Assembly (NCBI GenBank): GCA_024687205.1
Contig: JAILES010000081.1
Coordinates: 5,657 to 69,656 of the forward strand
DNA from: Lachnospiraceae bacterium
GTDB taxonomy: Bacteria > Bacillota > Clostridia > Lachnospirales > Lachnospiraceae
Length of the DNA stretch: 64,000 nt
Direction: 5' to 3'
The first letter of the stretch is position 1. Each line of letters begins with the position of its first letter. Below the pieces are notes generated by a model, which did no database searches, had not been told where the DNA came from, and was given only the letters and a program-made list of their open reading frames with translations. The position numbers and the translations under genes were made by a program. This document shows, in pieces, positions 1 through 64,000 of this stretch.

Positions 1-2513
1 CCGCCGTCAAAAACAGGATCGACACCAATGTTATTGAAATTCTTGGTAGCAAGAGTACCTCTTTCAACATCAGCTCCGTCAACAGGTGTATGACCTGCCA
101 TAGGAGGAATGATGTTCACATATACTTCGTCAGCATTCAGAACAATATCCTGATATGAGTTAAGTGCCTGATTTGCAGCATTTATCTTCTCAAGACGGAG
201 CTTTGTCTGATCTGCCTTAAGGACTGCTGAATCAATAACAATTGCATATTCATCGTTAGTTGTCCATACATTGTCAAGACCCTTAACATCAACACTTCCT
301 ACTATATCTCCGCCCAGGCCCTTGGTAGCTGCAACAGTAGTATACTCTCCATCACCATCGCATCCGACTATGACATTCTTAAGTATCTCATTATTTGAAA
401 CGGCCCTTACACGATATGTTCCGGCTTCAAGGCCCGAGATAACAAGGCAGTCATGCGGTTCAGGAACTGCCGTTTCCGGATTAGGACACATACGAGACTC
501 TGTTCCTGTCACGCGTCCCTGAGGAACTGCTTCCTTAACTATCATCACGATATTGGAAGCCGATCCTGTCCATCTGGTAGCGGTTCCCTTGACACCCATA
601 TCAACAGTTTCATAGGAATGACGTATATCACCATTTACAATGCTGATACCTGCCTGTGCAGGATATACATCAGCTGTTCCCTTGAAGATATCAGCTTTAT
701 AAACTACCGCTGCGTTAGCATTGATCACACGGTTCTGGGTGTTCTCCATTCTCATTTCCACGAACTTATCATCGCCGTAGATACCTGCTATCTTAACGCT
801 TTCTTTTTCAGCAGCATTATAATTGTTATGGTCTTTATCACCATAGAGACCGGGTGCAGTCTTGCCGGCAAATACCATCTTATCGAAATAAGATGCACCT
901 GTGGTAGCCATAGCTATAGCAACACCTGCGCTGTCGCAGTTGCCGTTTGCTTCCGCATCGGATACCTTTATAAGGGTACCGAAGGCATTATTTCTTGCCC
1001 AATACTTATCCGACTTGAACTCACCGTTCTTGTCCGCAGTATAATAGTTGCTTGCGGGTGAACCGTTTGTAGCTGTCCAGGTCACCTTATACTTCTTACT
1101 AGCTTCAAGGCCTGCTATTTTTGAATAATCCAGGCCATAAACAGCAGGATCCTCAACATACTTCTTGGTTTCTTTTCCTACTGTTCCGTCTTCATTGAAC
1201 ACATCCTGCTCAAGCTCGTACTGAACCTTGCCCCAGCCTGCGTTCTCATCATTCTTGATACGTACGAAGATAGTAGCATAACCCACATCTGTTACCTTTA
1301 CTATCTCATCATCACCTATAAGGTCATTACCCGGAATAGTATTACGGCTTACGGTATAGGTAATGCTTGATTTAAGGGTATATACACCGGCCTTGTTGAC
1401 CGAAACCACACTGATGGAGTTAACGCTGACCGGATCAGCTACATTCTTAACCTCTTCAACATCTTCATTATTTCGCCAGCCGTGCTCATTATCAAACACA
1501 TATGCTTCGCCCTTGAGTTCATCATCGGTACCGTCAGCATTCTTCTTAGCGTCATGATATATGGAATAAGTTCCCCAAACACCATTTTTGAAACCGTTCC
1601 ATGTATATCTGAGAGTATAATCATCATCGCTTCTGTACTGAAAATATGTACCAATCGCACATCCGCCGATCTTGGTAGCTTTTCTTCCTACTCCGTAGGA
1701 ATCATTGACCCAGATCACGCCGTCATTATCGATGTAATAATCCTTGTCCTTACCCTGTACAAGGCTGACCTTGGTCACATTATTAGCTACTTTATCGTGA
1801 AGCCATGCTTCGTTGGCAGATACCTGCAGACCACCGACTGTTACGACGCTGCCGGGAGTAATGGTCTGGAATGAAAGCTTGCTCTTGTCATCCTTATTCC
1901 AGCCTTCTGCAAGTTCGAATTTATATTCGTACTTGATCTTATCACTGAGATCGCTGCCTTCTACATATACGGGAGTATACTCGTCGTTATTCTTCATTGA
2001 AGCACCACTCGGTGTAACATATATAACCCTGTTTGTGTCATATATGCCGCCCTGATAATCATATTCACCTTCGGTGAAACGATAATTGGTGTTTCCGTAA
2101 AGAGATGCATTATTAGGAACAAATGAACGCGCAGCAGTAGCAGCAACGCCACCGGCGATAGCAAATGTTACAGCATCCTCCTCTGTCATCTCTTTCTTTA
2201 TCTCCACATCCCCTGCCTCTTCTCCGGCAGTTTCTGCGGGAGCTGCTACAACTTCGGGAGCAGCCTCTTCAACTGCTTCGTCAGCTGCGGGTGCAGCTTC
2301 GGTATTCTCTTCGGCAACGACTGCTTCTTCAACAGGCGCTTCCGTTGCTACCTCAGCATCATCGACAAATTCGTCTTCGACTGCTTCGGCGTCGGTTTCT
2401 TCGTCCACAAAGTCAACAACCGCATCTTCATCAGCAGCTGCATAGACCGGTGTGGGCACGCTTGAAATCGTTGTTACGACTGCAAGCAGCATGGCAAGTA
2501 ACCTTTTCTTCAT
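1..2513 (-). CDS. Large secreted/cell-surface protein, >837 aa, 3' end beyond the window (not in the ORF track)
   Basis: ATG at 2513 with RBS GAAAGGAG 7 nt upstream. No stop seen in the frame checked from 2513 toward base 3. N-terminus MKKRLLAMLLAVVTTISSVPTPVYA is a Sec-type signal peptide, followed by an ~85-aa Ala/Glu/Asp/Val-rich stretch and a beta-rich-looking body. Confidence 0.85.
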   Translation of the reverse strand, partial: MKKRLLAMLLAVVTTISSVPTPVYAAADEDAVVDFVDEETDAEAVEDEFVDDAEVATEAPVEEAVVAEENTEAAPAADEAVEEAAPEVVAAPAETAGEEAGDVEIKKEMTEEDAVTFAIAGGVAATAARSFVPNNASLYGNTNYRFTEGEYDYQGGIYDTNRVIYVTPSGASMKNNDEYTPVYVEGSDLSDKIKYEYKFELAEGWNKDDKSKLSFQTITPGSVVTVGGLQVSANEAWLHDKVANNVTKVSLVQGKDKDYYIDNDGVIWVNDSYGVGRKATKIGGCAIGTYFQYRSDDDYTLRYTWNGFKNGVWGTYSIYHDAKKNADGTDDELKGEAYVFDNEHGWRNNEDVEEVKNVADPVSVNSISVVSVNKAGVYTLKSSITYTVSRNTIPGNDLIGDDEIVKVTDVGYATIFVRIKNDENAGWGKVQYELEQDVFNEDGTVGKETKKYVEDPAVYGLDYSKIAGLEASKKYKVTWTATNGSPASNYYTADKNGEFKSDKYWARNNAFGTLIKVSDAEANGNCDSAGVAIAMATTGASYFDKMVFAGKTAPGLYGDKDHNNYNAAEKESVKIAGIYGDDKFVEMRMENTQNRVINANAAVVYKADIFKGTADVYPAQAGISIVNGDIRHSYETVDMGVKGTATRWTGSASNIVMIVKEAVPQGRVTGTESRMCPNPETAVPEPHDCLVISGLEAGTYRVRAVSNNEILKNVIVGCDGDGEYTTVAATKGLGGDIVGSVDVKGLDNVWTTNDEYAIVIDSAVLKADQTKLRLEKINAANQALNSYQDIVLNADEVYVNIIPPMAGHTPVDGADVERGTLATKNFNNIGVDPVFDG

Positions 2514-2548
2514 GCTTTTTCTCCTTTCGTTTTTTTCGGGTCTCCGGT

Positions 2549-2593
2549 CCCGTTCTTTAGCGGAACGGGTATTGTCCCGTGTTTGGGGACAAT
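2549..2593 (-). other. Two tandem hairpins in the ~100-nt 5' UTR of the surface protein gene
   Basis: CCCGTTC/GAACGGG (2549-2569) and ATTGTCCC/GGGACAAT (2571-2593) inverted repeats. Confidence 0.6.
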
Positions 2594-2624
2594 CTACCCC
2601 TCCCACTTTTACACTATCGGTGAA

Positions 2625-2653
2625 AGTTTACCACTTTATTATGGTGATGACAA
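2625..2653 (-). promoter_or_regulatory. SigA-type promoter of the surface protein gene
   Basis: TTGTCA (2653-2648), 17 nt, TAAACT (2630-2625), with A/T tracts upstream. Confidence 0.7.
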
Positions 2654-2782
2654 TACTTTTTGAGAAAAAAAGACACAATTTGGACATATTTGTAAAAAAG
2701 ATTACGAAAAAAAGAAAAAATAATATATTTTTGACCCCGTTTTTTGAGAAGCGCTCTCCGAAAGGCCGTAATTACGGCTGTC

Positions 2783-3817
2783 TTAGATTATCCCCTCCGG
2801 TATCCGGTCGGTCACCCTCTTTAATTTGGCATCGATCATCAGCTTCTCGGCTTCGGCGGCATTTATGCCCCTGCTTTCCATATAAAAGAGCATATCCGGC
2901 GACAGTTTGCCCGAAGTATGGGCATGACGGCCGCTGATCTTCTCTTCCTCGCCGAGGATCATGGGTATCGCACGGTTCACCATATCCTTGCCCAGTGTCA
3001 GGACGTTCTCCTCCTCGTCTCCCTCGGCATCAACGGCTCCGTTACGGAAATCCAGGGTATCGCGCATGATCTTCCTGGCATTATCCTTAAGCACGCCCTC
3101 AAAGCGCATCACACCCTTGCTCTTCCTGCCCCGGAAGGTATCCACATAGTTGAAATCCAGCAGACTGTCCTTTTCGCCCACATAAGCCACATCGGCTCTG
3201 AATTCGCTCTCGTATCCCCACTGGTCCGCATAAGCACCGGCATAGACCGTGCCGGCCCCCAGCTGTACCGAGGTATAATCCATCTTCGCCCTGTCCATGA
3301 GCCTGCAGCCCATATCGTCCAGGTAAGTATAGTCCTTGGCAAGCTTCTGTATCCTTATCAGATGGAATTTTGCATCTTCTTCAAGATACACTTTCACACT
3401 GACTGCTGCCTGACCCTTTCCTTCCCCGGTGAAAATCTGCACAAAAGAAGCTTCCACGCCCTTTTCCACGTGGATATAGATGGCTTTCCTGAAGTCCGCA
3501 CCGTCTTCAAGCTTATACTCCTGCTTTACCGGCTCCTTCGAGGACTCGTTTATCTCAAGCACTTCCACGGCCCCCAGATATTCGTCCATCTCCGCGCCCA
3601 GTCCCGTAGGAAAAGCCTGCTCCCTGTACATGGGTATCTTACAGGCGATAACTTTCTCTTCGGGGGACTCTTCGGAAAACCACGGGGACGGACCTTGTGG
3701 TCCTGAAGGACCACAAGGTCCGTCCCCATGGTTTCCCTTCACTTCCGCAATGCTTTCATTCATTTTTAATTTATTCCAGGTCAGCACCGGCAGGTGGTTT
3801 AAATGCATCTCACTCAT
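2783..3817 (-). CDS. sufD: SufD family Fe-S cluster assembly protein, with an in-frame palindromic insertion
   Basis: SufBD beta-helix C-terminal motifs (PMILGEEE..GRHAHTSGKL..LFYMESRGI). Third gene of a sufC-sufB-sufD run with overlapping stop/start codons. Confidence 0.85.
   Translation of the reverse strand: MSEMHLNHLPVLTWNKLKMNESIAEVKGNHGDGPCGPSGPQGPSPWFSEESPEEKVIACKIPMYREQAFPTGLGAEMDEYLGAVEVLEINESSKEPVKQEYKLEDGADFRKAIYIHVEKGVEASFVQIFTGEGKGQAAVSVKVYLEEDAKFHLIRIQKLAKDYTYLDDMGCRLMDRAKMDYTSVQLGAGTVYAGAYADQWGYESEFRADVAYVGEKDSLLDFNYVDTFRGRKSKGVMRFEGVLKDNARKIMRDTLDFRNGAVDAEGDEEENVLTLGKDMVNRAIPMILGEEEKISGRHAHTSGKLSPDMLFYMESRGINAAEAEKLMIDAKLKRVTDRIPEGII
3677..3734. repeat. 58-bp palindromic (REP-like) element inside sufD
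   Basis: AAACCACGGGGACGGACCTTGTGGTCC-TGAA-GGACCACAAGGTCCGTCCCCATGGTTT: 27-bp arms with 1 mismatch. Confidence 0.9.
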
Positions 3818-5217
3818 CAGCCCGTCTCCATTTCCAGCTTGATCAGATTGTTCATCTCGGCCGCGTATTCCAGCGGCAGTTCCTTGCTCACGGGACTTGC
3901 AAATCCGCTGACTATCATTGCTTTCGCCGCAGCTTCGCTCATGCCCCTGCTCATCATATAAAATACCGCATCATCACTGATACGTCCTATCTTTGCCTCA
4001 TGTCCCACATCCGCTGTATCGGTCCTGATATCCATGGCAGGCACGGTATCCGATCTCGACTCGGAATCGATCATCAGCGAACCGCAGTTAACTGAAGCCT
4101 TTGAATACAGCGCCGTTGGTCTTATCTCCACGGAGCTCCTGTAGGTATTGATACCGCCGCCCTTGGTTATGGACTTGGTATCTATGAAACTCGAAGTATG
4201 CTTTCCTATATGTATCACCTTCGCGCCGGTATCCAGGTTCTGGGTCGCGCCCGCAAAGGTCACACCGGTAAATTCGCTGTGGGAGTGGTCTCCCTTTAAT
4301 ATCGAAGTCGGATACAGATAGGAAACATGGGAACCGAAGGAACCCGATATCCACTCTATGGTTCCGCCCTCTTCACAGATCGCGCGCTTCGTGTTTAAGT
4401 TGTACATATTCTTGGACCAGTTCTCGATGGTGGAGTAGCGCAGATGCGCATTCTTCCCCACAAAGAGCTCCACGCAGCCTGCGTGCAGATTGGCGATATT
4501 GTACTTGGGCGCCGAGCAGCCTTCGATGAAATGCACATCAGCTCCCTCATCGACGATTATCAGCGTATGCTCAAACTGTCCCGCTCCCGGTGCATTGAGT
4601 CTGAAATAAGACTGCAGCGGTATCTCCACCTTAGCTCCCGGAGGCGCATAAACAAAGGATCCGCCGCTCCACACTGCGCCATGCAGCGCGGCAAATTTAT
4701 GATCGTTCACAGGCACCAGCTTCATGAAATGGTCTTTCACCATCTGCTCGTACTTGCCTGTGATCGCACTCTCCATATCTGTGTAGACCACGCCCTGGTC
4801 TTCCACTTCTTTTTTCACATTGTGATAGACTATCTCGGAATCGTACTGCGCACCTACGCCGGCCAGGGCTTCACGCTCGGCCTGGGGTATGCCCAGCTTC
4901 TCAAAAGCATTCTTGATGTCCGCAGGCACTTCGTCCCAGCTGCCCACCATCTTGGTCTTGGGCTTCACATAGGTCACGATATTATTAAGATCCAGTCCGT
5001 CAATCGGAGGACCCCAGTCCGGGATCTCCATTTCCTTATATACTTTCAGGGCATTCAGACGGAATTCCAGCATCCACTCGGGATCGTGCTTCTCCTTCGA
5101 TATCTCCCTTATGATATCCTCGGTCAGGCCCGCATCTACCTTGTAGAAATCCTCGTCCCTCTCTTCATCCCTGAAGTCATATATCGAAGGCTCTTTTACC
5201 TCTTTGATATCACTCAT
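3817..5217 (-). CDS. sufB: Fe-S cluster assembly scaffold SufB
   Basis: 466 aa. GVGAQYDSE, FAALHGAVWSGGSF, QSYFRLN, QFEHTLII, FIEGCSAP, LHAGCVE, HEAKIGRI motifs. Confidence 0.95.
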   Translation of the reverse strand: MSDIKEVKEPSIYDFRDEERDEDFYKVDAGLTEDIIREISKEKHDPEWMLEFRLNALKVYKEMEIPDWGPPIDGLDLNNIVTYVKPKTKMVGSWDEVPADIKNAFEKLGIPQAEREALAGVGAQYDSEIVYHNVKKEVEDQGVVYTDMESAITGKYEQMVKDHFMKLVPVNDHKFAALHGAVWSGGSFVYAPPGAKVEIPLQSYFRLNAPGAGQFEHTLIIVDEGADVHFIEGCSAPKYNIANLHAGCVELFVGKNAHLRYSTIENWSKNMYNLNTKRAICEEGGTIEWISGSFGSHVSYLYPTSILKGDHSHSEFTGVTFAGATQNLDTGAKVIHIGKHTSSFIDTKSITKGGGINTYRSSVEIRPTALYSKASVNCGSLMIDSESRSDTVPAMDIRTDTADVGHEAKIGRISDDAVFYMMSRGMSEAAAKAMIVSGFASPVSKELPLEYAAEMNNLIKLEMETG

Positions 5218-5953
5218 TCTTTAAACCCTCAAAACCTCCGGCGTTAATGGTCTCCACAAGTTCGGCACCGCCTTCCTTGACTACCTTTCCGTCCACGATC
5301 ACGTGGGTAGCGTCTACGTTAAGGCCTTCCAGTATCCTGGTGGAATGCGTGATGATCAGCAGTGTTCCGCCGTTCTTTCTGAATATATCAACGCCCTTGG
5401 ATACGATACGCACCGCATCCACATCCAGGCCCGAATCCGTTTCGTCAAGTATCGCAAACTTAGGCTCCAGCATTAAGAGCTGGAAGATCTCTGCCTTCTT
5501 CTTCTCGCCTCCTGAAAAACCGACATTCAAATCTCTCTGCACATAAGCCTCATCCATATCCAGCAGGCTGCAGGTCTCTTCAAGTTTCTTCTTAAACTGG
5601 AAGATCTTTATGGCCTTGCCTGTGCGCTCTCTTAAGGCACTTCTTATGAAGTTGTCCATCGTAAGTCCCGGCACCTCAAGCGGATTCTGGAAACTCATGA
5701 ACAGCCCCGCTTTTGCCCTTTCATCCACAGACATTTCCGTAAGATCCTTACCGTCAAAGATCATGCTTCCCGAATTCACTTTATATACGGGGTTTCCCAT
5801 GATCACGTTGCCAAGCGTTGATTTGCCGGCACCGTTGGGTCCCATCAGCACATGTGTCTCTCCTGCTGCTATACGAAGGTCTACTCCCTTAAGTATCTCT
5901 TCGCCCTCGATGCCTGCATGCAGGTCTTTTATATCAAGTATGTATTCAGACAT
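5210..5953 (-). CDS. sufC: Fe-S cluster assembly ATPase SufC
   Basis: GPNGAGKST Walker A, FSGGEKKK signature, LDETDSGLDVDA. Confidence 0.95.
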   Translation of the reverse strand: MSEYILDIKDLHAGIEGEEILKGVDLRIAAGETHVLMGPNGAGKSTLGNVIMGNPVYKVNSGSMIFDGKDLTEMSVDERAKAGLFMSFQNPLEVPGLTMDNFIRSALRERTGKAIKIFQFKKKLEETCSLLDMDEAYVQRDLNVGFSGGEKKKAEIFQLLMLEPKFAILDETDSGLDVDAVRIVSKGVDIFRKNGGTLLIITHSTRILEGLNVDATHVIVDGKVVKEGGAELVETINAGGFEGLKNE

Positions 5954-5997
5954 AACTGCTCCTTTTTATCTGGTTTGTCTTTGCTTACTGAACTTCC

Positions 5998-6027
5998 ATA
6001 ATACCTTATGCCAAGCTTTTCTGTCAA
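5998..6027 (-). promoter_or_regulatory. Probable SigA promoter of the suf operon
   Basis: TTGACA (6027-6022, overlapping the upstream stop codon), 18 nt, TATTAT. Confidence 0.5.
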
Positions 6028-8069
6028 GTTTTCTCCTGCCCTGTCAGATACAGTTCTTTCGCATATTTCAGCATTTCCTTATCTATCTTTCCGGCTTCTG
6101 CTTCTTCGTCCATTATCTCAAAAGCTGCCTCAACCGATTTCGGTTTTTTATAAGGACGGTCATCGGCTATCAGGGAATCGTAGATATCCATAACCGTAAG
6201 TATCCTGGTCATCACATCCAGATCTTTTTTGTCCAGCTTCTTCGGATAGCCCTTGCCGTTCAGCAGTTCGTGATGATTGGCTGCCATGGCTCGCACGTCC
6301 CTGTATTCATCGCCGAAGACCATATGGGAAAGTATCTTGTCCGTGTATACCACGTGGCTCTGCATTATCGTACGTTCTTCTTCGGAAAGGGTTCCGCGTT
6401 CGATATGAAGATCAGCTTTTTCATCTTCCGTTAGATACGGTATGCTGCTGCCGTCTTCTTCCGTATAACAGCCGTCTTCCATATCCGCGATGATCTTCCA
6501 TTCCTCGTCACTTAAAGGGCGTCCGCAGTTAAAGGCTGCGATATTATCAAGAAACTTCTTTATCTTTTCTATCTCTTTTTCTGCAGCAACTCTGTCCCTT
6601 TTATCGGACAGTATATCATTCTCAAGTTTAAGCATGATGATCTTAAGTCTGTCCTTCAGACGTTCTTCCCTGCTTCCCAGCTTCGTGGGTTTATCCATTA
6701 CTTCCAAAGGTACATCCATCTTTCCTATATCATGCAGCATCGCCGCCAGATACAGCTGTTTCCTGTCGCTCTCGCTGAAACTTAATTCCGTCTTTTTTTC
6801 CTTATGCAGTTCGTTTATATGATCCAGCATTTCCATGCAGCGTTTTGCAACATTCTTTGTATGGTTTGCGTTATAAGGCGTACGGCCTTCTATCGCTTCC
6901 GCAAAAGCCTCTGCCATTGAGAAGAGCATACGCTGTGTATCCCGCTGACGTCTCTTCAGCAGCTCCGTATACTTATATAACAGGCTTAAGATGAACAGCA
7001 GGAAGAAACCCGCCAGCACCGCGGTAAGAGGTAATTTGTATGAGAATATTCCGAACACTGCTGCCGCCGCGATCACGTATCCTGCCATGAATACAGCCAG
7101 CAGCACTGCGCTTTTTTTCACCTGACTCTTTAACAGCAGCACAGCGAAAACCACCATCAATATGCCGATAAGAGGAAAAACAAGATATGCCGGCACGGCG
7201 CTGTTGGTCTTATTATGGAGCAGCGCTTCTATATAGTTGGCCTGTATCTCCACACCGTACATCTCCCGCGAATAATCACAGGGTACTTTATAAGAGTCCA
7301 GCATGCCACCGGTATAAGCTCCCACCAGCACTATCGAGCCTGCAAAATGCGAAGCCGGCACGCTCCCGTCCAGCACCTTTGCCATTGACACGGCTTCCAC
7401 CTCGCCGGGTTTCATCGAGTATGCCAGTTCTTCTCTTGTATCATATTCCGGAAGTTCTGAAAGCCTTGAAGCTATCACATAGGCAAAGCTTTTATATGAA
7501 GGCGGTATCTGAGTATATGCCGTCCTTACGATCCCGTCGCCATCGGTGATTACATTGGTGAAACCGTATTCCGCTGCTTCCGCCAGTTCCTTAAAAGGAG
7601 TATGTTCTTTACTTATATATGTCCTCGTATAATAAATGCCGTCCCTGCTCACCAGTTCCCTGTCGGACTCCAGCGAAGATGCCAGAACTACATTGCCTGC
7701 TTTCGACACGGCTTCTGTAAGTGCCGCATCCTCCTCCGAATCATTTGTTCCCGAGAAGATCACATCTATCCCTATTACCTCAGGTCTGTTCTCTTCATCT
7801 TCATTAAGTATCTCTATCAGTTTTGCAAAGTAATTCCTGTTCCAGTATGAGTATGGCCCCAGCACGTTCAGACTCTCATCATCGATGGCGATTATCTTTA
7901 TATCTTCCGTTATACCGTCAAGCTTCCTGTACAGATAATCTTCTCCGTAATTCTCTATACGCATCGGAATCCTGAAAACGGCGCACAGTGCCACGCCTGC
8001 TGCTACAGCCACCAGGCATAACGCGATGATCACCTTCTTTAACCGCTTGTTTTCTTTCTCAAACTGCAT
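6024..8069 (-). CDS. Membrane CHASE2-domain / HD-GYP phosphodiesterase (probable c-di-GMP hydrolase)
   Basis: N-terminal TM, CHASE2-like segment (IIAIDDESL..GPY..W.R..FAKLI..IGIDVIF; GVEIQANYIEAL), three TMs, AAMLHDIGK and HHELLNGKGYP motifs. Confidence 0.85.
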   Translation of the reverse strand: MQFEKENKRLKKVIIALCLVAVAAGVALCAVFRIPMRIENYGEDYLYRKLDGITEDIKIIAIDDESLNVLGPYSYWNRNYFAKLIEILNEDEENRPEVIGIDVIFSGTNDSEEDAALTEAVSKAGNVVLASSLESDRELVSRDGIYYTRTYISKEHTPFKELAEAAEYGFTNVITDGDGIVRTAYTQIPPSYKSFAYVIASRLSELPEYDTREELAYSMKPGEVEAVSMAKVLDGSVPASHFAGSIVLVGAYTGGMLDSYKVPCDYSREMYGVEIQANYIEALLHNKTNSAVPAYLVFPLIGILMVVFAVLLLKSQVKKSAVLLAVFMAGYVIAAAAVFGIFSYKLPLTAVLAGFFLLFILSLLYKYTELLKRRQRDTQRMLFSMAEAFAEAIEGRTPYNANHTKNVAKRCMEMLDHINELHKEKKTELSFSESDRKQLYLAAMLHDIGKMDVPLEVMDKPTKLGSREERLKDRLKIIMLKLENDILSDKRDRVAAEKEIEKIKKFLDNIAAFNCGRPLSDEEWKIIADMEDGCYTEEDGSSIPYLTEDEKADLHIERGTLSEEERTIMQSHVVYTDKILSHMVFGDEYRDVRAMAANHHELLNGKGYPKKLDKKDLDVMTRILTVMDIYDSLIADDRPYKKPKSVEAAFEIMDEEAEAGKIDKEMLKYAKELYLTGQEKT

Positions 8070-8218
8070 CCGCTCTCTCCGCTTCCTTACCTTTCTGCAT
8101 ACTCCGACAGTTTAACCCTCCCGTCACCCGGCTGTCAATGCCGTGCACATCTCTTGTATGCAATCCTGCTTCCATGTGTTAGAATGGACAGGTATATTTC
8201 AAAGAGGTGAAGACAAAG

Positions 8219-9610
8219 ATGGCGAAGAAACACGGATCACACAGAAAAAACAGCAATATCTTAAAAGCTGTGATCATTATAGTTGCGGCATCCCTGATAC
8301 TTGCCGTGATCACGACAGCGGTATTCCTGGGTCTGGGCAAGAATGCCGGAAACGCTGAAACCACAGCGGTTGCAGAAGAAACAGCTGCGTTAACAACATC
8401 AGCAGAAGAAAGCAGTGCAGAGGCAGTAAGGGAAGTCGTAAGTCTCGAACTGCCGGGAACAGACACTGAAAGTTCTGCGTCAGACGAAGCCGGAACAGAA
8501 AATACGTCAGAAAACATGGAAGAAAGCTCAGCTGACGACACTGAAGAAAACGCAGAAAAAAGCACAGGCGACACCGTCGTTGAAAACCCGGAAGAAAACG
8601 CTGAAGACAGCACAGAAAACACAGCGGAAGACAACCCGGCAGACGGATCAGAAAGTCCCCCGGAAGAAAACGCAACAGATAACACAAATGAGGACTCTGC
8701 AAATGACCCGGCAGATACCTCTGCCCCCTGTTTTCTCTCATTTACAAATTCACCGATAATAAAAGCAGGGGATGTTTTTGACATACACAAGTTCATCGGC
8801 TACGCGGACGATGTGGACAGGGATGTACAGATCACGATCAACGGCGAGATCGACAGCAGCACCATAGGAAAGTATCCTCTGGAGATCGTGCTCAGCGACG
8901 ATGCGGGACATACAGTCTCCAGAAACATGGAAGTAAACGTGGTAGCTGAGATACCTCCCTCGATCCCCACTGAAAAAAAGACCGAGGCCTTTTCCGATTT
9001 TCTCGCAGCTTACAAAACAGAACAGACAAGCGTCGGTATAGACGTTTCCAGATGGCAGGAGACCATCGATTTCGAAAAGGTGAAAGCTGCCGGCTGCGAG
9101 TTTGCCTATATAAGGATAGGCGGTCTTGACGACGGCGAACTCTATACAGACAGATACTACCTTAACAATATCCGCAATGCAAAGGCAGCGGGGCTCAAGG
9201 TCGGCATTTACTGGCACGCCGAGGAAGGCAGCGCCGCAGAAGTAAAGGCAAGCACCGCTTATCTTCTGAATGTACTTTCCGGAGAACAGCTGGATTTCCC
9301 CATAGCCTATGACTGGGAAGATTTCAAGAACTTCGAAAACTACGGGATGAACCTTAAGGACATAAACGACAATGCTTCCCTCTTTGCCTCCGAACTGGCC
9401 AAGGCCGGCTACCCTGCCTGCCTGTACAGCTCCAAATTCTTCCTTGAAAATGTATGGAGCAGCGTAAGCACCCCGGTATGGCTTGCCCATTATACGAAAG
9501 CTACTTCCTATCCCGGCCCATATTTCATCTGGCAGCATTCCTGCACCGGAAAGATCGACGGCATAGCCGGCGACGTGGACCTGGATGTGCTCTACATCAA
9601 TAAATTATAG
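8219..9610 (+). CDS. Membrane-anchored GH25 family muramidase with an acidic linker
   Basis: RBS GAGGTG before ATG 8219, single TM, Glu/Asn/Thr-rich linker, Ig-like segment, IDVSRWQ..FAYIRIG..YWH..YDWED..IWQH..VDLD. Confidence 0.85.
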   Translation: MAKKHGSHRKNSNILKAVIIIVAASLILAVITTAVFLGLGKNAGNAETTAVAEETAALTTSAEESSAEAVREVVSLELPGTDTESSASDEAGTENTSENMEESSADDTEENAEKSTGDTVVENPEENAEDSTENTAEDNPADGSESPPEENATDNTNEDSANDPADTSAPCFLSFTNSPIIKAGDVFDIHKFIGYADDVDRDVQITINGEIDSSTIGKYPLEIVLSDDAGHTVSRNMEVNVVAEIPPSIPTEKKTEAFSDFLAAYKTEQTSVGIDVSRWQETIDFEKVKAAGCEFAYIRIGGLDDGELYTDRYYLNNIRNAKAAGLKVGIYWHAEEGSAAEVKASTAYLLNVLSGEQLDFPIAYDWEDFKNFENYGMNLKDINDNASLFASELAKAGYPACLYSSKFFLENVWSSVSTPVWLAHYTKATSYPGPYFIWQHSCTGKIDGIAGDVDLDVLYINKL

Positions 9611-9634
9611 GGATCCGAGGCTATTGGTTGACAA

Positions 9635-9661
9635 TTAGCACTCGTCTCTTGACAGTGCTAA
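9635..9661 (+). promoter_or_regulatory. CIRCE element (HrcA operator)
   Basis: TTAGCACTC-N9-CAGTGCTAA, one mismatch to the TTAGCACTC-N9-GAGTGCTAA consensus, upstream of clpB. Confidence 0.85.
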
Positions 9662-9677
9662 CAACGCGTGATATAGT
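9649..9677 (+). promoter_or_regulatory. SigA promoter of clpB overlapping CIRCE
   Basis: TTGACA (9649-9654), 17 nt with TG extension, TATAGT (9672-9677). Confidence 0.8.
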
Positions 9678-9741
9678 ATAGACGATCGCTGAGGCGGTCG
9701 TCTTTATTTATATACTACGAAGCCATAAGGAGGTGAGCTTT

Positions 9742-12324
9742 ATGAACATACAGAAATTTACACAGAATTCGGTGCAGGCTGTGGAAGACTGCGAGAAATA
9801 TGCAATCGAATACGGCAACCAGGAACTGGAGCAGGAGCATCTTTTGTATGCTCTTCTGAAGCTCGATGACAGCCTGATACTTAAACTTGTTGAAAAAATG
9901 GAGATAAATAAAGAGCATTTCGTGGAGAGAGTCGAAAAAGCTCTTGAAAAGCGCGTCAAAGTACAGGGCGGCCAGCTCCATGTGGGTCCGGATCTCAATA
10001 AGGTACTGATCAACGCCGAGGATGAAGCAAAGGCCATGGGTGACGATTATGTTTCCGTGGAGCATCTTATGCTGGCCATGATCAAACACCCCAACAGAGA
10101 GATAAAGGCCATATTTACAGAATACGGCTTTACCAGGGACAGGTTTCTTACTGCTCTCGCCAGCGTCCGCGGCAACCAGCGTGTGACCAGCGACAATCCG
10201 GAGGCTACTTACGATACCCTGGAAAAATACGGCGTTGACCTGGTCGAGCGTGCAAGACAGCAGAAACTGGATCCCGTCATCGGCCGTGATAACGAGATAA
10301 GGAACGTGATCCGTATCCTTTCCAGAAAGACCAAGAACAATCCCGTCCTGATAGGTGAACCCGGCGTAGGAAAGACAGCCGTTGCGGAAGGCCTGGCCCA
10401 GCGTATAGTGAGGGGCGATGTTCCCGGAGGACTGAAAGACAAGAAGATCTTCTCTCTGGACATGGGTGCACTGGTAGCCGGAGCCAAGTACAGGGGCGAA
10501 TTTGAAGAGCGTCTGAAAGCCGTTCTTGAAGAAGTGCGAAAAAGCGAAGGCCGCATCATCCTCTTTATCGATGAGCTGCATACCATAGTCGGAGCCGGCA
10601 AAAGCGACGGTGCAATGGATGCCGGCAACATGTTAAAACCCATGCTTGCAAGAGGAGAACTGCACTGCATAGGCGCCACTACCCTGGATGAATACAGAAA
10701 ATATATAGAGAAAGATCCCGCTCTGGAGCGCCGTTTCCAGCCTGTCATGGTGGACGAGCCCACTGTCGAAGATACGATCTCCATTTTGAGGGGTCTTAAG
10801 GAAAGATATGAAGTATACCACGGCGTCAAGATCCTGGACAATGCACTGGTGAGCGCCGCTACTCTTTCCAACAGATATATCTCCGACCGTTTCCTGCCCG
10901 ACAAGGCCATAGACCTGGTAGATGAAGCCTGTGCGCTGATCAAGACCGAACTGGACAGCATGCCCACGGAACTCGACGAAGCAAGCAGACGCATCATGCA
11001 GATGGAAATAGAAGCAGCCGCTCTTAAGAAAGAAGACGATCATCTTTCCCAGGAAAGACTGGATGCCCTTCTGAAAGAACTGGCAGAAGAAAAGGAAGCT
11101 TTCGAAAAACAGAAAGCCCAGTGGGAAAACGAAAAAGCCGCGGTTGAAAAAGTATCAAAACTCCGTGAGCAGATAGAAGAAGTAAACAACGAGATACAGA
11201 TAGCCCAGCGTGAAGGCGATTACGAAAAAGCCGGCGAGCTTTCCTACGGAACGCTGCCTGCACTAAAAAAACAGCTGGAGGCTGAAGAAGAGATCGCAGG
11301 CAAACGCGACACCCGTATAGTACACGAGAATGTTTCCGAAGAAGAGATCGCGCGTATCGTAAGCCGCTGGACAGGCATCCCCGTTGCCAAACTGAACGAA
11401 TCCGAAAGGAACAAGACACTGCATCTGGACGGCGAGCTGCATAAGCGTGTTATAGGCCAGGACGAAGCCGTAGTCAGGGTAAGCGAAGCCATCATGCGTT
11501 CAAAGGCCGGGATAAAGGATCCCACTAAACCCATAGGCAGCTTCCTCTTCCTCGGCCCTACCGGTGTAGGTAAAACGGAACTTGCCAAATCCCTGGCGGA
11601 GACACTTTTCGATGACGAATCTAATATGGTCAGGATCGATATGAGCGAATACATGGAGAAGCATTCCGTATCAAGACTTATAGGAGCACCTCCCGGATAC
11701 GTAGGTTACGACGAAGGCGGCCAGCTGACCGAAGCGGTACGCCGTAAGCCTTATTCGGTAGTACTTTTCGATGAAGTCGAAAAAGCTCATCCGGATGTTT
11801 TTAACGTGCTGCTACAGGTACTGGATGACGGACGTATCACGGATTCACAGGGCAGGACCGTTGATTTCAAAAACACGATACTGATAATGACCAGCAACAT
11901 CGGTGCCCAGATACTTTTGGACGGCATAGATGAAAACGGCAATATCACCGAAGAGGCCGAGAAGGAGACCATGGAAGCCCTGAAGCTCCACTTCAGACCG
12001 GAGTTCCTGAACCGTCTCGATGAGACCATACTCTTCAAGCCTCTGACAAAGGATAATATCTCCGGCATAGTCGAGCTGATAATGCAGGATCTTAACAGAC
12101 GTCTTGCCGACAAAGAGATCAGTGTTGAACTGAGTAAGGAAGCAGCTGAGCTTATCAGCGATGAAGGTTACGATCCCGTTTACGGTGCAAGACCGCTTAA
12201 ACGTTATATACAGAAGACCGTAGAAACACTTTCCGCCAAGCTGATACTTGGCGGAAACATAAGTCGCGGCGATACAATACAGATAATAAATGATAACGGC
12301 GAACTGAAGGCAGTGAAGAGATAA
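9742..12324 (+). CDS. clpB: ATP-dependent chaperone ClpB
   Basis: Two AAA+ modules (GEPGVGKT; GPTGVGKTE) with a long coiled-coil middle domain. RBS AAGGAGGTG favours ATG 9742. Confidence 0.95.
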
Positions 12325-12338
12325 TGAACTTCACCGCA

Positions 12339-14129
12339 TCAGTAACGCGTCAGCAGATGATAGGGGGATTCCAGTTCATCGGCAACGAGCTGGATCCCCG
12401 TAAATCTGAGTGAACTTCCTATATTAGTCTTTATATCAAAGGTTACCGTAGTACCGTCAAAAGTATAATGGAAGGTTCCGTAATAATCCTGGCCCTGGGT
12501 TTCCAGCGTACAGCTACCGTCGGATTTCAAGTCGAGATAATACGGAACATTACCGTTCTTCCAGCGTCCCTCTACTTCGGAAAAATCAAATTCTTCACCC
12601 GGCTCCACATAGTCGGGATTTTTTTCGATCGTAACATCCGGTTCTTTCAGCTTCTTTTTTTCCGGCTGCTTTTCTTCGGAAGCATTCTCTTCTCCGGTCG
12701 TTTCCGCTTCGGGATCTTCTTCGGTATCATCCATGTTTACAACCGTCGCAGAGTCTCCGTTGCCGTCATAGTCTTTGTTTATGTATATGGCAGGACGTAC
12801 GCCGCGGGATTCGTCAACCTTATTGCCCGCAACATTAAGCCAGCCCGTTGCACCGAGGCTTGATACACAGATAGCGGTGTTCCCGGAAAAGCCCGGTGAA
12901 CGCAGCCACCACCAGGTACCTTCTTTGCCTATAAAACTTCTGTAGTTATTTACATCATAGGAATTCTGACGAAGGAAGTCCTCTGTGATCTCCTGGCCTT
13001 CTATACCCTGCTGCTTCGCATATTCCGTAGGTGCGATGATCAGGAGTTCACTGTTACCGTACCTGCGCCCCGTGTCATAATAATTGAATTCGTAATAAGT
13101 GATGACTTCTTCAGCACTGAGAAGGAAGACTTTATCGCTCGTGTCGTTGCCTCCTCTTGTTTCATACATCTCATTGTCGGGATTCTCGATCTCAACACTG
13201 TTGATGCATGCCTGCTCTCCTTCGGTAAAGGCGGAGTTTATGAAGTCATCATTAAGCCAGCTGCGAAGCGGTGAAGTTTCCCAGCTCACATCTTTTTGAG
13301 AATCATTATAGGGCTGTGCATCCAGCACATAACGGCTCACCAGCAGCGTGCCCTTTTCGTTCGAATCAAGCACATCCCATTCTATCGGTTCCGGACCGTT
13401 AGCAAGATCGCCGTCCTGCTCATATGCACCGAACTCGACATAGCCGTTCTTCATGGAAGGAAGGATGTCTGCACGGTCTGTCCATGCCCTGCTTGATACG
13501 GGAGTGATATTATCATCGACTACTTCAGCCGATTCACCCGCATTCAGATCAAGTGAATTCTTTCCTGCCTCCACATGCACTACACCCTTTGTTACGTCGA
13601 CTCTCGTCTTTGCCGCGGATTTATCATAGGCTACGTTAAAAGTTGTTCCCCTGACGCTACAGGTGGCATTCGGCGTCTTAATCTCAAACTCCGAATGCTC
13701 GTTTAATTTCTTATCTATCGTAGCCAGCGCACTGCCGTAATCCAGCTTGATCGTTACTTTTCCGTTGTTTGCGATACCTGTGGCCTTTAAGGAAAAACGC
13801 GTATTCTCGGATGCAACCAGTTCCTTATCCGAATCGATGAGCAGCATGAGCTTGCCGTCATTTCCCGTAGTTACACGGTCATCTGTAACGAGTTTCAGTC
13901 CTTCGAAAATATCTTTTTCTTTCCCGCTGCGTTCCAGATCCACTTTGCCGTTCCACTCTTCTACCTTGACCGAACGGAATCCTATCAGGCTGAAATACGC
14001 ATACACGCCCCCGCCGATCAGAGCGACAAACAGCAAAAAGAAGAAGAACCTCCGTATCGGATGCTTCTTCTTTTTCTTTTCTTTAGTTTCCTTAACTGCT
14101 TCGGTTTCGCCTGTCTTATTCTTCTTCAT
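12339..14129 (-). CDS. Membrane-anchored FecR-domain + DUF6273-domain protein
   Basis: Basic N-terminus + TM, FecR-like EIKTPNATCSVRGTTFNV, then EFGAYEQ..PIEW, W..S.LRSWLN..F, DKVFLLS, WWWLRSPG..GVRPA (DUF6273-like). Confidence 0.7.
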   Translation of the reverse strand: MKKNKTGETEAVKETKEKKKKKHPIRRFFFFLLFVALIGGGVYAYFSLIGFRSVKVEEWNGKVDLERSGKEKDIFEGLKLVTDDRVTTGNDGKLMLLIDSDKELVASENTRFSLKATGIANNGKVTIKLDYGSALATIDKKLNEHSEFEIKTPNATCSVRGTTFNVAYDKSAAKTRVDVTKGVVHVEAGKNSLDLNAGESAEVVDDNITPVSSRAWTDRADILPSMKNGYVEFGAYEQDGDLANGPEPIEWDVLDSNEKGTLLVSRYVLDAQPYNDSQKDVSWETSPLRSWLNDDFINSAFTEGEQACINSVEIENPDNEMYETRGGNDTSDKVFLLSAEEVITYYEFNYYDTGRRYGNSELLIIAPTEYAKQQGIEGQEITEDFLRQNSYDVNNYRSFIGKEGTWWWLRSPGFSGNTAICVSSLGATGWLNVAGNKVDESRGVRPAIYINKDYDGNGDSATVVNMDDTEEDPEAETTGEENASEEKQPEKKKLKEPDVTIEKNPDYVEPGEEFDFSEVEGRWKNGNVPYYLDLKSDGSCTLETQGQDYYGTFHYTFDGTTVTFDIKTNIGSSLRFTGIQLVADELESPYHLLTRY

Positions 14130-14132
14130 GTC

Positions 14133-14342
14133 TTACAGCAGATTCTTGATCCCTTCTACGATCCCGCCTCCTGCAAGTTTTGCCTTGATAGCGGGGACCA
14201 CTTTCTCGACCATATCATCAGGAAGATCTACCCCGGTCACTTTCTCAACAGCTTTTACCGGGTTCTTTTTAAACTCTGCCTGTAAGTCCTTATCATTCTT
14301 TACTTTGTCAACTGTCTTTTCAATGATCTCTTTAACGTCCAT
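14133..14342 (-). CDS. Small conserved-type hypothetical protein (69 aa)
   Basis: RBS GAAAGGAG, extended -10 TGT-TATACT at 14386-14394, stop abuts the next gene's start. Confidence 0.75.
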   Translation of the reverse strand: MDVKEIIEKTVDKVKNDKDLQAEFKKNPVKAVEKVTGVDLPDDMVEKVVPAIKAKLAGGGIVEGIKNLL

Positions 14343-14611
14343 GGTTTTCTCCTTTCATCGTTTGCTCTAACAGTATGCAGCTTATAGTATAACACAAAAG
14401 CTCTCAGGCTTAAAGCGTTTATCTCGTTTCGGAATTCTTTGAAAACATTACGTATAACAGGATCCTTTGCAAACTCATGCTTGGGGTCCGTCATTTCCAC
14501 CGCGGAAAGCTTGGAGATAAAATCCATCTTTTCGTCCATGGTCTGTAATGAACCGTACTTATCCGTCAGTATCTTTTTCAGTTGATCCGAAGGGATATCC
14601 TTAAATTTCAT
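14300..14611 (-). CDS. Hypothetical 103-aa ORF, possibly the truncated 5' stub of a longer gene
   Basis: Good RBS (GGAAAGGA) 37 nt after the giant gene's stop. The last ~35 codons run through the promoter, RBS and start of the 69-aa gene. Confidence 0.45.
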   Translation of the reverse strand: MKFKDIPSDQLKKILTDKYGSLQTMDEKMDFISKLSAVEMTDPKHEFAKDPVIRNVFKEFRNEINALSLRAFVLYYKLHTVRANDERRKPWTLKRSLKRQLTK

Positions 14612-14648
14612 GCTGCTTATCCTTTCCCACCTTAAGTTTAAACATGTC

Positions 14649-17600
14649 TTATTTCTTGTTTCCCGGCTGCAGACTTAAGCGTTTCTTTTCATCGGGTTTG
14701 ATCTCAGGCTCATTATTCTTGATGTTCACGCTCTTTCTGCCTTTGCGTTCATCCTTGTTTGCATTCTTTTCATCCTTTAACATCTGATCGAACTTGATGG
14801 AGCGTTTGCGTTCCTGTGCGGGCGCAACAGCGTTATTATCTATCACTTCAAATACATCTTCGGTCCTGAAGAGATGGTTCCACTGACGCCATTTCTCCGG
14901 ATCATCTGTTTTGGCAGCTTTAAGATTTATATTGGCGCCTCTTAAGTTCAGCAGATTGTCCCTTAAGAATGATGACCTTGACTTCTTATCGGCTGCATTA
15001 TGTGCGGGATCTCCGAACAGCTCCGGCAGTCTCTCGTTATCACGTCCCTCATCCAGCTGTTTAAGTCTTTCCTCTGCATATTTCTTCGGAAGCTTTCCGT
15101 CTTTGTACTGTTCCGAGATACTGCGCATCCTGCTGACTCTCAGGCTTTCAAGCTGCTTCTCGAGAAGTTCCCTTTCCTTAAGAAGCGCTGACTTCTCCTG
15201 AACAAGCGGCCTTCTTTCCTCATAGGCTTCCAGACCCATGATGTCATCAAGGGAAAGTCTTGCCCTGTGCATCTTTTCATCGGCTGCCGCGATCTTAACA
15301 TCCCTGCGACCTATACGCTCATTGACCTTCCTTATCTTTTCGTTAAGCTCCTTCATTTCGTCAACAAAAGTTTTTTCATCTTTCTTTACCTTCTTGGCGA
15401 TCTGATCTTCCAGCTTATCCATCAGTTTTTCGGAATTGTTCTTAAGCTCCAGATAATTCTTCTTTGTAGTTTCCAGCTGCTTCTTCTGCTCAGCCGTAAG
15501 TTCAGGCATATTAAGCTCAGGATTGTCTTTTCTCAGGGCCTCATAACGCTCTGCCATATTTAAGAGCTCGTTCTCCAGGTTTTTCACCTGCTGTGTTTCC
15601 TGATACTGCGGCTGTGTCTGCTTTAATATCAGCAGTTCCATCAGTGCCTGCTGACGGGCCTGTACCAATCGGAAGGGCTCATACACATTCGGATCAAAGC
15701 TCATACTGCTTATACCGGGATCCGTTGAAGTATTATCAGCTGCAGCTTCCATCCTGATCTGGGCTTTTGCAGCGTCTTTCAGTATCTTCTCCAGTCGTCC
15801 TTCCTGAGCTGTCAGGAACGGATCTTCGGCTCCTGCTGCTGCGTTTCCTGCTTTGCTCTTCAGATATTCGGCATAATTAAAGGGTTTTCTGTAGGAAAAA
15901 TCTGCATTATAAGGCACCTTCACCAGGATCACATCCGGATCGAATTCATTCTCGGGCATGGTTACCACTGCCTTAAGAGCATCAATGCTGTCCTTATCCT
16001 TTCCTTTAAAAGCGTCCTTCGTATGCATCACGTTATTCAGGGCCGTGACGCCGAACTGCGACACATAACCATATATATTCTGTCGGAACAGGTATCTGTT
16101 CTGTGATTTACGCGCAGGATCATACACTTCGGGTTCTGCTTCAATGATCCCTCCTATACTTCTGAGATACTTGCCCACCAGATTTGAGTTTTTGCTCGTG
16201 ATGACACCGTTATAGTATCCGTTTGCTGCATAAGCAGTCATCTCACCGATACTCTTACCTTTGCCCAAAGCCTTTAAGCTGGTGCCCTCGCTTATCGCTG
16301 TGGTCTTCATTTTTTCTATCATCTCATCGGGATGAGCAGCAAATTCATCTACGGAAATGTTATTTGCTTTCAGCATATTTCCGAACTGCCATACCGCATT
16401 AAGCTGGGAAGCACTTACTCTGTCACGGGCATAACGCCAGGGTATACCGTCTTGCCTTACATTATCAAGATTATCCATATAATCTTTACCGGAGAATGAG
16501 TTTTTCGCCATTCTCATCAGCTCATCAGTTTCTCTTTGGATGTTTTTCATCTCGTCCACTGCAGTACTCAGTTTTTTGCGATTGGCTTCGACACTCATAT
16601 CTGCCTTGAGTGCTTCCGCAACAGCCTTTTGTGCATCGGCCACTCTGTGGAACGAGTATATCTTCGATGTTTCCTCTGCCGGTGAATTCGGCTTGAACAA
16701 TTTCATTTCTTCCATCTTTTTAAGGATTGCTGCCACGTTCTGTACATATCTCGGATCCAGAACCGGATTCACTTTTGAAGTACGGCGCACATCCTCTGCA
16801 CGATCTTCCTTTGTAACCGTTATACCCTTTCTGGTCTCATACAGGTCCTGCATGAAACTGTTTTCTTCCTTTTCACTTCCTTTTTTATGGTCGAGATCTA
16901 TGACTGCATTATAACGTTTTGTATCTACCGTCATCAGCTCGAGGTCTGCATTCTTAACTGCCGGTTTTGCTTTTGTGATAAGGCCGTTGGCCTCGTAAAG
17001 AACATTCCTGAACTCATCAAGTTCTTCCTGTGTTCCTCCGCCACTCATCTTTTTCCAGTCGTCACCGGCCTCTTTCAGCATCTCACGCACCCTGCCTGCC
17101 TGGGGATGATCCACCTGGCTTTCAAATTCCAGTGCATTTTCCAGACTGTCATCCGGCATGCTGCTGAAATCATATGACCTTATGGGCTTATATGCATTGT
17201 CAAGATCAATGAGTCTGTCACGTTCTTCTTCCGGAAGACTTGCGACCACGGCTGCAAAATAATGCTCTCTGTCTTCTGATGTCAGTCTGCCGAGCAGAGA
17301 AGAGTCAGGTACCGAATTCTTAAGCTTGGTAAACAGCGCGGCTGCTTCATTAGCACCCAGTGTATCCGTGAGCACATTCAGCAGTGTGTCTGCCGATATT
17401 GATTTTTTGATCTCTTCATACAGATATCTGTATCTGTCTTCCGCATCGTTCTCATTGATCCTTGCCGTACGATAAGCCTCCGGCTCCGAAAGATCGGTTT
17501 TATCGGTCCTCATTGTCTCGCTTACCGCAATCGTATCCTGTCTTTCGTTAAAGCGCTGTATCAGCCTCTGTGTGAGTTCCTCGGGAAGAACCCTTGCCAG

Positions 17601-20600
17601 ATTCTCATTCCTTAAATTGATCTGTCTTGCATTCTCTTCCTGCCGGCGTGCCAGCTCCTGCTGAGCCTGCTGCATTCTCTCTTCTCTTTCCTGCTGCAGT
17701 CTTTCAAGTTTTTCGAAAGGATCCTCGTTCTTCTCAAGTTCCAGAAGTTCTCTGATCTTCCGCTCATCATGCTCATAAGGTCTCGTGGTGAGTTCTTTGA
17801 TCTCCTTAGCCTCCTGAAGACGTCCCGCATGAGTATTCTTTCCGCTCTTATCCTGCAGTCCGTATTCAGGCATTTTTGCACTGTCGGTATCCTTAAGAGC
17901 CAGTATTTCAGAGATCCGCTTTCTTGCATAATCCGTAGTCACGTTGCCTGCCTTAGTCTGTTCAATGAGCCAGCTTCTCATGTTACTTACAAGAACCCTC
18001 TTTTGATCGACCATAAAGCTGACATGAGCATTATTATGCTCGGCTGCAGCCTCCTTACGCTCGGTCTCAAGCAGGTTATAGCTGTTTACGAAGCGCTCCT
18101 CTTCTCTCTTCAATTCATTGTTCAGTTCAGTGACGTGCTGTGCCGTATGCCTCTCGGCAACGCTGTTTGCATTCTTTCTTTCTTCTATCGCATGCTTCTG
18201 TTCAACTGTCAGCTTGCTCTCGGCAGCATTCATCTGAGTTTTGAACTGTTTTGCGTTTTCTTCAAAAGTCTTCCTCTGCTCATCACTGAGTGCCGGCAGA
18301 GCATACTCAGGATGTGCCGCACGGATCTGATCATAATACTGCGCCGCATTCATTATCTCGTCTTCCAGCAGATCAAAGCCCGGCTTTCCCCTGTCAGCCG
18401 CACGCTTGACCAGGAGCATTGAAAGTGCAGCCTGTCTGTTCATCATGAAGGAAACGGCGCCGAATTTTTTGCCTGCGATATTTCTGGCATCGCGGAGTAT
18501 CTCATCGGCTCTGGTGCTCAGAGCACTGTAGCCGTTATAGTGAGGTCCGAGACCTGCAACATAATCCGCTGCCGTGATCTTCGGAACAGGTCTTCCGTTC
18601 GCATCAAGCGGCTTATTTGTCAGCATTCTTCCTCTGTTGTTTTCAAGGTCTGCCATATCCACGATGGAAAGCAGCTGCTGTACTTCGTTTTTACGCTCCT
18701 TATTCCTATAAGGATTGTTGTTCACATGATGCAGCAGTACATTCGCACGGAACTGGTCACGTATCTTATAGTTTGTATAATTCTTCTTCCTGCGCTCCGG
18801 ATCATCGTCCATCATCGTGAGCGCTTCTTCGATACGTGTCAGGTTTGCCTGTATGCCCATGACTTCTGACTGGAAAGCACCTCTTTCAAAGTCGTCTTCA
18901 TTGCCGAATTCTCCGAGTATCTGTCCCGCACTCTTATTACGCAGTCTTATCTCCGGATCGCACATTTCCAGATTTTTCCTCACAACAGTCTCAATGAAAG
19001 CATTGGGATCTTCCTTAAACTGCTGTATGCTTACACCGCTCCACTTCAGTGCCGAGAATAACAGATGCACGGAATTGATCTTGCTGTTGTTATAATAATC
19101 CTTTGCGTATTCAAGCGGTACGTTAAGCTGACGCGTCGCGTCGATATTTCCCGCAACGCTGTATTTTGAAAAGTTCTTTTCATCATCCGCAAAGGCAAAC
19201 AGCTTATCCATATCGGCTCTTGCTTTTTCATAATTGCGCTTTGCGTTGATTATGGCCTGACGGTCTCCGTTATTTACGGCATCGATGAGTTCATATCTTG
19301 TCCTGCTTACCTCCGCAAAGCCTCTGGACTCAACTGTACCTCCGGGGAAATCATTGCTCATCTGCATACCCATCTCTTCCATCATGGTAAGCATTGTGGC
19401 AAAACTGTTGAGATTGTTTTCGCCCAGCCCAAGCTTGAGGTCCATCATCTTTTCAAAGCCGTCCTCAAGTACCGGAGATATACCGTTTGCGACAAAGTCC
19501 TCAGCGTTGGACATAAGGTCATTGACCACCTGCTTAAGCTCAATATCTTCTATCTCGTTAAATCCGTCGGCAAGATCTTTCTTTGAAGAATCACCTGCGA
19601 CCTCTTCCTGTATCCTCCTGTGTGAGAAATACTCATCCTTAACATGCGGATCTGCAAGGGTCACAAATTCATCAGCATACTCAAGCGCCTCAAGGTATTC
19701 ACGTTTTTCATTTTCGTTCAGTGTATCATCTGTCTTAAGTCCTTCCCTAAGCTCTTCGACTCTGTCATGAAGAATGTGACTTACCTGCTCATCAAGCTCC
19801 AGCTCCGTAAGCGTCTTTGTTTCAAGCATCTCCTTTTTAAGTCTCTGCTTATCATCATGGTAAAGGCGGTCACTTATCTCCTTAAGAAATCCATGACATT
19901 CTTCCGGTGTAAGACTGTCTGTAAGTCTTACATTTATCTTTGCGCGGATATCTGCCGGATTAGTCAGTGTTTGTACCGCTCTTGCCAGATTCTCCTGATA
20001 CCAGTCGGGCCATTTTGTTCTGATCCTCTCCAGCAGTTCTTCGTTGGACATAGTAGCCGTCACTGTTCTTACTACGCGGTTATAACGGTTCATCGCAGTA
20101 GTATATTCAATACCGCGCTTCACTATCTTCTGTATCATTTCCGGAGAAGTATCAGCTTTTATTTCCTCATAGGCTGTTTTTGCCTTAGCCATCGAATCAT
20201 AATCCAGCTCCGCGATCTGCTTTACGCTTCGCTTCATGAGGTCATCATCATCGTTTATCCTGTTGATCCTCTGAACCTTCCCCTTCTTTTGTTTTTCTGC
20301 AACATCCATGTCAGCCCTGCGTTCTTCCATGATACGCTTTCTCTCGTTTTCGAAAAGGTCTGTCACGCCATCCGCATAGAGATCCTCAGAAGGCTTACCG
20401 TCCCTTCTCTTCCCGCGCTCAGCTGTTACTTTCTCCTGTGCGGCTTTCTGTGTCTGTACTCTTTCATCGTGGAGCCTCTGTCTTTCGGTAATGATATCTT
20501 TTGCTACCAGCTTTCCGTCTATCTCCAGCACTTCCAACGCAACAGGGATATTTTCCTTGTAGATATCCTCCAGTTCGGCTTTATTTCCCGCATACCGTGC

Positions 20601-23600
20601 AAACAGATAATCCCTGTTCATATAACGTCTGCCGTTTATCACTATCGCCAGATGATCCTTCAGGTAATTGTTGACGTACTCTTTTTCCTGCTGCATTCTT
20701 TCGGCTTCCTGCCGTTTTCTTTCGGCTTCCTGCTCGGCCTTCTGCAGTTCAAGCCTTCGTTTGGTCTCAAAGTCAACATAGGCGGTATGTGCACTTCTCA
20801 TATGACGCAGCTGATACTGCATTTCAGCGAAGCTGTCATAGATACGCTGTTCCTTATCCGAAAGCTTTTTGCCGGTTCCGTTATCAAGCTTGTCCACGGA
20901 ACGGCCTACCTGCTGTACTAGTTCCTGCGAATCCTTTACAAGCTTGTCAAATGCCGCTTTCCTCTGTTCCGCATTAGCCGGATTCAGATAGTCGGTGTTC
21001 GAATAGAAATCATTTATCTGTGAGATATAGCTGTCCAGATCTCTCAGAGTCTTACCATGTACGGCATCGGAGCTTAAGCCCTCTTTTAAGAGACGTCCGC
21101 GCATCGTCATCAGCGCGCCTACACGCTCGGTATTTAAGAAGGCTCGTTCTATATCAGTCTGCGGTCCTCCTACGGTAGGCGCATCAGGGTTCGCGGAATT
21201 CTTACGCGCCTGATAACGCTGATACTCTGCCCTTGCCTCAGTTAATTCCTGCGCAGATAGAAATTCCTCGGGAGCAGGCTTTCTTGACTTTGCTTTATTC
21301 ATCCTTTCACGGAGTTCCTCTACTTCATTAAGATCTCCTCCGGCTATATCAGGCGAATAGAAGGCCTCTCCGTATCCTTCCATATACTCAAACATCCTCT
21401 GCCTGTCAGCAGGGCCTGTTATCGGAGTTTCTTCAAGCTTTTTGATGATATCGTCCATCACCTTTAAGGAACGGTTTCTCTCATCAAGCCACTGCCTGTC
21501 ATTCTTATCCTTCTTACTCTCGATCGTGTGCTTCAACAGCCTGCGCTGCACATATATAGTGCTCAATAAATTGATATCTTCAATGGGCCAGCCGTTTGCA
21601 AGCATGGCTCTCTTTCCTTCCATATCAGTCCATGCTTCTCCCGAACCCCTGGGGAAATGTGAAGATACTTCATAGAGTTCATTATGCAGATATCTCGGAT
21701 GTTCACTGTTGTCCCTCATTTTTCTTGCATATTCTTCTTCGGGAGTTCCCGGTATCCTGCTCTTAAATGCTACATCATCTATTCTGCGAAGACGTTTTTC
21801 AAGCTCATCCATTTCCGAGATCATCATCTTTCTGAGCATACGGTCGTCAGTATTGCTGAGTGTGCCGTCTTTCTTCATACGCTCATGTTCTGACATGATA
21901 ATTGCCGATCTCTTAGCTGCAAAAGCAGCCTGGGGCAGTTCAAGAGCAGGACTTCCCGCAGGATAGCCGATACATGCCAGTATCAGATCGTTGGTGAAAT
22001 CGGGAGAGTTTGCATCGATCTTGTCGGCATCGACAGCCCCGAGTCCTCCTAGCTGTCCGTATACTATCATGAACAGATTATTATTGAGTTCCATATCCAT
22101 CCAGGTGAGACCATCATCTTCCGTTCGCAGATAATCGGCATATACTCTCATGTAATCGGCATATACCGGATTGATCTTCTCCCAGCGGTCAGCGGTTTCA
22201 TAAAGCTTTTCTTTTGACCTCTTAAAGAAATCTTTTACAGCAGCAAGATTCTTCTTTCCTTCCTCATTAAGACTTCCGTCTGCCTTAGTACCTACGAGAT
22301 AATTGTACTGGATAGGCTGTTCCTTTGCTGTTATAGTCGACCATGCCCTCAGTCTGTCAATATCCTCAAAGGGCACTTCATCCCTGTCCTCATCATAAAA
22401 GAGATTCTTTATTATACCTGACGCCACCATGCCGTTTGTCTCGTCCTTGACTGCTTCCCTGGCTTTTTCATCTGTCATCAGGGTCCGGTAATTCACCGAC
22501 GGATCAAAGGAGACTATAGCCGGGAACTGGCAACGCAGTTTGAACAAAGCGGCGTAATACTTACCGCCCTCATTCTCCGGATTCGAAACTCTGATACGGG
22601 CATTATTCTTAATACGTTCCGCATAAGCAGGTTTGGCATCAAGAGGAATCGGCTTATCCTCCACCATGTTGCCGTTCTTATCCATCATATACGGAACAAA
22701 ACTCAGCTTCTTTGCGGGGTCGGCCATGGCCGTCATTATCGTTGCTTTTATAACCGTATCCAGATACTTCTTATCCGGATTCTGTGCTATGGCAGGATAT
22801 CCGTTGGCCGCCAGGTATTCCAGAGGCTTCTTTCCGTCTATGCGGAAACGGTCTGTCAGCGGTTCGCCTCTTCTCATACAGTAATCGTACTGTTTTCCGT
22901 ATCTGCTGCTGCCGGTCAGATGTCCGAGGACACGGTCAAAGGTCTGACGTGTTTCCTTCTGCTGTGCATCGGTAAGCGCATTAAGATCGGGCAGAGTCTG
23001 GGGCACTTCGGTAAGTTTTCCGCGCTGATCCCTTGCCTGATGCGGCATATGTATATAGCTTAAGTTAAACACCGGTGAGGTATCGAGATTTCCCTTCTCG
23101 ATAGTCTCCCTGTGGGCAGCGCTTTCCTTACCCGCCTCGGTTGCACGGTGTTCTCTCAATTTCTCATTTACCTTATCAAGATAAGGCTGCTTAAAAGGTG
23201 ACGGAGCGTTTCCGTCAATGTATGCTTTCAGCTCCGCATCCGTCGGTATGTTTTCCTTCGGAAGCGCCAGCATCGGATCCAGCAGGAAGCTGCCTATCGA
23301 AACTGCATCTATTGCCGTACCGGGTCTTACGCCACCCGGAGCTTTCATGAGTTTATCGATTTCCTGCAGATAATATTTCGCCAGTGCTCTATGCTGCAGA
23401 CTGTACATTTTATCGGACATGACTATCGTAGAGAGCATCTTCATACCCTGCAGTACATCCAGGGGCTCCCTCAGTTTTGAATACTCTTCCGTGCTTCCGA
23501 ACTCATCGATATAAGCCTGTCTTAAACGGTTGGGTTTCTTAGAGTCATATACAGGCGAATACTGGGAGAATAATTCAGTATTCTGCATGAAATCCTGAGC

Positions 23601-26600
23601 GTAAACTGCTTTGGAATAAAGTTTTGAACCTCCCTTTGTCAGTTTCTGTATATCGGCTGTTCCGTTAAAATCCAAGCCCTCATAAGCGGACATCTTAAAC
23701 TTCGTCATGGCTTTCTTATGGATATCCGCATAATAACGTGCACTTGCCTCGGCTGTGGCATCATCAACATCCGGTCCGAAAGGATGCCTCTCGAGATCAT
23801 CCATATATTTATCCACCAGCTGTCTCCTGGCATCCAGCGGCAGGCTGTTAAGTTTCAGCACATCATCATAGGTATTAAAGTTAAGGCTATGCTCCGTCGT
23901 TACGGTCTTTATCACTCCCTTTTCATCCCTGACGGGGTTGCCGTAGGCATCCGTTTCATTCTCGGTCACGGTATAGGTACATGAACCTTTACCCAGATAA
24001 TATGTACGCAGATCATCCATCATTCGCGCCGGAGCATCTTTTTTAAACATATCCGGAGTCACGCTCGTGTTTATTCTTCCCATGCGCTCAAGTACATCCT
24101 GAGCATCAAAATATCCGGGTACCTGAATACGGAGCTGCTTCGCCTCCATAGACTTCGCTTCCTTATCGGCAAGATCTTCCATAGAAGGAACATTGCCTGT
24201 CTTATAGAAGGCATCATCCTTTTCAAAAAGATCCAGCAGGGCTTCACCCATTTCCTGCTCTCTCTTCTGAGCCTCAAAGGCATTCCTTACAGCTCTGTAC
24301 TCATCGGAATATGCACCCCTGTTAAATCCTATCTCGGGAATATCGTGGTGTATCTCTCCTGCTCTTTCAAGAAGAGCAGCGAGCTGTTCGACATTTTTAA
24401 ATGATGATAGCTGCGGCGTATGGGACATAGCTTTTATCATCTGCGCTTTAAGGGTATAGAGCTGGCCCTTATCCGGCATGTCCGCATTTGCAGCTGTTTC
24501 ATTGTAAAGTGCCGAGCCATGATTATGGATGAAATTAAGCGCAGCCATCCTGTCGCCGGCATTCATTACCGGATGTGAATCAATGTAACGGCATATCTCA
24601 TCCATGGTACCGAAGGCTGTTTCAAGCTCCTGACGTTCCCTGCTGCCTTCTTCTTTATCCGCAATGGCATCCTTAAGCAGCTGACGCTTAGCATAGAAGG
24701 ACGCTATCAGATCCGTATCCTCAACCGGCCAGCCCATAGTGATGGCTGACTTTCTTCCTGCCAGATCCGCAAGCATCATCTTCGATCCGGGTTCCCCGTT
24801 TACGAACTTCTTCACCGCATCGGGTGATGTGAAGATCTTTGAAAGCTCCTGTTCCCTGTTCATCGCGCCTGCATTCCGACGCATCTCATTTATGCTGTTT
24901 TCCAGTGCATTGATCGAGTTCAGGATATCCAGCTTGGTATTAAGATCATCCGGGTTTGCTTTTCCTTCCTCACTGAATTTAAGGGCGGCTCTCATCCTGC
25001 TGTTAAGCTCCAATGCTGCATTAGCTGCTCCGGTCAGCGGGAAGGTTTTTCCCATACCCGCTTCATCGGTAAGTGTTCCGAAAACGGTATCCACTCCTTT
25101 GCTCATATCAAGAGAATCAAGCATGTCATCAAGCAGCTCGCAGTTCGTATTCACATACAGCCTGCCCTTTTCCTGTTTCTTTATATCAGCAAGTCTGAGA
25201 TTCTGTACTTCAGCAAACTGCTGCATTGCCTTATTGCGTTTTGCATCCGGCAGATCCTCATCAACGGCACCGGGCTTTACCGTCTGAAGCTGTGCACGTA
25301 TCTTTTCAGCCTTTGCTGACTCAGCTTTAATATAATCCTCATCGCTTACGGGCTTTGTGTGCTCAGCGGGATTCATCTGATAGAAGGGCTGCACATAAGC
25401 TTCGTATATCACTTCGGCATCCGCTGCCGGCTGTCCTGCAGGAAGCAGAGCCTTAAACTGTTCCTGCTGCTCAGGGGCATAGAACAGCTCCGGATCGATC
25501 ATTGCCTTCATGGCTTCATCCATCTGTGTCTTAAGCGCTGTCAGCTGTCCTTTGTCTGCCATACCTGCTGTGGCTACCGTATCGTTATACAGTGCAGTAC
25601 CGTAACTGTTTATGAAGTTTAAGACATCCTTTCTCTCCTGTGCGCTGCTGATGGGATGTGCATCAAGATGCGTACAGATCTCATTTACCGCACGGAATCC
25701 ACGTTCATACTTAAGTCTTTCAACTGAACCGGGAACCTTGCTTTCCGCTGCTGTCTTCAGCATCTCGCGTTTTACATAGAAGGATGCTATCAGATCCACG
25801 TCACGTACAGGCCAGCCGTTAGCCAGCGCTTTCTTTTTCGCACTCAGTTCCGCAAGCATGGTTTTTGATCCGGGACAGCCGTTTATAAAACGGTCAACTT
25901 CCTTCGGATCCGCAAATGCGGATTCAACCTGTCCTCTTGCATTTCCGTTTGCGATATTGCTGCGCATGGTACGTATCTGTGTTTCCAGCAGATTCATCTT
26001 TTCTATGAGCAGTTTGCGATTATCTGCTTCGGCTGCTTTCAGTTCATCGCCGGACTGAGACCTCATGGTATTCTGTATTTTCTGTATCTCGCCGGCTGTC
26101 TGAGCCGCTTCGATAATAGGGAAATTCCTGAGTCCCTCAAATACCTGCGAGGGCGTACGCTTTGCACCTGCCTCAAGATTAAGCTTATCCGTCAGGGCAT
26201 TAAGGGCGCTGAAACTGTAGTTTCCTTCCTTTCCGCCGAGTCCGTGCAGCACTTCATTTCTGTTTATCTGATATCTTACAAAGGCAGCCTCCTGCAAACG
26301 CCCCTGCTTTTCAAGACCTGTAGCCAGCACGGAAGCGTCATTAGCAAGCTGCTCCCTGTATTCTTTCTTTATATAGTCCTCACCGTCCAGACCGTCTATG
26401 ATAAAATCACTGCCTAATTCCTTCATCCTGTCCAGATGCGCGTCAAGATAATCAGCACCGAAGGATCTGAATACGCCGGGCATGAAAGCATTAAGCTGGG
26501 AAGCTCCCTTCTTTATCGCATCATAAGCAGCCTCTGCCTGCTCCTTTTCATTCAGAGGCTTTACCGCAGACATCTTCTCCATATGAGGCTTTGCCTTGGG

Positions 26601-29279
26601 TATGATCCTGGGTTTCTGTTCCACTATATTCAGAGCCTTATCATAGGTATATGCCACAAAAGAAAGCTCCGCTTGTGGATCAGCCATGGCTTCCAGAAGA
26701 AGGGTTTCCATTGCGGTCTCTCTATCTTTTCCTTCAAGCCCGGGATACTTACTGGCAACTATCTCGGATATCTTCCTTCCGTTAATGCGATAACGATCCA
26801 TTGGATCTTCATTCTTTAATCCGGCCAGATCTGCCTGGAAGGTATAGCTGCTTATCATAGGCCCAAGCAGCTGCTGGAAGCAGGTATGTATCGCCTTTTT
26901 CTGTGCATCACTGAAGCCTTTGATATCCTCGGCCGTGATGTCTTTCTGAGGTACTTCTCTGAGGTCCACGAAGTCCAGATTATATACTCTCGCAAGATCG
27001 ATCTCCCGCTTATTGTAGTTTCCGAACATTGTTCTTACTTCTTCGGCAGCCTCCTCGGCCATCCACTCTTTTGCAGGGACTTCAATATTCCTGTGCAGGT
27101 ATTCTTCGGTAAAAGGTGAGGGACCCTTGCCTTCGAGATAGTCCTTCATTGCAGCATAGGAAGGCGCTCCCTCCATCGGGAGCTTTTTATCCTCTTCGAT
27201 ACTCTCGGAAATAACTTTGGTAACGCTGCGCATATAATGCCAGAGCGAAGGATCGATCTCTTCCGGTTTTTTCCCTTTGATATTACTATAGATGTTCTCC
27301 AGATAAGTAAGGGCAAGAGCCTGTACATGAACCGGGTATTCCGGACTGCTTGCCTTAACAGACAGATCCTGCAGCTGGTTCAGTACCTGCAGCTGTCCCA
27401 TCATTTTTGCATACTCTCTTCTTCCTCCGAAGGCGTCAAGATAAGCCGCTTCACCCTTGCTGTTCATGACACTCTTGGACATGATATTGGAAATATCCTG
27501 GGTACAGTCCATTACAAAATGAGCCATCATGCCGAGTTCATTTTTCTGTCCGGCTGTTGCTTTCAGCTCTTCGGGATTCCTCGGATCAAAATCAGGTATG
27601 GGATTTGAAAGGATGCTCTTTATTGCCTTCGCATCTTTGTTTCCGTACCAGGCTGCATTATTTTCCACTACCGACTGCGGCAGATCCGTACTCATGACCG
27701 GATGTGCCGCATAGGCTTCAAAGAATTCCTTTGCAAGCGCTTTGCGTTCTTCATCGCCCGCCTTCTCCAGCTCTACCGCTTCCATGAAGCTGAGTCCCTT
27801 CTCAGCCATTATGTATCTCAGCATATCACTGTATGCGCTTAAATCTCTGCTCAGTTCGCCGCTTGCTTCTGTTGCCGCTTCCCGCTCCGCCTTCAGCTCA
27901 TCATAGAACCATCTGTTTTTCAGTTCCCTGATATCATAGAGCCTGTTATCTCTCTCCCGGGCCTCTTCGGCGGCAGCCTGCTGTACCGGTCCCTCCTCCT
28001 GCTGGGGTGCATTTGCGGCCGCTTCCCTCTCTTCATCAAACTGTGATATCATCTGACCTAAGTCGGCACTTCCCATCAGGTCTTTTTCTTCCTGAGGAAG
28101 CTTCCTTTCAAGAATACGGTCAAAGGTATAGAGGCCGAATTGCATGCCTGAATCCTGTGTCATCAGGAACTTCTTCTCATAGCCCTCTTTCACCAGCTCC
28201 CGCATTTCCGTAAGCAGCGCTTTCCTCTCTGCCTCTGTCCTTATTACCTTGGTCTCTATCTTCTTCCATGCAGTATCCAGTTTCTTAAGATACTCCCTCT
28301 CACCGGGCCTGAAAATCGGTTTTTCTTTAGCTTCTCCGGTGCTTGTGTTGTAATATGCTTCCGAGAAGAGATTTTCTCTTGCGATCTTAAAGAATGAAAG
28401 GGCATTCAGATCCTCTATAGCCCAGCCATTACGGATACCGCTAACCCTGGCTTCTATATCGGCACGGACCGTTCCGAGCCCTCTTAAACCGTTACGCTGC
28501 AGCGTTTCCACGGAGTTGGATATATGTTTGTTTATCTCTGCGGCTTCGGGCGAATTGGGCACAACCTTATCCATCTTTTCAAATGCATCCAGCATTCTCT
28601 GCCCATGATCAAGTATATCTTTTCTCAGCTGCAGATCCTTCTCTGCCGTAAGCGTCCCCTTATCCAGCTCATCAAAATACTCCAAATGGGAGCCGATGGT
28701 TTTATTGCACTCTATCATGGCCTTTGTTATGGGATACTTTTCATCAAGTATGCGTATATCTTCCCTTGTTTTGTCTTTGAGTACTATAGGCATGGAAGTT
28801 ATCATTCCTGCAGTCAGACGTCTGGTATTCAGTCTCAGATCGACTTTGTTGACCGTCCATCCCCGTACTGCTCTTTCTGCCGGATCGATCATTACAGCAT
28901 TAATAACATCCCTCATCGAATCGTCACCGGGCTGATAGAAGTCATCCAGCTTCTGCTTGACCTTTTTTACATAATTACCGAATCTTTTCTTATATCCTTC
29001 AACATCAACACCCTCACGGAAAACTATTGCCTTGGCGGAGACTGACGATATACAGGGACGTGAGGTTCCGTTTTCACCTCCGAGATCATATATCTCTTTT
29101 CTTCTCTGCATTGACGAGGGATCTCCGTAAAGGAAGATCGCATCCTCGGATAACATCTCCTCCGGACCCGCGGAATTGCCGGCAGATACCCAAAATTCTC
29201 CAACATCATCAAAAATGCTTTCTTCGAGCTTTTTCACCGTATCCTTATCGAGTTTATTGTTTTCGATCTTTAAATTCAT
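14649..29279 (-). CDS. Giant 4876-aa highly charged, predicted alpha-helical protein with internal repeats; function unknown
   Basis: 14.6-kb uninterrupted ORF with RBS AGGAGG. No signal peptide or TM segment evident. Repeated GW[PA][IV][ER]D motif x4 and duplicated blocks. Confidence 0.9.
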   Translation of the reverse strand: MNLKIENNKLDKDTVKKLEESIFDDVGEFWVSAGNSAGPEEMLSEDAIFLYGDPSSMQRRKEIYDLGGENGTSRPCISSVSAKAIVFREGVDVEGYKKRFGNYVKKVKQKLDDFYQPGDDSMRDVINAVMIDPAERAVRGWTVNKVDLRLNTRRLTAGMITSMPIVLKDKTREDIRILDEKYPITKAMIECNKTIGSHLEYFDELDKGTLTAEKDLQLRKDILDHGQRMLDAFEKMDKVVPNSPEAAEINKHISNSVETLQRNGLRGLGTVRADIEARVSGIRNGWAIEDLNALSFFKIARENLFSEAYYNTSTGEAKEKPIFRPGEREYLKKLDTAWKKIETKVIRTEAERKALLTEMRELVKEGYEKKFLMTQDSGMQFGLYTFDRILERKLPQEEKDLMGSADLGQMISQFDEEREAAANAPQQEEGPVQQAAAEEARERDNRLYDIRELKNRWFYDELKAEREAATEASGELSRDLSAYSDMLRYIMAEKGLSFMEAVELEKAGDEERKALAKEFFEAYAAHPVMSTDLPQSVVENNAAWYGNKDAKAIKSILSNPIPDFDPRNPEELKATAGQKNELGMMAHFVMDCTQDISNIMSKSVMNSKGEAAYLDAFGGRREYAKMMGQLQVLNQLQDLSVKASSPEYPVHVQALALTYLENIYSNIKGKKPEEIDPSLWHYMRSVTKVISESIEEDKKLPMEGAPSYAAMKDYLEGKGPSPFTEEYLHRNIEVPAKEWMAEEAAEEVRTMFGNYNKREIDLARVYNLDFVDLREVPQKDITAEDIKGFSDAQKKAIHTCFQQLLGPMISSYTFQADLAGLKNEDPMDRYRINGRKISEIVASKYPGLEGKDRETAMETLLLEAMADPQAELSFVAYTYDKALNIVEQKPRIIPKAKPHMEKMSAVKPLNEKEQAEAAYDAIKKGASQLNAFMPGVFRSFGADYLDAHLDRMKELGSDFIIDGLDGEDYIKKEYREQLANDASVLATGLEKQGRLQEAAFVRYQINRNEVLHGLGGKEGNYSFSALNALTDKLNLEAGAKRTPSQVFEGLRNFPIIEAAQTAGEIQKIQNTMRSQSGDELKAAEADNRKLLIEKMNLLETQIRTMRSNIANGNARGQVESAFADPKEVDRFINGCPGSKTMLAELSAKKKALANGWPVRDVDLIASFYVKREMLKTAAESKVPGSVERLKYERGFRAVNEICTHLDAHPISSAQERKDVLNFINSYGTALYNDTVATAGMADKGQLTALKTQMDEAMKAMIDPELFYAPEQQEQFKALLPAGQPAADAEVIYEAYVQPFYQMNPAEHTKPVSDEDYIKAESAKAEKIRAQLQTVKPGAVDEDLPDAKRNKAMQQFAEVQNLRLADIKKQEKGRLYVNTNCELLDDMLDSLDMSKGVDTVFGTLTDEAGMGKTFPLTGAANAALELNSRMRAALKFSEEGKANPDDLNTKLDILNSINALENSINEMRRNAGAMNREQELSKIFTSPDAVKKFVNGEPGSKMMLADLAGRKSAITMGWPVEDTDLIASFYAKRQLLKDAIADKEEGSRERQELETAFGTMDEICRYIDSHPVMNAGDRMAALNFIHNHGSALYNETAANADMPDKGQLYTLKAQMIKAMSHTPQLSSFKNVEQLAALLERAGEIHHDIPEIGFNRGAYSDEYRAVRNAFEAQKREQEMGEALLDLFEKDDAFYKTGNVPSMEDLADKEAKSMEAKQLRIQVPGYFDAQDVLERMGRINTSVTPDMFKKDAPARMMDDLRTYYLGKGSCTYTVTENETDAYGNPVRDEKGVIKTVTTEHSLNFNTYDDVLKLNSLPLDARRQLVDKYMDDLERHPFGPDVDDATAEASARYYADIHKKAMTKFKMSAYEGLDFNGTADIQKLTKGGSKLYSKAVYAQDFMQNTELFSQYSPVYDSKKPNRLRQAYIDEFGSTEEYSKLREPLDVLQGMKMLSTIVMSDKMYSLQHRALAKYYLQEIDKLMKAPGGVRPGTAIDAVSIGSFLLDPMLALPKENIPTDAELKAYIDGNAPSPFKQPYLDKVNEKLREHRATEAGKESAAHRETIEKGNLDTSPVFNLSYIHMPHQARDQRGKLTEVPQTLPDLNALTDAQQKETRQTFDRVLGHLTGSSRYGKQYDYCMRRGEPLTDRFRIDGKKPLEYLAANGYPAIAQNPDKKYLDTVIKATIMTAMADPAKKLSFVPYMMDKNGNMVEDKPIPLDAKPAYAERIKNNARIRVSNPENEGGKYYAALFKLRCQFPAIVSFDPSVNYRTLMTDEKAREAVKDETNGMVASGIIKNLFYDEDRDEVPFEDIDRLRAWSTITAKEQPIQYNYLVGTKADGSLNEEGKKNLAAVKDFFKRSKEKLYETADRWEKINPVYADYMRVYADYLRTEDDGLTWMDMELNNNLFMIVYGQLGGLGAVDADKIDANSPDFTNDLILACIGYPAGSPALELPQAAFAAKRSAIIMSEHERMKKDGTLSNTDDRMLRKMMISEMDELEKRLRRIDDVAFKSRIPGTPEEEYARKMRDNSEHPRYLHNELYEVSSHFPRGSGEAWTDMEGKRAMLANGWPIEDINLLSTIYVQRRLLKHTIESKKDKNDRQWLDERNRSLKVMDDIIKKLEETPITGPADRQRMFEYMEGYGEAFYSPDIAGGDLNEVEELRERMNKAKSRKPAPEEFLSAQELTEARAEYQRYQARKNSANPDAPTVGGPQTDIERAFLNTERVGALMTMRGRLLKEGLSSDAVHGKTLRDLDSYISQINDFYSNTDYLNPANAEQRKAAFDKLVKDSQELVQQVGRSVDKLDNGTGKKLSDKEQRIYDSFAEMQYQLRHMRSAHTAYVDFETKRRLELQKAEQEAERKRQEAERMQQEKEYVNNYLKDHLAIVINGRRYMNRDYLFARYAGNKAELEDIYKENIPVALEVLEIDGKLVAKDIITERQRLHDERVQTQKAAQEKVTAERGKRRDGKPSEDLYADGVTDLFENERKRIMEERRADMDVAEKQKKGKVQRINRINDDDDLMKRSVKQIAELDYDSMAKAKTAYEEIKADTSPEMIQKIVKRGIEYTTAMNRYNRVVRTVTATMSNEELLERIRTKWPDWYQENLARAVQTLTNPADIRAKINVRLTDSLTPEECHGFLKEISDRLYHDDKQRLKKEMLETKTLTELELDEQVSHILHDRVEELREGLKTDDTLNENEKREYLEALEYADEFVTLADPHVKDEYFSHRRIQEEVAGDSSKKDLADGFNEIEDIELKQVVNDLMSNAEDFVANGISPVLEDGFEKMMDLKLGLGENNLNSFATMLTMMEEMGMQMSNDFPGGTVESRGFAEVSRTRYELIDAVNNGDRQAIINAKRNYEKARADMDKLFAFADDEKNFSKYSVAGNIDATRQLNVPLEYAKDYYNNSKINSVHLLFSALKWSGVSIQQFKEDPNAFIETVVRKNLEMCDPEIRLRNKSAGQILGEFGNEDDFERGAFQSEVMGIQANLTRIEEALTMMDDDPERRKKNYTNYKIRDQFRANVLLHHVNNNPYRNKERKNEVQQLLSIVDMADLENNRGRMLTNKPLDANGRPVPKITAADYVAGLGPHYNGYSALSTRADEILRDARNIAGKKFGAVSFMMNRQAALSMLLVKRAADRGKPGFDLLEDEIMNAAQYYDQIRAAHPEYALPALSDEQRKTFEENAKQFKTQMNAAESKLTVEQKHAIEERKNANSVAERHTAQHVTELNNELKREEERFVNSYNLLETERKEAAAEHNNAHVSFMVDQKRVLVSNMRSWLIEQTKAGNVTTDYARKRISEILALKDTDSAKMPEYGLQDKSGKNTHAGRLQEAKEIKELTTRPYEHDERKIRELLELEKNEDPFEKLERLQQEREERMQQAQQELARRQEENARQINLRNENLARVLPEELTQRLIQRFNERQDTIAVSETMRTDKTDLSEPEAYRTARINENDAEDRYRYLYEEIKKSISADTLLNVLTDTLGANEAAALFTKLKNSVPDSSLLGRLTSEDREHYFAAVVASLPEEERDRLIDLDNAYKPIRSYDFSSMPDDSLENALEFESQVDHPQAGRVREMLKEAGDDWKKMSGGGTQEELDEFRNVLYEANGLITKAKPAVKNADLELMTVDTKRYNAVIDLDHKKGSEKEENSFMQDLYETRKGITVTKEDRAEDVRRTSKVNPVLDPRYVQNVAAILKKMEEMKLFKPNSPAEETSKIYSFHRVADAQKAVAEALKADMSVEANRKKLSTAVDEMKNIQRETDELMRMAKNSFSGKDYMDNLDNVRQDGIPWRYARDRVSASQLNAVWQFGNMLKANNISVDEFAAHPDEMIEKMKTTAISEGTSLKALGKGKSIGEMTAYAANGYYNGVITSKNSNLVGKYLRSIGGIIEAEPEVYDPARKSQNRYLFRQNIYGYVSQFGVTALNNVMHTKDAFKGKDKDSIDALKAVVTMPENEFDPDVILVKVPYNADFSYRKPFNYAEYLKSKAGNAAAGAEDPFLTAQEGRLEKILKDAAKAQIRMEAAADNTSTDPGISSMSFDPNVYEPFRLVQARQQALMELLILKQTQPQYQETQQVKNLENELLNMAERYEALRKDNPELNMPELTAEQKKQLETTKKNYLELKNNSEKLMDKLEDQIAKKVKKDEKTFVDEMKELNEKIRKVNERIGRRDVKIAAADEKMHRARLSLDDIMGLEAYEERRPLVQEKSALLKERELLEKQLESLRVSRMRSISEQYKDGKLPKKYAEERLKQLDEGRDNERLPELFGDPAHNAADKKSRSSFLRDNLLNLRGANINLKAAKTDDPEKWRQWNHLFRTEDVFEVIDNNAVAPAQERKRSIKFDQMLKDEKNANKDERKGRKSVNIKNNEPEIKPDEKKRLSLQPGNKK

Positions 29280-29382
29280 CTGATCTTCCTCCTATCGGGG
29301 TGTTTTTCAAATTTATCTCCATTATACATGCCCGGTGTAGCAAAAGTGAAACACCCTTACTATTATACCACAAAACAGTCCT

Positions 29383-29432
29383 ATCAGGGGGACGGTTCTC
29401 CGGTTGACCTGTTTTGTCAAACCGGGGATTTC
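29383..29432. repeat. REP-like palindromic element
   Basis: ATCAGGGGGACGGTTCTCCGGTTGAC-CTGTTTT-GTCAAACCGGGGA. Confidence 0.75.
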
Positions 29433-29442
29433 ATATTATAAT
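29414..29442 (+). promoter_or_regulatory. SigA promoter of the ECF operon; -35 lies in the repeat arm
   Basis: TTGTCA (29414-29419), 17 nt, TATAAT (29437-29442). Confidence 0.7.
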
Positions 29443-29533
29443 CAGTTGGTTTGAATTTTATATATTTTTTTTGTAACGGATTGTTTATTTTATGCACTAA
29501 CTATACAGAGGCGCCCGGAAAGGAGGTGAGATC

Positions 29534-30013
29534 TTGCAGTCCATGGACGAAATATATCAGAAGTACGCGAACACGGTATACAAATACCTGATGTCGCTGA
29601 CCCATAAGGAAGAACTGGCCGAAGAATTCACCCAAGAGACCTTTTATCAGGCTGTCCGCTCCATCGGCAGCTTTGAGGGAAAATGCAGGATCTCCACCTG
29701 GCTCTGCGCGATAGCCAAAAACCTGTATTTAAGCTATCTTCGTAAAAACCCCGAGCATGAGGATATCGATGAACAGGATATCACCGTCGCCTCCGCAGAG
29801 AACACGGCTCTGGAGTCTCTGAGCCGGGTAGAACTGCTTAAAAAGCTGCATAAGCTCCCCGAGCCTTACCGGGAAGTCACTTATCTTCGAGCCTTTGGCG
29901 GCCTGTCTTTTGCAGAGATCGGCGAGGTACTGGGTAAGACTGAGAACTGGGCCAGGGTCAGTTTTTACAGAGGAAAAGAAAAACTCAGAAAGGAAGTGGA
30001 TAAAAATGAATAA
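29534..30013 (+). CDS. ECF RNA polymerase sigma factor
   Basis: TTG start after AGGAGGTG. Region 2 (AEEFTQETF..STWLCAIAKN) and region 4 (LPEPYREV..LSFAEIGEVLG..W.RV.FYRGK). Confidence 0.92.
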   Translation: MQSMDEIYQKYANTVYKYLMSLTHKEELAEEFTQETFYQAVRSIGSFEGKCRISTWLCAIAKNLYLSYLRKNPEHEDIDEQDITVASAENTALESLSRVELLKKLHKLPEPYREVTYLRAFGGLSFAEIGEVLGKTENWARVSFYRGKEKLRKEVDKNE

Positions 30014-30983
30014 GATTCCGTGCGAAGTTATAAAAGATCTGTTCCCTTCATATATAGACGGATTAACAAGTGAAAGGACTAATCAGCTCATAGAAGAACA
30101 TATAGCAGAATGTCATGAATGTACTGAAGTGTTACGCTCCATGCGAGGTGATACTGAGGATACCATTCTTCCCGGTGAAGACGACCGTAAGGAGATAGAT
30201 TTTCTGAAAAAAACACGACTGATGCAGAAGATCGCATTTATCAGCAGTATGGCAGCTATCATCATGGCAGCGCTTTTCGTTATCATACGTGTATTTATTG
30301 TAGGCAGTTCGTATGACGGGACGATGTACATTGTAAATAATGTCAGTGTGGATGAAGGATTTCTGCGCTTAAACATAAGCACTTCAGACAGCGCAACTGT
30401 CCTTTCACGTGTTAAATGCAATGAAGAAGACAGTGTTGTGACAATAAAAGCCAATTTAGTACCTGTTTCGATATTTAAGCGTGCCAGGAGCGAATATGCT
30501 TTTAAGCTTTCAGATCCTGCTACAATAAAGCAGGTTAAGATCGGCAATCAGGTGATCTGGGATGATGGTGAGACTATCTCTCCTCTTGCTTCACTGGTAT
30601 ATGCAAGCAGACATGACTATATCGGTGATATGTCCGCAAACGGTAAAAGTGCCAATGCGATCGGTGTATACACACGTTTAGGCGAATATGAGAATCAGCT
30701 TGAGACTGCCGCTGAACCTTACGGCTGGATCATCAGACCAAAGAACGATATCCCTTCCGGAAAAGCCGTGCTTACGGAAAGCGACATGGAGTCAATGGCT
30801 TATGTTCTGATCGGAGTCATCGCTAATCTTGACCATGTTACCTACGAGTATACCGTAGACGGTGAGACCCGTTCAATGAGTTTTACAATTGATGATGCCG
30901 ATGCTTTCTTCGGCCGCAGCATCAAGGACTGCGGTAAGAGCGCCCGCGTTCTTAACGAACTGATAGAGAAAACCGGATTCTGA
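30006..30983 (+). CDS. Anti-sigma factor: zf-HC2 + TM + extracellular domain (DUF4825-like)
   Basis: Starts MNKIPCEVI, HIAECHEC zinc motif, single TM, overlaps the sigma stop codon. Confidence 0.85.
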   Translation: MNKIPCEVIKDLFPSYIDGLTSERTNQLIEEHIAECHECTEVLRSMRGDTEDTILPGEDDRKEIDFLKKTRLMQKIAFISSMAAIIMAALFVIIRVFIVGSSYDGTMYIVNNVSVDEGFLRLNISTSDSATVLSRVKCNEEDSVVTIKANLVPVSIFKRARSEYAFKLSDPATIKQVKIGNQVIWDDGETISPLASLVYASRHDYIGDMSANGKSANAIGVYTRLGEYENQLETAAEPYGWIIRPKNDIPSGKAVLTESDMESMAYVLIGVIANLDHVTYEYTVDGETRSMSFTIDDADAFFGRSIKDCGKSARVLNELIEKTGF

Positions 30984-31008
30984 AGTCACTTTACCATTCT
31001 CAGTGTCA

Positions 31009-31113
31009 ATCAGGGGGACGGTTCCGCGGTTGATTTTGGTCAAAATTTGCCCTCAGATCTGCTGAAGCCCTTGAAAATATTAGCCGATCAGAGAACCGTC
31101 CCCCCGGTTGATT
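31009..31113. repeat. Pair of inverted REP-like units (REPIN-like)
   Basis: ATCAGGGGGACGGTTCCGCGGTTGAT ... ATCAGAGAACCGTCCCCCCGGTTGAT. Confidence 0.8.
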
Positions 31114-31136
31114 ATTCATAATGAAATAAACGGGAC

Positions 31137-31165
31137 TTGCAAAGTTTAACACATCATGATAGAAT
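31137..31165 (+). promoter_or_regulatory. SigA promoter of the leader-GNAT transcript
   Basis: TTGCAA, 17 nt with TG extension, TAGAAT. Confidence 0.7.
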
Positions 31166-31191
31166 AACGCAACAACGAAAGGAAGCACACA

Positions 31192-31281
31192 ATGTTAAAT
31201 AACAAAAACCTGAAACTGTATAGCTACTATTATCTTCCCGAAAACAGGAAGCTTATTGCTGTGCAGTCTGACAGGAGATAA
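31192..31281 (+). CDS. Putative leader peptide MLNNKNLKLYSYYYLPENRKLIAVQSDRR (29 aa)
   Basis: RBS GAAAGGAAG. Lies between the promoter and a terminator, and its 3' end is complementary to the terminator 5' arm. Confidence 0.65.
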   Translation: MLNNKNLKLYSYYYLPENRKLIAVQSDRR

Positions 31282-31315
31282 TAAGAAGCAAAGAACAAAA
31301 CATGTTTCTTAAGAC

Positions 31316-31342
31316 CGTCTGCATAGCGCAGGCGTTTTTTTT
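31316..31342 (+). terminator. Intrinsic terminator (attenuator) upstream of GNAT
   Basis: CGTCTGC-ATAGC-GCAGGCG followed by T8, ~30 nt before the GNAT start. Confidence 0.8.
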
Positions 31343-31371
31343 ATACAACATTTCAAAAGGAGGAAACAAAA

Positions 31372-31839
31372 ATGATCATCAGATTTGCAAAAGAAAACGA
31401 ACTTGAACGGGTTAATGAACTGAGGAAGCAGGTAAATGATCTGCATGTTGCCGGAAAGCCCGATGTATTCAAGCCCGGTTTCGGACCGGAGCTGCGTGAT
31501 TTTATCAACGTGATCTGGAACGATCCCACCGAAAACATCGTTGTAGCCGATGATGAAGGTTTTATCTGCGGTTTTGCCGTGATCAATCACATCACTAAAC
31601 CTGAATCCCCGTTCATGAAAGAGCGCGATTTCCTGGACATCGATGAATTCTGCGTGGATGAAGAACACCGCAGGAAAGGCGTAGCCACTGCCATGATCGA
31701 ATTCATAAAGGATTTTGCAAAGGAAAACGGCTTTCGCCGGATCGAACTGAATATGTGGGAATTTAATCAGGGAGCACTGGCCTTCTACGAAGCAGCCGGC
31801 TTTGAAACCTTCCGCCGTTACATGGAAATGTTTCTCTGA
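31372..31839 (+). CDS. GNAT family N-acetyltransferase
   Basis: FCVDEEHRRKGVATAMI acetyl-CoA motif, N..ALAFYE..GF. Confidence 0.9.
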   Translation: MIIRFAKENELERVNELRKQVNDLHVAGKPDVFKPGFGPELRDFINVIWNDPTENIVVADDEGFICGFAVINHITKPESPFMKERDFLDIDEFCVDEEHRRKGVATAMIEFIKDFAKENGFRRIELNMWEFNQGALAFYEAAGFETFRRYMEMFL

Positions 31840-31847
31840 TTCTACAA

Positions 31848-31890
31848 TGGGGACGGTTCGGACAGATCACAGAACCGTCCCCACGGTTGA
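31848..31890. repeat. REP-like hairpin between convergent genes
   Basis: TGGGGACGGTTC-N12-GAACCGTCCCCA-CGGTTGA. Confidence 0.8.
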
Positions 31891-33258
31891 TCAGATTTTA
31901 TTACAATTTGTTTCGTCGTATGTCAGAGTGTTGTCATCGAATATGAAATGCGTCCATCTCATCTTCATGCTGAATCTGTCTTCACCGATGGGATAAAGTT
32001 TGGCGGTGAAGTCCCTTCCGTCCTCATCAACACCTTTGGCATAAAGATCGTCGTCTTTCATGAACACTTCATTAATGATAAGTTCGGCATCTTCGGGATG
32101 ATCATACTTTCCGCAGAAGGATCCCCACTTGGATCTGTCGGGATCTTTAAGGCTTTCATCCTCTATGGTAGTAACAGCACCCGGCTCCTTATCCATTGCG
32201 ATCGCACGCATACCGTTCCAGAGAGCTGCGTCTGCCCTTGCATCCTTCGATTCACGACATCCCATAAAGATAAGCACTCTGTCAGCATCGACATAACGTT
32301 CATACCAGGTATTGAGACCCGGCATACCGCCACCATGTTTCACGATCATTCCGAATTCAGGATCATTTTTGATCTCCCAGCCAAAACCGTAACCATCCCT
32401 GTCTTCATCGGCCCCTGATATACTTCCGTCATTAAGCTTAACCGTGCTGTACATTATTTTCTGTTCTTCCGAAGTCAGTACCTTTTCTTCTCGTAAAGCC
32501 CTGTCCCAGATGAACATATCAAAGATATCCGTATACACATAATCGTCTCCGTTAAGCCCGTCAAAAGCTATCACATCTCTGTCATTCGATTCTTCAACAG
32601 GAATATGCCTGCCGTCTTTCACAACCATATTACGGGCAGTATTATCATGAGGAATGCCTTCTGTCCAAATGTGGTGCACAGCGGTATGGTACATTCCCGC
32701 AGGTTCAAAAACATTCTTACACAAGTATTCCTCGAAAGGGATGCCCGCTGCTTTTTCTATGATCATCGCCAGCAGATTATATCCGCCGTTGGTGTATTCA
32801 AATTCTTCACCCGGCGCAAAGCACGGCTCTTCACCGTTCTCGGTAAGAAAGTGTATTACCGCATCGCTGCCCGGCACTTTCTTCTCTTCCTTCCACTTCC
32901 TGACGATCCAGTTATCTTCATCATAAGTTTCCGGAATGCCCCCGGTGTGCGTAAGAAGGTTCCTTATAGTCACTCCCGGATACGGAATCTCCGGATAATA
33001 CTTCGTAACCTCATCCTCAAGACTTAACAGTCCGTCTCTTACAAGGAGCATCACCGCTGCTGCCGTAAACTGCTTGGTTATCGACGCCAGCTCGAAAACA
33101 CTGTCTTCCCGCATCGGCAGTTTATCCGAAAAATCGCGGAATCCCTCTGCTCCCTTGCTTATGATCTTTCCTTTTTCTGCATACAGCCAGGTACCGTTGA
33201 ACGCCCCTTTTTCATATGCCTCATGTGTCAGCTTTTCAAATAAAGCTTTCTTATCCAT
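31891..33258 (-). CDS. Serine hydrolase, beta-lactamase/AmpC-like family, with a C-terminal extension
   Basis: SITK (SxxK), YTN (YxN), HGG, LLTHTGG; no signal peptide. Confidence 0.85.
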   Translation of the reverse strand: MDKKALFEKLTHEAYEKGAFNGTWLYAEKGKIISKGAEGFRDFSDKLPMREDSVFELASITKQFTAAAVMLLVRDGLLSLEDEVTKYYPEIPYPGVTIRNLLTHTGGIPETYDEDNWIVRKWKEEKKVPGSDAVIHFLTENGEEPCFAPGEEFEYTNGGYNLLAMIIEKAAGIPFEEYLCKNVFEPAGMYHTAVHHIWTEGIPHDNTARNMVVKDGRHIPVEESNDRDVIAFDGLNGDDYVYTDIFDMFIWDRALREEKVLTSEEQKIMYSTVKLNDGSISGADEDRDGYGFGWEIKNDPEFGMIVKHGGGMPGLNTWYERYVDADRVLIFMGCRESKDARADAALWNGMRAIAMDKEPGAVTTIEDESLKDPDRSKWGSFCGKYDHPEDAELIINEVFMKDDDLYAKGVDEDGRDFTAKLYPIGEDRFSMKMRWTHFIFDDNTLTYDETNCNKI

Positions 33259-33276
33259 AAATTCCTCCTCGATCAG

Positions 33277-33840
33277 TTAAATATTTGCATTGATCTCCTT
33301 GACGATCTCCAATATCTCGATATCTCCATCTGCAAGGATCTCCACGATCGGATCCTGTCCGTCTTCATTTGCGCCGTTCTGCCAGTAGATCTCCGCCATA
33401 CGAAGGTTTTCTTCTTCAGAAATACAGCCGTCAAAACACTTATACGCATCGCCTTCATAACAACGTCCGGAAACTTTTATCTTTGCAATCCCATAAGTCG
33501 GGCGTCCCAGCTTTGCAAAATACTCTCCCCAGCGCTCAGCTTCCTCAAGGGTCTTTGATACATATAAAGAAGCCATACGTGAAGGGTACTGCGGATACTT
33601 TTCTTTCCGGACTTTTTCAAGCGCCAGTTCCCTTAAAGCCACATCAACCGCGTGGCTCAATTCCGTATCTTTATACTTATCAGGATTACGGTAGATATCT
33701 TCAACCGTTTCTATCTGTTCATAAACACGTTTATGGATACCGTTTGGATGATCTTCATCCAACAGGATATGTTCTCCTGCCTTCTTCGGGATATCCGATA
33801 TAACGTGATAATATATACTCTCCATCATAACCCTCTTCAT
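33277..33840 (-). CDS. DUF2441-like protein (start may be ATG at 33828 or 33825)
   Basis: YYHV..RELALEKVRKEKYPQYPSRMASLYVS pattern. Confidence 0.7.
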   Translation of the reverse strand: MKRVMMESIYYHVISDIPKKAGEHILLDEDHPNGIHKRVYEQIETVEDIYRNPDKYKDTELSHAVDVALRELALEKVRKEKYPQYPSRMASLYVSKTLEEAERWGEYFAKLGRPTYGIAKIKVSGRCYEGDAYKCFDGCISEEENLRMAEIYWQNGANEDGQDPIVEILADGDIEILEIVKEINANI

Positions 33841-33844
33841 TTTT

Positions 33845-33876
33845 GAAAAAGGGCCGGCATCTCATAACCGGCCCTT
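33845..33876 (-). terminator. Intrinsic terminator at the end of the DUF1062 gene
   Basis: AAGGGCCGG-N10-CCGGCCCTT followed by a T run on the minus strand. Confidence 0.7.
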
Positions 33877-34188
33877 CATTAATTCAGCTTTGTTATTTTT
33901 CAAAAAATCAATATCTCTGCCATATGCATAGGCAGCTTCCTCATCATTAGCCTGAAAAGCTTCAAACAACTCCGTCGGGATCTTTCCCGGCCTAGTCCTT
34001 TCATAGATAGTAAGATTCCAGGAATGCTTGCATTTTTTGCAGCGGTAGATCAGCCACACATCCACGCCGTTACCGTTTGCATTTACCCTGAATCTTCCGG
34101 AATTAACAAATTCCCGTTTCTTACCGCAGCCTCCGCATTTATGACATATCCGGATCGCAGCGGATTCAGACTGCCGAAACGCCATCAT
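33862..34188 (-). CDS. DUF1062-like protein
   Basis: C..C..GRFRVNANG..VDVWLIYRC..C.HSWN..IYER. Confidence 0.75.
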   Translation of the reverse strand: MMAFRQSESAAIRICHKCGGCGKKREFVNSGRFRVNANGNGVDVWLIYRCKKCKHSWNLTIYERTRPGKIPTELFEAFQANDEEAAYAYGRDIDFLKNNKAELMKGRL

Positions 34189-34456
34189 TCATGGCCATGC
34201 GCTGATCCCGCAGTATCCTCTGAATGCTTTTTTCGGATAAAGAAAAACTCTGAGCCAGTTCTTTTAAACTGCGTCCTTTTTTATATGTTTTATATATCTT
34301 CTCGTTGCGTTCGCGAAAATATGTCTTTGCAGCAGTTCTGCTGCCCCATTCGAGTTTTTCTTTTGATGGTATATAAATTGACTTTCCTTCTACATATTGC
34401 TGAATCGTTTCTATTAATTCTTTGGGCAGTATAGTCTCTGCCTTTATATAGCTCAT
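34166..34456 (-). CDS. CD3324-family (Mor-like HTH) protein
   Basis: MSYIKAETILPKELIETIQQYVEGKSIYIP..RNEKIY..LAQSFSLSEKSIQRI; RBS GGAGGAGG. Confidence 0.8.
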   Translation of the reverse strand: MSYIKAETILPKELIETIQQYVEGKSIYIPSKEKLEWGSRTAAKTYFRERNEKIYKTYKKGRSLKELAQSFSLSEKSIQRILRDQRMAMNDGVSAV

Positions 34457-34487
34457 AATCCTCCTCCAAAATATAAAACAGGGATTC

Positions 34488-34536
34488 GTCTGAGCTTACG
34501 ATTCATTCGGTTTATTTAAGCTCAGACTACTGAGCG
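34488..34536 (-). promoter_or_regulatory. Alternative-hairpin attenuator upstream of the CD3324 gene
   Basis: GTCTGAGCTTA/TAAGCTCAGAC arms (34517-34527, 34488-34498). The leader's GCTCAG can compete for CTGAGC. Confidence 0.6.
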
Positions 34537-34556
34537 ATAATAAGTCTTCTGGTCAT
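34527..34556 (-). CDS. Putative leader peptide MTRRLIIAQ (9 aa)
   Basis: Strong RBS AAGAAAGGAG. The stop codon abuts an 11-bp perfect inverted repeat. Confidence 0.6.
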   Translation of the reverse strand: MTRRLIIAQ

Positions 34557-34603
34557 AAAAACTATGCTCCTTTCTTAACTGCTTAACTACATATCTGTTT
34601 ACG

Positions 34604-34632
34604 ATTATACAAAACAGCTTAGTACGTTTCAA
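34604..34632 (-). promoter_or_regulatory. SigA promoter of the leader-CD3324 transcript
   Basis: TTGAAA, 17 nt, TATAAT. Confidence 0.7.
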
Positions 34633-34666
34633 GCTCAAGAATATTTCCAAACGAACTTGCGCCATT

Positions 34667-36109
34667 CTATACATCCAGGCCGTATTTCTTCCGCTGTTTT
34701 ACCAATACGGAGATCTGCTTTTTCTTGGCATAGTTCCTGTGATTTTCTGCACCAAGACTTTTGTACAGTATATATCTCTCCATCGATAAAGTACCGTCTT
34801 CCAGTGCTTTCTTTATAGCACAGCCCGGTTCGGTATCATGCCTGCAGTCGCTGAACTTACACCGGCTCTCAAGTTCAAGGATATCCGAAAAAATATTGTC
34901 TAAGCTTTCTTCTGTCAGTGCCATTCCTATCTCGCGCATTCCCGGAGTATCAATGATCGACACTCCGTTTTCAAGCTCTATCAGCTGTCTGTAGGTAGTG
35001 GTATGGCGGCCTTTAGAATCTGATTCCCTGATCGCCGAAGTTTTCATGGTCTCTTCACCCGTAAGCGAATTAAGCAGTGTCGACTTGCCTGCACCTGAGG
35101 ATCCCATCAGACAAATAGTCGTACCGGGTGTAAGGTACTCTTTCAGTTCGTCCATGCCTATATCATACAGGGCTGATATGGCATGTACCCTGATCTTATC
35201 CGATATGGTCTCCACCTCACTCACATAACGGCCGACGTTATTGCACAGATCCGCTTTCGTAAGTATGGCAACCGGTATCGCGCCTCCCTGCAGAGCTACA
35301 CTTGCATACCTCGCTATGCGGTTATAACTGTAGTCATCATTCAGCGAGGTGACGATGAAACAGTAGTCCACGTTTGCTACCATATACTGCATCACACCTG
35401 TTTTGGACTGATCCGGTCTCTGCAAAAAGCTCTTTCTTTCACAGACGGAAAGTATCCTGCTGTCACCGTCCGGGTTAAACTTAAATGTCACATAGTCACC
35501 GACTACCGGAAGTTTATCAGCCTCTTCTTCATAAAAATCTCTGATCAGTACTGCCGGCAGTTCCCGGCCCATAAACTTTATGGAATAGCGGTTCTTCTGA
35601 ACCTCGCAGATCCTTCCGGTTTTTTCTTTCCCCAGTTCCATATAGGTAAAAACTGTCGGATCCTCTCCCTGTGCGATCACATGCTCCGGCATTTCTTTTT
35701 GGACAAAACCCAGCCTGCGGTATAAAGCTATTGCCCTGATGTTAGCCGGACGTGGATCTACCCACACTGTTTCAGCTCCGTTTTTAAAGGCTTCTTCTAT
35801 AGAGTGTTCCAACGCCCGGGTTGCGATACCCCGTCCCCATGCAGACTTAAACAGTTTGATATCCAAAGCTGCGCTATGTGTAGCTTCATCTATCCCATAT
35901 TGTGTCTCTCCGCAATATTTACCGTCTTCAAAGATTGAATAATGCTTTTGCATCGGTCCGGCATTGATAAATCTGTCCAGCCATTCCCGTACAGCGTCCT
36001 CTGTTTCATGTAAGCCTCCGGGCCAGATATACTTCATAACATCTTCATCAGCCCAAAGACTCTGAATATTCCTGATATCATCATAAGTTGATTCTTTAAT
36101 TGTGATCAT
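34667..36109 (-). CDS. Fusion: RimJ/RimL-type GNAT + RsgA-family circularly permuted GTPase
   Basis: aa 1-160 GNAT (WGRGIATRAL, N.RAIALYRRLGF). Then VVGDYV, ANVD, TKAD, GSSGAGKST, GRHTT, DTPG, CKFSDCRHDTEPGC. Confidence 0.85.
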   Translation of the reverse strand: MITIKESTYDDIRNIQSLWADEDVMKYIWPGGLHETEDAVREWLDRFINAGPMQKHYSIFEDGKYCGETQYGIDEATHSAALDIKLFKSAWGRGIATRALEHSIEEAFKNGAETVWVDPRPANIRAIALYRRLGFVQKEMPEHVIAQGEDPTVFTYMELGKEKTGRICEVQKNRYSIKFMGRELPAVLIRDFYEEEADKLPVVGDYVTFKFNPDGDSRILSVCERKSFLQRPDQSKTGVMQYMVANVDYCFIVTSLNDDYSYNRIARYASVALQGGAIPVAILTKADLCNNVGRYVSEVETISDKIRVHAISALYDIGMDELKEYLTPGTTICLMGSSGAGKSTLLNSLTGEETMKTSAIRESDSKGRHTTTYRQLIELENGVSIIDTPGMREIGMALTEESLDNIFSDILELESRCKFSDCRHDTEPGCAIKKALEDGTLSMERYILYKSLGAENHRNYAKKKQISVLVKQRKKYGLDV

Positions 36110-36219
36110 TTTTTCCTCCGATCATTAACACATACTTCCCTTTTCAGACACACTGTCATAAAAAGGGATAAAACAATAAAACGATTTTGTCTTAAAACCT
36201 CGGGATTGAAAATGGACAT

Positions 36220-36249
36220 AAAAATACCGTGACGGGAATGCCACGGTCC
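36220..36249 (-). terminator. Terminator-like hairpin in the leader of the GNAT-RsgA gene
   Basis: ACCGTG-GCATTCCCGT-CACGGT followed by ATTTTT. Confidence 0.6.
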
Positions 36250-36279
36250 TATGATTTCAAAAGAATTATTCTTATCAGA

Positions 36280-36351
36280 TCAATATGCACAAACCGAGGT
36301 CTTCATACCATATTCACTTGCAATCTCTGTTCTGTTTACACGCATAATCAT
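36280..36351 (-). CDS. Putative leader peptide MIMRVNRTEIASEYGMKTSVCAY (23 aa)
   Basis: RBS GCGAGGT. Lies between a promoter and a terminator hairpin. Confidence 0.55.
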   Translation of the reverse strand: MIMRVNRTEIASEYGMKTSVCAY

Positions 36352-36387
36352 GAATACCTCGCTTTCTTCAAAATTTATTTCCTGCAA

Positions 36388-36416
36388 ATAATAACAAAGA
36401 GTATCAGACTTGTCAA
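36388..36416 (-). promoter_or_regulatory. SigA promoter of the leader-GNAT/RsgA transcript
   Basis: TTGACA, 17 nt with TG extension, TATTAT. Confidence 0.7.
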
Positions 36417-36431
36417 TTACAATTTTTTCGT

Positions 36432-37808
36432 CTAATCAAGATCTTTGACATCTTTCTTATCAACGATCGCTTTCCCGAGCCATTTTTTCTTATACCAGTA
36501 ATACATGACTATCAGCCCGCGTATACATTCATCGGTAGCTGTTCCCGCATAAATACCGGCGACGCCGACACCGATAACAACACCGACCAGATATCCTGTG
36601 GTAAGGCCCAGGCTCCAGTTGCATACCAGCCCCATGATAAGCGGGAATATATATGCTCCGGCAGCTTTAAGACTGCTGACAAAAGTCATGTTGAGGCAGC
36701 GTCCCGTCTCAACAAAAATATCAGCGATCATTATCATCTGGCCCAGGGCGATGATATTCTCATTCGATGTAAAGAGACGCAGGGTATATCTGCAGAGTAT
36801 AGCATTGACGGAAGCAAGGGCTATCGTTATTGGCAGTGATGTCCTCAGAGTCTTAAACACTCTCTTATAAGCTTCATCCGACTTGCCCGCACCAACGAGG
36901 TGTCCCGTTATTATCTGTGTAGACATGGCAGATGCGTTTGAAAAGATCATCGCAAAAGATATCAGTGTATTGCAGTATGTTCTCGCATTCACCGAATCGT
37001 TTCCCATACTGTTTACAAAAGAAAGCAGTGTCGTCTGATAAAGATTATAAGTAAGGGATTCACCGGCAGAAGGAAGTCCTATCTTTATCATCTTCTTCAG
37101 CAGTTTCCCGGGGAAGGGATTCAGATAACGCAAAGATATCTTTCCTATACTTTTCACATAAAAGAATGCGATAAGTACCGTTACGGCAATGAACCTGGCA
37201 GCTACCGTCGATATTGCAACGCCTGCCACACCCATCTTCAGGAAAGTAAGCGGGCCATAGAGGAAAAGATAATTTCCGATAATGTTTATCACATTGATCG
37301 CAAACGACACCCACATACCTATCTTGGTATATCCGTTACATCGGAGTATCTGAAGCATTACATTAAACACAGCAGTGATAAATCCACCGCCGCCTACGAT
37401 ATATATGTAGATCATCGAGTATGGACGCATCTCGGGAGATACGTTAAGGAAATTCATGATCAGAGGGTTTGCTGCGCAGAAGACACCGCTGAGGGTCAGA
37501 CCGATCACAAAATTCACTGCTACGGCAAGAGTGTATATCATGTTCATCTTTTCAATACGTTTAGCTCCGAGATACTGTGCAACCACCACGCTTGTAGCTG
37601 TAGCAATAACATTGAACAGTATGTTCATCATGAACATGATAATATTTGCATTTCCGACTGCTCCGACTGCATACTCATCATAATGGCTGAGCATAAGCGT
37701 ATCAACATTATTGAGCATGGTATTCAGGAACAGCTCAAGAAACATCGGTCCCGCCAGGAGAAGCAGCGGTGTTTTTTCATCTATTACTATAGTTTTCTTC
37801 TCATTCAT
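36432..37808 (-). CDS. MATE family efflux transporter
   Basis: ~12 TM; AVGAVG, VVVAQYLGA, LFLYG..GVAGVAIST, IGLPSAGE. Confidence 0.9.
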   Translation of the reverse strand: MNEKKTIVIDEKTPLLLLAGPMFLELFLNTMLNNVDTLMLSHYDEYAVGAVGNANIIMFMMNILFNVIATATSVVVAQYLGAKRIEKMNMIYTLAVAVNFVIGLTLSGVFCAANPLIMNFLNVSPEMRPYSMIYIYIVGGGGFITAVFNVMLQILRCNGYTKIGMWVSFAINVINIIGNYLFLYGPLTFLKMGVAGVAISTVAARFIAVTVLIAFFYVKSIGKISLRYLNPFPGKLLKKMIKIGLPSAGESLTYNLYQTTLLSFVNSMGNDSVNARTYCNTLISFAMIFSNASAMSTQIITGHLVGAGKSDEAYKRVFKTLRTSLPITIALASVNAILCRYTLRLFTSNENIIALGQMIMIADIFVETGRCLNMTFVSSLKAAGAYIFPLIMGLVCNWSLGLTTGYLVGVVIGVGVAGIYAGTATDECIRGLIVMYYWYKKKWLGKAIVDKKDVKDLD

Positions 37809-37945
37809 ATTTCAATAAACCTTCTGTCCTTTGATCCCGTAATAGAATATAACATACGGTTCAGAATATCCTCTTATTTTCTTCTTCAAATTTACCACTT
37901 TTTGTGATTTATCATGCCGGAATAACAAAGCATTCTCAATATACT

Positions 37946-37970
37946 AAAAAAGGGTTCCTCTTACGGAACC
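37946..37970 (-). terminator. Intrinsic terminator after the permease gene
   Basis: GGGTTCC-GTAAGA-GGAACCC-TTTTT. Confidence 0.75.
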
Positions 37971-37986
37971 CCCGCAGCTCAACATT

Positions 37987-39120
37987 TTATGCCTGTATAC
38001 TGCCCAAACCGTAATAGAGTATCAGCAACAGGAACAGGAAAACAATATTGATCAGCGTAAATGCAAGAAGATAGTGTTCGCCCTCTTTCTTTTCCCTGTT
38101 ATAGAATTTATATGTGATAAGACTTGCCATGCTTGCGATCAGCGTACCCAGGCCGCCCAGGTTCGTTCCGATAAGAAGAGACGGGCCTTTTGCGGTAAAT
38201 GCCGAGAGCAGCATAGCCGCCGGAACATTGCTGATAAACTGTGAAGCAAGAACTGCGGTGAGTGTTACGTTTTTATCTATTATCATAGACAGCGTATCAT
38301 GAATGAATCCTATTCTCCCCAGATTACCGATCAATACAAAGAAGAATAAAAATGTAAAGAGCAGACCATAGTCAATATTAATGAATGCTTTTCGGTCAAA
38401 TACCAGCATGACAGCCGCTACCACTGCCAGCATGATCACAAAGTTTACTATATTTGATACCGTAAGCAGACACAGTATAAAGAGAGCCGTATATATCAAA
38501 AGCAGAAAAGGCTTTGGTGCCGAAACTTCTTCGGTCACTGCCGTATCCAGCGTTTTATCTGTCTTATTTAATATCAGTACGGCTATTACCAGCAGAATAA
38601 GCGAAGCTGCGCTGTAGGGCAGCATCAGCTTTATAAAATCAAACAGTCCTATATGATATTCCGTATAAAGATACAGGTTCTGCGGATTTCCTATAGGAGT
38701 AAGCATGCTTCCGAGATTTGCAGATACGGTCATCAGTATCAGCGTATACATGGTCCTTCTTCTGTCATTAAACTCTTTCAGAACACTTATGGCAAAAGGT
38801 ACCAGTGTAACAAGAGTCACATCGTTAGTAAGGAGCATGCTCATGAAAAAGGAAAGTATAACGAAAAACAGAGATATGTTTTTTTCCGACTTGATCTTTT
38901 CCAGCAGCTTGTTCGTAAAAAACGCGAAGGTTCCTATCCTTATATAAGCACTGACTACCAGCATCAGTGAAAAAAGGATAGCGATCACCCTGAAATTTAT
39001 ATATCCGATATATCCCGAATCCGGCTTGACAAAGAAACATGATATTACAGCCAGGATACCCGATATGAAGAGAACGGAATCCTTCTTAAACAGTTCGACA
39101 AGTTTTTTAGTTTTTCCCAA
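37987..39120 (-). CDS. SLC13/ArsB-NhaD superfamily (citrate-transporter-like) permease
   Basis: LLTNDVTLVTLVP, ANLGSMLTPIGNPQNL, SQFISNVPAA, GTNLGGLGTLIASMAS. Confidence 0.85.
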   Translation of the reverse strand: MGKTKKLVELFKKDSVLFISGILAVISCFFVKPDSGYIGYINFRVIAILFSLMLVVSAYIRIGTFAFFTNKLLEKIKSEKNISLFFVILSFFMSMLLTNDVTLVTLVPFAISVLKEFNDRRRTMYTLILMTVSANLGSMLTPIGNPQNLYLYTEYHIGLFDFIKLMLPYSAASLILLVIAVLILNKTDKTLDTAVTEEVSAPKPFLLLIYTALFILCLLTVSNIVNFVIMLAVVAAVMLVFDRKAFINIDYGLLFTFLFFFVLIGNLGRIGFIHDTLSMIIDKNVTLTAVLASQFISNVPAAMLLSAFTAKGPSLLIGTNLGGLGTLIASMASLITYKFYNREKKEGEHYLLAFTLINIVFLFLLLILYYGLGSIQA

Positions 39121-39198
39121 GACCTACAACCTCGCATGTCAATAGTATAGCAAACAACCAAAAACGCATTATATACTTTTGACAATGTTTGTCAAGTC

Positions 39199-41139
39199 TC
39201 AAAGCTCATCCAGCCACAGTTTTGCGGATGCGTCACTCGGCATGCGCCAGTCCCCTCTGGGCGAAAGCGTGACAGAACCCACCTTAGGTCCGTCAGGCAG
39301 GCAGCTGCGCTTAAACTGCTGCGAGAAAAACCTCCCAAAGAATTTCCTTCCCGCATCCCTCACTTCATCTTCTGTCAGTTCGGGGTAAGCACTCAGTGCA
39401 TATGCCGCTGTCCTTGCGGGTTCGAAACCGTAACGCAGCGTATAATAAAGAAAGAAATCATTCAGATCATACTTGCCTATCTTTTCCTCGGTCTTCTGTA
39501 CGATCACACCGTCTTTGTTCGGTGTCAGTTCAGGTGTTATAGGCGTATCACAGATATCCAGCAATACTTTCTTAAGCTCACTGTCACCGCAGAACTGCGC
39601 ATAGGATCTGCAGATAAACTTCACCAGGGTTTTCGGTACCGATGCATTTACCGCATACATGGACATATGATCACCGTTATAGGTGCACCAGCCCAGAGCC
39701 AGCTCCGAAAGGTCCCCGGTACCTACGACCAGAGCATTGTTCATATTTGCGGCATCCATAAGCAGATAGGTCCTCATTCTGGCCTGAGCATTTTCATAGG
39801 TCACATCACCCTCACCCATATATCCCGGCTCATGTCCCAGCTGATCCAGATGCAGATCCACAGCTTCCTTGATCGCTATCTCATACTCTTCATCTGCCAG
39901 TATCCTCATCAGTTTCTTTGCATTCTCATAGGTCCTGCCGGTAGTATTCCCTTCATTTGGCATTGTGTATGCCAAGATGCGTATATCTTCTGCCAGCTTC
40001 TTTGCTTCTGCGCATACTATCAGCGCAAGCGTGGAATCCAGTCCGCCGGATATGCCTATCACCAGATTCTTTATACCGCTGGCTCTTACTCTCGTAGCCA
40101 GTCCGTTGGCCTGTATCTTAAGTATCCTCCTGCATCTTTCATCCCTCATATTCTCATCGCCCGGCACAAAGGGATTCCGAGCTATAGGATGCTCCTCTTT
40201 TTTCAAAACAGCCGCAAGTTCTTTTATATCTGTCTCATCTGCGCCTGCTGCCTGCATACGCACTTTCACTCTTCTGCAATCCGCAGTATCTTCATTATCA
40301 AAAGTATTCTGCCTTCTTCTGTTATGCATAATGAAGCATAGATCGATCAATGCAGACTCGGTATTCGGATATTCGGGAAAAATACTCTCCTTCAGCACAC
40401 TGCCGTTCTGTGCGATGATGCTGTGTCCCGAGAAGACCAGATCCGTGCTGCTCTCATGTGTACCTGATGACGCATATATGTATGCACAGTAACATGAACC
40501 GCTTTGCTGTTTTACAAGTTCCCTTCTGTATTCCTGCTTGCCGATCAGTTCATCCGATGCCGAAAGATTTGCAATGATATTCGCCCCTGCAACAGCCGCA
40601 TGTGTGCTCGGTTTATCAGGCACCCACAGATCCTCACACAGTTCCACCCCTAGCACAGCTCCGGAAACAGTATCCTCCGCAAGGATATCACTGCCGAAAG
40701 GTATCTCTTCATTTCCTATCTTTATGCTCTTTCCTTTCAGCCCCTTCCCCGATGCAAACCAGCGGCATTCATAAAACTCTCCGTAATTGGGAAGATAAGT
40801 TTTGGGGATCAATGCTTTTATGCTGCCCTGTGACAGCACTGCACCGCAGTTATAAAGACTGTTTTTATAACGTAATGGCACTCCGGTCACCACCGTCATA
40901 CCCGTACCGCAGGTTTCCTCAGCCAATCTCATCAGTGCCTTCTCTGCCTGATCAAGCATCAGTTCGCTGCCAAACAGATCCCCACAGGTGTATCCGGTGA
41001 TACTCAGTTCAGGGAACACCATGAGTCCGCAATCTTTATTCTCTTTTATCATCGTTATGATCTGTTCGGTATTGTACTTCACATCTCCGATCTTTAACCC
41101 CGGCACAGCCGTTGTTACTTTGATAAGCCGGTTTTTCAT
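39199..41139 (-). CDS. nadE: Glutamine-dependent NAD+ synthetase
   Basis: Nitrilase domain (FPELSITGY, YNC, KTYLPNYGEFYE.RWF, ELCEDLW) + GISGGLDSTL, ENAQARMR, GTGDLSELALGWCTY. Start set from RBS AAGGAAGGTG. Confidence 0.93.
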   Translation of the reverse strand: MKNRLIKVTTAVPGLKIGDVKYNTEQIITMIKENKDCGLMVFPELSITGYTCGDLFGSELMLDQAEKALMRLAEETCGTGMTVVTGVPLRYKNSLYNCGAVLSQGSIKALIPKTYLPNYGEFYECRWFASGKGLKGKSIKIGNEEIPFGSDILAEDTVSGAVLGVELCEDLWVPDKPSTHAAVAGANIIANLSASDELIGKQEYRRELVKQQSGSCYCAYIYASSGTHESSTDLVFSGHSIIAQNGSVLKESIFPEYPNTESALIDLCFIMHNRRRQNTFDNEDTADCRRVKVRMQAAGADETDIKELAAVLKKEEHPIARNPFVPGDENMRDERCRRILKIQANGLATRVRASGIKNLVIGISGGLDSTLALIVCAEAKKLAEDIRILAYTMPNEGNTTGRTYENAKKLMRILADEEYEIAIKEAVDLHLDQLGHEPGYMGEGDVTYENAQARMRTYLLMDAANMNNALVVGTGDLSELALGWCTYNGDHMSMYAVNASVPKTLVKFICRSYAQFCGDSELKKVLLDICDTPITPELTPNKDGVIVQKTEEKIGKYDLNDFFLYYTLRYGFEPARTAAYALSAYPELTEDEVRDAGRKFFGRFFSQQFKRSCLPDGPKVGSVTLSPRGDWRMPSDASAKLWLDEL

Positions 41140-41158
41140 TTTTCTCACCTTCCTTATT

Positions 41159-43735
41159 TCATTTCGAAAAAGCCATCAACAGATGTTCATTTGCTATATC
41201 GTTATAAACCGCACACTTGCGGGAACTCAGATCATATACATGAACTATATCGCTGAGTATTTCCTTGTCCGCGAATTCTCCGACGATATCAGGGAAAGCT
41301 TCCAGTTTATCCGGAGAATAGTGTATTGTTTTTTCATTATGAAATACTGCAGTATAAAGTATCTGCGCTTCCACCAGATCCTGGAAGATATGGCTTCCGT
41401 ATGACAGCTCCGGATTATATCCCGCCTTTGTTTCTTCCGTCTCGCAGATGACTTCAAAAGCACTTATGTCCGAAAATGAGGTAGGTACTCCCAGCTCGGG
41501 AGAAGAGGTTCCCACTCTTCCCGGGACTATCAGCATCAGATGTTTGTTCAGCTCACGATAATGCCAGCTGATCTTTGAGATCAGTCTCGCTACCAGATCC
41601 TTTTCCTTATAAGGCATGTTGTAATACTTAACGGGATCCACAAGAACAATGATATCCAGCTCAGTGGTCCTGCACATTCCCATGGATGCTCCTCTGCTCT
41701 CAAGCAATATATCTTCTTCTTTTATCCCGGCAGGTACTACGGTTCCTCCCACCGTTTTCTGTACCTGCAGCGGCCTGCATTGCAGCAGGTCTACGGAGTA
41801 TTCACCGTTTTCAGAGATATTGATCGTGAATTCGGTATCAACCGGATATTCATATTCTTCCTGTATACAGCGAAGCATCCTTCTCATTTTTTCCATCAGT
41901 TCCTTATTTGCCACAAGGCCTTTACAGGAGATGAACTTTACCTGACGGCTGATCCCTCTTTCGTACAAGCGGTTCTCTGCTTCATAATCATGCTCCAGAA
42001 GTATCTTGTCCAGATACCCCGGCATATCCTTTTCTATCTCATCCAGAGGAAATCTTTTCAGTGAACGCTCCTGCATATTTATCACTTCAGCCTTCCCCTG
42101 GGAAAACTTATGCTTGTCCGCTGATGATGAATAGGAGGTTTTTTCCGGCATATCCAGATTGACTATCCTCGGATATGAGCCCTCTGTGCGGTCTACCGCC
42201 GAGGTTCCGAGTCCCATCACCAGCCTTAACATACCTGCAGTCGGATCGCTGTCCTTCATGATCCTGTAGGGACTGTAGGAATAACCCACACCCGCGGCAC
42301 AGGGCATGTAATTCGTTCCGTAATAGGATCCTGACACACGCTGTATCAACAGTGCCATCTGTTCATCTCTCTTATCCAGTCCGCGTCGTTTTCTGTAATC
42401 AAGGGCCGACATACTCATCGAACTTGCATATACTATCTTTATTGCCCGTTCAAATTCCTCAAGTCTTTCTTCCATGCTGCCGCGGTTTATGCAGAATACC
42501 GATTCATATTTACCGGCAAAAGCATTTCCGAAGCCATCCTCCAGTATGGAACTTGAGCGTATGATATAGGGATCCTGTCCGTAATAATCTATGATCCTTA
42601 CAAACTGTTCCCGCATCGCATCTGAGAAGCTTCCTTCCATGATCTTTTCCGCAAACTCGGCCGCAAGTGTAAAGTATCCCTCATCCGTACGCTGTTTTAT
42701 CCTCATATCCCAAAGGTTATTATCAACTATGTAGGTATAATACATATCCGAACCAACATAAAACGAATCGTGGGGCTCCAATACTTCAGCTATATCTTCT
42801 TCCTTATTTCTTATGATCGCTCTTGCCAGCAGCATGCCGCAGGCCTTTCCTCCTATCATTCCGGTTCCTACCATATGGTCTCTTACCGCAAAATAGTCTT
42901 CAGGCGTAAAATGCTTCTTTACCATTTCGCGCATCTTCGCATCCCGGGTCATCATGATATTGCACATCGACGTACAGTCCTCGCTGATATCCATTCCGTT
43001 TTCTCTCATAAGTTTCACACGGTTGAAGAAGCGATCCCAGGAATCGGAATACTGTTCCTGTGCCGAACGTTGCGCCGCACCCAGTGTCTGGTAAAACCTG
43101 CTTGATCTGACACCATCCAGTATCGGCCTGAACTCGCCGTTCTCCGGATCATAGGTATGCGGAAGGAACATGGTATCGGAATTTCTGTTCCAGACTTTTT
43201 CGGGACGCACATAGATATTCTTTTTGTCGGAATATACATCAAAGAAAAGCTGCGTCGTATTCAGTATCTTGTTAATAGCCTGTACCGAGTGTTTTCCCCT
43301 GATGATGGGAAAGAATGCAACTGTATCAAGTATGAAGAGAAAGGGACAGGTCACCCTGAAGAAATTGCCCATCATAAGGTCAGTAGCCCAGGCGGTCTGC
43401 AGTTCAGACAGACAGTCAAACACATAGAAGGCATCCTTTCCTTCTTTCTCTATCACATTATGGATATCTACGGTGAAATTCTCAAAGCGGTGGGAGAGCG
43501 CCACTTCGACGGTTTTGATCTCGGGACGGTCTTCTACCAGCCGCTCATGACTGGCAAAACGGAAATAAATGATGTTACGTTTATCCTCTATGGCCTGCTT
43601 TACATAGGGTTCCATAAAAAGCTTAAACTCGGACAGCTCCGACACACGCCACACCACGTTATCTCCGAGTCTGATATTATCAAGGGCTGTATCCATCTCC
43701 GGTATCCCGCTCTTTATTCTGTCAAAAGCTGCCAT
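41159..43735 (-). CDS. PEP/pyruvate-binding (PPDK_N-like) domain protein
   Basis: GMIGGKACG, IRSSSILEDGFGNAFAGKYESVF, LLQCRPLQ. No phospho-His domain evident. Start MAAFD after RBS GGAGGT. Confidence 0.8.
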   Translation of the reverse strand: MAAFDRIKSGIPEMDTALDNIRLGDNVVWRVSELSEFKLFMEPYVKQAIEDKRNIIYFRFASHERLVEDRPEIKTVEVALSHRFENFTVDIHNVIEKEGKDAFYVFDCLSELQTAWATDLMMGNFFRVTCPFLFILDTVAFFPIIRGKHSVQAINKILNTTQLFFDVYSDKKNIYVRPEKVWNRNSDTMFLPHTYDPENGEFRPILDGVRSSRFYQTLGAAQRSAQEQYSDSWDRFFNRVKLMRENGMDISEDCTSMCNIMMTRDAKMREMVKKHFTPEDYFAVRDHMVGTGMIGGKACGMLLARAIIRNKEEDIAEVLEPHDSFYVGSDMYYTYIVDNNLWDMRIKQRTDEGYFTLAAEFAEKIMEGSFSDAMREQFVRIIDYYGQDPYIIRSSSILEDGFGNAFAGKYESVFCINRGSMEERLEEFERAIKIVYASSMSMSALDYRKRRGLDKRDEQMALLIQRVSGSYYGTNYMPCAAGVGYSYSPYRIMKDSDPTAGMLRLVMGLGTSAVDRTEGSYPRIVNLDMPEKTSYSSSADKHKFSQGKAEVINMQERSLKRFPLDEIEKDMPGYLDKILLEHDYEAENRLYERGISRQVKFISCKGLVANKELMEKMRRMLRCIQEEYEYPVDTEFTINISENGEYSVDLLQCRPLQVQKTVGGTVVPAGIKEEDILLESRGASMGMCRTTELDIIVLVDPVKYYNMPYKEKDLVARLISKISWHYRELNKHLMLIVPGRVGTSSPELGVPTSFSDISAFEVICETEETKAGYNPELSYGSHIFQDLVEAQILYTAVFHNEKTIHYSPDKLEAFPDIVGEFADKEILSDIVHVYDLSSRKCAVYNDIANEHLLMAFSK

Positions 43736-43755
43736 CACCCTACCTCCGATCCGAC

Positions 43756-43799
43756 AAAAAAAGGGCGCTCCATCCAAACGGATGAAACGCCTTTGCTTC
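43756..43799 (-). promoter_or_regulatory. ANTAR-like hexaloop hairpin overlapping an intrinsic terminator (leader of the PEP-binding gene)
   Basis: GAAGC-AAAGGC-GTTTC overlaps GGCGTTTCATCC-GTTT-GGATGGAGCGCC-C-T7. Confidence 0.65.
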
Positions 43800-43812
43800 A
43801 AGCTCCTATTAG

Positions 43813-43841
43813 ATACTATCATTTATCACAGCGGATTGCAA
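43813..43841 (-). promoter_or_regulatory. SigA promoter of the PEP-binding/nadE operon
   Basis: TTGCAA, 17 nt with TG extension, TAGTAT. Confidence 0.6.
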
Positions 43842-43903
43842 GATGTGAATTAAGAAAAGTCTTGCGTTTCGGACTTAAAAATGTTAGGATTTATACGATT
43901 TAC

Positions 43904-43943
43904 GAAACAAAGGCGTTTCATCTTATCGGATGGGACGTCTTTT
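43904..43943 (+). promoter_or_regulatory. ANTAR-like hexaloop hairpin overlapping a terminator stem (leader of the alarmone synthetase gene)
   Basis: GAAAC-AAAGGC-GTTTC overlaps the 14-bp stem AAAGGCGTTTCATC-TTATCG-GATGGGACGTCTTT-T. Confidence 0.65.
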
Positions 43944-43963
43944 GTGTTATGGGGGACAGCAAA

Positions 43964-44953
43964 ATGATCTCATTAAACGATTATCTTTATTCAGGTGATA
44001 CGGTACTTAAGATACTGCTGCGTTATTCGGATGATCTGAAAAAAGAAGCGATAAAGAGCAGCAATGCCATAGACCTTGCTCACAGCAACTTTCTGATCCA
44101 GATCATAGAGCAGCTGGAACATACGGACTTCCTTACCTCACAGTCCAACAGGATCAAAGAGTTCTATCTTTACATGACTCAGAAATATCCTTTTCTTGCA
44201 TTCACCTTTAAAGGCAGGATCAAGTCCCTTATACGTGCTGAGGAAAAATTCAATGCCTATGTGCTTGAGTATATCTATGAGTACTACAAGACCAACGGAA
44301 GGTTTCCGACTGATACGGAGATCAAGAGCAATATCAACTGTTTCAGGGATCTGATCGCATACCGCATAGTGATCTCGCTACCGGTATGTCATGTATCTGC
44401 GGAAGAAAGCCTCGAAGAACAGGAGACAAAATACCTGTATGAAATAGCAGATATACTGCCGGCTTTTCTGGAAGAACGCGGTTTTACACCCGAACTCTCC
44501 GGCTATCATGGACAGCCGGCGACAGGACCCTTAAGCGAAAACGTCCGTCAGTATTACAGAGATTATGTACGCACGCCCCGTCCGTCGGGTTACCGTTCAC
44601 TTCATATCACTTTTTATGATAATCATGCGAGATGCTATACGGAAGTACAGCTTAGAACCAAAGACATGGATGACTTTGCCGAGATCGGTGCAGCCAATCA
44701 CTTCGGTTATGAGAAGAAACAGGAAGAACACAGGGTTAAACGTGATATAATACAGCCCGGTGAATGTAAAGTTTTTGATGAAGCATATGAAAGGCTGATC
44801 AAACTGCTGGAACTGGACCTGGCAAATGTCAACGTCAACATGTTCAAGGCTTTTAACAACCAGCTGATCAATGACGGCTGCGGTCTTTTCAGAGGCAGAC
44901 AGATACAGCCTTTCGAACACTTATCAAGATTTCAGTATGATCCGATATCATGA
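43964..44953 (+). CDS. RelA/SpoT synthetase-domain protein (small alarmone synthetase-like), 329 aa
   Basis: GRIKS, RDLIAYRIV, SGYRSLH, EVQLRT, ANH..YEK. ATG 43964 after GGGGGA; the track's 43157 start is an antisense overlap. Confidence 0.85.
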   Translation: MISLNDYLYSGDTVLKILLRYSDDLKKEAIKSSNAIDLAHSNFLIQIIEQLEHTDFLTSQSNRIKEFYLYMTQKYPFLAFTFKGRIKSLIRAEEKFNAYVLEYIYEYYKTNGRFPTDTEIKSNINCFRDLIAYRIVISLPVCHVSAEESLEEQETKYLYEIADILPAFLEERGFTPELSGYHGQPATGPLSENVRQYYRDYVRTPRPSGYRSLHITFYDNHARCYTEVQLRTKDMDDFAEIGAANHFGYEKKQEEHRVKRDIIQPGECKVFDEAYERLIKLLELDLANVNVNMFKAFNNQLINDGCGLFRGRQIQPFEHLSRFQYDPIS

Positions 44954-44974
44954 ACTGTGCCTGATCCGGCACGT

Positions 44975-46549
44975 TCATTCCTCCTTATTCTCACTGTTTC
45001 CGTCTTTGCCGAAAAATACCTTAAGACCATTATATATATACTCGGGCAAAGCTACAAGCTCATGTGCTGCTCCTTCGCTGTAGTAATAAACAGCATGTTC
45101 CGCATCAAAAATATCCTCACGTGAAAACATCTCGTCCATCAGCAGATCCAGTTCGCCGCGCATCGAATCCAGGGTGCCTGTACAGGCATAAATAAAATAT
45201 CCGCGTTCATCAAGTTTTTTCTCATTCACAACAGATATGAGATAGTCGGTATTGAGCACCGGCTCGGCATCATGTATATCACCGTAATACCAGCAGGCTG
45301 CGCTTATGGGCATAAAATACCGGATGTAATCAGAATTATAACAGAATTCAAACCAGGTGGTGACCGCTCCCATGGAAAAACCTCCGAAGGCCCGATGATC
45401 TCTTGATGCCATAAGGTCTTCCCGGGATGAAGAATCTGCATAGCTGTGATATTGCCCCTCTACGGCAGGCATCAGATATTCTTCGAAATCCCTGTGGAAA
45501 GCACGTACTTCTTCTTCGGAACGATCATAATCCCTGCGCCCGTTCCCGGCATCATATGTGGCAGCAACTATTATCATCGGAGGAATATCTCCGTTCATTA
45601 TCATATTATCTATGAGGTTCTTTTCCATTCCGTCGTTATTGCTGAAAAACTCTTCCGCATCTCCGCCAAAACCATGCATCATATAGAAGATATCATAACG
45701 CGCCTCATCATCTTCAGGATCGTAAGAAGCCGGAAGATATACATTTGCATTCTTAATGATCATTTCATTACTTCCGGCAAAATCCAAAGAATTATAACTG
45801 ATACTCTCCACTCTTCCCTGTATTTTAGCAGGGAGAAGATAAGCATCCGGAATGTCTTCTGTCATACCTCTTTGGGGAATATCAGGTATCTTGGGTTCCG
45901 GGAAAGGAGTCGGAGTGGGAATTGGCGTAGGTGATGGTGTCGGTGTCACTGTCGGAGAAGGCTGCACATCCTCTACAGGCGTGATATTCCCTTCCTCCTC
46001 TGCAATGATTTCCGCAGACGTATCTGTCCTTTCACTCTTAGCGGCACCGGTGACCGCCGGCCATACAAAATATAATTCCCATATGACACAGAAAATAAAT
46101 ACCAGGCACGTCGATATCATAACAGCTTTTTTATAACGGGAATCATACAGTTTTTCCACCGCCGGCTTTATCAGCTTAATGTTCAGCAAAGCCATAAGTC
46201 CGAAGATACAGCTGCTTACAAGTGATATCCTGTTCTGAAAGCTCAGAGGCCATCCTTCATAGGTCCAGAGGCTGGTATGAAATGCATATTCCATGAAATA
46301 TGAAACCGAAATTTCTATCCCGCTGGTAAGCAGCACGCTTCCCGCAAACAGCAGAACGCCGCTCCTGACCCTTCCGAATATGGCGATCAGTATCAGCAAG
46401 CCAAAACCGTAAATAGGACAGAGGGGCAGATGAAGCACCCCCCTGTCCGCATATACACCGAATAACAGTTCCATGCAGGCAATCTCGTAGAGCCAGCCTA
46501 TAAATGATGCCGCCATAAACAACAGCAGGTATTTGGTGAGCTTTTTCAT
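44975..46549 (-). CDS. Fusion: CmpB/DUF1113-type membrane domain + Pro/Thr linker + alpha/beta esterase
   Basis: GWLYE..RG.L.LP.CPIYGFG..LW.Y membrane motif, PSPTVTPTPSPTPIPTPTP linker, MHGFGG, GFSMG (GxSxG), C-terminal AHE. Confidence 0.75.
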   Translation of the reverse strand: MKKLTKYLLLFMAASFIGWLYEIACMELLFGVYADRGVLHLPLCPIYGFGLLILIAIFGRVRSGVLLFAGSVLLTSGIEISVSYFMEYAFHTSLWTYEGWPLSFQNRISLVSSCIFGLMALLNIKLIKPAVEKLYDSRYKKAVMISTCLVFIFCVIWELYFVWPAVTGAAKSERTDTSAEIIAEEEGNITPVEDVQPSPTVTPTPSPTPIPTPTPFPEPKIPDIPQRGMTEDIPDAYLLPAKIQGRVESISYNSLDFAGSNEMIIKNANVYLPASYDPEDDEARYDIFYMMHGFGGDAEEFFSNNDGMEKNLIDNMIMNGDIPPMIIVAATYDAGNGRRDYDRSEEEVRAFHRDFEEYLMPAVEGQYHSYADSSSREDLMASRDHRAFGGFSMGAVTTWFEFCYNSDYIRYFMPISAACWYYGDIHDAEPVLNTDYLISVVNEKKLDERGYFIYACTGTLDSMRGELDLLMDEMFSREDIFDAEHAVYYYSEGAAHELVALPEYIYNGLKVFFGKDGNSENKEE

Positions 46550-46555
46550 TGTTTT

Positions 46556-46880
46556 TTAATCTTCGTATATTTCTACCGAGGCAAGCTTTTCATCAGCAAG
46601 ATCCCACATGATATCCACTGTTTCTTTACCGTAGTAAAAAACATATCTGATCTGTCTGGTGTCACCTTCTTCATCATACTCATGATAAGCTTCGATACTT
46701 TCCCTGTCCGGTTCCGAATCATATCCGTACATTTCATTCAGCAGGGCTAAAACTTTTCCCTTATCACTTTCCGCTTTCTTCAGCGCATCCTCATCAGTAT
46801 AACTTCCGAGAGCTGCCCAGGAAAGTCTTCATATGTTCATATCCTTTACCGATCAGCTCTTCCTCCGAATTAGAAGTCAT
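46556..46880 (-). pseudogene. Frameshifted or truncated small gene remnant
   Basis: An ~85-codon acidic frame (..ALGSYTDEDALKK..VEIYED*) ends 6 nt before the next ATG but has no in-frame start at its 5' end. The upstream ATG frame (MTSNSEE..) stops after 28 codons. Confidence 0.45.
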
Positions 46881-46897
46881 AAAGGTGACAAAAAAAT

Positions 46898-48049
46898 TCA
46901 GCCTTTTATCAGCGGCAGCATTATCTCCGTCTCAACAAGATAAAGACCGTCTTCTTCACTGCAGTTTATATTATATTCACCGCCGTTTTTCTTTACGGCC
47001 CTGCGTATGTTCATGATCCCGAAGCCGTGATCCGGTGAGTTTTTAACTGATACGATCCTTGAGGGATCTACCTTGGTCATACTTTTATTCTTTTCCGTTA
47101 TAAGGATAAAATTGGCATTCTTTTTGAATTCGAGAATTATACTTTTATCTTCCTCCGAAAGATTTCTGCCGTAAAGCCTGCTTAACGCCTCTATTGCGTT
47201 ATCAAGGAGATTGGAAAGTATCGTAACAAGATCCGCAGCATCTATATCAAGCCCGGCCAGATCCCCGGAAAGTACCAGCTTAAGACCTCTTTTTTCTGCT
47301 TTTGCATACTTATCTGCAATTATAAAATCCGCTATATCGTTTCCGCTTCTGAAAGGGGGCGCTGCTGCCTCTATCTGTTCAGTGATCGTATCTATATAAG
47401 CAAGCAATTCTTCACGTCTTGACTGCTGTGCAAGTTCCCGCAATGCTATCATATGATTTTTCATATCATGTCTGCTTCGCCTTATCTCATAACTGCTCTT
47501 CTTAACGGCCTCGTAATAAGTATTCCGTGCATCCGAAAGCTCACTGTCGATCTTTTTAAGCTCGGCCCTGTATCTGTCCCTGGAAAGCTGAGGGGTATTG
47601 ATGACCGTAATAAAACAGAGGAGCCCTGTCACCAGAAAACTCAGGCCTGATGAAACAGCAGAATGCTCGTGTATGATACAGAAGCACAGAAGATTGAAAA
47701 GCAGCATGAATAAAAATGAATAAAGCAGATTGATAATACCCGGGATAACAGCTTCACGACCTGATAAAATGATACATACCGGCGCAAGCAGCATTATGAC
47801 CGCAAGAACACTTATCGGATAGAACAGCAGATGAAGAAATCCGCTTTCACCGTATTTCTCAAGAACATACAGACACTGTCTGAAATCGAAAGCCATGATG
47901 AGTGTCGAAAAAAGACAGAGTAAAAAAGATATGGGATATTCCTTTTTCTGCTCACCCTTAAGCTCTCTTCTTCCGTAAATAAAAAACCACATAAGAAATG
48001 CGGCTGCTATGATCAATATAAATGTTATAGCGTAATATATCAGCTCCAT
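46898..48049 (-). CDS. AgrC/GHKL-type sensor histidine kinase
   Basis: Multi-TM N-terminus, RHDMKNH, SNLLDNAIEA, HGFGI. Confidence 0.88.
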   Translation of the reverse strand: MELIYYAITFILIIAAAFLMWFFIYGRRELKGEQKKEYPISFLLCLFSTLIMAFDFRQCLYVLEKYGESGFLHLLFYPISVLAVIMLLAPVCIILSGREAVIPGIINLLYSFLFMLLFNLLCFCIIHEHSAVSSGLSFLVTGLLCFITVINTPQLSRDRYRAELKKIDSELSDARNTYYEAVKKSSYEIRRSRHDMKNHMIALRELAQQSRREELLAYIDTITEQIEAAAPPFRSGNDIADFIIADKYAKAEKRGLKLVLSGDLAGLDIDAADLVTILSNLLDNAIEALSRLYGRNLSEEDKSIILEFKKNANFILITEKNKSMTKVDPSRIVSVKNSPDHGFGIMNIRRAVKKNGGEYNINCSEEDGLYLVETEIMLPLIKG

Positions 48050-48051
48050 CT

Positions 48052-48753
48052 TTACCTGGCGGTTTTCTTTATATGCTCATAAAGCTCGTTCTTAAATCCA
48101 TTAAAGCAGGACCTGCTTATACCGATAACACTTCCGTCATCAAGTACTGCCTCCCTGTCCCTAAGACGTGCCACATGATCGAGATTCACCGCACTGCAAC
48201 GGTGAACTTTTCTGATCGTATCGTTGATCTTATTGAAGATATCAACTGCCTCACCAAGCTTCATCCTTGTAGTAAAAGAACCCGAGCTTGTTATTATCCT
48301 CACATTATTATTGTCCGATTCGAGAAACAAAACCTCGGAAGGTATTACCAGTATCTCTTCGCCGGCTGACTTTATCAGCACGCCTTTATGGCTGGCTTTG
48401 AGAAGCTGTATGTCCTGAATGGTCTGCATGAGTTTTGTATCATCAACCGGCTTTTTCAGAAAACGGAAGGCATTGACCTCGTAGCCTTCTATGGCCATTT
48501 CGGTATGGCTGGTCAGGAATACTATGGGGATCTCATAATCCTTCTCACGTATCTGCCTGGCAGCACTCATACCATCCATACCGCCCATTTCTATATCCAG
48601 AAAGATCAGGTCAAAACTCTCTGAAGAAGCAAGCAGCTCTTCTGCACTTAAAAACGGAAATACCTCGCAGTCAAGTCTTGAGATATGCTTATATATCTTC
48701 TGCTCAAGATCGCTCAGAAAAATATTCTCATCATCACATATGGCGATCTTCAT
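48052..48753 (-). CDS. LytTR family response regulator
   Basis: IAICDD..FLDIEM..FLTS..RFLKKP receiver + KVHRCSAVNLDHV LytTR domain. Confidence 0.92.
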   Translation of the reverse strand: MKIAICDDENIFLSDLEQKIYKHISRLDCEVFPFLSAEELLASSESFDLIFLDIEMGGMDGMSAARQIREKDYEIPIVFLTSHTEMAIEGYEVNAFRFLKKPVDDTKLMQTIQDIQLLKASHKGVLIKSAGEEILVIPSEVLFLESDNNNVRIITSSGSFTTRMKLGEAVDIFNKINDTIRKVHRCSAVNLDHVARLRDREAVLDDGSVIGISRSCFNGFKNELYEHIKKTAR

Positions 48754-48782
48754 CCTTGTCTGCCCTCCATTCAGAAATTATA

Positions 48783-49454
48783 TCAGATGAGCTTTCCGTT
48801 GTCGAGTTTCACGACACGGCTGCCATACCTGCTGTTCTCCTCGGAATGAGTTACCTGAAGTATGGTCATACCCTTTTCTTCATTTATTTTTTTGAAGAGT
48901 TCCATGATATTACGGCCGGATTCCTTGTCGAGATTTCCTGTGGGCTCATCCGCAAGTATTATCTCCGGTTCACCCATAAGAGCTCTTGCAATGGCAACAC
49001 GCTGCTGCTGCCCGCCGGACAGTTTTGCCGGCATTACTTTTCTCTTATCGGCGATACCTGTGATATCAAGTATCTCCGTAAGTTTTTTCTCAGTTTCGCT
49101 GTTATACCGTTTTGAAACCTTTAATGGAAGCAGGATGTTATCCTCTACGCTAAGGTTCTGTACAAGATTGTAAAACTGGAAGATAAAGCCTATCTTTGAA
49201 AGTCTTAAGTCGGACAGTTTTTTCTCTTTTATCTTTCCTATGTTCTCACCACACACCACGATATCTCCGGTATAATTGCGGTCAAGACCGCCTATCAGAT
49301 ACAGGAGCGTGGACTTTCCCGAGCCCGAGGGCCCCATAAGTGAAACAAACTCACCCTGCTCTACCCTCATGTCCGCACCCTGAAGCACCTTTACTTCAAG
49401 ATCATCTTTTCCGAATGATTTGTAAACATTATCAACTGTGATTATCGTATCCAT
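48783..49454 (-). CDS. ABC transporter ATP-binding protein (LolD/MacB-like)
   Basis: [33 protein letters not shown]. Confidence 0.93.
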
Positions 49455-49480
49455 TAGCTTTCTCCTTTCGGTACTGTCTT

Positions 49481-51967
49481 CTATTCGTATTTCAGCTCTT
49501 CGGCAATATTCATCTTCTTCAGATATCCTGAGGGTATCAGCGTGGTAAGGAGGAATACCGCAAGTATTATCGCAAGATATACCACGCTCCAGATCAATCC
49601 TATTCCATTTGTGTTATTGATACCGATATCTCCGTCACTTATGACATCCAGAAGATATACGAGCACCCTGTATAGGAAAGGCGAAGCGATCACTGCTACA
49701 ACAGCTGAGATCCCCATGGAAAACAGGCTTTCGAGGAATATCAGTCTTTTAAGTTTATGACGCGGCATTGCAACCGAGTAAAGCAGCGCTGTTTCTCTTT
49801 TACGTGTCAGGAACCCGATGGACTGGTTTCCTGCAATACCTATCATAGTAAGCATAACACTTCCCGCTACTACCAGCCTGAGTACGGTAAGCATACCGCC
49901 CGAATTCTCCTGCTGTTCTTCGTTAAGCTCATCACGGGTCTTTATCTTAAGTGCATAGGACTCGGAGTTTTTTGTGATGATCTCTTTTACACTTTCGGGA
50001 TCATCCGCATTCAACAATATGGTAGATAATCTTCCGGTGAACATGTGGTCATAAAGATCCCTGTTTATTATCAATGATTCAAAACTGAAGATCATGGTAT
50101 CATTCGTATTTAAGAGATCCTTGATAACAAAATTCTTTTCTATAGGAAAATCAGTATTCGGATCAAAAACCAGCTTAACCTCATCACCGATCTTAACCTT
50201 GATCCTTTTTGCCATAGCTTCGGACATAACGATCTCGTCTGCCTTAAGTCCGTATCCATCGGCCGGAAGATCTTTAAACATCGTATGGGGACTGTCCGCA
50301 AAGACAGACCAGACTCTTTTCTTTTCATTGTTTATCGCTGCATTAGCAGGACTTTCATATACATAGTCGATCTCCGATATTCCTTCCACAGCATTCAGAT
50401 ATCTGTAATCATGGTCCTCATCATTTACATATATATCAACCATCAGATCACTATCATATTTGCTTTTTATGATATCCCCGGTAAGAGCCTTCCCTATTCC
50501 TTCTATAAGAAGCGCCAGTGTCAGGGATGTCACACACAATACCGCCGTACCCATTATTATCCTGTTTCTGGAAATGTTTTCCGATGCAAGCTGGGCAACA
50601 GGGAAGGATATCTTTTTAAACAACGCTGTCAATCCCTTTGATATGATGCGTATCAGGAAGGGGATAAGGACCGCCAGGGCCACCACTCCGAAGGCAAAGG
50701 AAAGAGCCAGGGTGAAAAAGTTTTTGACCAGCAGTCCCGAAACTAACGAGACAGCAAGCAGGGTTATTCCTGCATAGAGTCTGCCCCATCTGTATTTGAA
50801 TTCCGTATCCTTATTATCAAATATGATATCCCTTATAGGCGTTTTAACTGCCTTTGCAAGTTCGAATAAAGGGTACGCGCATTCTATGATGATGGCTCCT
50901 GCAAGCACTGTCAGATATACATATATCGGAGTGGCGCCGAAATACTGTGCGGGATCGATCTTTTCACCTGAACTCGTGCTCATATTCATCATTGATCCCA
51001 GCATTCCGGGTTTTACGGCAGAGTATACCGCAATTCCGATAACGGTACCTATAACGGCATATATTATATTTTCAATAAGAAGGAGAATAGCGGTCTTTCC
51101 CTGCGTGACACCGAGGCTTCTTAAAGTTCCTATAACAGACATTCTTTCATTTACGATCTTTTCCGCCATGGAGGTTGTCACAAAGATCACAAGAAGGAAG
51201 GATATCAGGAACAGCAGATAGAACAAGTTATACAGGGACTCTATATCCGGATTATCCACAAGTTCACTGATCACCTCAAGTTCGGCACCGGGAGCCTCCT
51301 CCCTTATGACATCTGCAATCTCCTGGATTTTTGCATCGTCTTCTACATCCAGAAACCAGCAATTGTAATCTGTCGATGCCAGACAGGATATCCTTCTCAT
51401 GTTCTCAGTAGAAACTATAACGAAGTCACCGCTTAAAAAGGAATTGTTGAGAGTTACCACATCCAGGACTTTAAGCGGGATATCAACTTCATCCCTGGTC
51501 TCGAAGTGTACGGTATCTCCGACTGACTTTTCGAACTTTTCCGCATAGCTTGTACTTATTAATACCGACTCATCGTCAAGTTCATACTTCTCAGGAAGGA
51601 TACACATTTCATATGCCGCCCCAAGATCAGATATCGAACTGACGGATATCGGTGTTTCGAAGGAATATGAATAACTTGAAGGATCTCTTTTATACTCATA
51701 TTCCTGCACCGAGTTGATACCTATTCTTTTTACCGTTGCAAGATCATCTATCCGGTCTATCTCTTCACCTGTTACCTGATAAGCTACTATATCCATCTTT
51801 CCGATCATGTCCAGCATGTAGCCTTTCAGCAGATCCTGTATGTTGTTTTTCATATCCACCGCCAGCAGAGCCGTAAGTGACGCAAAACTGATACAGAACA
51901 CCAGAAGCAGGAGCCTTAAGGGCTTTGAAAAAATATTCTTAAGTGAGTGTTTTATCATCAATCCCAT
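49481..51967 (-). CDS. FtsX/MacB-family ABC transporter permease
   Basis: Two FtsX halves (ER.SVIGTLRSLG; RKRETALL.SV) separated by large extracellular domains. Confidence 0.88.
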   Translation of the reverse strand: MGLMIKHSLKNIFSKPLRLLLLVFCISFASLTALLAVDMKNNIQDLLKGYMLDMIGKMDIVAYQVTGEEIDRIDDLATVKRIGINSVQEYEYKRDPSSYSYSFETPISVSSISDLGAAYEMCILPEKYELDDESVLISTSYAEKFEKSVGDTVHFETRDEVDIPLKVLDVVTLNNSFLSGDFVIVSTENMRRISCLASTDYNCWFLDVEDDAKIQEIADVIREEAPGAELEVISELVDNPDIESLYNLFYLLFLISFLLVIFVTTSMAEKIVNERMSVIGTLRSLGVTQGKTAILLLIENIIYAVIGTVIGIAVYSAVKPGMLGSMMNMSTSSGEKIDPAQYFGATPIYVYLTVLAGAIIIECAYPLFELAKAVKTPIRDIIFDNKDTEFKYRWGRLYAGITLLAVSLVSGLLVKNFFTLALSFAFGVVALAVLIPFLIRIISKGLTALFKKISFPVAQLASENISRNRIIMGTAVLCVTSLTLALLIEGIGKALTGDIIKSKYDSDLMVDIYVNDEDHDYRYLNAVEGISEIDYVYESPANAAINNEKKRVWSVFADSPHTMFKDLPADGYGLKADEIVMSEAMAKRIKVKIGDEVKLVFDPNTDFPIEKNFVIKDLLNTNDTMIFSFESLIINRDLYDHMFTGRLSTILLNADDPESVKEIITKNSESYALKIKTRDELNEEQQENSGGMLTVLRLVVAGSVMLTMIGIAGNQSIGFLTRKRETALLYSVAMPRHKLKRLIFLESLFSMGISAVVAVIASPFLYRVLVYLLDVISDGDIGINNTNGIGLIWSVVYLAIILAVFLLTTLIPSGYLKKMNIAEELKYE

Positions 51968-51980
51968 TTTCTTTTTCCTC

Positions 51981-54020
51981 CTACCATCTCTTTACCCTGT
52001 CTTCGGGGGCTACATACATTGCGTCACCCGGCTTTACGTCATATATCTCATAGAAAGGATCAAACAATGATACTACGGCATTAACCCTTATGATATCCGG
52101 ACTGTGAACATCAGCGTAAAGCTGACTCAATACCTCGTCTTTCGGAGTTATCGCTGCCCAGATCCTTGCATAGTTTTCAAACAATTCCTTACGCTGCTCA
52201 TTATTTTTTGTCAGACGGAGTATGCAGTCCACACCACTGATATCCGCCAGATTTTCTCCAAGAGTCAGTTCTCCGTCCACGGGATGAATATCAAGGATCT
52301 TCATGTCGGAATAATACTCTTCTATATGTTCTGCCATTTCATCAAAAGCTTTCCTGTCTTTCTCCGGGATCCAGTCCGGGGAGTAATTACCATTCATATC
52401 AAACATCATTCCGTGATTGTCAAAAGCATGTGATATCTCGTGTCCGACTACCGCACCTATACCACCGAGATTCTGCCAGTAGCTTTGATCCTTACTGTAA
52501 AAAGGTGCATCCATGATCGCAAGAGTGATATTGATCGAATTCATATCCGGTGAATAGCAGGCATTTACGGTCTGTGGATTCATCATCTTAAAACCGTTTC
52601 GTTCAACACCTGAACTGAGCATTTCAATCTGTTCTTCATATTTTTTCATATTCAGCCTGTATCTGGTCTCATATACCGAGTGGCCGATGAGTCCCGCATC
52701 CTTCGGATCTATAGTATGAGGATCTCCCGCACCGATAAAATACATCATGTTATCAAGCTTTTGTCTGATCGCAGTTTTTCCTTTATCACTGAGCCAGCTG
52801 CAGTCTTTAATCATCAGCTTGTATTCTTCTACTATGGCCTTTGTGATCTCCGTCACTTCTTCGACCGTTTCGCTGTCATACCAGCGCTTTACATACTCTT
52901 CTCCGATTTCCCTGCCTAAAACATACTTCACAACATCTTTGGCATACTTATCATTTGAGTAAAGGACCTGAGTTCCGCCGTATTCTTCGCTCAGATACTC
53001 CGTCATACTGTATTTGTAGCAGACAACCGCTATGTCCTGCCACTCCTTAAGATGTTTCTCGGTAAGCAGAGAATCTATAGCAGCAAGCTGCCCCTCATCC
53101 CAGAGATATACTCCCTTTGTCAGTCTTTCTTCGATACCCAGGGAACGGAGTATCCCGTCAGTACCCACGTTGGGGCAGAGCTTATCAAGTTCTTCATTGG
53201 TTTTGTATTTTGCTGTCTGTAATGCCGTACTCCAGTCCTTACCCATACTTTCGATCAACTCAAGATCCGAGGAAAGAGCAATATCTATGATCAGCTTTAC
53301 ATCCGCTATGCTTCTCTCATTTGCCTCATCAATGTCCATGCCAAGATCCGTAAGAACATCCTTCACCTGTGCTGCCGCAGATTGTCCCATCTGCCCGCCG
53401 ATGCAGATATCTTTTAGTGACCCGCCGACAGGTGATGAAAAAGGCCGGAGTGAAATACTTCCGGATGAGGAATCCCGCATATCCGTATCTATATCGATAC
53501 CGCAGATCGGATTCACACCCCAGCCGGCAAACAGCTTTCCGCTGACCTTGAGAAATTCGTCTATCGTAGAAGTACTGTATATCTCATCAACCGTTGCCAG
53601 CATGTTTTCTATGTCCTCAGCATTCATAAAACTGCCGCCGGTAGAAGCTTCCAGGACCTGCTGATATACATCATATATCAGCTGCTCGTTACTGCCGGGA
53701 GCATAGGAATCCCTGTTTCCCTTCGCTATGTCTTCTATGATCTCATCCACCCTGTCGTCGACTTTTTCGGCGATCACATCAAAAGAACCGTACCTTCCCT
53801 TATACTTCTCAAGATCGGCATCAAGAAGATACTTCGCATTTATATATCCGTTATAATCGTCCCCCGGCTTAATGCTTTCCGGATCGAAACTCTCTTCTTC
53901 CGCAGCAGTCTCTGCAGCCACCGTCTCTTCAGCCGTTTTCTCAGCAGTTACTTCGCCGCAGCCGGGTATCAGTAACAACGTAAGCAATATTGCCGCAATG
54001 CTTTTTCTTTTCATAAGCAT
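51981..54020 (-). CDS. M13 family zinc metallopeptidase, lipoprotein
   Basis: Lipobox LIPG-C, VNACY, GHEISHAFD (HExxH), GENLAD, HSP..RVN. Confidence 0.9.
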   Translation of the reverse strand: MLMKRKSIAAILLTLLLIPGCGEVTAEKTAEETVAAETAAEEESFDPESIKPGDDYNGYINAKYLLDADLEKYKGRYGSFDVIAEKVDDRVDEIIEDIAKGNRDSYAPGSNEQLIYDVYQQVLEASTGGSFMNAEDIENMLATVDEIYSTSTIDEFLKVSGKLFAGWGVNPICGIDIDTDMRDSSSGSISLRPFSSPVGGSLKDICIGGQMGQSAAAQVKDVLTDLGMDIDEANERSIADVKLIIDIALSSDLELIESMGKDWSTALQTAKYKTNEELDKLCPNVGTDGILRSLGIEERLTKGVYLWDEGQLAAIDSLLTEKHLKEWQDIAVVCYKYSMTEYLSEEYGGTQVLYSNDKYAKDVVKYVLGREIGEEYVKRWYDSETVEEVTEITKAIVEEYKLMIKDCSWLSDKGKTAIRQKLDNMMYFIGAGDPHTIDPKDAGLIGHSVYETRYRLNMKKYEEQIEMLSSGVERNGFKMMNPQTVNACYSPDMNSINITLAIMDAPFYSKDQSYWQNLGGIGAVVGHEISHAFDNHGMMFDMNGNYSPDWIPEKDRKAFDEMAEHIEEYYSDMKILDIHPVDGELTLGENLADISGVDCILRLTKNNEQRKELFENYARIWAAITPKDEVLSQLYADVHSPDIIRVNAVVSLFDPFYEIYDVKPGDAMYVAPEDRVKRW

Positions 54021-54044
54021 ACTCCTTCCTTTATCACTATGGTC

Positions 54045-54108
54045 ATTATAGCGTACCGGATCGGAAACTAACGGAAAATGTGGTGAACGGTTTTATTTAT
54101 GTGGTGAA
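54045..54108 (-). promoter_or_regulatory. LytTR-type promoter: 10-bp direct repeats and -10 box
   Basis: TTCACCACAT x2 (54099-54108, 54078-54087; 21-bp period), TATAAT 27 nt downstream, no good -35. Confidence 0.7.
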
Positions 54109-54111
54109 TTG

Positions 54112-54140
54112 AAAAAGGGCTCCGATCACGGAACCCTTTT
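54112..54140 (-). terminator. pheST terminator
   Basis: GGGTTCC-GTGATC-GGAGCCC-TTTTT. Confidence 0.8.
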
Positions 54141-54166
54141 CTTATATGAGATTTCCTATAAAAGCT

Positions 54167-56605
54167 TTACTGTGCTCTCAGTTCGGCACCCATGCGCTTT
54201 CCGAGCTGCTTCATAACCGAAGCTGCTGCTTTCTCGATCTCTTCAGAGGTAAGTGTCTTCTCGGAAGATCCGATGGTAAGACGTATGGTCACCGATTTCT
54301 TTCCGGCAGGGATCTGCTTGCCGCGGTATTCGTCAACGAAGCTTGCTTTCTTTACTAAGCCGCCCTCTTTGATCGCGATAACATCACTGATCTCTTCCCA
54401 GGTTGCTGAAGAATCAAAGAGCATTGAGATGTCATAATCCGTCTCGGGGAACTCAGCCAGATGAGTGAACTTGTTGGTACGTGAGATCAATGGCTTAAGC
54501 AGAGTAGAATCGATCTCGAATACCAGAACCTTCAGGTTCTTGATACCGCACTCCAGTGTCACTTTACCGGAGACCAGTCCTATATCACCGATCTTAACAT
54601 CGCCGGTGTATATGTTCTGCCATACTACGCTGTCAGCCCACACAGGCTTTGTTTCCTTACGGAAAGTAAAGCCTTCCATATGTGTGAAGCGAGGCATGAA
54701 CTCAAGAGCACCCTTTACTTCACGGAAGAGATCGTTCACGTTCTTTGATGCGCTTGCCACTGCTGCCGCTATATTACGACGCTGACGGGGCAGGGATTCG
54801 GTCTCATCATAAGGAGAGGTATAGTCGGTGTCCGTAAATACCTGAGCCTCTTCAAATATAGAAAACTCGCTGAAATAACGCTCGTTCTTCATTACCGCTT
54901 CGACGAGGTTGGGAAGCAGTGAACTGCGCAGGTAACTTAAATCCGGAGCAGGGGGTGTGGAAAGTTTAAGCATGCCCGTGGTATCCTGCATCACTGCGTT
55001 TACGAATACGTCATTCATCCAGGGATAGGTATATACTTCCTGCATGCCGCAGCGTATAGCAAGATATTCCTTGATATTGCGGACAAGATCGATGGACTTC
55101 TGGTTGATGGCTCCTTCAAAGCTTGTAGTGAAGGGAGTAGCTTCGAAATTGTCATAGCCGTACATTCTGGCCACTTCTTCCATCACGTCATCCTTTATGG
55201 ATATATCTCCGGTGGAACGCCAGGTCGGTGCGGTCACATGCATGTTATCTCCGTCGATCGCTACGTCAAAGCCCAGGATCTCCAGCTTTGCGCGTATATC
55301 ATCATTTGTCAGATGCTTGCCAAGTCTCTTTGCAAGCCAGGTCAGATTAACGTCGATCTCGGCACGCTCAAGCTTCTTTTCATATTTATCGCAGTAACCC
55401 GTGATCTCAAGTTCGGGATACAGTTCTTTGAAGTATTCCAGAGACAGCGCCAGAGCCTGGTCGCAACGCTCGGGATCAACAGCTTTCTCGTAACGTGAAG
55501 ATGCTTCCGTACGATTGTCGTAACGAAGAGCTGTCCTGCGGATTCCGGTGGATTCAAAGTTAGCCACCTCAAGTATCACTCGTTTAGTATCGGGAAGGAT
55601 GGAATCTTTTGCACCTCCCATTACGCCTGCCAGTGCAACAGGTCCTTCTCCGTCGGCTATTACCAGATCGTCCTCGTTAAGTTCCAGATCTTTTCCGTTT
55701 AAGAGCAGAAGCTTTTCAGCTTTCTCTGCACGTCTTACACGTATATGATCCTTTATGACATCAGCATCAAAAGCATGGGTCGGGTTACCGGTAGCGAGCA
55801 TCACATAGTTGGTGATATCAACCAAGGCATTGATGGGACGCATGCCCACTCTCCAGATACGGCTCTGCATCTTAAAAGGTGAGGGCTTTACTTCCACGCC
55901 GTTCATCTCCACTCCGATGTAGCGGGGGCAGCGCTCACTGTCGAGGATCTCAACTTTGAAATCCGATTTAGCCTGAATCTGCGCAGCTTCGAATTTCTTA
56001 AGCGGAAGCTTGTATAACGCTGCTATCTCACGTGCGATACCGTAGTGTCCCCAGAGATCCGGACGGTTGGTCATTGACTTGTTATCGATCTCCAGCAGTA
56101 CATCATTAAGATCAAGCGCATCTGCCAGCGGGGTACCTGCCGGTACATCAAAGGCAGAAAGATCAAGGATCTCCGCTTCCTGAGTAGAGGGGAACAGGTC
56201 GCCTAAGCCAATTTCGTCGGATGCACAGATCATACCGTAAGATTCTACGCCACGAAGCTTGGATTTTTTGATCACCACAGGTTCTCCTTCGCCATGCCAG
56301 CGGACAACGGCACCGGGTGCGGATACCGCGACACGCATGCTTTTTTCCAGATTGATACCGCCACAGACGATCTCTTTGTCTTCACCGTCGCCGATATCCA
56401 CGGTACACACTCTTAATTTATCTGCATTGGGATGGGGAGCTATCTCTTTGATCACACCCACCATCATGTTTTCAAAACGCTTGCCGAGATATTCCACATC
56501 TTCCACTTCGACGGTATCCATCGTAAGGTCGTATGCCAGTTTTTTAAGATCCGCATCATCGGGAAGACTTACATAATCTTTTATCCATGATAATGAAAGT
56601 TTCAT
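54167..56605 (-). CDS. pheT: Phenylalanyl-tRNA synthetase beta subunit
   Basis: MKLSLSWI, HPNADKL, IVCG, RGVESYGMICA, NRPD..GHYGIAREI, NYVML..G.PTHAFD, PTWR..DI, C-terminal GKKSVTIRL. Confidence 0.95.
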   Translation of the reverse strand: MKLSLSWIKDYVSLPDDADLKKLAYDLTMDTVEVEDVEYLGKRFENMMVGVIKEIAPHPNADKLRVCTVDIGDGEDKEIVCGGINLEKSMRVAVSAPGAVVRWHGEGEPVVIKKSKLRGVESYGMICASDEIGLGDLFPSTQEAEILDLSAFDVPAGTPLADALDLNDVLLEIDNKSMTNRPDLWGHYGIAREIAALYKLPLKKFEAAQIQAKSDFKVEILDSERCPRYIGVEMNGVEVKPSPFKMQSRIWRVGMRPINALVDITNYVMLATGNPTHAFDADVIKDHIRVRRAEKAEKLLLLNGKDLELNEDDLVIADGEGPVALAGVMGGAKDSILPDTKRVILEVANFESTGIRRTALRYDNRTEASSRYEKAVDPERCDQALALSLEYFKELYPELEITGYCDKYEKKLERAEIDVNLTWLAKRLGKHLTNDDIRAKLEILGFDVAIDGDNMHVTAPTWRSTGDISIKDDVMEEVARMYGYDNFEATPFTTSFEGAINQKSIDLVRNIKEYLAIRCGMQEVYTYPWMNDVFVNAVMQDTTGMLKLSTPPAPDLSYLRSSLLPNLVEAVMKNERYFSEFSIFEEAQVFTDTDYTSPYDETESLPRQRRNIAAAVASASKNVNDLFREVKGALEFMPRFTHMEGFTFRKETKPVWADSVVWQNIYTGDVKIGDIGLVSGKVTLECGIKNLKVLVFEIDSTLLKPLISRTNKFTHLAEFPETDYDISMLFDSSATWEEISDVIAIKEGGLVKKASFVDEYRGKQIPAGKKSVTIRLTIGSSEKTLTSEEIEKAAASVMKQLGKRMGAELRAQ

Positions 56606-56616
56606 TTCGCACCTCC

Positions 56617-57654
56617 TTATCTAAACTGTGTCAGGAATCTCAGATCCGCACTGTGGAACAGACGGACATCATCCACACCGTAACGCATCATGACCAGTCG
56701 GTCCAGACCGATGTTCACATAGAAACCTGTATATTCATCGGGATCAAGACCTGCCGCACGCAGCACGTTGGGATGAGGTGAACCGCCGGGCATTACTTCT
56801 ATCCAGCCCACATGCTTGCAGACGCTGCAGCCTTTACCGCCGCAGACCTGGCACTGCATGTCTATCTCAAAGCCGGGCTCCACGAAGGGGAAGAAACCGG
56901 AACGCATCCTGACAGGTACATCGGTACCGAATACTTTGCTCAATATACTCTTGATCAGTACCTTACCGGAAGTAAAGGTAATATCCTTATCCACGATAAG
57001 AGCTTCGTACTGGAAGAATGCTCTCTCATGATGTGCATCGGTGGTCTCGTTACGATAAACACGGCCGGGATATACGAAACGATAAGGCGGCTTATGTGTC
57101 TGCATGTAACGTACGGAACCGCCGGTAAGATGAGGCCTTAAGCAAAGCTTTTCATTAGTGCTTCCGCTGTCGTGACCTGCCAGCCAGTAGGTATCCATAC
57201 TCTCACGGGCAGGATGGTTCTGGGGGAAATTCAGTTTATCAAACGCATACATCTCACTGGTAATGTCATCCTCCTGATACACTTCAAAGCCCATGGATCT
57301 GAATGCGTCGTTTAAGTCGTAGCACATCTGTGTAATGGGATGAAGGCCGCCGTTCATCGGCATGATACCCGGAACACTTACGTCAAAATCGGGAGATACC
57401 TCAGAAGCCTTGAGCTTCAGCTCCGTTCTCTTTTCATCGATCAGTTCCGTTACTTTATTCTTGGCAACGTTCAAGAGCTTACCCATCTCAGGCCTTAAAG
57501 AAACATCCACATTGGGCAGCTCCTTTAACAGAAGGGTCAGCGATCCCTGCTTTCCGACCACTGCGCTGCGGACCTTCTGCAGTATGCTTTCGTCCTGAGC
57601 TTCGGCGATCATGTTTTTTGCTTCCGACAAAATACTTTCGATCTTATCTTTCAT
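56617..57654 (-). CDS. pheS: Phenylalanyl-tRNA synthetase alpha subunit (divergent type)
   Basis: HPARESMDT, FFPFVEP, C..C.G.GC.VC Zn motif, DLRFL C-terminus. Upstream of pheT under a Phe T-box. Start MKDKIE after GGAAAGGAG. Confidence 0.88.
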   Translation of the reverse strand: MKDKIESILSEAKNMIAEAQDESILQKVRSAVVGKQGSLTLLLKELPNVDVSLRPEMGKLLNVAKNKVTELIDEKRTELKLKASEVSPDFDVSVPGIMPMNGGLHPITQMCYDLNDAFRSMGFEVYQEDDITSEMYAFDKLNFPQNHPARESMDTYWLAGHDSGSTNEKLCLRPHLTGGSVRYMQTHKPPYRFVYPGRVYRNETTDAHHERAFFQYEALIVDKDITFTSGKVLIKSILSKVFGTDVPVRMRSGFFPFVEPGFEIDMQCQVCGGKGCSVCKHVGWIEVMPGGSPHPNVLRAAGLDPDEYTGFYVNIGLDRLVMMRYGVDDVRLFHSADLRFLTQFR

Positions 57655-57690
57655 GATTACTCCTTTCCGAAAGAATTTTCTGTGAAAATT

Positions 57691-57942
57691 AAAAACGTCC
57701 CCTGTTTGCACAAGGGACGATCATTTACCGCGGTACCACCCTAATTCAGGACTGATATTTATGCCCTGCACTCTTTGTGTGTAAAATGTTTGCTACACCA
57801 ACATCCGGCTTAACGCTGACGCTTTTCGCCGGAAGGCTCCGGTACTGAAATTTCCGTAAGGCTCATGTGAAGTGCTTCCAGCCGGTGACACCTCATCTCT
57901 GTTTTCACTACCTCTTACGTACTGACATACTTTCATCGCCTA
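57691..57942 (-). ncRNA. T-box riboswitch (Phe specifier)
   Basis: T-box AATTAGGGTGGTACCGCGG, terminator CGTCCC..GGGACG-TTTTT, CAGAGA and GCTG distal motifs, specifier GAAAT-TTC-A (57849-57847). Confidence 0.92.
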
Positions 57943-57951
57943 ACAGTTGGT

Positions 57952-57980
57952 ATTGTATTGAATCGGAAGGGATTTGTCAA
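57952..57980 (-). promoter_or_regulatory. SigA promoter of the T-box-pheST leader
   Basis: TTGACA, 17 nt, TACAAT. Confidence 0.8.
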
Positions 57981-57996
57981 CTGTATGTTATCCTGC

Positions 57997-58572
57997 TCAC
58001 GAAGCTGCCAGAATTTTCACCAGGGCCTCATAGGATAAGCTGAAGGCTTCCGGGCCGCTCAGAACCTTGCCATTCCGTGCAGGTATGGCATCCCTTCCCC
58101 GTTCCAGATTTTCCGCTGCCATTTCTCCATAGATTCCCTTTTCGTTCTCGTGCAGCAATACCGCATCGTTTGCAGCAGCATAGTCTGCGAATCTTCCCAT
58201 TCGTTCCCATACCGCATTCTTCCATTTTGCATTCTCTCCCTCAGGAATGTAGAAACTGAACATCCGCAGATTCTCTGCATCCATCATATGTGCTACTTCT
58301 ATGGCACGTTTGAATTCTTCAAAGTGATTTTCGAAGTCTTCTTCAATACCGATCTTGCCCAGAGGTGTACCCAAAGCCGAAAGTGCGATCCCTGCATCAT
58401 CCAGTTTCTTCTTTATTTCATGTACTTTTTCATCACTGTGATAGATCAGATTATCTCCGTCTACACCCCTCATTTCTACGTAACGGATATCCAGTTTCTT
58501 TAAATTCTCGATCTGTACATCAAGTGACATATCTATCTCATCCGCAAATCCGCTTATCTTATCGTACTGCAT
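57997..58572 (-). pseudogene. Sugar phosphate isomerase/epimerase (TIM barrel) with an in-frame internal deletion
   Basis: ISGFADEI..RMFSFY..LLHENEKGIYGE then jumps to the C-terminal tail. The later D.AN and H.KD metal-binding segments are absent, and at ~190 aa it is short for this family. Confidence 0.7.
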
Positions 58573-58589
58573 CACTTTATCCTCCTTAA

Positions 58590-59640
58590 TCAATATGTTC
58601 CCGTGGTATCAAAAACTATCCCTGCATCATCTTTTAATACAGAACGGCTGCGCCTCTTATCCAGTTCCTTAAGGAACAGCTCTTCGTCTATAGGCAGCTC
58701 GACAGTCTTATCCAGCCAGGAAGAGAGGTACATCGCATTGGACAGCATCAGTGCATTGATCCCTTCTTCCCCTTCAGCTATCAGGGGTGTTCCATCCAGT
58801 ATCCTGCCGGCAAAGGCTTTCAGTACACCGACATGCTGCTCGTTAAAGCCGTCAGTTTCCACTTCGATGCGCTCCATCTCAGGCTTTGCAAAACCGTTCT
58901 CTGCAGTTCTGCAGAATTCCCTTTCATTCACCTTCAACCTGTCAAAGATAAGTCTGTCATGTTCACAGACTGTCTTTCCTCTTTCAAAAGTGAGTTCCAG
59001 ACGGTTTGTGCCCGGTGCATCTCCTGTGGTGGTCACAAAAACTCCGGTCGCTCCGTTTGCAAATTCCATATACGCCGTCACATCATCTTCAACTTCGATG
59101 TCATGCCACTTCGCTTCATGACAAAAAGCACGTACCTTCACCGGCCCAGGTAGCTTTCCATCCCGCCGCATCATAATAACTCTGGGTACGGTACCAGTCC
59201 GTAATGATCCAGTTCACTCTTTTAAGCGCACCGAGTTCACCGCTGCCGATCATCTCGTGCAGTTTTCGATACACACAGTTGGTCCGCTGGTTAAACATGA
59301 TGGCAAAGACCCTGTCGCTCTTTTTAGCTTTCTCATTCATCTCTCTAACCTGCTTTGTGTATACTCCGGCAGGTTTTTAACTGATGGCATGCAGTCCGTG
59401 CTGCAACGCATAGATCACATATTCCGGATGCTGATAATGGGGCGTCGCAACAAATACCGCATCACATAGCCCCGAATCTATCAGCTTCCTGCCATCTTTA
59501 AAGCTCGCCACATCCGCCGGCAGATTTTCCCTTGCCCATTCCAGACGGCTCTCCCTTGCATCCGCCACTGCGGTAAGACGCAGCCGCGGCACCTTTCCTT
59601 CGATGATCGATAGGGCATGATTCGCTCCCATACCGCTGGT
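58590..59640 (-). pseudogene. Gfo/Idh/MocA oxidoreductase pseudogene
   Basis: N-terminus missing. In-frame TAA (59377-59379) where EKP is expected (HAIS*KPAGVY). Frameshifting deletion at 59135-59145. Confidence 0.85.
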
Positions 59641-59644
59641 GATC

Positions 59645-60147
59645 TTCCGGGTGATATAAAAAAAGAAGAGCTGCTCTGTCATTTTGACAGGCTACTCTCC
59701 CATAAAGACCTTACCTCCACCAAAGCCCTGATCACTTTACTGAAACTGTTTGATGTTATTCATACAATTATGATAGAAAAGAAAGCTCTCATTAACAAGG
59801 AAGCTTTGCCGATCTCCGCTTCCCAGAAGAAAGTCAATGATATCATCTCTTATCTGACGCAACACCTTCGTAATAATCCGACCATCAGCGAGCTGGCCTC
59901 TCACTTTTATCTGCACCCGGACTATCTGGCAAGACTGTTTAAAAAACATATGCATATCTCCCTCGGACACTATATCATGCTGCAAAAGATCAGTGCAGCC
60001 GAATCACTTCTGCGAGAGGGCATGACCGTCACCGAAGTACAGGAGTACCTGAATTACTCCAGCTACTCCTATTTCTTCCGTACCTTTCAAAGGATCACCG
60101 GTATCTCTCCGAGCCGCTACCGGAGCCTGTCGATTGATTATAACTGA
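59645..60147 (+). pseudogene. AraC family regulator, N-terminally truncated
   Basis: Intact double HTH (ELASHFYLHPDYLARLFKK..YFFRTFQRITGISPSRYR) but no RBS or sensing domain; fused head-to-head to the oxidoreductase remnant. Confidence 0.7.
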
Positions 60148-61430
60148 GAGTTTTCCTGTCGACGTCCGCCATGTCCTCTTCTTCCTTCATTATCCTCCGG
60201 CATCATACCGCCCTGCGGACCCATGCCATTTTGTCCGCCACGGCCGCCGATCATCTGATTTGTGATCGTATTTGTTTCCTGTCCGTTCTCTATAATAGTC
60301 CCTCCGTTGTATTCCGCAGTGCCGTCATAATCGAAGGTGGACTGCCCTGTTATGCTTATCGTTCCGCCGTTTATACGGATATCCCCGTTGGAATCAACAC
60401 CGTCGGTATCTCCGGCACCCATTGCTATGCTTACATTTCCGCCATTTAGTTCAAATAACGGAGACAAGGTTGAAGATTTATAAGCAGCGTTTATCCCGTC
60501 ATCCGATGCCGTGATATCGATGTTGCCACCATCTATCTCTATCTGAGTTCCTTCTATTCCCTCGGCTGCTGCAATGACGATATCGCTGTCTTCGATCTTT
60601 ATGATCGTGCTTGCATGTATTCCGTCATCAACCGCCTTGATATTTATAGTGCCGCCCGCTATATAAATGTATCCTGTAGTATCATCATCATTATCTTCAG
60701 CATGCAGACCATCATTACATGCTGTAACTTCAATGCATCCGTCAGCGATCAATATTTCATCATGCGCTTCAATGGCACTGCCGGCGCAGGCGATCTCTAT
60801 AGTACCTCCGGTTACTTTTATATCATCTTTAGATGATATACCATTGTCGGAGGATGTTATGCTTAAGGAACCTGTTCCGTTCAGTACCAGATCATCCTTT
60901 GAAAAGATAACAGCATCTGTATTTGTATCACCGTCAGTAGAAAAGCTCCCGCTCACGGTAAGTTCATTATCATCCGATATTGTGGTAATAAACACTTTAT
61001 CCGCGCTCTTTACGTATATACACGGACTATCAGTATTGCTGAGCTTAAGCCCATCCAGCACCAGCTGTACTTTGTCCTTATCATCTGCATCAACCAAAAC
61101 AGTCACATCATCGGCATTACCGCTAAGCACATATAATCCTTCCGAATCTATCGTAATATCAGTTCCGTCAGATACATTGATGTACTCTGCATCAGCCAGA
61201 TCCGGAGTCTGCTGCATATCCATGTCGGTAAACAGATCGTCTGTATCTATCTCACTGCTCTTTTCGAAACCTGTACCGCTGTTACCGCTGCCCAGCTGTT
61301 CCAATGAAACATCCGAATTTTCTGCCTGTTTCACTGATGCTCCGGTTTTTGTATTAGCTGAATTCGTCTGTCCGCATGCTGTTAATAATACTGTTGCGGA
61401 AAGTATTGCGATTATCATTCTTTTCTTCAT
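60138..61430 (-). CDS. Carbohydrate-binding domain lipoprotein (Cthe_2159/DUF4353-like beta-helix)
   Basis: Lipobox LLTA-C, IFSKDDLVLNGTG, repeated DG/AI.A..G..I turns, GDTDGVDSNG, Gly/Met-rich tail. Confidence 0.85.
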   Translation of the reverse strand: MKKRMIIAILSATVLLTACGQTNSANTKTGASVKQAENSDVSLEQLGSGNSGTGFEKSSEIDTDDLFTDMDMQQTPDLADAEYINVSDGTDITIDSEGLYVLSGNADDVTVLVDADDKDKVQLVLDGLKLSNTDSPCIYVKSADKVFITTISDDNELTVSGSFSTDGDTNTDAVIFSKDDLVLNGTGSLSITSSDNGISSKDDIKVTGGTIEIACAGSAIEAHDEILIADGCIEVTACNDGLHAEDNDDDTTGYIYIAGGTINIKAVDDGIHASTIIKIEDSDIVIAAAEGIEGTQIEIDGGNIDITASDDGINAAYKSSTLSPLFELNGGNVSIAMGAGDTDGVDSNGDIRINGGTISITGQSTFDYDGTAEYNGGTIIENGQETNTITNQMIGGRGGQNGMGPQGGMMPEDNEGRRGHGGRRQENSQL

Positions 61431-61469
61431 AGCTTTGTCCTCCTTTGTGAGTTATCGTCAATTACCTGT

Positions 61470-62150
61470 TTACAGCGCTTCCTGCGGTTCGACCATACGT
61501 CCCAGGCTGATATCAAGATTTCCGTTAAGTGTCCTTAACTCATCCAGAAATTCACGGGATGAAGTATTTTCTTTCATTACCACACTTAATGTAAGTTTAT
61601 AAAGACTTCCCATATTTGTTGTCCGTACATCATCATAGCTGTATTCCTTCAGATACTTTTTAAAGGTATCCTCAAATCTGTTTTCATAATCCAGATTTTC
61701 CGGCACTGCGATCTTGAGCATTTTTACTCCCTTGCTTTCCGCGCCGAAATGAGCAAATTTCAGAATAAGATTTACTCCGGAAACCACCAGTGAGAATATC
61801 AACGCTATTCCCACGTATCCCATTCCTGCAGCCAGTCCTACTGCCATTGCCAGGAATATTCCTGTTATCTCCTGACCACGCCCCGGTGCCGAACGGAAAC
61901 GCACCAGACTGAACGCTCCTGCTACTGCTACCCCTGCTCCCAGGTTGCCGTTAACGAGAATTATCACCAGCTCCACAATCGCCGGAAGCAGCACCAGGGT
62001 TGTCACGAAACTTTTGGAATACCTGTTTTTTATCATATAACTTCCTGCTATTATCAGCCCGCACAGGAATGCGGCCATCGTAATTATCACAAACTCACTT
62101 CCGCTGAAAGTACTTCCTGCTATTATTGATGAAAAAATATTATTAAACAT
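61470..62150 (-). CDS. DUF4956 domain membrane protein
   Basis: VNGNLGAGVAVAGAFSLVRFRSAPG..EI..IF..MAVGLA.GMG. Confidence 0.88.
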   Translation of the reverse strand: MFNNIFSSIIAGSTFSGSEFVIITMAAFLCGLIIAGSYMIKNRYSKSFVTTLVLLPAIVELVIILVNGNLGAGVAVAGAFSLVRFRSAPGRGQEITGIFLAMAVGLAAGMGYVGIALIFSLVVSGVNLILKFAHFGAESKGVKMLKIAVPENLDYENRFEDTFKKYLKEYSYDDVRTTNMGSLYKLTLSVVMKENTSSREFLDELRTLNGNLDISLGRMVEPQEAL

Positions 62151-62934
62151 AAGCCATCTCTCCTTTCATTCTTCTGTTTTTCCACTCACCTGACTGCAAT
62201 CCGGTTTCTGTTATCGGAATCCTGACAAAAGTGCTCCTCATCATATCCGCATAACCCGCTCCGTATTTCGAAAATGATGCAGGAAAAATCTCCAGTTCAC
62301 TGAGCTTCTCTGACAGTCTGCGCGGAAAAGCATTGCTCACTTTTATCTCCATCAGATACTGTCCCTGCTGTAACAGTGGTTTTCCCTTTTTTATCTGCCT
62401 TAAATCCCTGCATTCGGCATTCCACTCAATGTTGCTGTCAAAAGTGATACGGAAATCTTTATCCTCCGTTCCTGCCATGGCTATACGGTCATAACAGATG
62501 CTCATTGCCGGGATTAACTGTCCGTATAACTGACGGAAGGCTTCTATCTCTTTTGCTATCTGTAAAGAACCGATATCCGTCTTTTCTCCCGAAAGATATT
62601 CGAACAGATCTTTATATTTCCCGGGAATGCGTCTTTTATAAACAACGCCCGCATACTTCTTTTTGATCTCAATAAATGCATTTGTATCATCCTTTGCCGT
62701 TCCGTAGGTACGCAGCCTCAGTTTTTCTTTATACAAGGGTTTTTCCATCGATGTACGGATCAGTCTGTGATCCGGGGTATCGTAATATATATTGTTGATC
62801 CTGGATAAACCATATTCGTCTGTACTGGCCATGCTTTCAAGAAACGTCACCAGCTCTCTGTACTGCACTTCATTCAGCATATATTTGATCTCTTTCCTCT
62901 GAAATACCTCTCTGTATCCGCTCATATACATCAC
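62143..62934 (-). CDS. VTC/polyphosphate polymerase (CYTH-like) domain protein
   Basis: R.EIKY, IYYDTPD, KEKLRLR.Y, FIEIKKK..G.VYKRR, RITFD, LMEIK, FSKY. Confidence 0.88.
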   Translation of the reverse strand: MMYMSGYREVFQRKEIKYMLNEVQYRELVTFLESMASTDEYGLSRINNIYYDTPDHRLIRTSMEKPLYKEKLRLRTYGTAKDDTNAFIEIKKKYAGVVYKRRIPGKYKDLFEYLSGEKTDIGSLQIAKEIEAFRQLYGQLIPAMSICYDRIAMAGTEDKDFRITFDSNIEWNAECRDLRQIKKGKPLLQQGQYLMEIKVSNAFPRRLSEKLSELEIFPASFSKYGAGYADMMRSTFVRIPITETGLQSGEWKNRRMKGEMAYV

Positions 62935-62995
62935 TTCCTTTCAGAAATATCTCCTGTTTATGATGCAATGATACATTGTCAATCTTAAACGAAAA

Positions 62996-63030
62996 TTAAA
63001 AACACCGTAAAAGTAAAAAATTTTACGGTG
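62996..63030 (-). terminator. Intrinsic terminator after the histidine kinase gene
   Basis: CACCGTAAAA-N8-TTTTACGGTG followed by a T run. Confidence 0.75.
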
Positions 63031-63054
63031 TCCCTTAAACTGTTATTAATATGC

Positions 63055-64000
63055 CTATTTATGCAACGTTACCCTGAATACGGTTTCTCCGTTCTCTGAA
63101 TAAGCCTTTATATCTCCATTATGGTTTCTGGCTATACGCCTGGCGATAGCAAGCCCTAATCCATAACGGTTATCGCTTCGGCCTCTTGCTTTATCTCCCC
63201 GGTAGAATCTTTCAAAGATCCTTTCTTCATCCTCTTTCGGTATCGGATCCCCCGTGTTTATCACCCGGATATCTATTATCCCTTTCTCAGCAGACGCCAA
63301 AACCTTTACAGTACTGTCCTTATAACTGTGATGTACTGCATTGTCCAACAGCGTAGCAGCCATCTGTTCGATTTCTTCTTTATTGCATTTACATATCATT
63401 CCCTCTTCTATATCCGTATAAACTGATACTCCCTGTTCAAAAGCAACAGCTTCATATGCCATACAGCTCTTTTCAAGTATCCGCGACAGATCTTCCTCTT
63501 TGAATGAAACTATATCTTCTCCGCTCTCAAGACGTGACAGGTTCAGAAGCCCTGTGATCAGCTTATTCATACGATCTGATTCATAACGTATATTCTCGAT
63601 GTACTTCGGATCGTTATTTGCGTTCTGAATCTCATCAGCCGATGCCATGATCACAGCAAGCGGCGTCTTTAACTCATGCGATGCATCTGCCACAAACTCT
63701 TTTTGCCGTTCAAAGGCTTCTTCCGCCGGCTTAGTAATCCACTTAGTTATAAGGCGTGATATGATCACTATCGAGACTTCTGCGAGTACCGTCAGCAACA
63801 GCGATTCCGCTAATAAAGTCCACAGCTTCTGTTTCGTTTCCTTATTGTTCATGATCACTATGGATTCATTATTATTATACTTATATGAATAGCTGCTGAA
63901 ATACAGGTTCGCTGCGTACTTCCGGTCGTATCTCTCCTTCGAGATTATCTCCTCCGCCGCCTTGTATACATCAAAATCTTCTGACGTATTGGCTGAGTTT
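63055..64000 (-). CDS. Sensor histidine kinase (HisKA + HATPase), 5' end beyond the window
   Basis: Frame open to the window edge. FVADASHELKTPL, LLDNAVHH, IFERFYRGD, YGLGLAIA. Confidence 0.9.
   Translation of the reverse strand, partial: NSANTSEDFDVYKAAEEIISKERYDRKYAANLYFSSYSYKYNNNESIVIMNNKETKQKLWTLLAESLLLTVLAEVSIVIISRLITKWITKPAEEAFERQKEFVADASHELKTPLAVIMASADEIQNANNDPKYIENIRYESDRMNKLITGLLNLSRLESGEDIVSFKEEDLSRILEKSCMAYEAVAFEQGVSVYTDIEEGMICKCNKEEIEQMAATLLDNAVHHSYKDSTVKVLASAEKGIIDIRVINTGDPIPKEDEERIFERFYRGDKARGRSDNRYGLGLAIARRIARNHNGDIKAYSENGETVFRVTLHK

Follow-up and report, generated by a model that had tools for sequence, protein, structure and literature searches.

The locus and its leader

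The leader described here lies in the 210 nt that separate a GNAT-RsgA fusion gene (34667-36109) from a gene for a 96-aa protein within the window, by which we mean the whole 64,000-nt stretch of Lachnospiraceae DNA that was analysed. All leader features are on the minus strand and their positions are collected in Table 1. The 96-aa protein scores 102.4 bits against NF040785, the profile of the CD3324 family (cut-off 65), and 34.8 bits against Pfam Mor (E = 1.7e-8, cut-off 24.9). The top fold matches of its AlphaFold model are the phage Mu proteins C and Mor, although these are weak at E = 0.06-0.6 and a TM-score of about 0.4. By these profile matches the product is a CD3324-family protein, a small Mor/C-like helix-turn-helix (HTH) protein. 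Its stop codon is overlapped by a DUF1062 gene (33862-34188), which is followed at gaps of 18-21 nt by a DUF2441 gene (33277-33840) and a gene for a serine hydrolase of the beta-lactamase fold (31891-33258).

The consensus-like promoter, the strong ribosome-binding site and the 9-codon open reading frame (uORF) that had been proposed in the initial annotation are all present, and in most relatives the -10 element stands at the same distance. The hairpin is indeed a perfect one of 11 pairs, but it does not abut the stop codon as had been described; the G of the stop is the first base of the stem, and the two overlap. The alternative pairing suggested for the last two sense codons also stands, GCTCAG being the exact complement of CTGAGC (34525-34520) in the 5′ arm. 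The repeated words are CUGAGCUUA in segment 2 and UAAGCUCAG in segment 3. The hairpin occurs once in the whole genome, which argues against a repeat or mobile element. Additional ORFs, starting from the AUG in the loop or just past segment 3, were considered and rejected: they have no Shine-Dalgarno (SD) sequence, the loop AUG is ACG or UUG in many relatives, and their frame with respect to the main gene is not constant. Taken alone, the sequence has a fold z-score of only -2.13, and the weight of evidence was therefore placed on comparison.

Table 1. Positions of the leader features and neighboring genes in the window
Feature	Position	Strand	Remarks
Conserved promoter box	34627-34663	-	Ends in the -35 hexamer; consensus across homologous loci
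Sigma-70-type promoter	34604-34632	-	TTGAAA 34632-34627, 17-nt spacer, TATAAT 34609-34604; 11 of 12 matches
SD sequence of the leader ORF, AAGGAG	34567-34572	-	GAAAGGAGCAU block at least 90% conserved (alignment A3)
Leader ORF (uORF) MTRRLIIAQ, 9 codons and TAG	34527-34556	-	ATG 34556-34554, TAG 34529-34527
Segment 1, GCUCAG (codons 8-9)	34530-34535	-	Complements segments 2 and 4
Segment 2, GUCUGAGCUUA (5′ arm of main hairpin)	34517-34527	-	2:3 pairing kept in 99.7% of cells
Hairpin loop, 18 nt	34499-34516	-	3′ half (A)UGAAUCG conserved; GAAUC at least 90%
Segment 3, UAAGCUCAGAC (3′ arm of main hairpin)	34488-34498	-	Also complements segment 4
Anti-SD strand	34474-34486	-	AAUCC and CCU.UUUUA in the window, consensus UCCUAA elsewhere; pairs with the SD in local folds
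Ribosome-binding site of the CD3324 gene, GGAGGAGG and spacer	34457-34468	-	Sequestered by the anti-SD strand in local folds
Segment 4, AUGAGCU (start codon, Ser2 AGC, first base of Tyr3)	34450-34456	-	Complements segments 1 and 3
Regulated gene, CD3324 family, 96 aa	34166-34456	-	NF040785 and Pfam Mor matches
Downstream genes, tightly packed	31891-34188	-	DUF1062, DUF2441, serine hydrolase

Conservation of the leader ORF and of the pairing segments

The comparison set consisted of 80 loci encoding CD3324 homologues with 54-90% protein identity, from Lachnospiraceae, Oscillospiraceae, Christensenellales and metagenome-assembled genomes labelled Erysipelotrichaceae and Spirochaetales; 75 of these loci have enough upstream DNA, and denominators of 75 refer to them unless genes are named. 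Cultured strains are represented by Pseudobutyrivibrio xylanivorans DSM 14809 (L028), Butyrivibrio sp. AE3009 (L025) and Lachnospiraceae bacterium NK4A179 (L014). A 9-codon uORF that ends one base before CUGAGC is present in 68 of the 75, and a 6-codon in-frame version occurs in three more (two distinct sequences). Closer to the window, a search at the DNA level through 40 relatives turned up the leader in three sister genomes, the most divergent of which (78% identity) keeps the length and frame of the ORF with six of the nine residues changed.

Residues were counted over 43 distinct uORF sequences. Position 4 is Arg or Lys in all 43, encoded by AGA, AGG, CGT, CGA, AAA or AAG, and position 6 is Val or Ile in all 43, encoded by GTT, GTA, GTG or ATT. 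Between them stands Tyr (25 sequences), Val (10), Leu (3) or Phe (2), and the stop is TAG in 41 sequences, with TAA and TGA once each. Entropies at the first, second and third codon positions are 0.51, 1.07 and 1.28, the third positions being the most variable. Since the residue class at positions 4 and 6 is unchanged although several synonymous codons are used, selection appears to act on the peptide, and the pattern is, as far as alignments can tell, that of an ORF which is translated and in which the peptide itself counts. In codons 8-9 (GCU CAG) it is the nucleotide sequence that is frozen, in keeping with a role as a pairing segment. On evolutionary evidence, the leader would thus contain a short translated ORF with its own ribosome-binding site, and the conservation upstream of CD3324 homologues extends to the ORF, its length, its stop, its SD sequence and all of the pairing segments.

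The main hairpin is kept in 75 of 75 loci, with loops of 13-21 nt. Four pairings can be drawn among the segments (1:2, 2:3, 3:4 and 1:4), and each holds in 98.8%–99.7% of cells, with 1:2 at 98.8% and 1:4 at 98.9%. These predicted pairings are mutually exclusive alternatives among the four segments. Compensatory changes are few: there is one in the 2:3 stem and one in 1:4, in locus L055, where GCCCAG faces AUGGGC. The one-sided changes in the 2:3 stem all give G-U on the transcript strand, those in the other helices give G-U or U-G, and the closing pair of 2:3 is G-U in 46 of 70 sequences. With stems that hardly vary, covariation is unable to separate 1:2, 1:4, 2:3 and 3:4. Our explanation for the scarcity of covariation is a chain of constraints that runs across the segments, in which segment 4 is bound by the start codon and by the Ser and Tyr codons, segment 3 has to match segment 4, segment 2 has to match segment 3, and segment 1 has to match both 2 and 4. 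The conserved GAAUC repeats of the loop and the junction are a separate feature that the four-segment model does not account for.

The same words could also be read as DNA. Downstream of the promoter, GCTCAG-N4-CTGAGC forms a perfect 6-4-6 palindrome, its arms are invariant and the gene product is an HTH protein, so that the words might be operators for such a protein, for example for self-repression of CD3324 by a roadblock, with the ORF being incidental. However, the one-sided changes, always G-U on the transcript strand, are C-A mismatches on the other strand, and the spacing of the long inverted repeat is variable; thus, selection appears to act on an RNA on the transcript strand and not on a DNA palindrome that is read by a protein. 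The coding signature of the uORF does not fit incidental sequence either, and neither do two observations set out below, namely that the start codon holds a fourth copy of the word, which accompanies the leader when other genes stand behind it, and that the RNA logic of distant leaders is the same although the words differ. We consider operators very unlikely.

This fourth segment, AUGAGCU, was missed in the initial annotation. It complements both segment 3 (AGCUCA) and segment 1 (GCUCA). Among 75 distinct genes, Ser2 is encoded by AGC in 71 of the 72 cases in which it is Ser; the other invariant serines of the protein use four synonymous codons, or AGC and AGT at 54:9. A metagenome scan with nothing but a 19-nt word spanning segments 1-2 retrieved over 120 contigs, drawn from rumen, human-gut and bioreactor samples. 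Nearly all of the 59 distinct regions precede an ORF that starts MSYI[K/R]AE, and the exceptions, a DUF1062-like ORF in four contigs or unrelated ORFs, still begin AUGAGC. The start-codon word therefore seems to belong to the leader module, since ORFs other than CD3324 also carry it when they stand behind the leader.

More distant CD3324 leaders (L090, L107 and L116) follow the same design with a different word pair, GCUAU/AUAGC, which is present at the end of the uORF, in both arms of the hairpin and in AUGAGCUAU. The distant uORFs read MTGYVIYA on a C. estertheticum plasmid, MRNPIVSVA in L107 and MGVIISVQ in L116. In L107 and L116 the predicted minimum free energy (MFE) structure is 1:2 plus a long 3:4 helix that encloses the anti-SD hairpin, and blocking the end of the uORF switches the fold to 2:3; L090 folds differently.

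Probable translation control and the proposed mechanism

The initial annotation noted that the U-tract is offset from the stem and left open whether termination or translation is controlled. The offset is real, but the U-rich run (34478-34468) pairs in local folds with the downstream GGAGGAGG ribosome-binding site, and relatives do not keep it as a U-tract. Their hairpin is followed by GAAUCCUAA, a loop and UUAGGAGGAGC, with no U-run. Three pairs of the corresponding anti-SD:SD helix (UCCUAA with UUAGGA) have changes on both sides, as in UCCCGA/UUGGGA and UCCUAU/AUAGGA. The helix of the window has drifted: G-U pairs join CCU.UUUUA to UGGAG.AGG, and the partner of AAUCC is a GGAUU that is specific to the window and immediately precedes the AUG. 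The offset U-tract would thus be the strand that hides the CD3324 ribosome-binding site, and control would therefore act on translation.

Leader-peptide transcription attenuation is used by bmrCD, vmlR, tlrB and ytbDE in Bacillus (PMC13689557), and the window does have U-runs 10-20 nt past the stem, so that the hairpin and a nearby U-run might terminate transcription unless a ribosome prevents it. This is the least likely of the alternatives that we weighed. No terminator-like site is found in 33800-35000 and the leader shows no intrinsic terminator or antiterminator of the trp/his, bmrCD or vmlR type; the U-run is offset, pairs with the SD in the window and is absent in relatives, which have CCUAA...UUAGG in its place. 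With no terminator, a U-tract that is not conserved and an anti-SD:SD helix that covaries, the question of termination versus translation can now be answered, on this evidence, in favor of predicted translation control.

The effect of a ribosome on the uORF was modelled by masking, in each of 63 distinct leaders, the nucleotides from -12 to +13 relative to the first base in the P site and computing the energy needed to open the CD3324 start region (-14 to +12). In these folding models the free RNA needs a mean of 9.3 kcal/mol to open. A ribosome whose P site is at codons 4-7 lowers this mean to 7.3-7.9 kcal/mol, and one at codons 8-9 raises it to 10.9-11.2 kcal/mol; the pattern is the same with the leading edge at +11, +13 or +15. 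At edges of +11 and +15, the minimum over codons 4-7 lies below the free value in 87%–94% of leaders and below the terminating value in 97%–100%. The modelled gain from stalling is modest, about 2 kcal/mol relative to free RNA, and about 7 kcal/mol of the anti-SD helix remains.

Which fold prevails in the absence of a ribosome varies by locus. Folds containing 2:3 are preferred in the window and in L053, and 1:2 plus 3:4 in L020, L107 and L116. For the window, the 2:3-containing folds come to -36.7 and -36.6 kcal/mol versus -31.2 kcal/mol for 1:2 plus 3:4. Since the latter is 5.5 kcal/mol worse, the ground state of the window is probably a three-way junction (1:4 plus 2:3), which is also the structure that RNAalifold picks.

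That RNAalifold settles on the junction, isoenergetic with the MFE structure in the window, would equally suit a structured RNA that acts as a sensor with no need of ribosome arrest, in which the junction binds a protein or a small ligand and so sets access to the ribosome-binding site. Candidate proteins would be the zinc-ribbon DUF1062 product or, in autoregulation, CD3324 itself. It would also give a role to loop and junction bases that are at least 90% conserved and have none in the four-segment model, and to stems that are far more invariant than pairing alone demands. We nevertheless hold such a sensor to be improbable, as it leaves the strong SD, the fixed 9-codon frame, the kept stop and the peptide conservation at positions 4-6 unexplained. 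In distant leaders the loop sequence is lost while the uORF and the segment logic persist, and Rfam returned no match in the leader at E values up to 10 and none at the gathering level in 14 related loci.

Drawing on the anatomy of the leader, its conservation, the selection on its peptide, the covariation of the anti-SD helix and the modelled energetics, we favor, with a probability of about 0.6, an ermC-type translational attenuator in which one complementary word pair is used four times; the ribosome arrest itself, its inducer and the target of the regulator are what we infer. The conserved ORF and pairings support the leader-peptide switch of the initial annotation, in which ribosome position would choose between exclusive folds; the lack of conservation that was to speak against it is clearly not seen. 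The strong promoter would start the transcript, and ribosomes would load on the good SD and translate the 9-codon leader ORF. When no ribosome is on segment 1, the RNA would fold into 1:2 plus 3:4 or into the three-way junction of 1:4 plus 2:3. Whichever way the RNA folds, the start codon would have a partner, since segments 1 and 3 share a word and segments 2 and 4 carry its complement. In both of these ribosome-free folds, the local anti-SD helix would cover the ribosome-binding site and the CD3324 gene would be poorly translated. A terminating ribosome would cover segments 1 and 2, leaving segment 3 free to clamp the start codon, and the gene would again be off. Only a ribosome arrested with its P site at codons 4-7 would turn the gene on: it would cover segment 1 but leave 2:3 in place, segment 4 would be without a partner and CD3324 would be translated. 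Arg/Lys4, Tyr/Val5 and Val/Ile6 would be the last residues polymerised at such an arrest, which points to an arrest that depends on the nascent peptide. The trigger would most likely be a ribosome-targeting compound.

The Mor/C-like product would then probably raise transcription of the operon through a conserved box at its own promoter. The box is about 37 bp long and consists of GGCGCAAGTT, N4, a TTATAA-like element, N6 and TTGAG[G/C]TTGAAA, so that it abuts the -35 hexamer. A script matched its consensus in 59 of 69 distinct upstream regions, 4-5 of these matches being misplaced. In a regulon search, the box occurs once in the window's own genome, and the one other match is at chance level. 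The sites of Mor/C-type activators lie immediately upstream of the -35 region. The box is therefore a candidate activator site of this type, and the regulator could plausibly activate its own promoter and with it the whole operon.

Cargo, known systems and the wider family

The genes behind the regulator are variable. A DUF1062 partner follows in 44 of the 80 loci, and GNAT, DUF2441 or serine-hydrolase cargo is found in 41 of the 80, the serine-hydrolase class including GNAT-hydrolase and DUF2441-GNAT fusions. Other cargo comprises SAM-dependent methyltransferases, an ABC exporter and a TldD/PmbA-type peptidase. On pSOL1 of C. acetobutylicum, a CD3324 gene with a uORF leader of its own stands directly upstream of a chloramphenicol acetyltransferase (CAT) gene. 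Literature searches on DUF1062 and DUF2441 yielded only the assignment of DUF2441 to the ADP-ribosyltransferase (ART) clan (PMC7955679). Full-text searches found no description of CD3324 or of this leader, and those on the Mor family together with leader peptides returned known systems only. Since no cargo protein reaches any NCBIfam cut-off for a named resistance family, an antibiotic response as the role of the leader is a reasoned guess and not a finding.

The same RNA logic would also serve a uORF that senses general translation capacity or the supply of amino acids or tRNAs, with no drug-dependent arrest. Slow decoding of Arg/Lys, Tyr, Val or Ile codons would then hold ribosomes over segment 1, and basic residues do recur at positions 2-4, for example as AGA AGA AGA in L033 and L034. 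The trp and his leaders respond to their amino acid. However, no run of one codon marks these leaders as a set, many of them having only one Arg (MTIRVV...), AGA would not be expected among the rare Arg codons of an AT-rich Firmicute, and the cargo consists of modifying enzymes, not biosynthetic genes. Although the whiB7 leader senses amino-acid (alanine) supply (bioRxiv 10.1101/2023.06.02.543512), we think it unlikely that supply is what this leader reports.

The class of mechanism is known, from ermC, cat/cmlA and toiL-topAI and, for uORF control of a regulator, from whiB7. The cat86 and cmlA leaders have 5-9 codons and only two segments, directly precede the resistance gene, and let a stalled ribosome melt the stem that hides the downstream ribosome-binding site; a short leader is common to them and to the CD3324 leader, and the leader peptides are unrelated. 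The arrest region of the ermC leader peptide, ErmCL, is hydrophobic and beta-branched, and the core of the CD3324 leader, [Y/V/F/L]-[V/I]-[I/x], loosely recalls it. As is predicted here, the ermC leader has a short translated ORF and four segments that pair as 1:2/3:4 versus 2:3, with the downstream SD and start codon hidden until the leader ribosome stalls (PMC5499644), and neither leader has a terminator. The CD3324 leader differs in having only 9 codons, the last two of which are segment 1, in using the same word in all four segments, so that 1:4 is also possible, in nesting a separate anti-SD hairpin inside, and in regulating a Mor/C-like regulator rather than an rRNA methyltransferase.

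The toiL leader of topAI-yjhQ in E. coli is alike in its very short uORF followed by a small-protein gene and then a GNAT gene, and in a structure that occludes the ribosome-binding site until stalled uORF ribosomes relieve it (PMC12121999), which for the CD3324 leader is a prediction. It responds to several classes of ribosome-targeting antibiotics, and repression of topAI also works through Rho termination inside the ORF (PMC12121999). The two leaders have no sequence or structural similarity, and the downstream proteins belong to other families. In whiB7/wblC a uORF leader controls a small, probably autoregulated activator that has drug-modifying enzymes among its targets (bioRxiv 10.1101/2023.06.02.543512; PMC7157823), and the CD3324 leader would resemble it in this, a resemblance that is functional only. 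The leader is not itself of the whiB7/wblC type: the regulator is a Mor/C-like HTH protein rather than a WhiB-like Fe-S regulator, there is no terminator, and control would fall on translation initiation. whiB7 uses transcription attenuation with a terminator and has a longer uORF.

The wider family was examined in 400 evenly sampled Bacillota genomes, or 401 when that of the window is counted, and 39 of these genomes carry a CD3324-family gene over the cut-off. A uORF preceded by an SD lies within 230 nt upstream in 27 of 32 diverse CD3324 loci versus 27% of shuffles. The peptides of these wider-family uORFs are rich in basic and in beta-branched or aromatic residues, and MKYVLARV... and MTGYVIYA repeat the Y-V motif. 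The two other CD3324 paralogues of the window's genome lie inside operons and have no such leader.

As a tentative extension, which we regard as possible but doubtful, CD3324 activators with uORF leaders could be a Bacillota-wide counterpart of WhiB7: an mRNA-borne sensor of ribosome stress that switches cassettes of drug-modifying enzymes through a portable latch of one word and four segments. The cassettes would comprise GNAT proteins, the ART-like DUF2441, serine hydrolases, methyltransferases, CAT and exporters, and the last segment of the latch, the start-codon word AUGAGC, would travel with the leader. If the attenuator model itself holds, the frozen four-segment design, anchored in a start codon, would illustrate why some structured regulatory RNAs barely covary, and M-x-x-[R/K]-[Y/V]-V would be a new short arrest peptide, whose size of 9 codons is convenient for structural work. 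Many rumen and gut Firmicutes would carry a compact sensor of ribosome arrest that controls a transcription factor, not a single resistance gene, in front of variable cassettes that modify small molecules. It would offer an entry to the functions of the CD3324, DUF1062 and DUF2441 families and to the question of which natural and veterinary translation inhibitors gut anaerobes sense.

Sequence elements of the leader region

The features discussed here are collected in the table. Most of the homologous loci, including those in MAGs of other families, have in common a box of ~37 bp at the leader promoter, which occurs only once within the window's own genome; the Mor/C-like product of the CD3324-family gene may bind there. 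A second conserved element is a direct repeat in the leader RNA: one copy lies in the hairpin loop, within its 3′ half, and the other directly 3′ of the hairpin. Across the 70 leaders compared, GAAUC is conserved at ≥90% at both copies, and none of the pairing models tried explains this conservation.

Features of the leader, its surroundings and related loci
Feature	Location	Strand	Remark
Conserved box, GGCGCAAGTT...TTGAG[G/C]TTGAAA	window 34627-34663	minus	adjoins the -35 hexamer
Direct repeat, (A)UGAAUC[G/C]UAAG-like	window 34499-34506 and 34482-34487	minus	two copies
GNAT	window 31372-31839		neighboring unit
GNAT-RsgA	window 34667-36109		neighboring unit
L086, CD3324-family gene	G000 contig C80, 1099-1749	minus	window's own genome
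L087, CD3324-family gene	contig C62		window's own genome
L089, CD3324-family gene region	C. acetobutylicum pSOL1, NC_001988.2 61507-62616

Neighboring transcription and contig ends

The units adjoining the leader operon lie within 31137-36416, and the initial annotation had proposed candidate uORF leaders of their own for both. Since no terminator-like site was found between the GNAT-RsgA gene and the CD3324 leader, read-through into the leader from that upstream side is possible. In two sister genomes, contigs break inside the leader, at the hairpin (L002, a contig end in G017, and L003, a contig start in G001), perhaps because the assembly broke at the palindrome or because the downstream cassette varies between strains.

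CD3324-family genes in other contexts

The window's genome carries two more CD3324-family genes (L086 and L087), each directly 3′ of another ORF, and the leader is absent upstream of both. The L086 protein is longer (216 aa), and the gene that follows it encodes Peptidase_S51 and methyltransferase domains, the latter a weak RrnaAD-type match. On pSOL1, the CD3324-family gene at L089 has a uORF of 19 codons with an SD and is followed directly 3′ by a gene for chloramphenicol acetyltransferase (Pfam CAT, E = 1e-55).

Genes carried behind the leader

In four metagenome contigs (L168, L180, L184 and L186), a DUF1062-like gene (protein MSF/MSL...HRCGGCG) lies immediately 3′ of the window's type of leader in the absence of a CD3324 gene, and the DUF1062-like ORF retains the AUGAGC start; the leader thus behaves as a portable module. 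Among the closest relatives of the window, the cargo 3′ of DUF1062 differs: in L006 a 487-aa beta-lactamase-fold gene comes straight after DUF1062, without DUF2441, whereas DUF2441 is present downstream of DUF1062 in both L007 and the window. These differences in cargo indicate a cassette-like turnover behind a leader-regulator module that stays constant.

Follow-up and report, generated by a model that had tools for sequence, protein, structure and literature searches.

The window, a 64,000-nucleotide stretch of a Lachnospiraceae bacterium genome, contains two divergent genes separated by a 228-bp intergenic stretch (43736-43963; Table 1). On the minus strand, a PPDK_N protein gene is followed by nadE in a predicted operon. 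The label "PEP-binding" given to the PPDK_N product in a preliminary description of this DNA has to be replaced, as the product is a PPDK_N (ATP-grasp) protein. Its matches to the PEP synthases of NCBIfam are weak and partial, and a sequence search of the PDB returned no relative. NadE matches NCBIfam NF002730 with 763.6 bits (cut-off 473). On the plus strand, the RelA/SpoT homologue aligns with the GY(Q/R)S(I/L)H...E(I/V)Q(I/L)RT block of Rel synthetase domains and has relatives at 72-94% identity in Lachnospiraceae, Ruminococcus, Fibrobacter and a spirochaete metagenome-assembled genome (MAG). Elsewhere in the window, positions 14649-29279 of the minus strand form one open reading frame of 4876 amino acids.

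Both transcripts leaving the intergenic stretch carry the same short element. The preliminary description had placed a GAA[AG]C-AAAGGC element on each divergent arm, and we confirmed it: GAARCAAAGGCGTTTCATC is present at 43781-43799 (minus) and 43904-43922 (plus), with a chance expectation in the window of 0.03. The exact 16-mer core GAARCAAAGGCGTTTC (GAA[AG]C-AAAGGC-GTTTC) occurs just twice in the whole 3.28-Mb genome, once on each arm. When two mismatches were allowed, genome-wide matches to GAARCAAAGGCGTTTC were as numerous as those of a reversed-pattern control.

In the RNA, each element is predicted to fold into a small hairpin with an A1/G4 hexaloop, and each hairpin overlaps the 5′ arm of an intrinsic terminator, as the preliminary description had proposed. 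The 5′ arm of the plus-strand terminator includes the loop and the 3′ arm of the small hairpin. In its U-tract, which is weak (UUUUGUGUU), CTTTT is followed by TGTGTT. On the minus strand, the terminator-like hairpin at 43791..43764 is followed by the T-run CTTTTTTT. At both sites, and likewise in 40 sites from relatives, the terminator 5′ arm takes in the loop bases and the hairpin 3′ arm. Because the loop GGC and the hairpin 3′ arm form the foot of the terminator, the two folds are mutually exclusive, and since the terminators are calculated to be far more stable than the hairpins (Table 1), termination would be the default state. The resemblance between the two window leaders extends to the terminator sequence and is not confined to the hairpin.

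The window had no Rfam match at the gathering threshold, and filtering by E-value gave chance-level matches only. An apparent match to the plant microRNA precursor MIR6224 (window 43763-43940) is spurious and weak, with 28.6 bits where the gathering score is 171. The intergenic region scores as one long hairpin because the two leaders are inverted copies of each other.

Table 1. Features of the divergent locus, of the other predicted leaders and of the ANTAR gene pairs. Positions are those of the window unless a contig (C) is named.
Feature	Position	Strand	Details
NadE, glutamine-dependent NAD+ synthetase, second gene of PPDK_N operon	39199..41148	-	Pfam CN_hydrolase and NAD_synthase
858-aa PPDK_N (AMP/ATP-binding, ATP-grasp) domain protein	41159..43735	-	Pfam PF01326, 148.6 bits
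Ribosome-binding site of PPDK_N gene	43747..43743	-	GGAGG
Intrinsic terminator, minus leader	43754..43794	-	GGCGUUUCAUCC GUUU GGAUGGAGCGCC, then CUUUUUUU; 12 pairs, 7 GC; -20.8 kcal/mol
Predicted antiterminator hairpin, minus leader	43783..43800	-	UGAAGC[AAAGGC]GUUUCA; 6 bp including one G-U; A1/G4 hexaloop; -4.1 kcal/mol
Promoter-like site, PPDK_N-NadE operon	43813..43841	-	TTGCAA (43841..43836), 17-nt spacer, TAGTAT (43818..43813)
Promoter-like site, RelA/SpoT-like gene	43862..43890	+	TTGCGT (43862-43867), 17-nt spacer, TAGGAT (43885-43890)
Predicted antiterminator hairpin, plus leader	43904..43919	+	GAAAC[AAAGGC]GUUUC; 5 bp; A1/G4 hexaloop; -2.5 kcal/mol
Intrinsic terminator, plus leader	43909..43948	+	Stem 43909-43942, 15 pairs, then UUUUGUGUU; -16.9 kcal/mol; centroid structure
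Ribosome-binding site of RelA/SpoT-like gene	43951-43956	+	GGGGGA
329-aa RelA/SpoT homologue, putatively small-alarmone-synthetase-like (SAS)	43964..44953	+	Pfam RelA_SpoT, 50.7 bits
Regulon leader, gltB	C19		
Regulon leader, gdhA	C122		Pattern scan
Regulon leader, amt-P-II (glnK) fusion	C81:16604-16650	-	
Regulon leader, asnB	C81:21892-21938	+	
Regulon leader, Peripla_BP_6 amino-acid-type binding protein	C35		
Regulon leader, aspartate aminotransferase	C48		Pattern scan
GlnA-like and ANTAR pair (L009)	C19:22685-25840		
GlnA-like and ANTAR pair (L010)	C103:158154-161294		

Promoters and the number of hairpins

The two genes had been thought to share one divergent promoter; we find two separate, back-to-back promoter-like sites, each with its own leader. 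Promoters were scored on 12 consensus positions with bonuses for the spacer, and a score of at least 9 was taken as a good sigma-70 promoter. The minus-strand site scores 9.0 (8 of 12 positions), with 12 nt between its -10 box and the hairpin; the plus-strand site scores 8.0 (7 of 12), with 13 nt in between, and its boxes are also kept in two related loci (L011 and L012). Good promoters accompany 37 of the 53 motif sites that we compared, and in 33 of these 37 the distance from the end of the -10 box to the hairpin is 5-16 nt (mode 11-12 nt). With the -10 box so close, the hairpin would start about 0-8 nt into the RNA, if transcription begins where the promoter consensus predicts.

Canonical ANTAR targets are defined by two tandem hexaloop hairpins, P1 and P2, whose spacing is constrained (Ramesh et al., 2012), an arrangement that these sites do not have. 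A second A1/G4 hexaloop hairpin lies within 45 nt upstream at 7 of the 53 sites (13%), compared with 12.5% in shuffled sequence, and is thus not enriched; no conserved hexaloop follows the hairpin across the sites. We also considered whether a P2 hairpin could lie inside the downstream terminator and rejected this idea, as the apical loops there vary from 3 to 8 nt and lack A1/G4. Since the promoters abut the hairpin and a second upstream hairpin is no commoner than in shuffled sequence, the site consists of a single hairpin. The preliminary description, which saw no evident P1 at either arm, was right on this point, and as judged from promoter and hairpin predictions the sites are single-hairpin attenuators in which the canonical P1 is absent.

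Tandem arrangements of whole attenuator units, each with its own hairpin and terminator, also occur in relatives; examples are L059:6127/6189, before an amt-P-II gene, and L020:5048/5097, before a cytidylyltransferase-PPDK_N operon.

Covariation and the nitrogen regulon

The small hairpin is real. Among 52 distinct sites aligned on a six-pair stem, 75% of the cells are paired, compared with 64% in column shuffles, none of which (0/500) reached 75%. The covariation score of the stem is 0.50, against 0.26 in the shuffles and 0.06-0.17 when the partner is slid by 1-3 columns. The three innermost pairs were part of the selection of sites; the fourth, which was not selected for, forms in 40 of the 52. 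A scan that did not require a stem gave stem-length counts that decay geometrically to 3 bp (1320, 495, 182, 67), followed by more stems of 4 bp (51) and 5 bp (31) than the decay would give. The arms vary and yet stay complementary, as in GAAAC/GUUUC, AAGC/GCUU, GAC/GUC and UACC/GGUA, with G-U pairs among them.

An unbiased sample was provided by 30 family loci chosen only by the terminator pattern CAAAGGCG..CGCCTTT; as a search by terminator alone matches many generic bidirectional terminators, it was used for this purpose only. Stems of at least 3 bp were found ahead of asnB, gltB (2), type-III glutamine synthetase (6), amt (3), P-II, pyrG (2) and a circularly permuted ATP-grasp gene, and one was ahead of a homologue of the PPDK_N protein in the window. 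Loci with stems of 2 bp or less were all coding sequence or generic terminators, with the exception of L112 (2 bp), which lies ahead of a GS-I gene.

All eight sites of this genome carry the A1/G4 hexaloop. Because the curated set was picked by its loop pattern, the invariance of the loop in that set arises partly by construction. In addition, A2, G5 and C6 of the loop may be conserved for the foot of the terminator rather than for reading by a protein.

Which genes carry the leader in this genome? For a test independent of our pattern scan, a covariance model (R1) was trained on 40 sites taken from other genomes; it encodes only the terminator pairs and contains no sequence of this genome, nor the orthologous leaders at L012, L024 and L041. 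Searched against the 3.28-Mb genome, R1 gave six matches at E<=0.01: both window sites and the leaders of amt-glnK, gltB, asnB and the Peripla_BP_6 gene. The window matches are C3:49557-49602 (window 43901-43946, plus, E 0.0024) and C3:49413-49458 (window 43757-43802, minus, E 0.0085). A pattern scan for the leader architecture, which also picked up the amt-glnK, gltB, asnB and Peripla_BP_6 sites, added the gdhA and aspartate aminotransferase leaders. The nitrogen regulon that the preliminary description had predicted is thus borne out, with the motif class ahead of gltB, gdhA, amt-glnK and asnB. The genome-wide search for the exact 16-mer that it had suggested returned only the two window copies; what defines the regulon is loop and architecture together, which recovered these four. 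A general scan of the genome for A..G.. loops was dominated by coding-sequence noise. We regard the RelA/SpoT-like synthetase gene and the PPDK_N-NadE operon as new members of this regulon.

The leaders of amt-glnK and asnB are separated by 5 kb and oriented divergently, which makes them a second "twin" pair in this genome, and their promoters and leaders are near-identical (cttgacaaa..gggtgtag(ta/ac)t..cataaaGAG(A/G)C).

Across relatives, what recurs is an architecture: a promoter, a few nucleotides, and C-AA[ACG]GG[CAU]-G on a stem of 3-6 bp whose 3′ side opens a terminator. The GAAAC/GUUUC arms themselves are not conserved upstream of relatives of the RelA/SpoT-like gene. In relatives, the motif also precedes type-III glutamine synthetase, P-II and pyrG genes. 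The pyrG gene, which encodes CTP synthase, a glutamine amidotransferase, has a motif leader at L093 and L114 (family genomes G145 and G122). Motif leaders were also seen on the circularly permuted ATP-grasp gene (L046, L098) and, in Ruminococcus, on a Peptidase_C26 gene (L054-L071).

Candidate readers of the hairpin

If these hairpins compete with terminators, what reads them? An A1/G4 hexaloop is the determinant recognized by ANTAR proteins (PMC3369931), and the genome encodes two such proteins, of 193 and 182 amino acids (PF03861, 53 and 50 bits; cut-off 27.3). The search for an ANTAR protein that the preliminary description had called for therefore found two, each encoded directly downstream of a Gln-synt_C (GlnA-like) gene in a NitR-type arrangement; the same gene order occurs at L121, L122, L124 and L129. 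Nearly all of the 150 family genomes, by contrast, carry just one ANTAR gene. Of the two copies here, the one on C103 has the family-typical EAHRY(I/M)QK, and the one on C19 is more divergent. The ANTAR protein aligns with Rv1626 and EutV through the ANTAR helices, and its three-helix ANTAR domain is C-terminal, following a receiver-like domain.

ANTAR genes were found in 134 of the 150 family genomes, and R1 matched 113 of these 134 compared with 3 of the 16 ANTAR-negative genomes (Fisher p=1.8e-7, a value that treats related genomes as independent, which they are not). In at least seven genomes (G018, G020, G022, G025, G116, G145 and G147), the motif and the ANTAR gene share a strand, with the motif about 2 kb upstream, which puts it in the glnA-ANTAR operon leader. 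In the genome studied here, we saw no motif ahead of the two glnA-ANTAR operons or a third glutamine synthetase gene. The reader of the hairpin is most likely the NitR-type ANTAR protein, a reading that draws on co-occurrence, gene order and the loop itself. The ANTAR-type interpretation of the preliminary description is supported in this way, with binding predicted from the motif.

Our preferred reading is that the leaders of the nitrogen regulon are single-hairpin ANTAR antitermination switches, to which we assign a probability of about 0.77. In the proposed mechanism, each divergent transcript would open, within a few nucleotides, with a 5-6 bp hairpin that is closed by a C-G pair and bears the AAAGGC hexaloop. 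Left alone, the RNA would adopt the terminator fold and transcription would end about 45-50 nt in. Under nitrogen scarcity, the NitR-type ANTAR protein, encoded right after the GlnA-like gene and probably released or activated by the GlnA-like partner, would bind the hexaloop hairpin as it emerges. Binding would block the terminator and allow read-through into the RelA/SpoT-like gene and the PPDK_N-NadE operon. As the same switch is predicted on amt-glnK, gltB, gdhA, asnB, the aspartate aminotransferase gene and the binding-protein gene, both operons would belong to the ammonium-assimilation regulon. Several observations weigh against this reading: P1 is missing, the ANTAR proteins differ from EutV at Tyr164, the two glnA-ANTAR operons of this genome show no motif of their own, and the U-tract on the plus strand is weak.

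The alternative that survives best, though we consider it unlikely, is that the leaders are protein-dependent nitrogen attenuators read by an RNA-binding protein other than ANTAR, such as an unrecognised P-II or glutamine synthetase partner. The sites lack the P1 hairpin present in all characterised ANTAR targets, which are dual hairpins (PMC12591593), and R1 also matches the three ANTAR-negative genomes. In addition, both ANTAR proteins of this genome (..DAHRY.. and ..EAHRY..; alignment to 6wsh), and likewise those of four relatives (EAHRYIQK), have His at the position of EutV Tyr164; this His could take the place of Tyr164 in stacking on G4. Against a different reader, an A1/G4 hexaloop on a short stem that overlaps a terminator is exactly an ANTAR half-site (PMC3369931, PMC8934654), the motif strongly co-occurs with ANTAR and is found repeatedly in glnA-ANTAR leaders, and the three exceptional matches are weak (E 3e-4 to 4e-3), with one of the genomes 76% complete.

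Could the RNA act without a protein? Very small riboswitches embedded in terminators are known, for example, the HMP-PP thiS motif, and the lack of an Rfam match leaves room for an undescribed class sensing a metabolite such as glutamine or ammonium. However, a 3-6 bp stem with a hexaloop offers no pocket-forming internal loops or junctions, the terminator stems are plain and vary freely, and the presence of the motif tracks the ANTAR gene, all of which make a minimal riboswitch very improbable. We give equally little credence to the idea that the leaders are unregulated, with a 5′ hairpin that stabilizes the mRNA and a leaky terminator whose only effect is low basal expression or the release of a small RNA. 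Stem-loops at the 5′ terminus do stabilize mRNAs in Firmicutes, and the weak U-tract on the plus strand would suit a leaky terminator, but this idea does not account for a loop that is conserved, a competitor stem that covaries, the confinement of the motif to nitrogen genes across many genera or the link to ANTAR. The proximity of terminator to promoter had also led us to consider NTP sensing or reiterative transcription, of the pyrG kind, or a plain 5′ stabilizer; these candidates were dropped once a nitrogen regulon emerged and the competing stem proved to covary.

Least probable of all is that the GAAAC-N6-GTTTC palindromes act in the DNA, as operators bound by a dimeric repressor immediately downstream of the two promoters, with incidental terminator overlap: although a 5-6-5 inverted repeat at about +6 to +25 of both promoters sits at a typical roadblock position, the arm sequences change while complementarity is kept, including through G-U pairs that are meaningless in DNA, the conserved part is the asymmetric AAAGGC loop, always on the transcribed strand, and a terminator sharing the 3′ arm follows every site.

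Known ANTAR systems and the three-gene module

The single-hairpin ANTAR switch that we favor is closest in its RNA to the eut leaders of Enterococcus faecalis, which are read by EutV/EutW (PMC3369931, PMC8934654). In both, a short A1/G4 hexaloop hairpin contributes its 3′ strand to the terminator 5′ arm, and both genomes encode an ANTAR protein. However, the eut leaders have P1 and P2, whereas here one hairpin lies about 0-8 nt from the predicted 5′ end. The regulators also differ, as the proteins described here have a degenerate receiver, lack an adjacent kinase and have a GlnA-like gene as partner instead. His replaces Tyr164 of EutV, and the loop is more constrained, as C-AA[ACG]G[GA]N-G.

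Work on EutV speaks both for and against the sufficiency of one hairpin. Only one hexaloop is in contact with an ANTAR dimer at any moment, and EutV can bind P1 or P2 on its own (PMC8934654); the sequence described here would fit the minimal single A1/G4 hexaloop motif for an ANTAR dimer (Walshe 2022, PMC8934654). For co-transcriptional antitermination, P1 and "cycling" of the dimer have been proposed to be necessary, with P1 serving in recruitment (PMC8934654), and the 2022 EutV-RNA structures led to the suggestion that single-hexaloop sites might perhaps be used only where the transcribing polymerase sets no time limit (PMC8934654). In the literature searched, we found no description of natural single-hairpin ANTAR attenuators.

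In gene content, the nearest likeness is to NitR of Clostridium saccharobutylicum, which antiterminates glutamine synthetase/GOGAT genes under nitrogen limitation, according to the account in PMC6316151, which cites Stutz et al. (2007). As that account gives it, the two systems share a glnA-ANTAR pair and antitermination of GS/GOGAT-type genes under nitrogen limitation (here as predicted). Relative to the same account, the regulon described here also includes the RelA/SpoT-like gene, the PPDK_N-NadE operon, asnB, gdhA and amt-glnK, and the genome has two glnA-ANTAR pairs. The predicted ANTAR nitrogen regulons of Desulfotomaculum, Pelobacter and other bacteria (Ramesh et al., 2012, PMC3369931) and GnfR of Geobacter (PMC2995071) likewise have targets upstream of P-II, ammonium transporter and glutamate/glutamine synthase genes. 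Those targets were found and described with dual-hairpin models, whereas the sites in this genome have a single hairpin. 

The pairing of a nitrogen-stress regulator, here presumably ANTAR, with a gene of the (p)ppGpp-synthetase family has a counterpart in Escherichia coli, where NtrC activates relA (PMC4066584). In E. coli, NtrC is a sigma-54 enhancer-binding protein that acts at initiation on the gene for a long RelA; the switch described here would act as an antiterminator at the level of RNA, on a small RelA/SpoT homologue.

The three genes at this locus recur together. Genes for the RelA/SpoT-like, PPDK_N and NadE proteins are linked in varied orders, including SAS-PPDK-NadE, NadE-SAS, PPDK-SAS and divergent (window 39199-44953; loci L011-L090). 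The three proteins are 72-95% identical across Lachnospiraceae, Ruminococcus (isolates FD-1, KH2T6 and AR67 included), Fibrobacter and a spirochaete MAG, and all carriers are from rumen or gut. The module looks like a horizontally spread functional unit, to judge from identity and linkage. The leader GAAACAAAGGCGUUUCAUCC..GGAUGGAGC accompanies it in four loci (L011, L012, L024 and L041), and a near-identical terminator, CAAAGGCGTTTCATCC..GGATGGAGCGCC, is also present in another family genome (G147:C53).

We advance more tentatively, at a little less than even odds, the broader proposal that one hexaloop hairpin at the extreme 5′ end suffices for co-transcriptional ANTAR antitermination, that nitrogen directly sets the levels of the RelA/SpoT-family nucleotide pyrophosphokinase and of the PPDK-like protein and NAD synthetase, and that the three genes, moving as a group among rumen Firmicutes, Fibrobacter and spirochaetes, may form a nitrogen-starvation pathway not described before. 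ANTAR antitermination is a textbook two-hairpin mechanism, and the sufficiency of one hairpin, if true, would contradict the requirement for an upstream recruitment hairpin. The one-hairpin version heads a whole nitrogen regulon and occurs in most of the 150 Lachnospiraceae genomes sampled; with an RNA of about 45 nt and one protein of about 190 amino acids, it would be a simple natural system in which to ask what the second hairpin is for.

Finally, in rumen Firmicutes the predicted switches would bring a homologue of alarmone synthetases, together with a glutamine-dependent NAD synthetase, under the control of nitrogen, paralleling the NtrC-relA coupling of E. coli by way of an RNA switch (PMC4066584), and would provide a regulatory clue to the role of a conserved three-gene module that appears to have spread horizontally.
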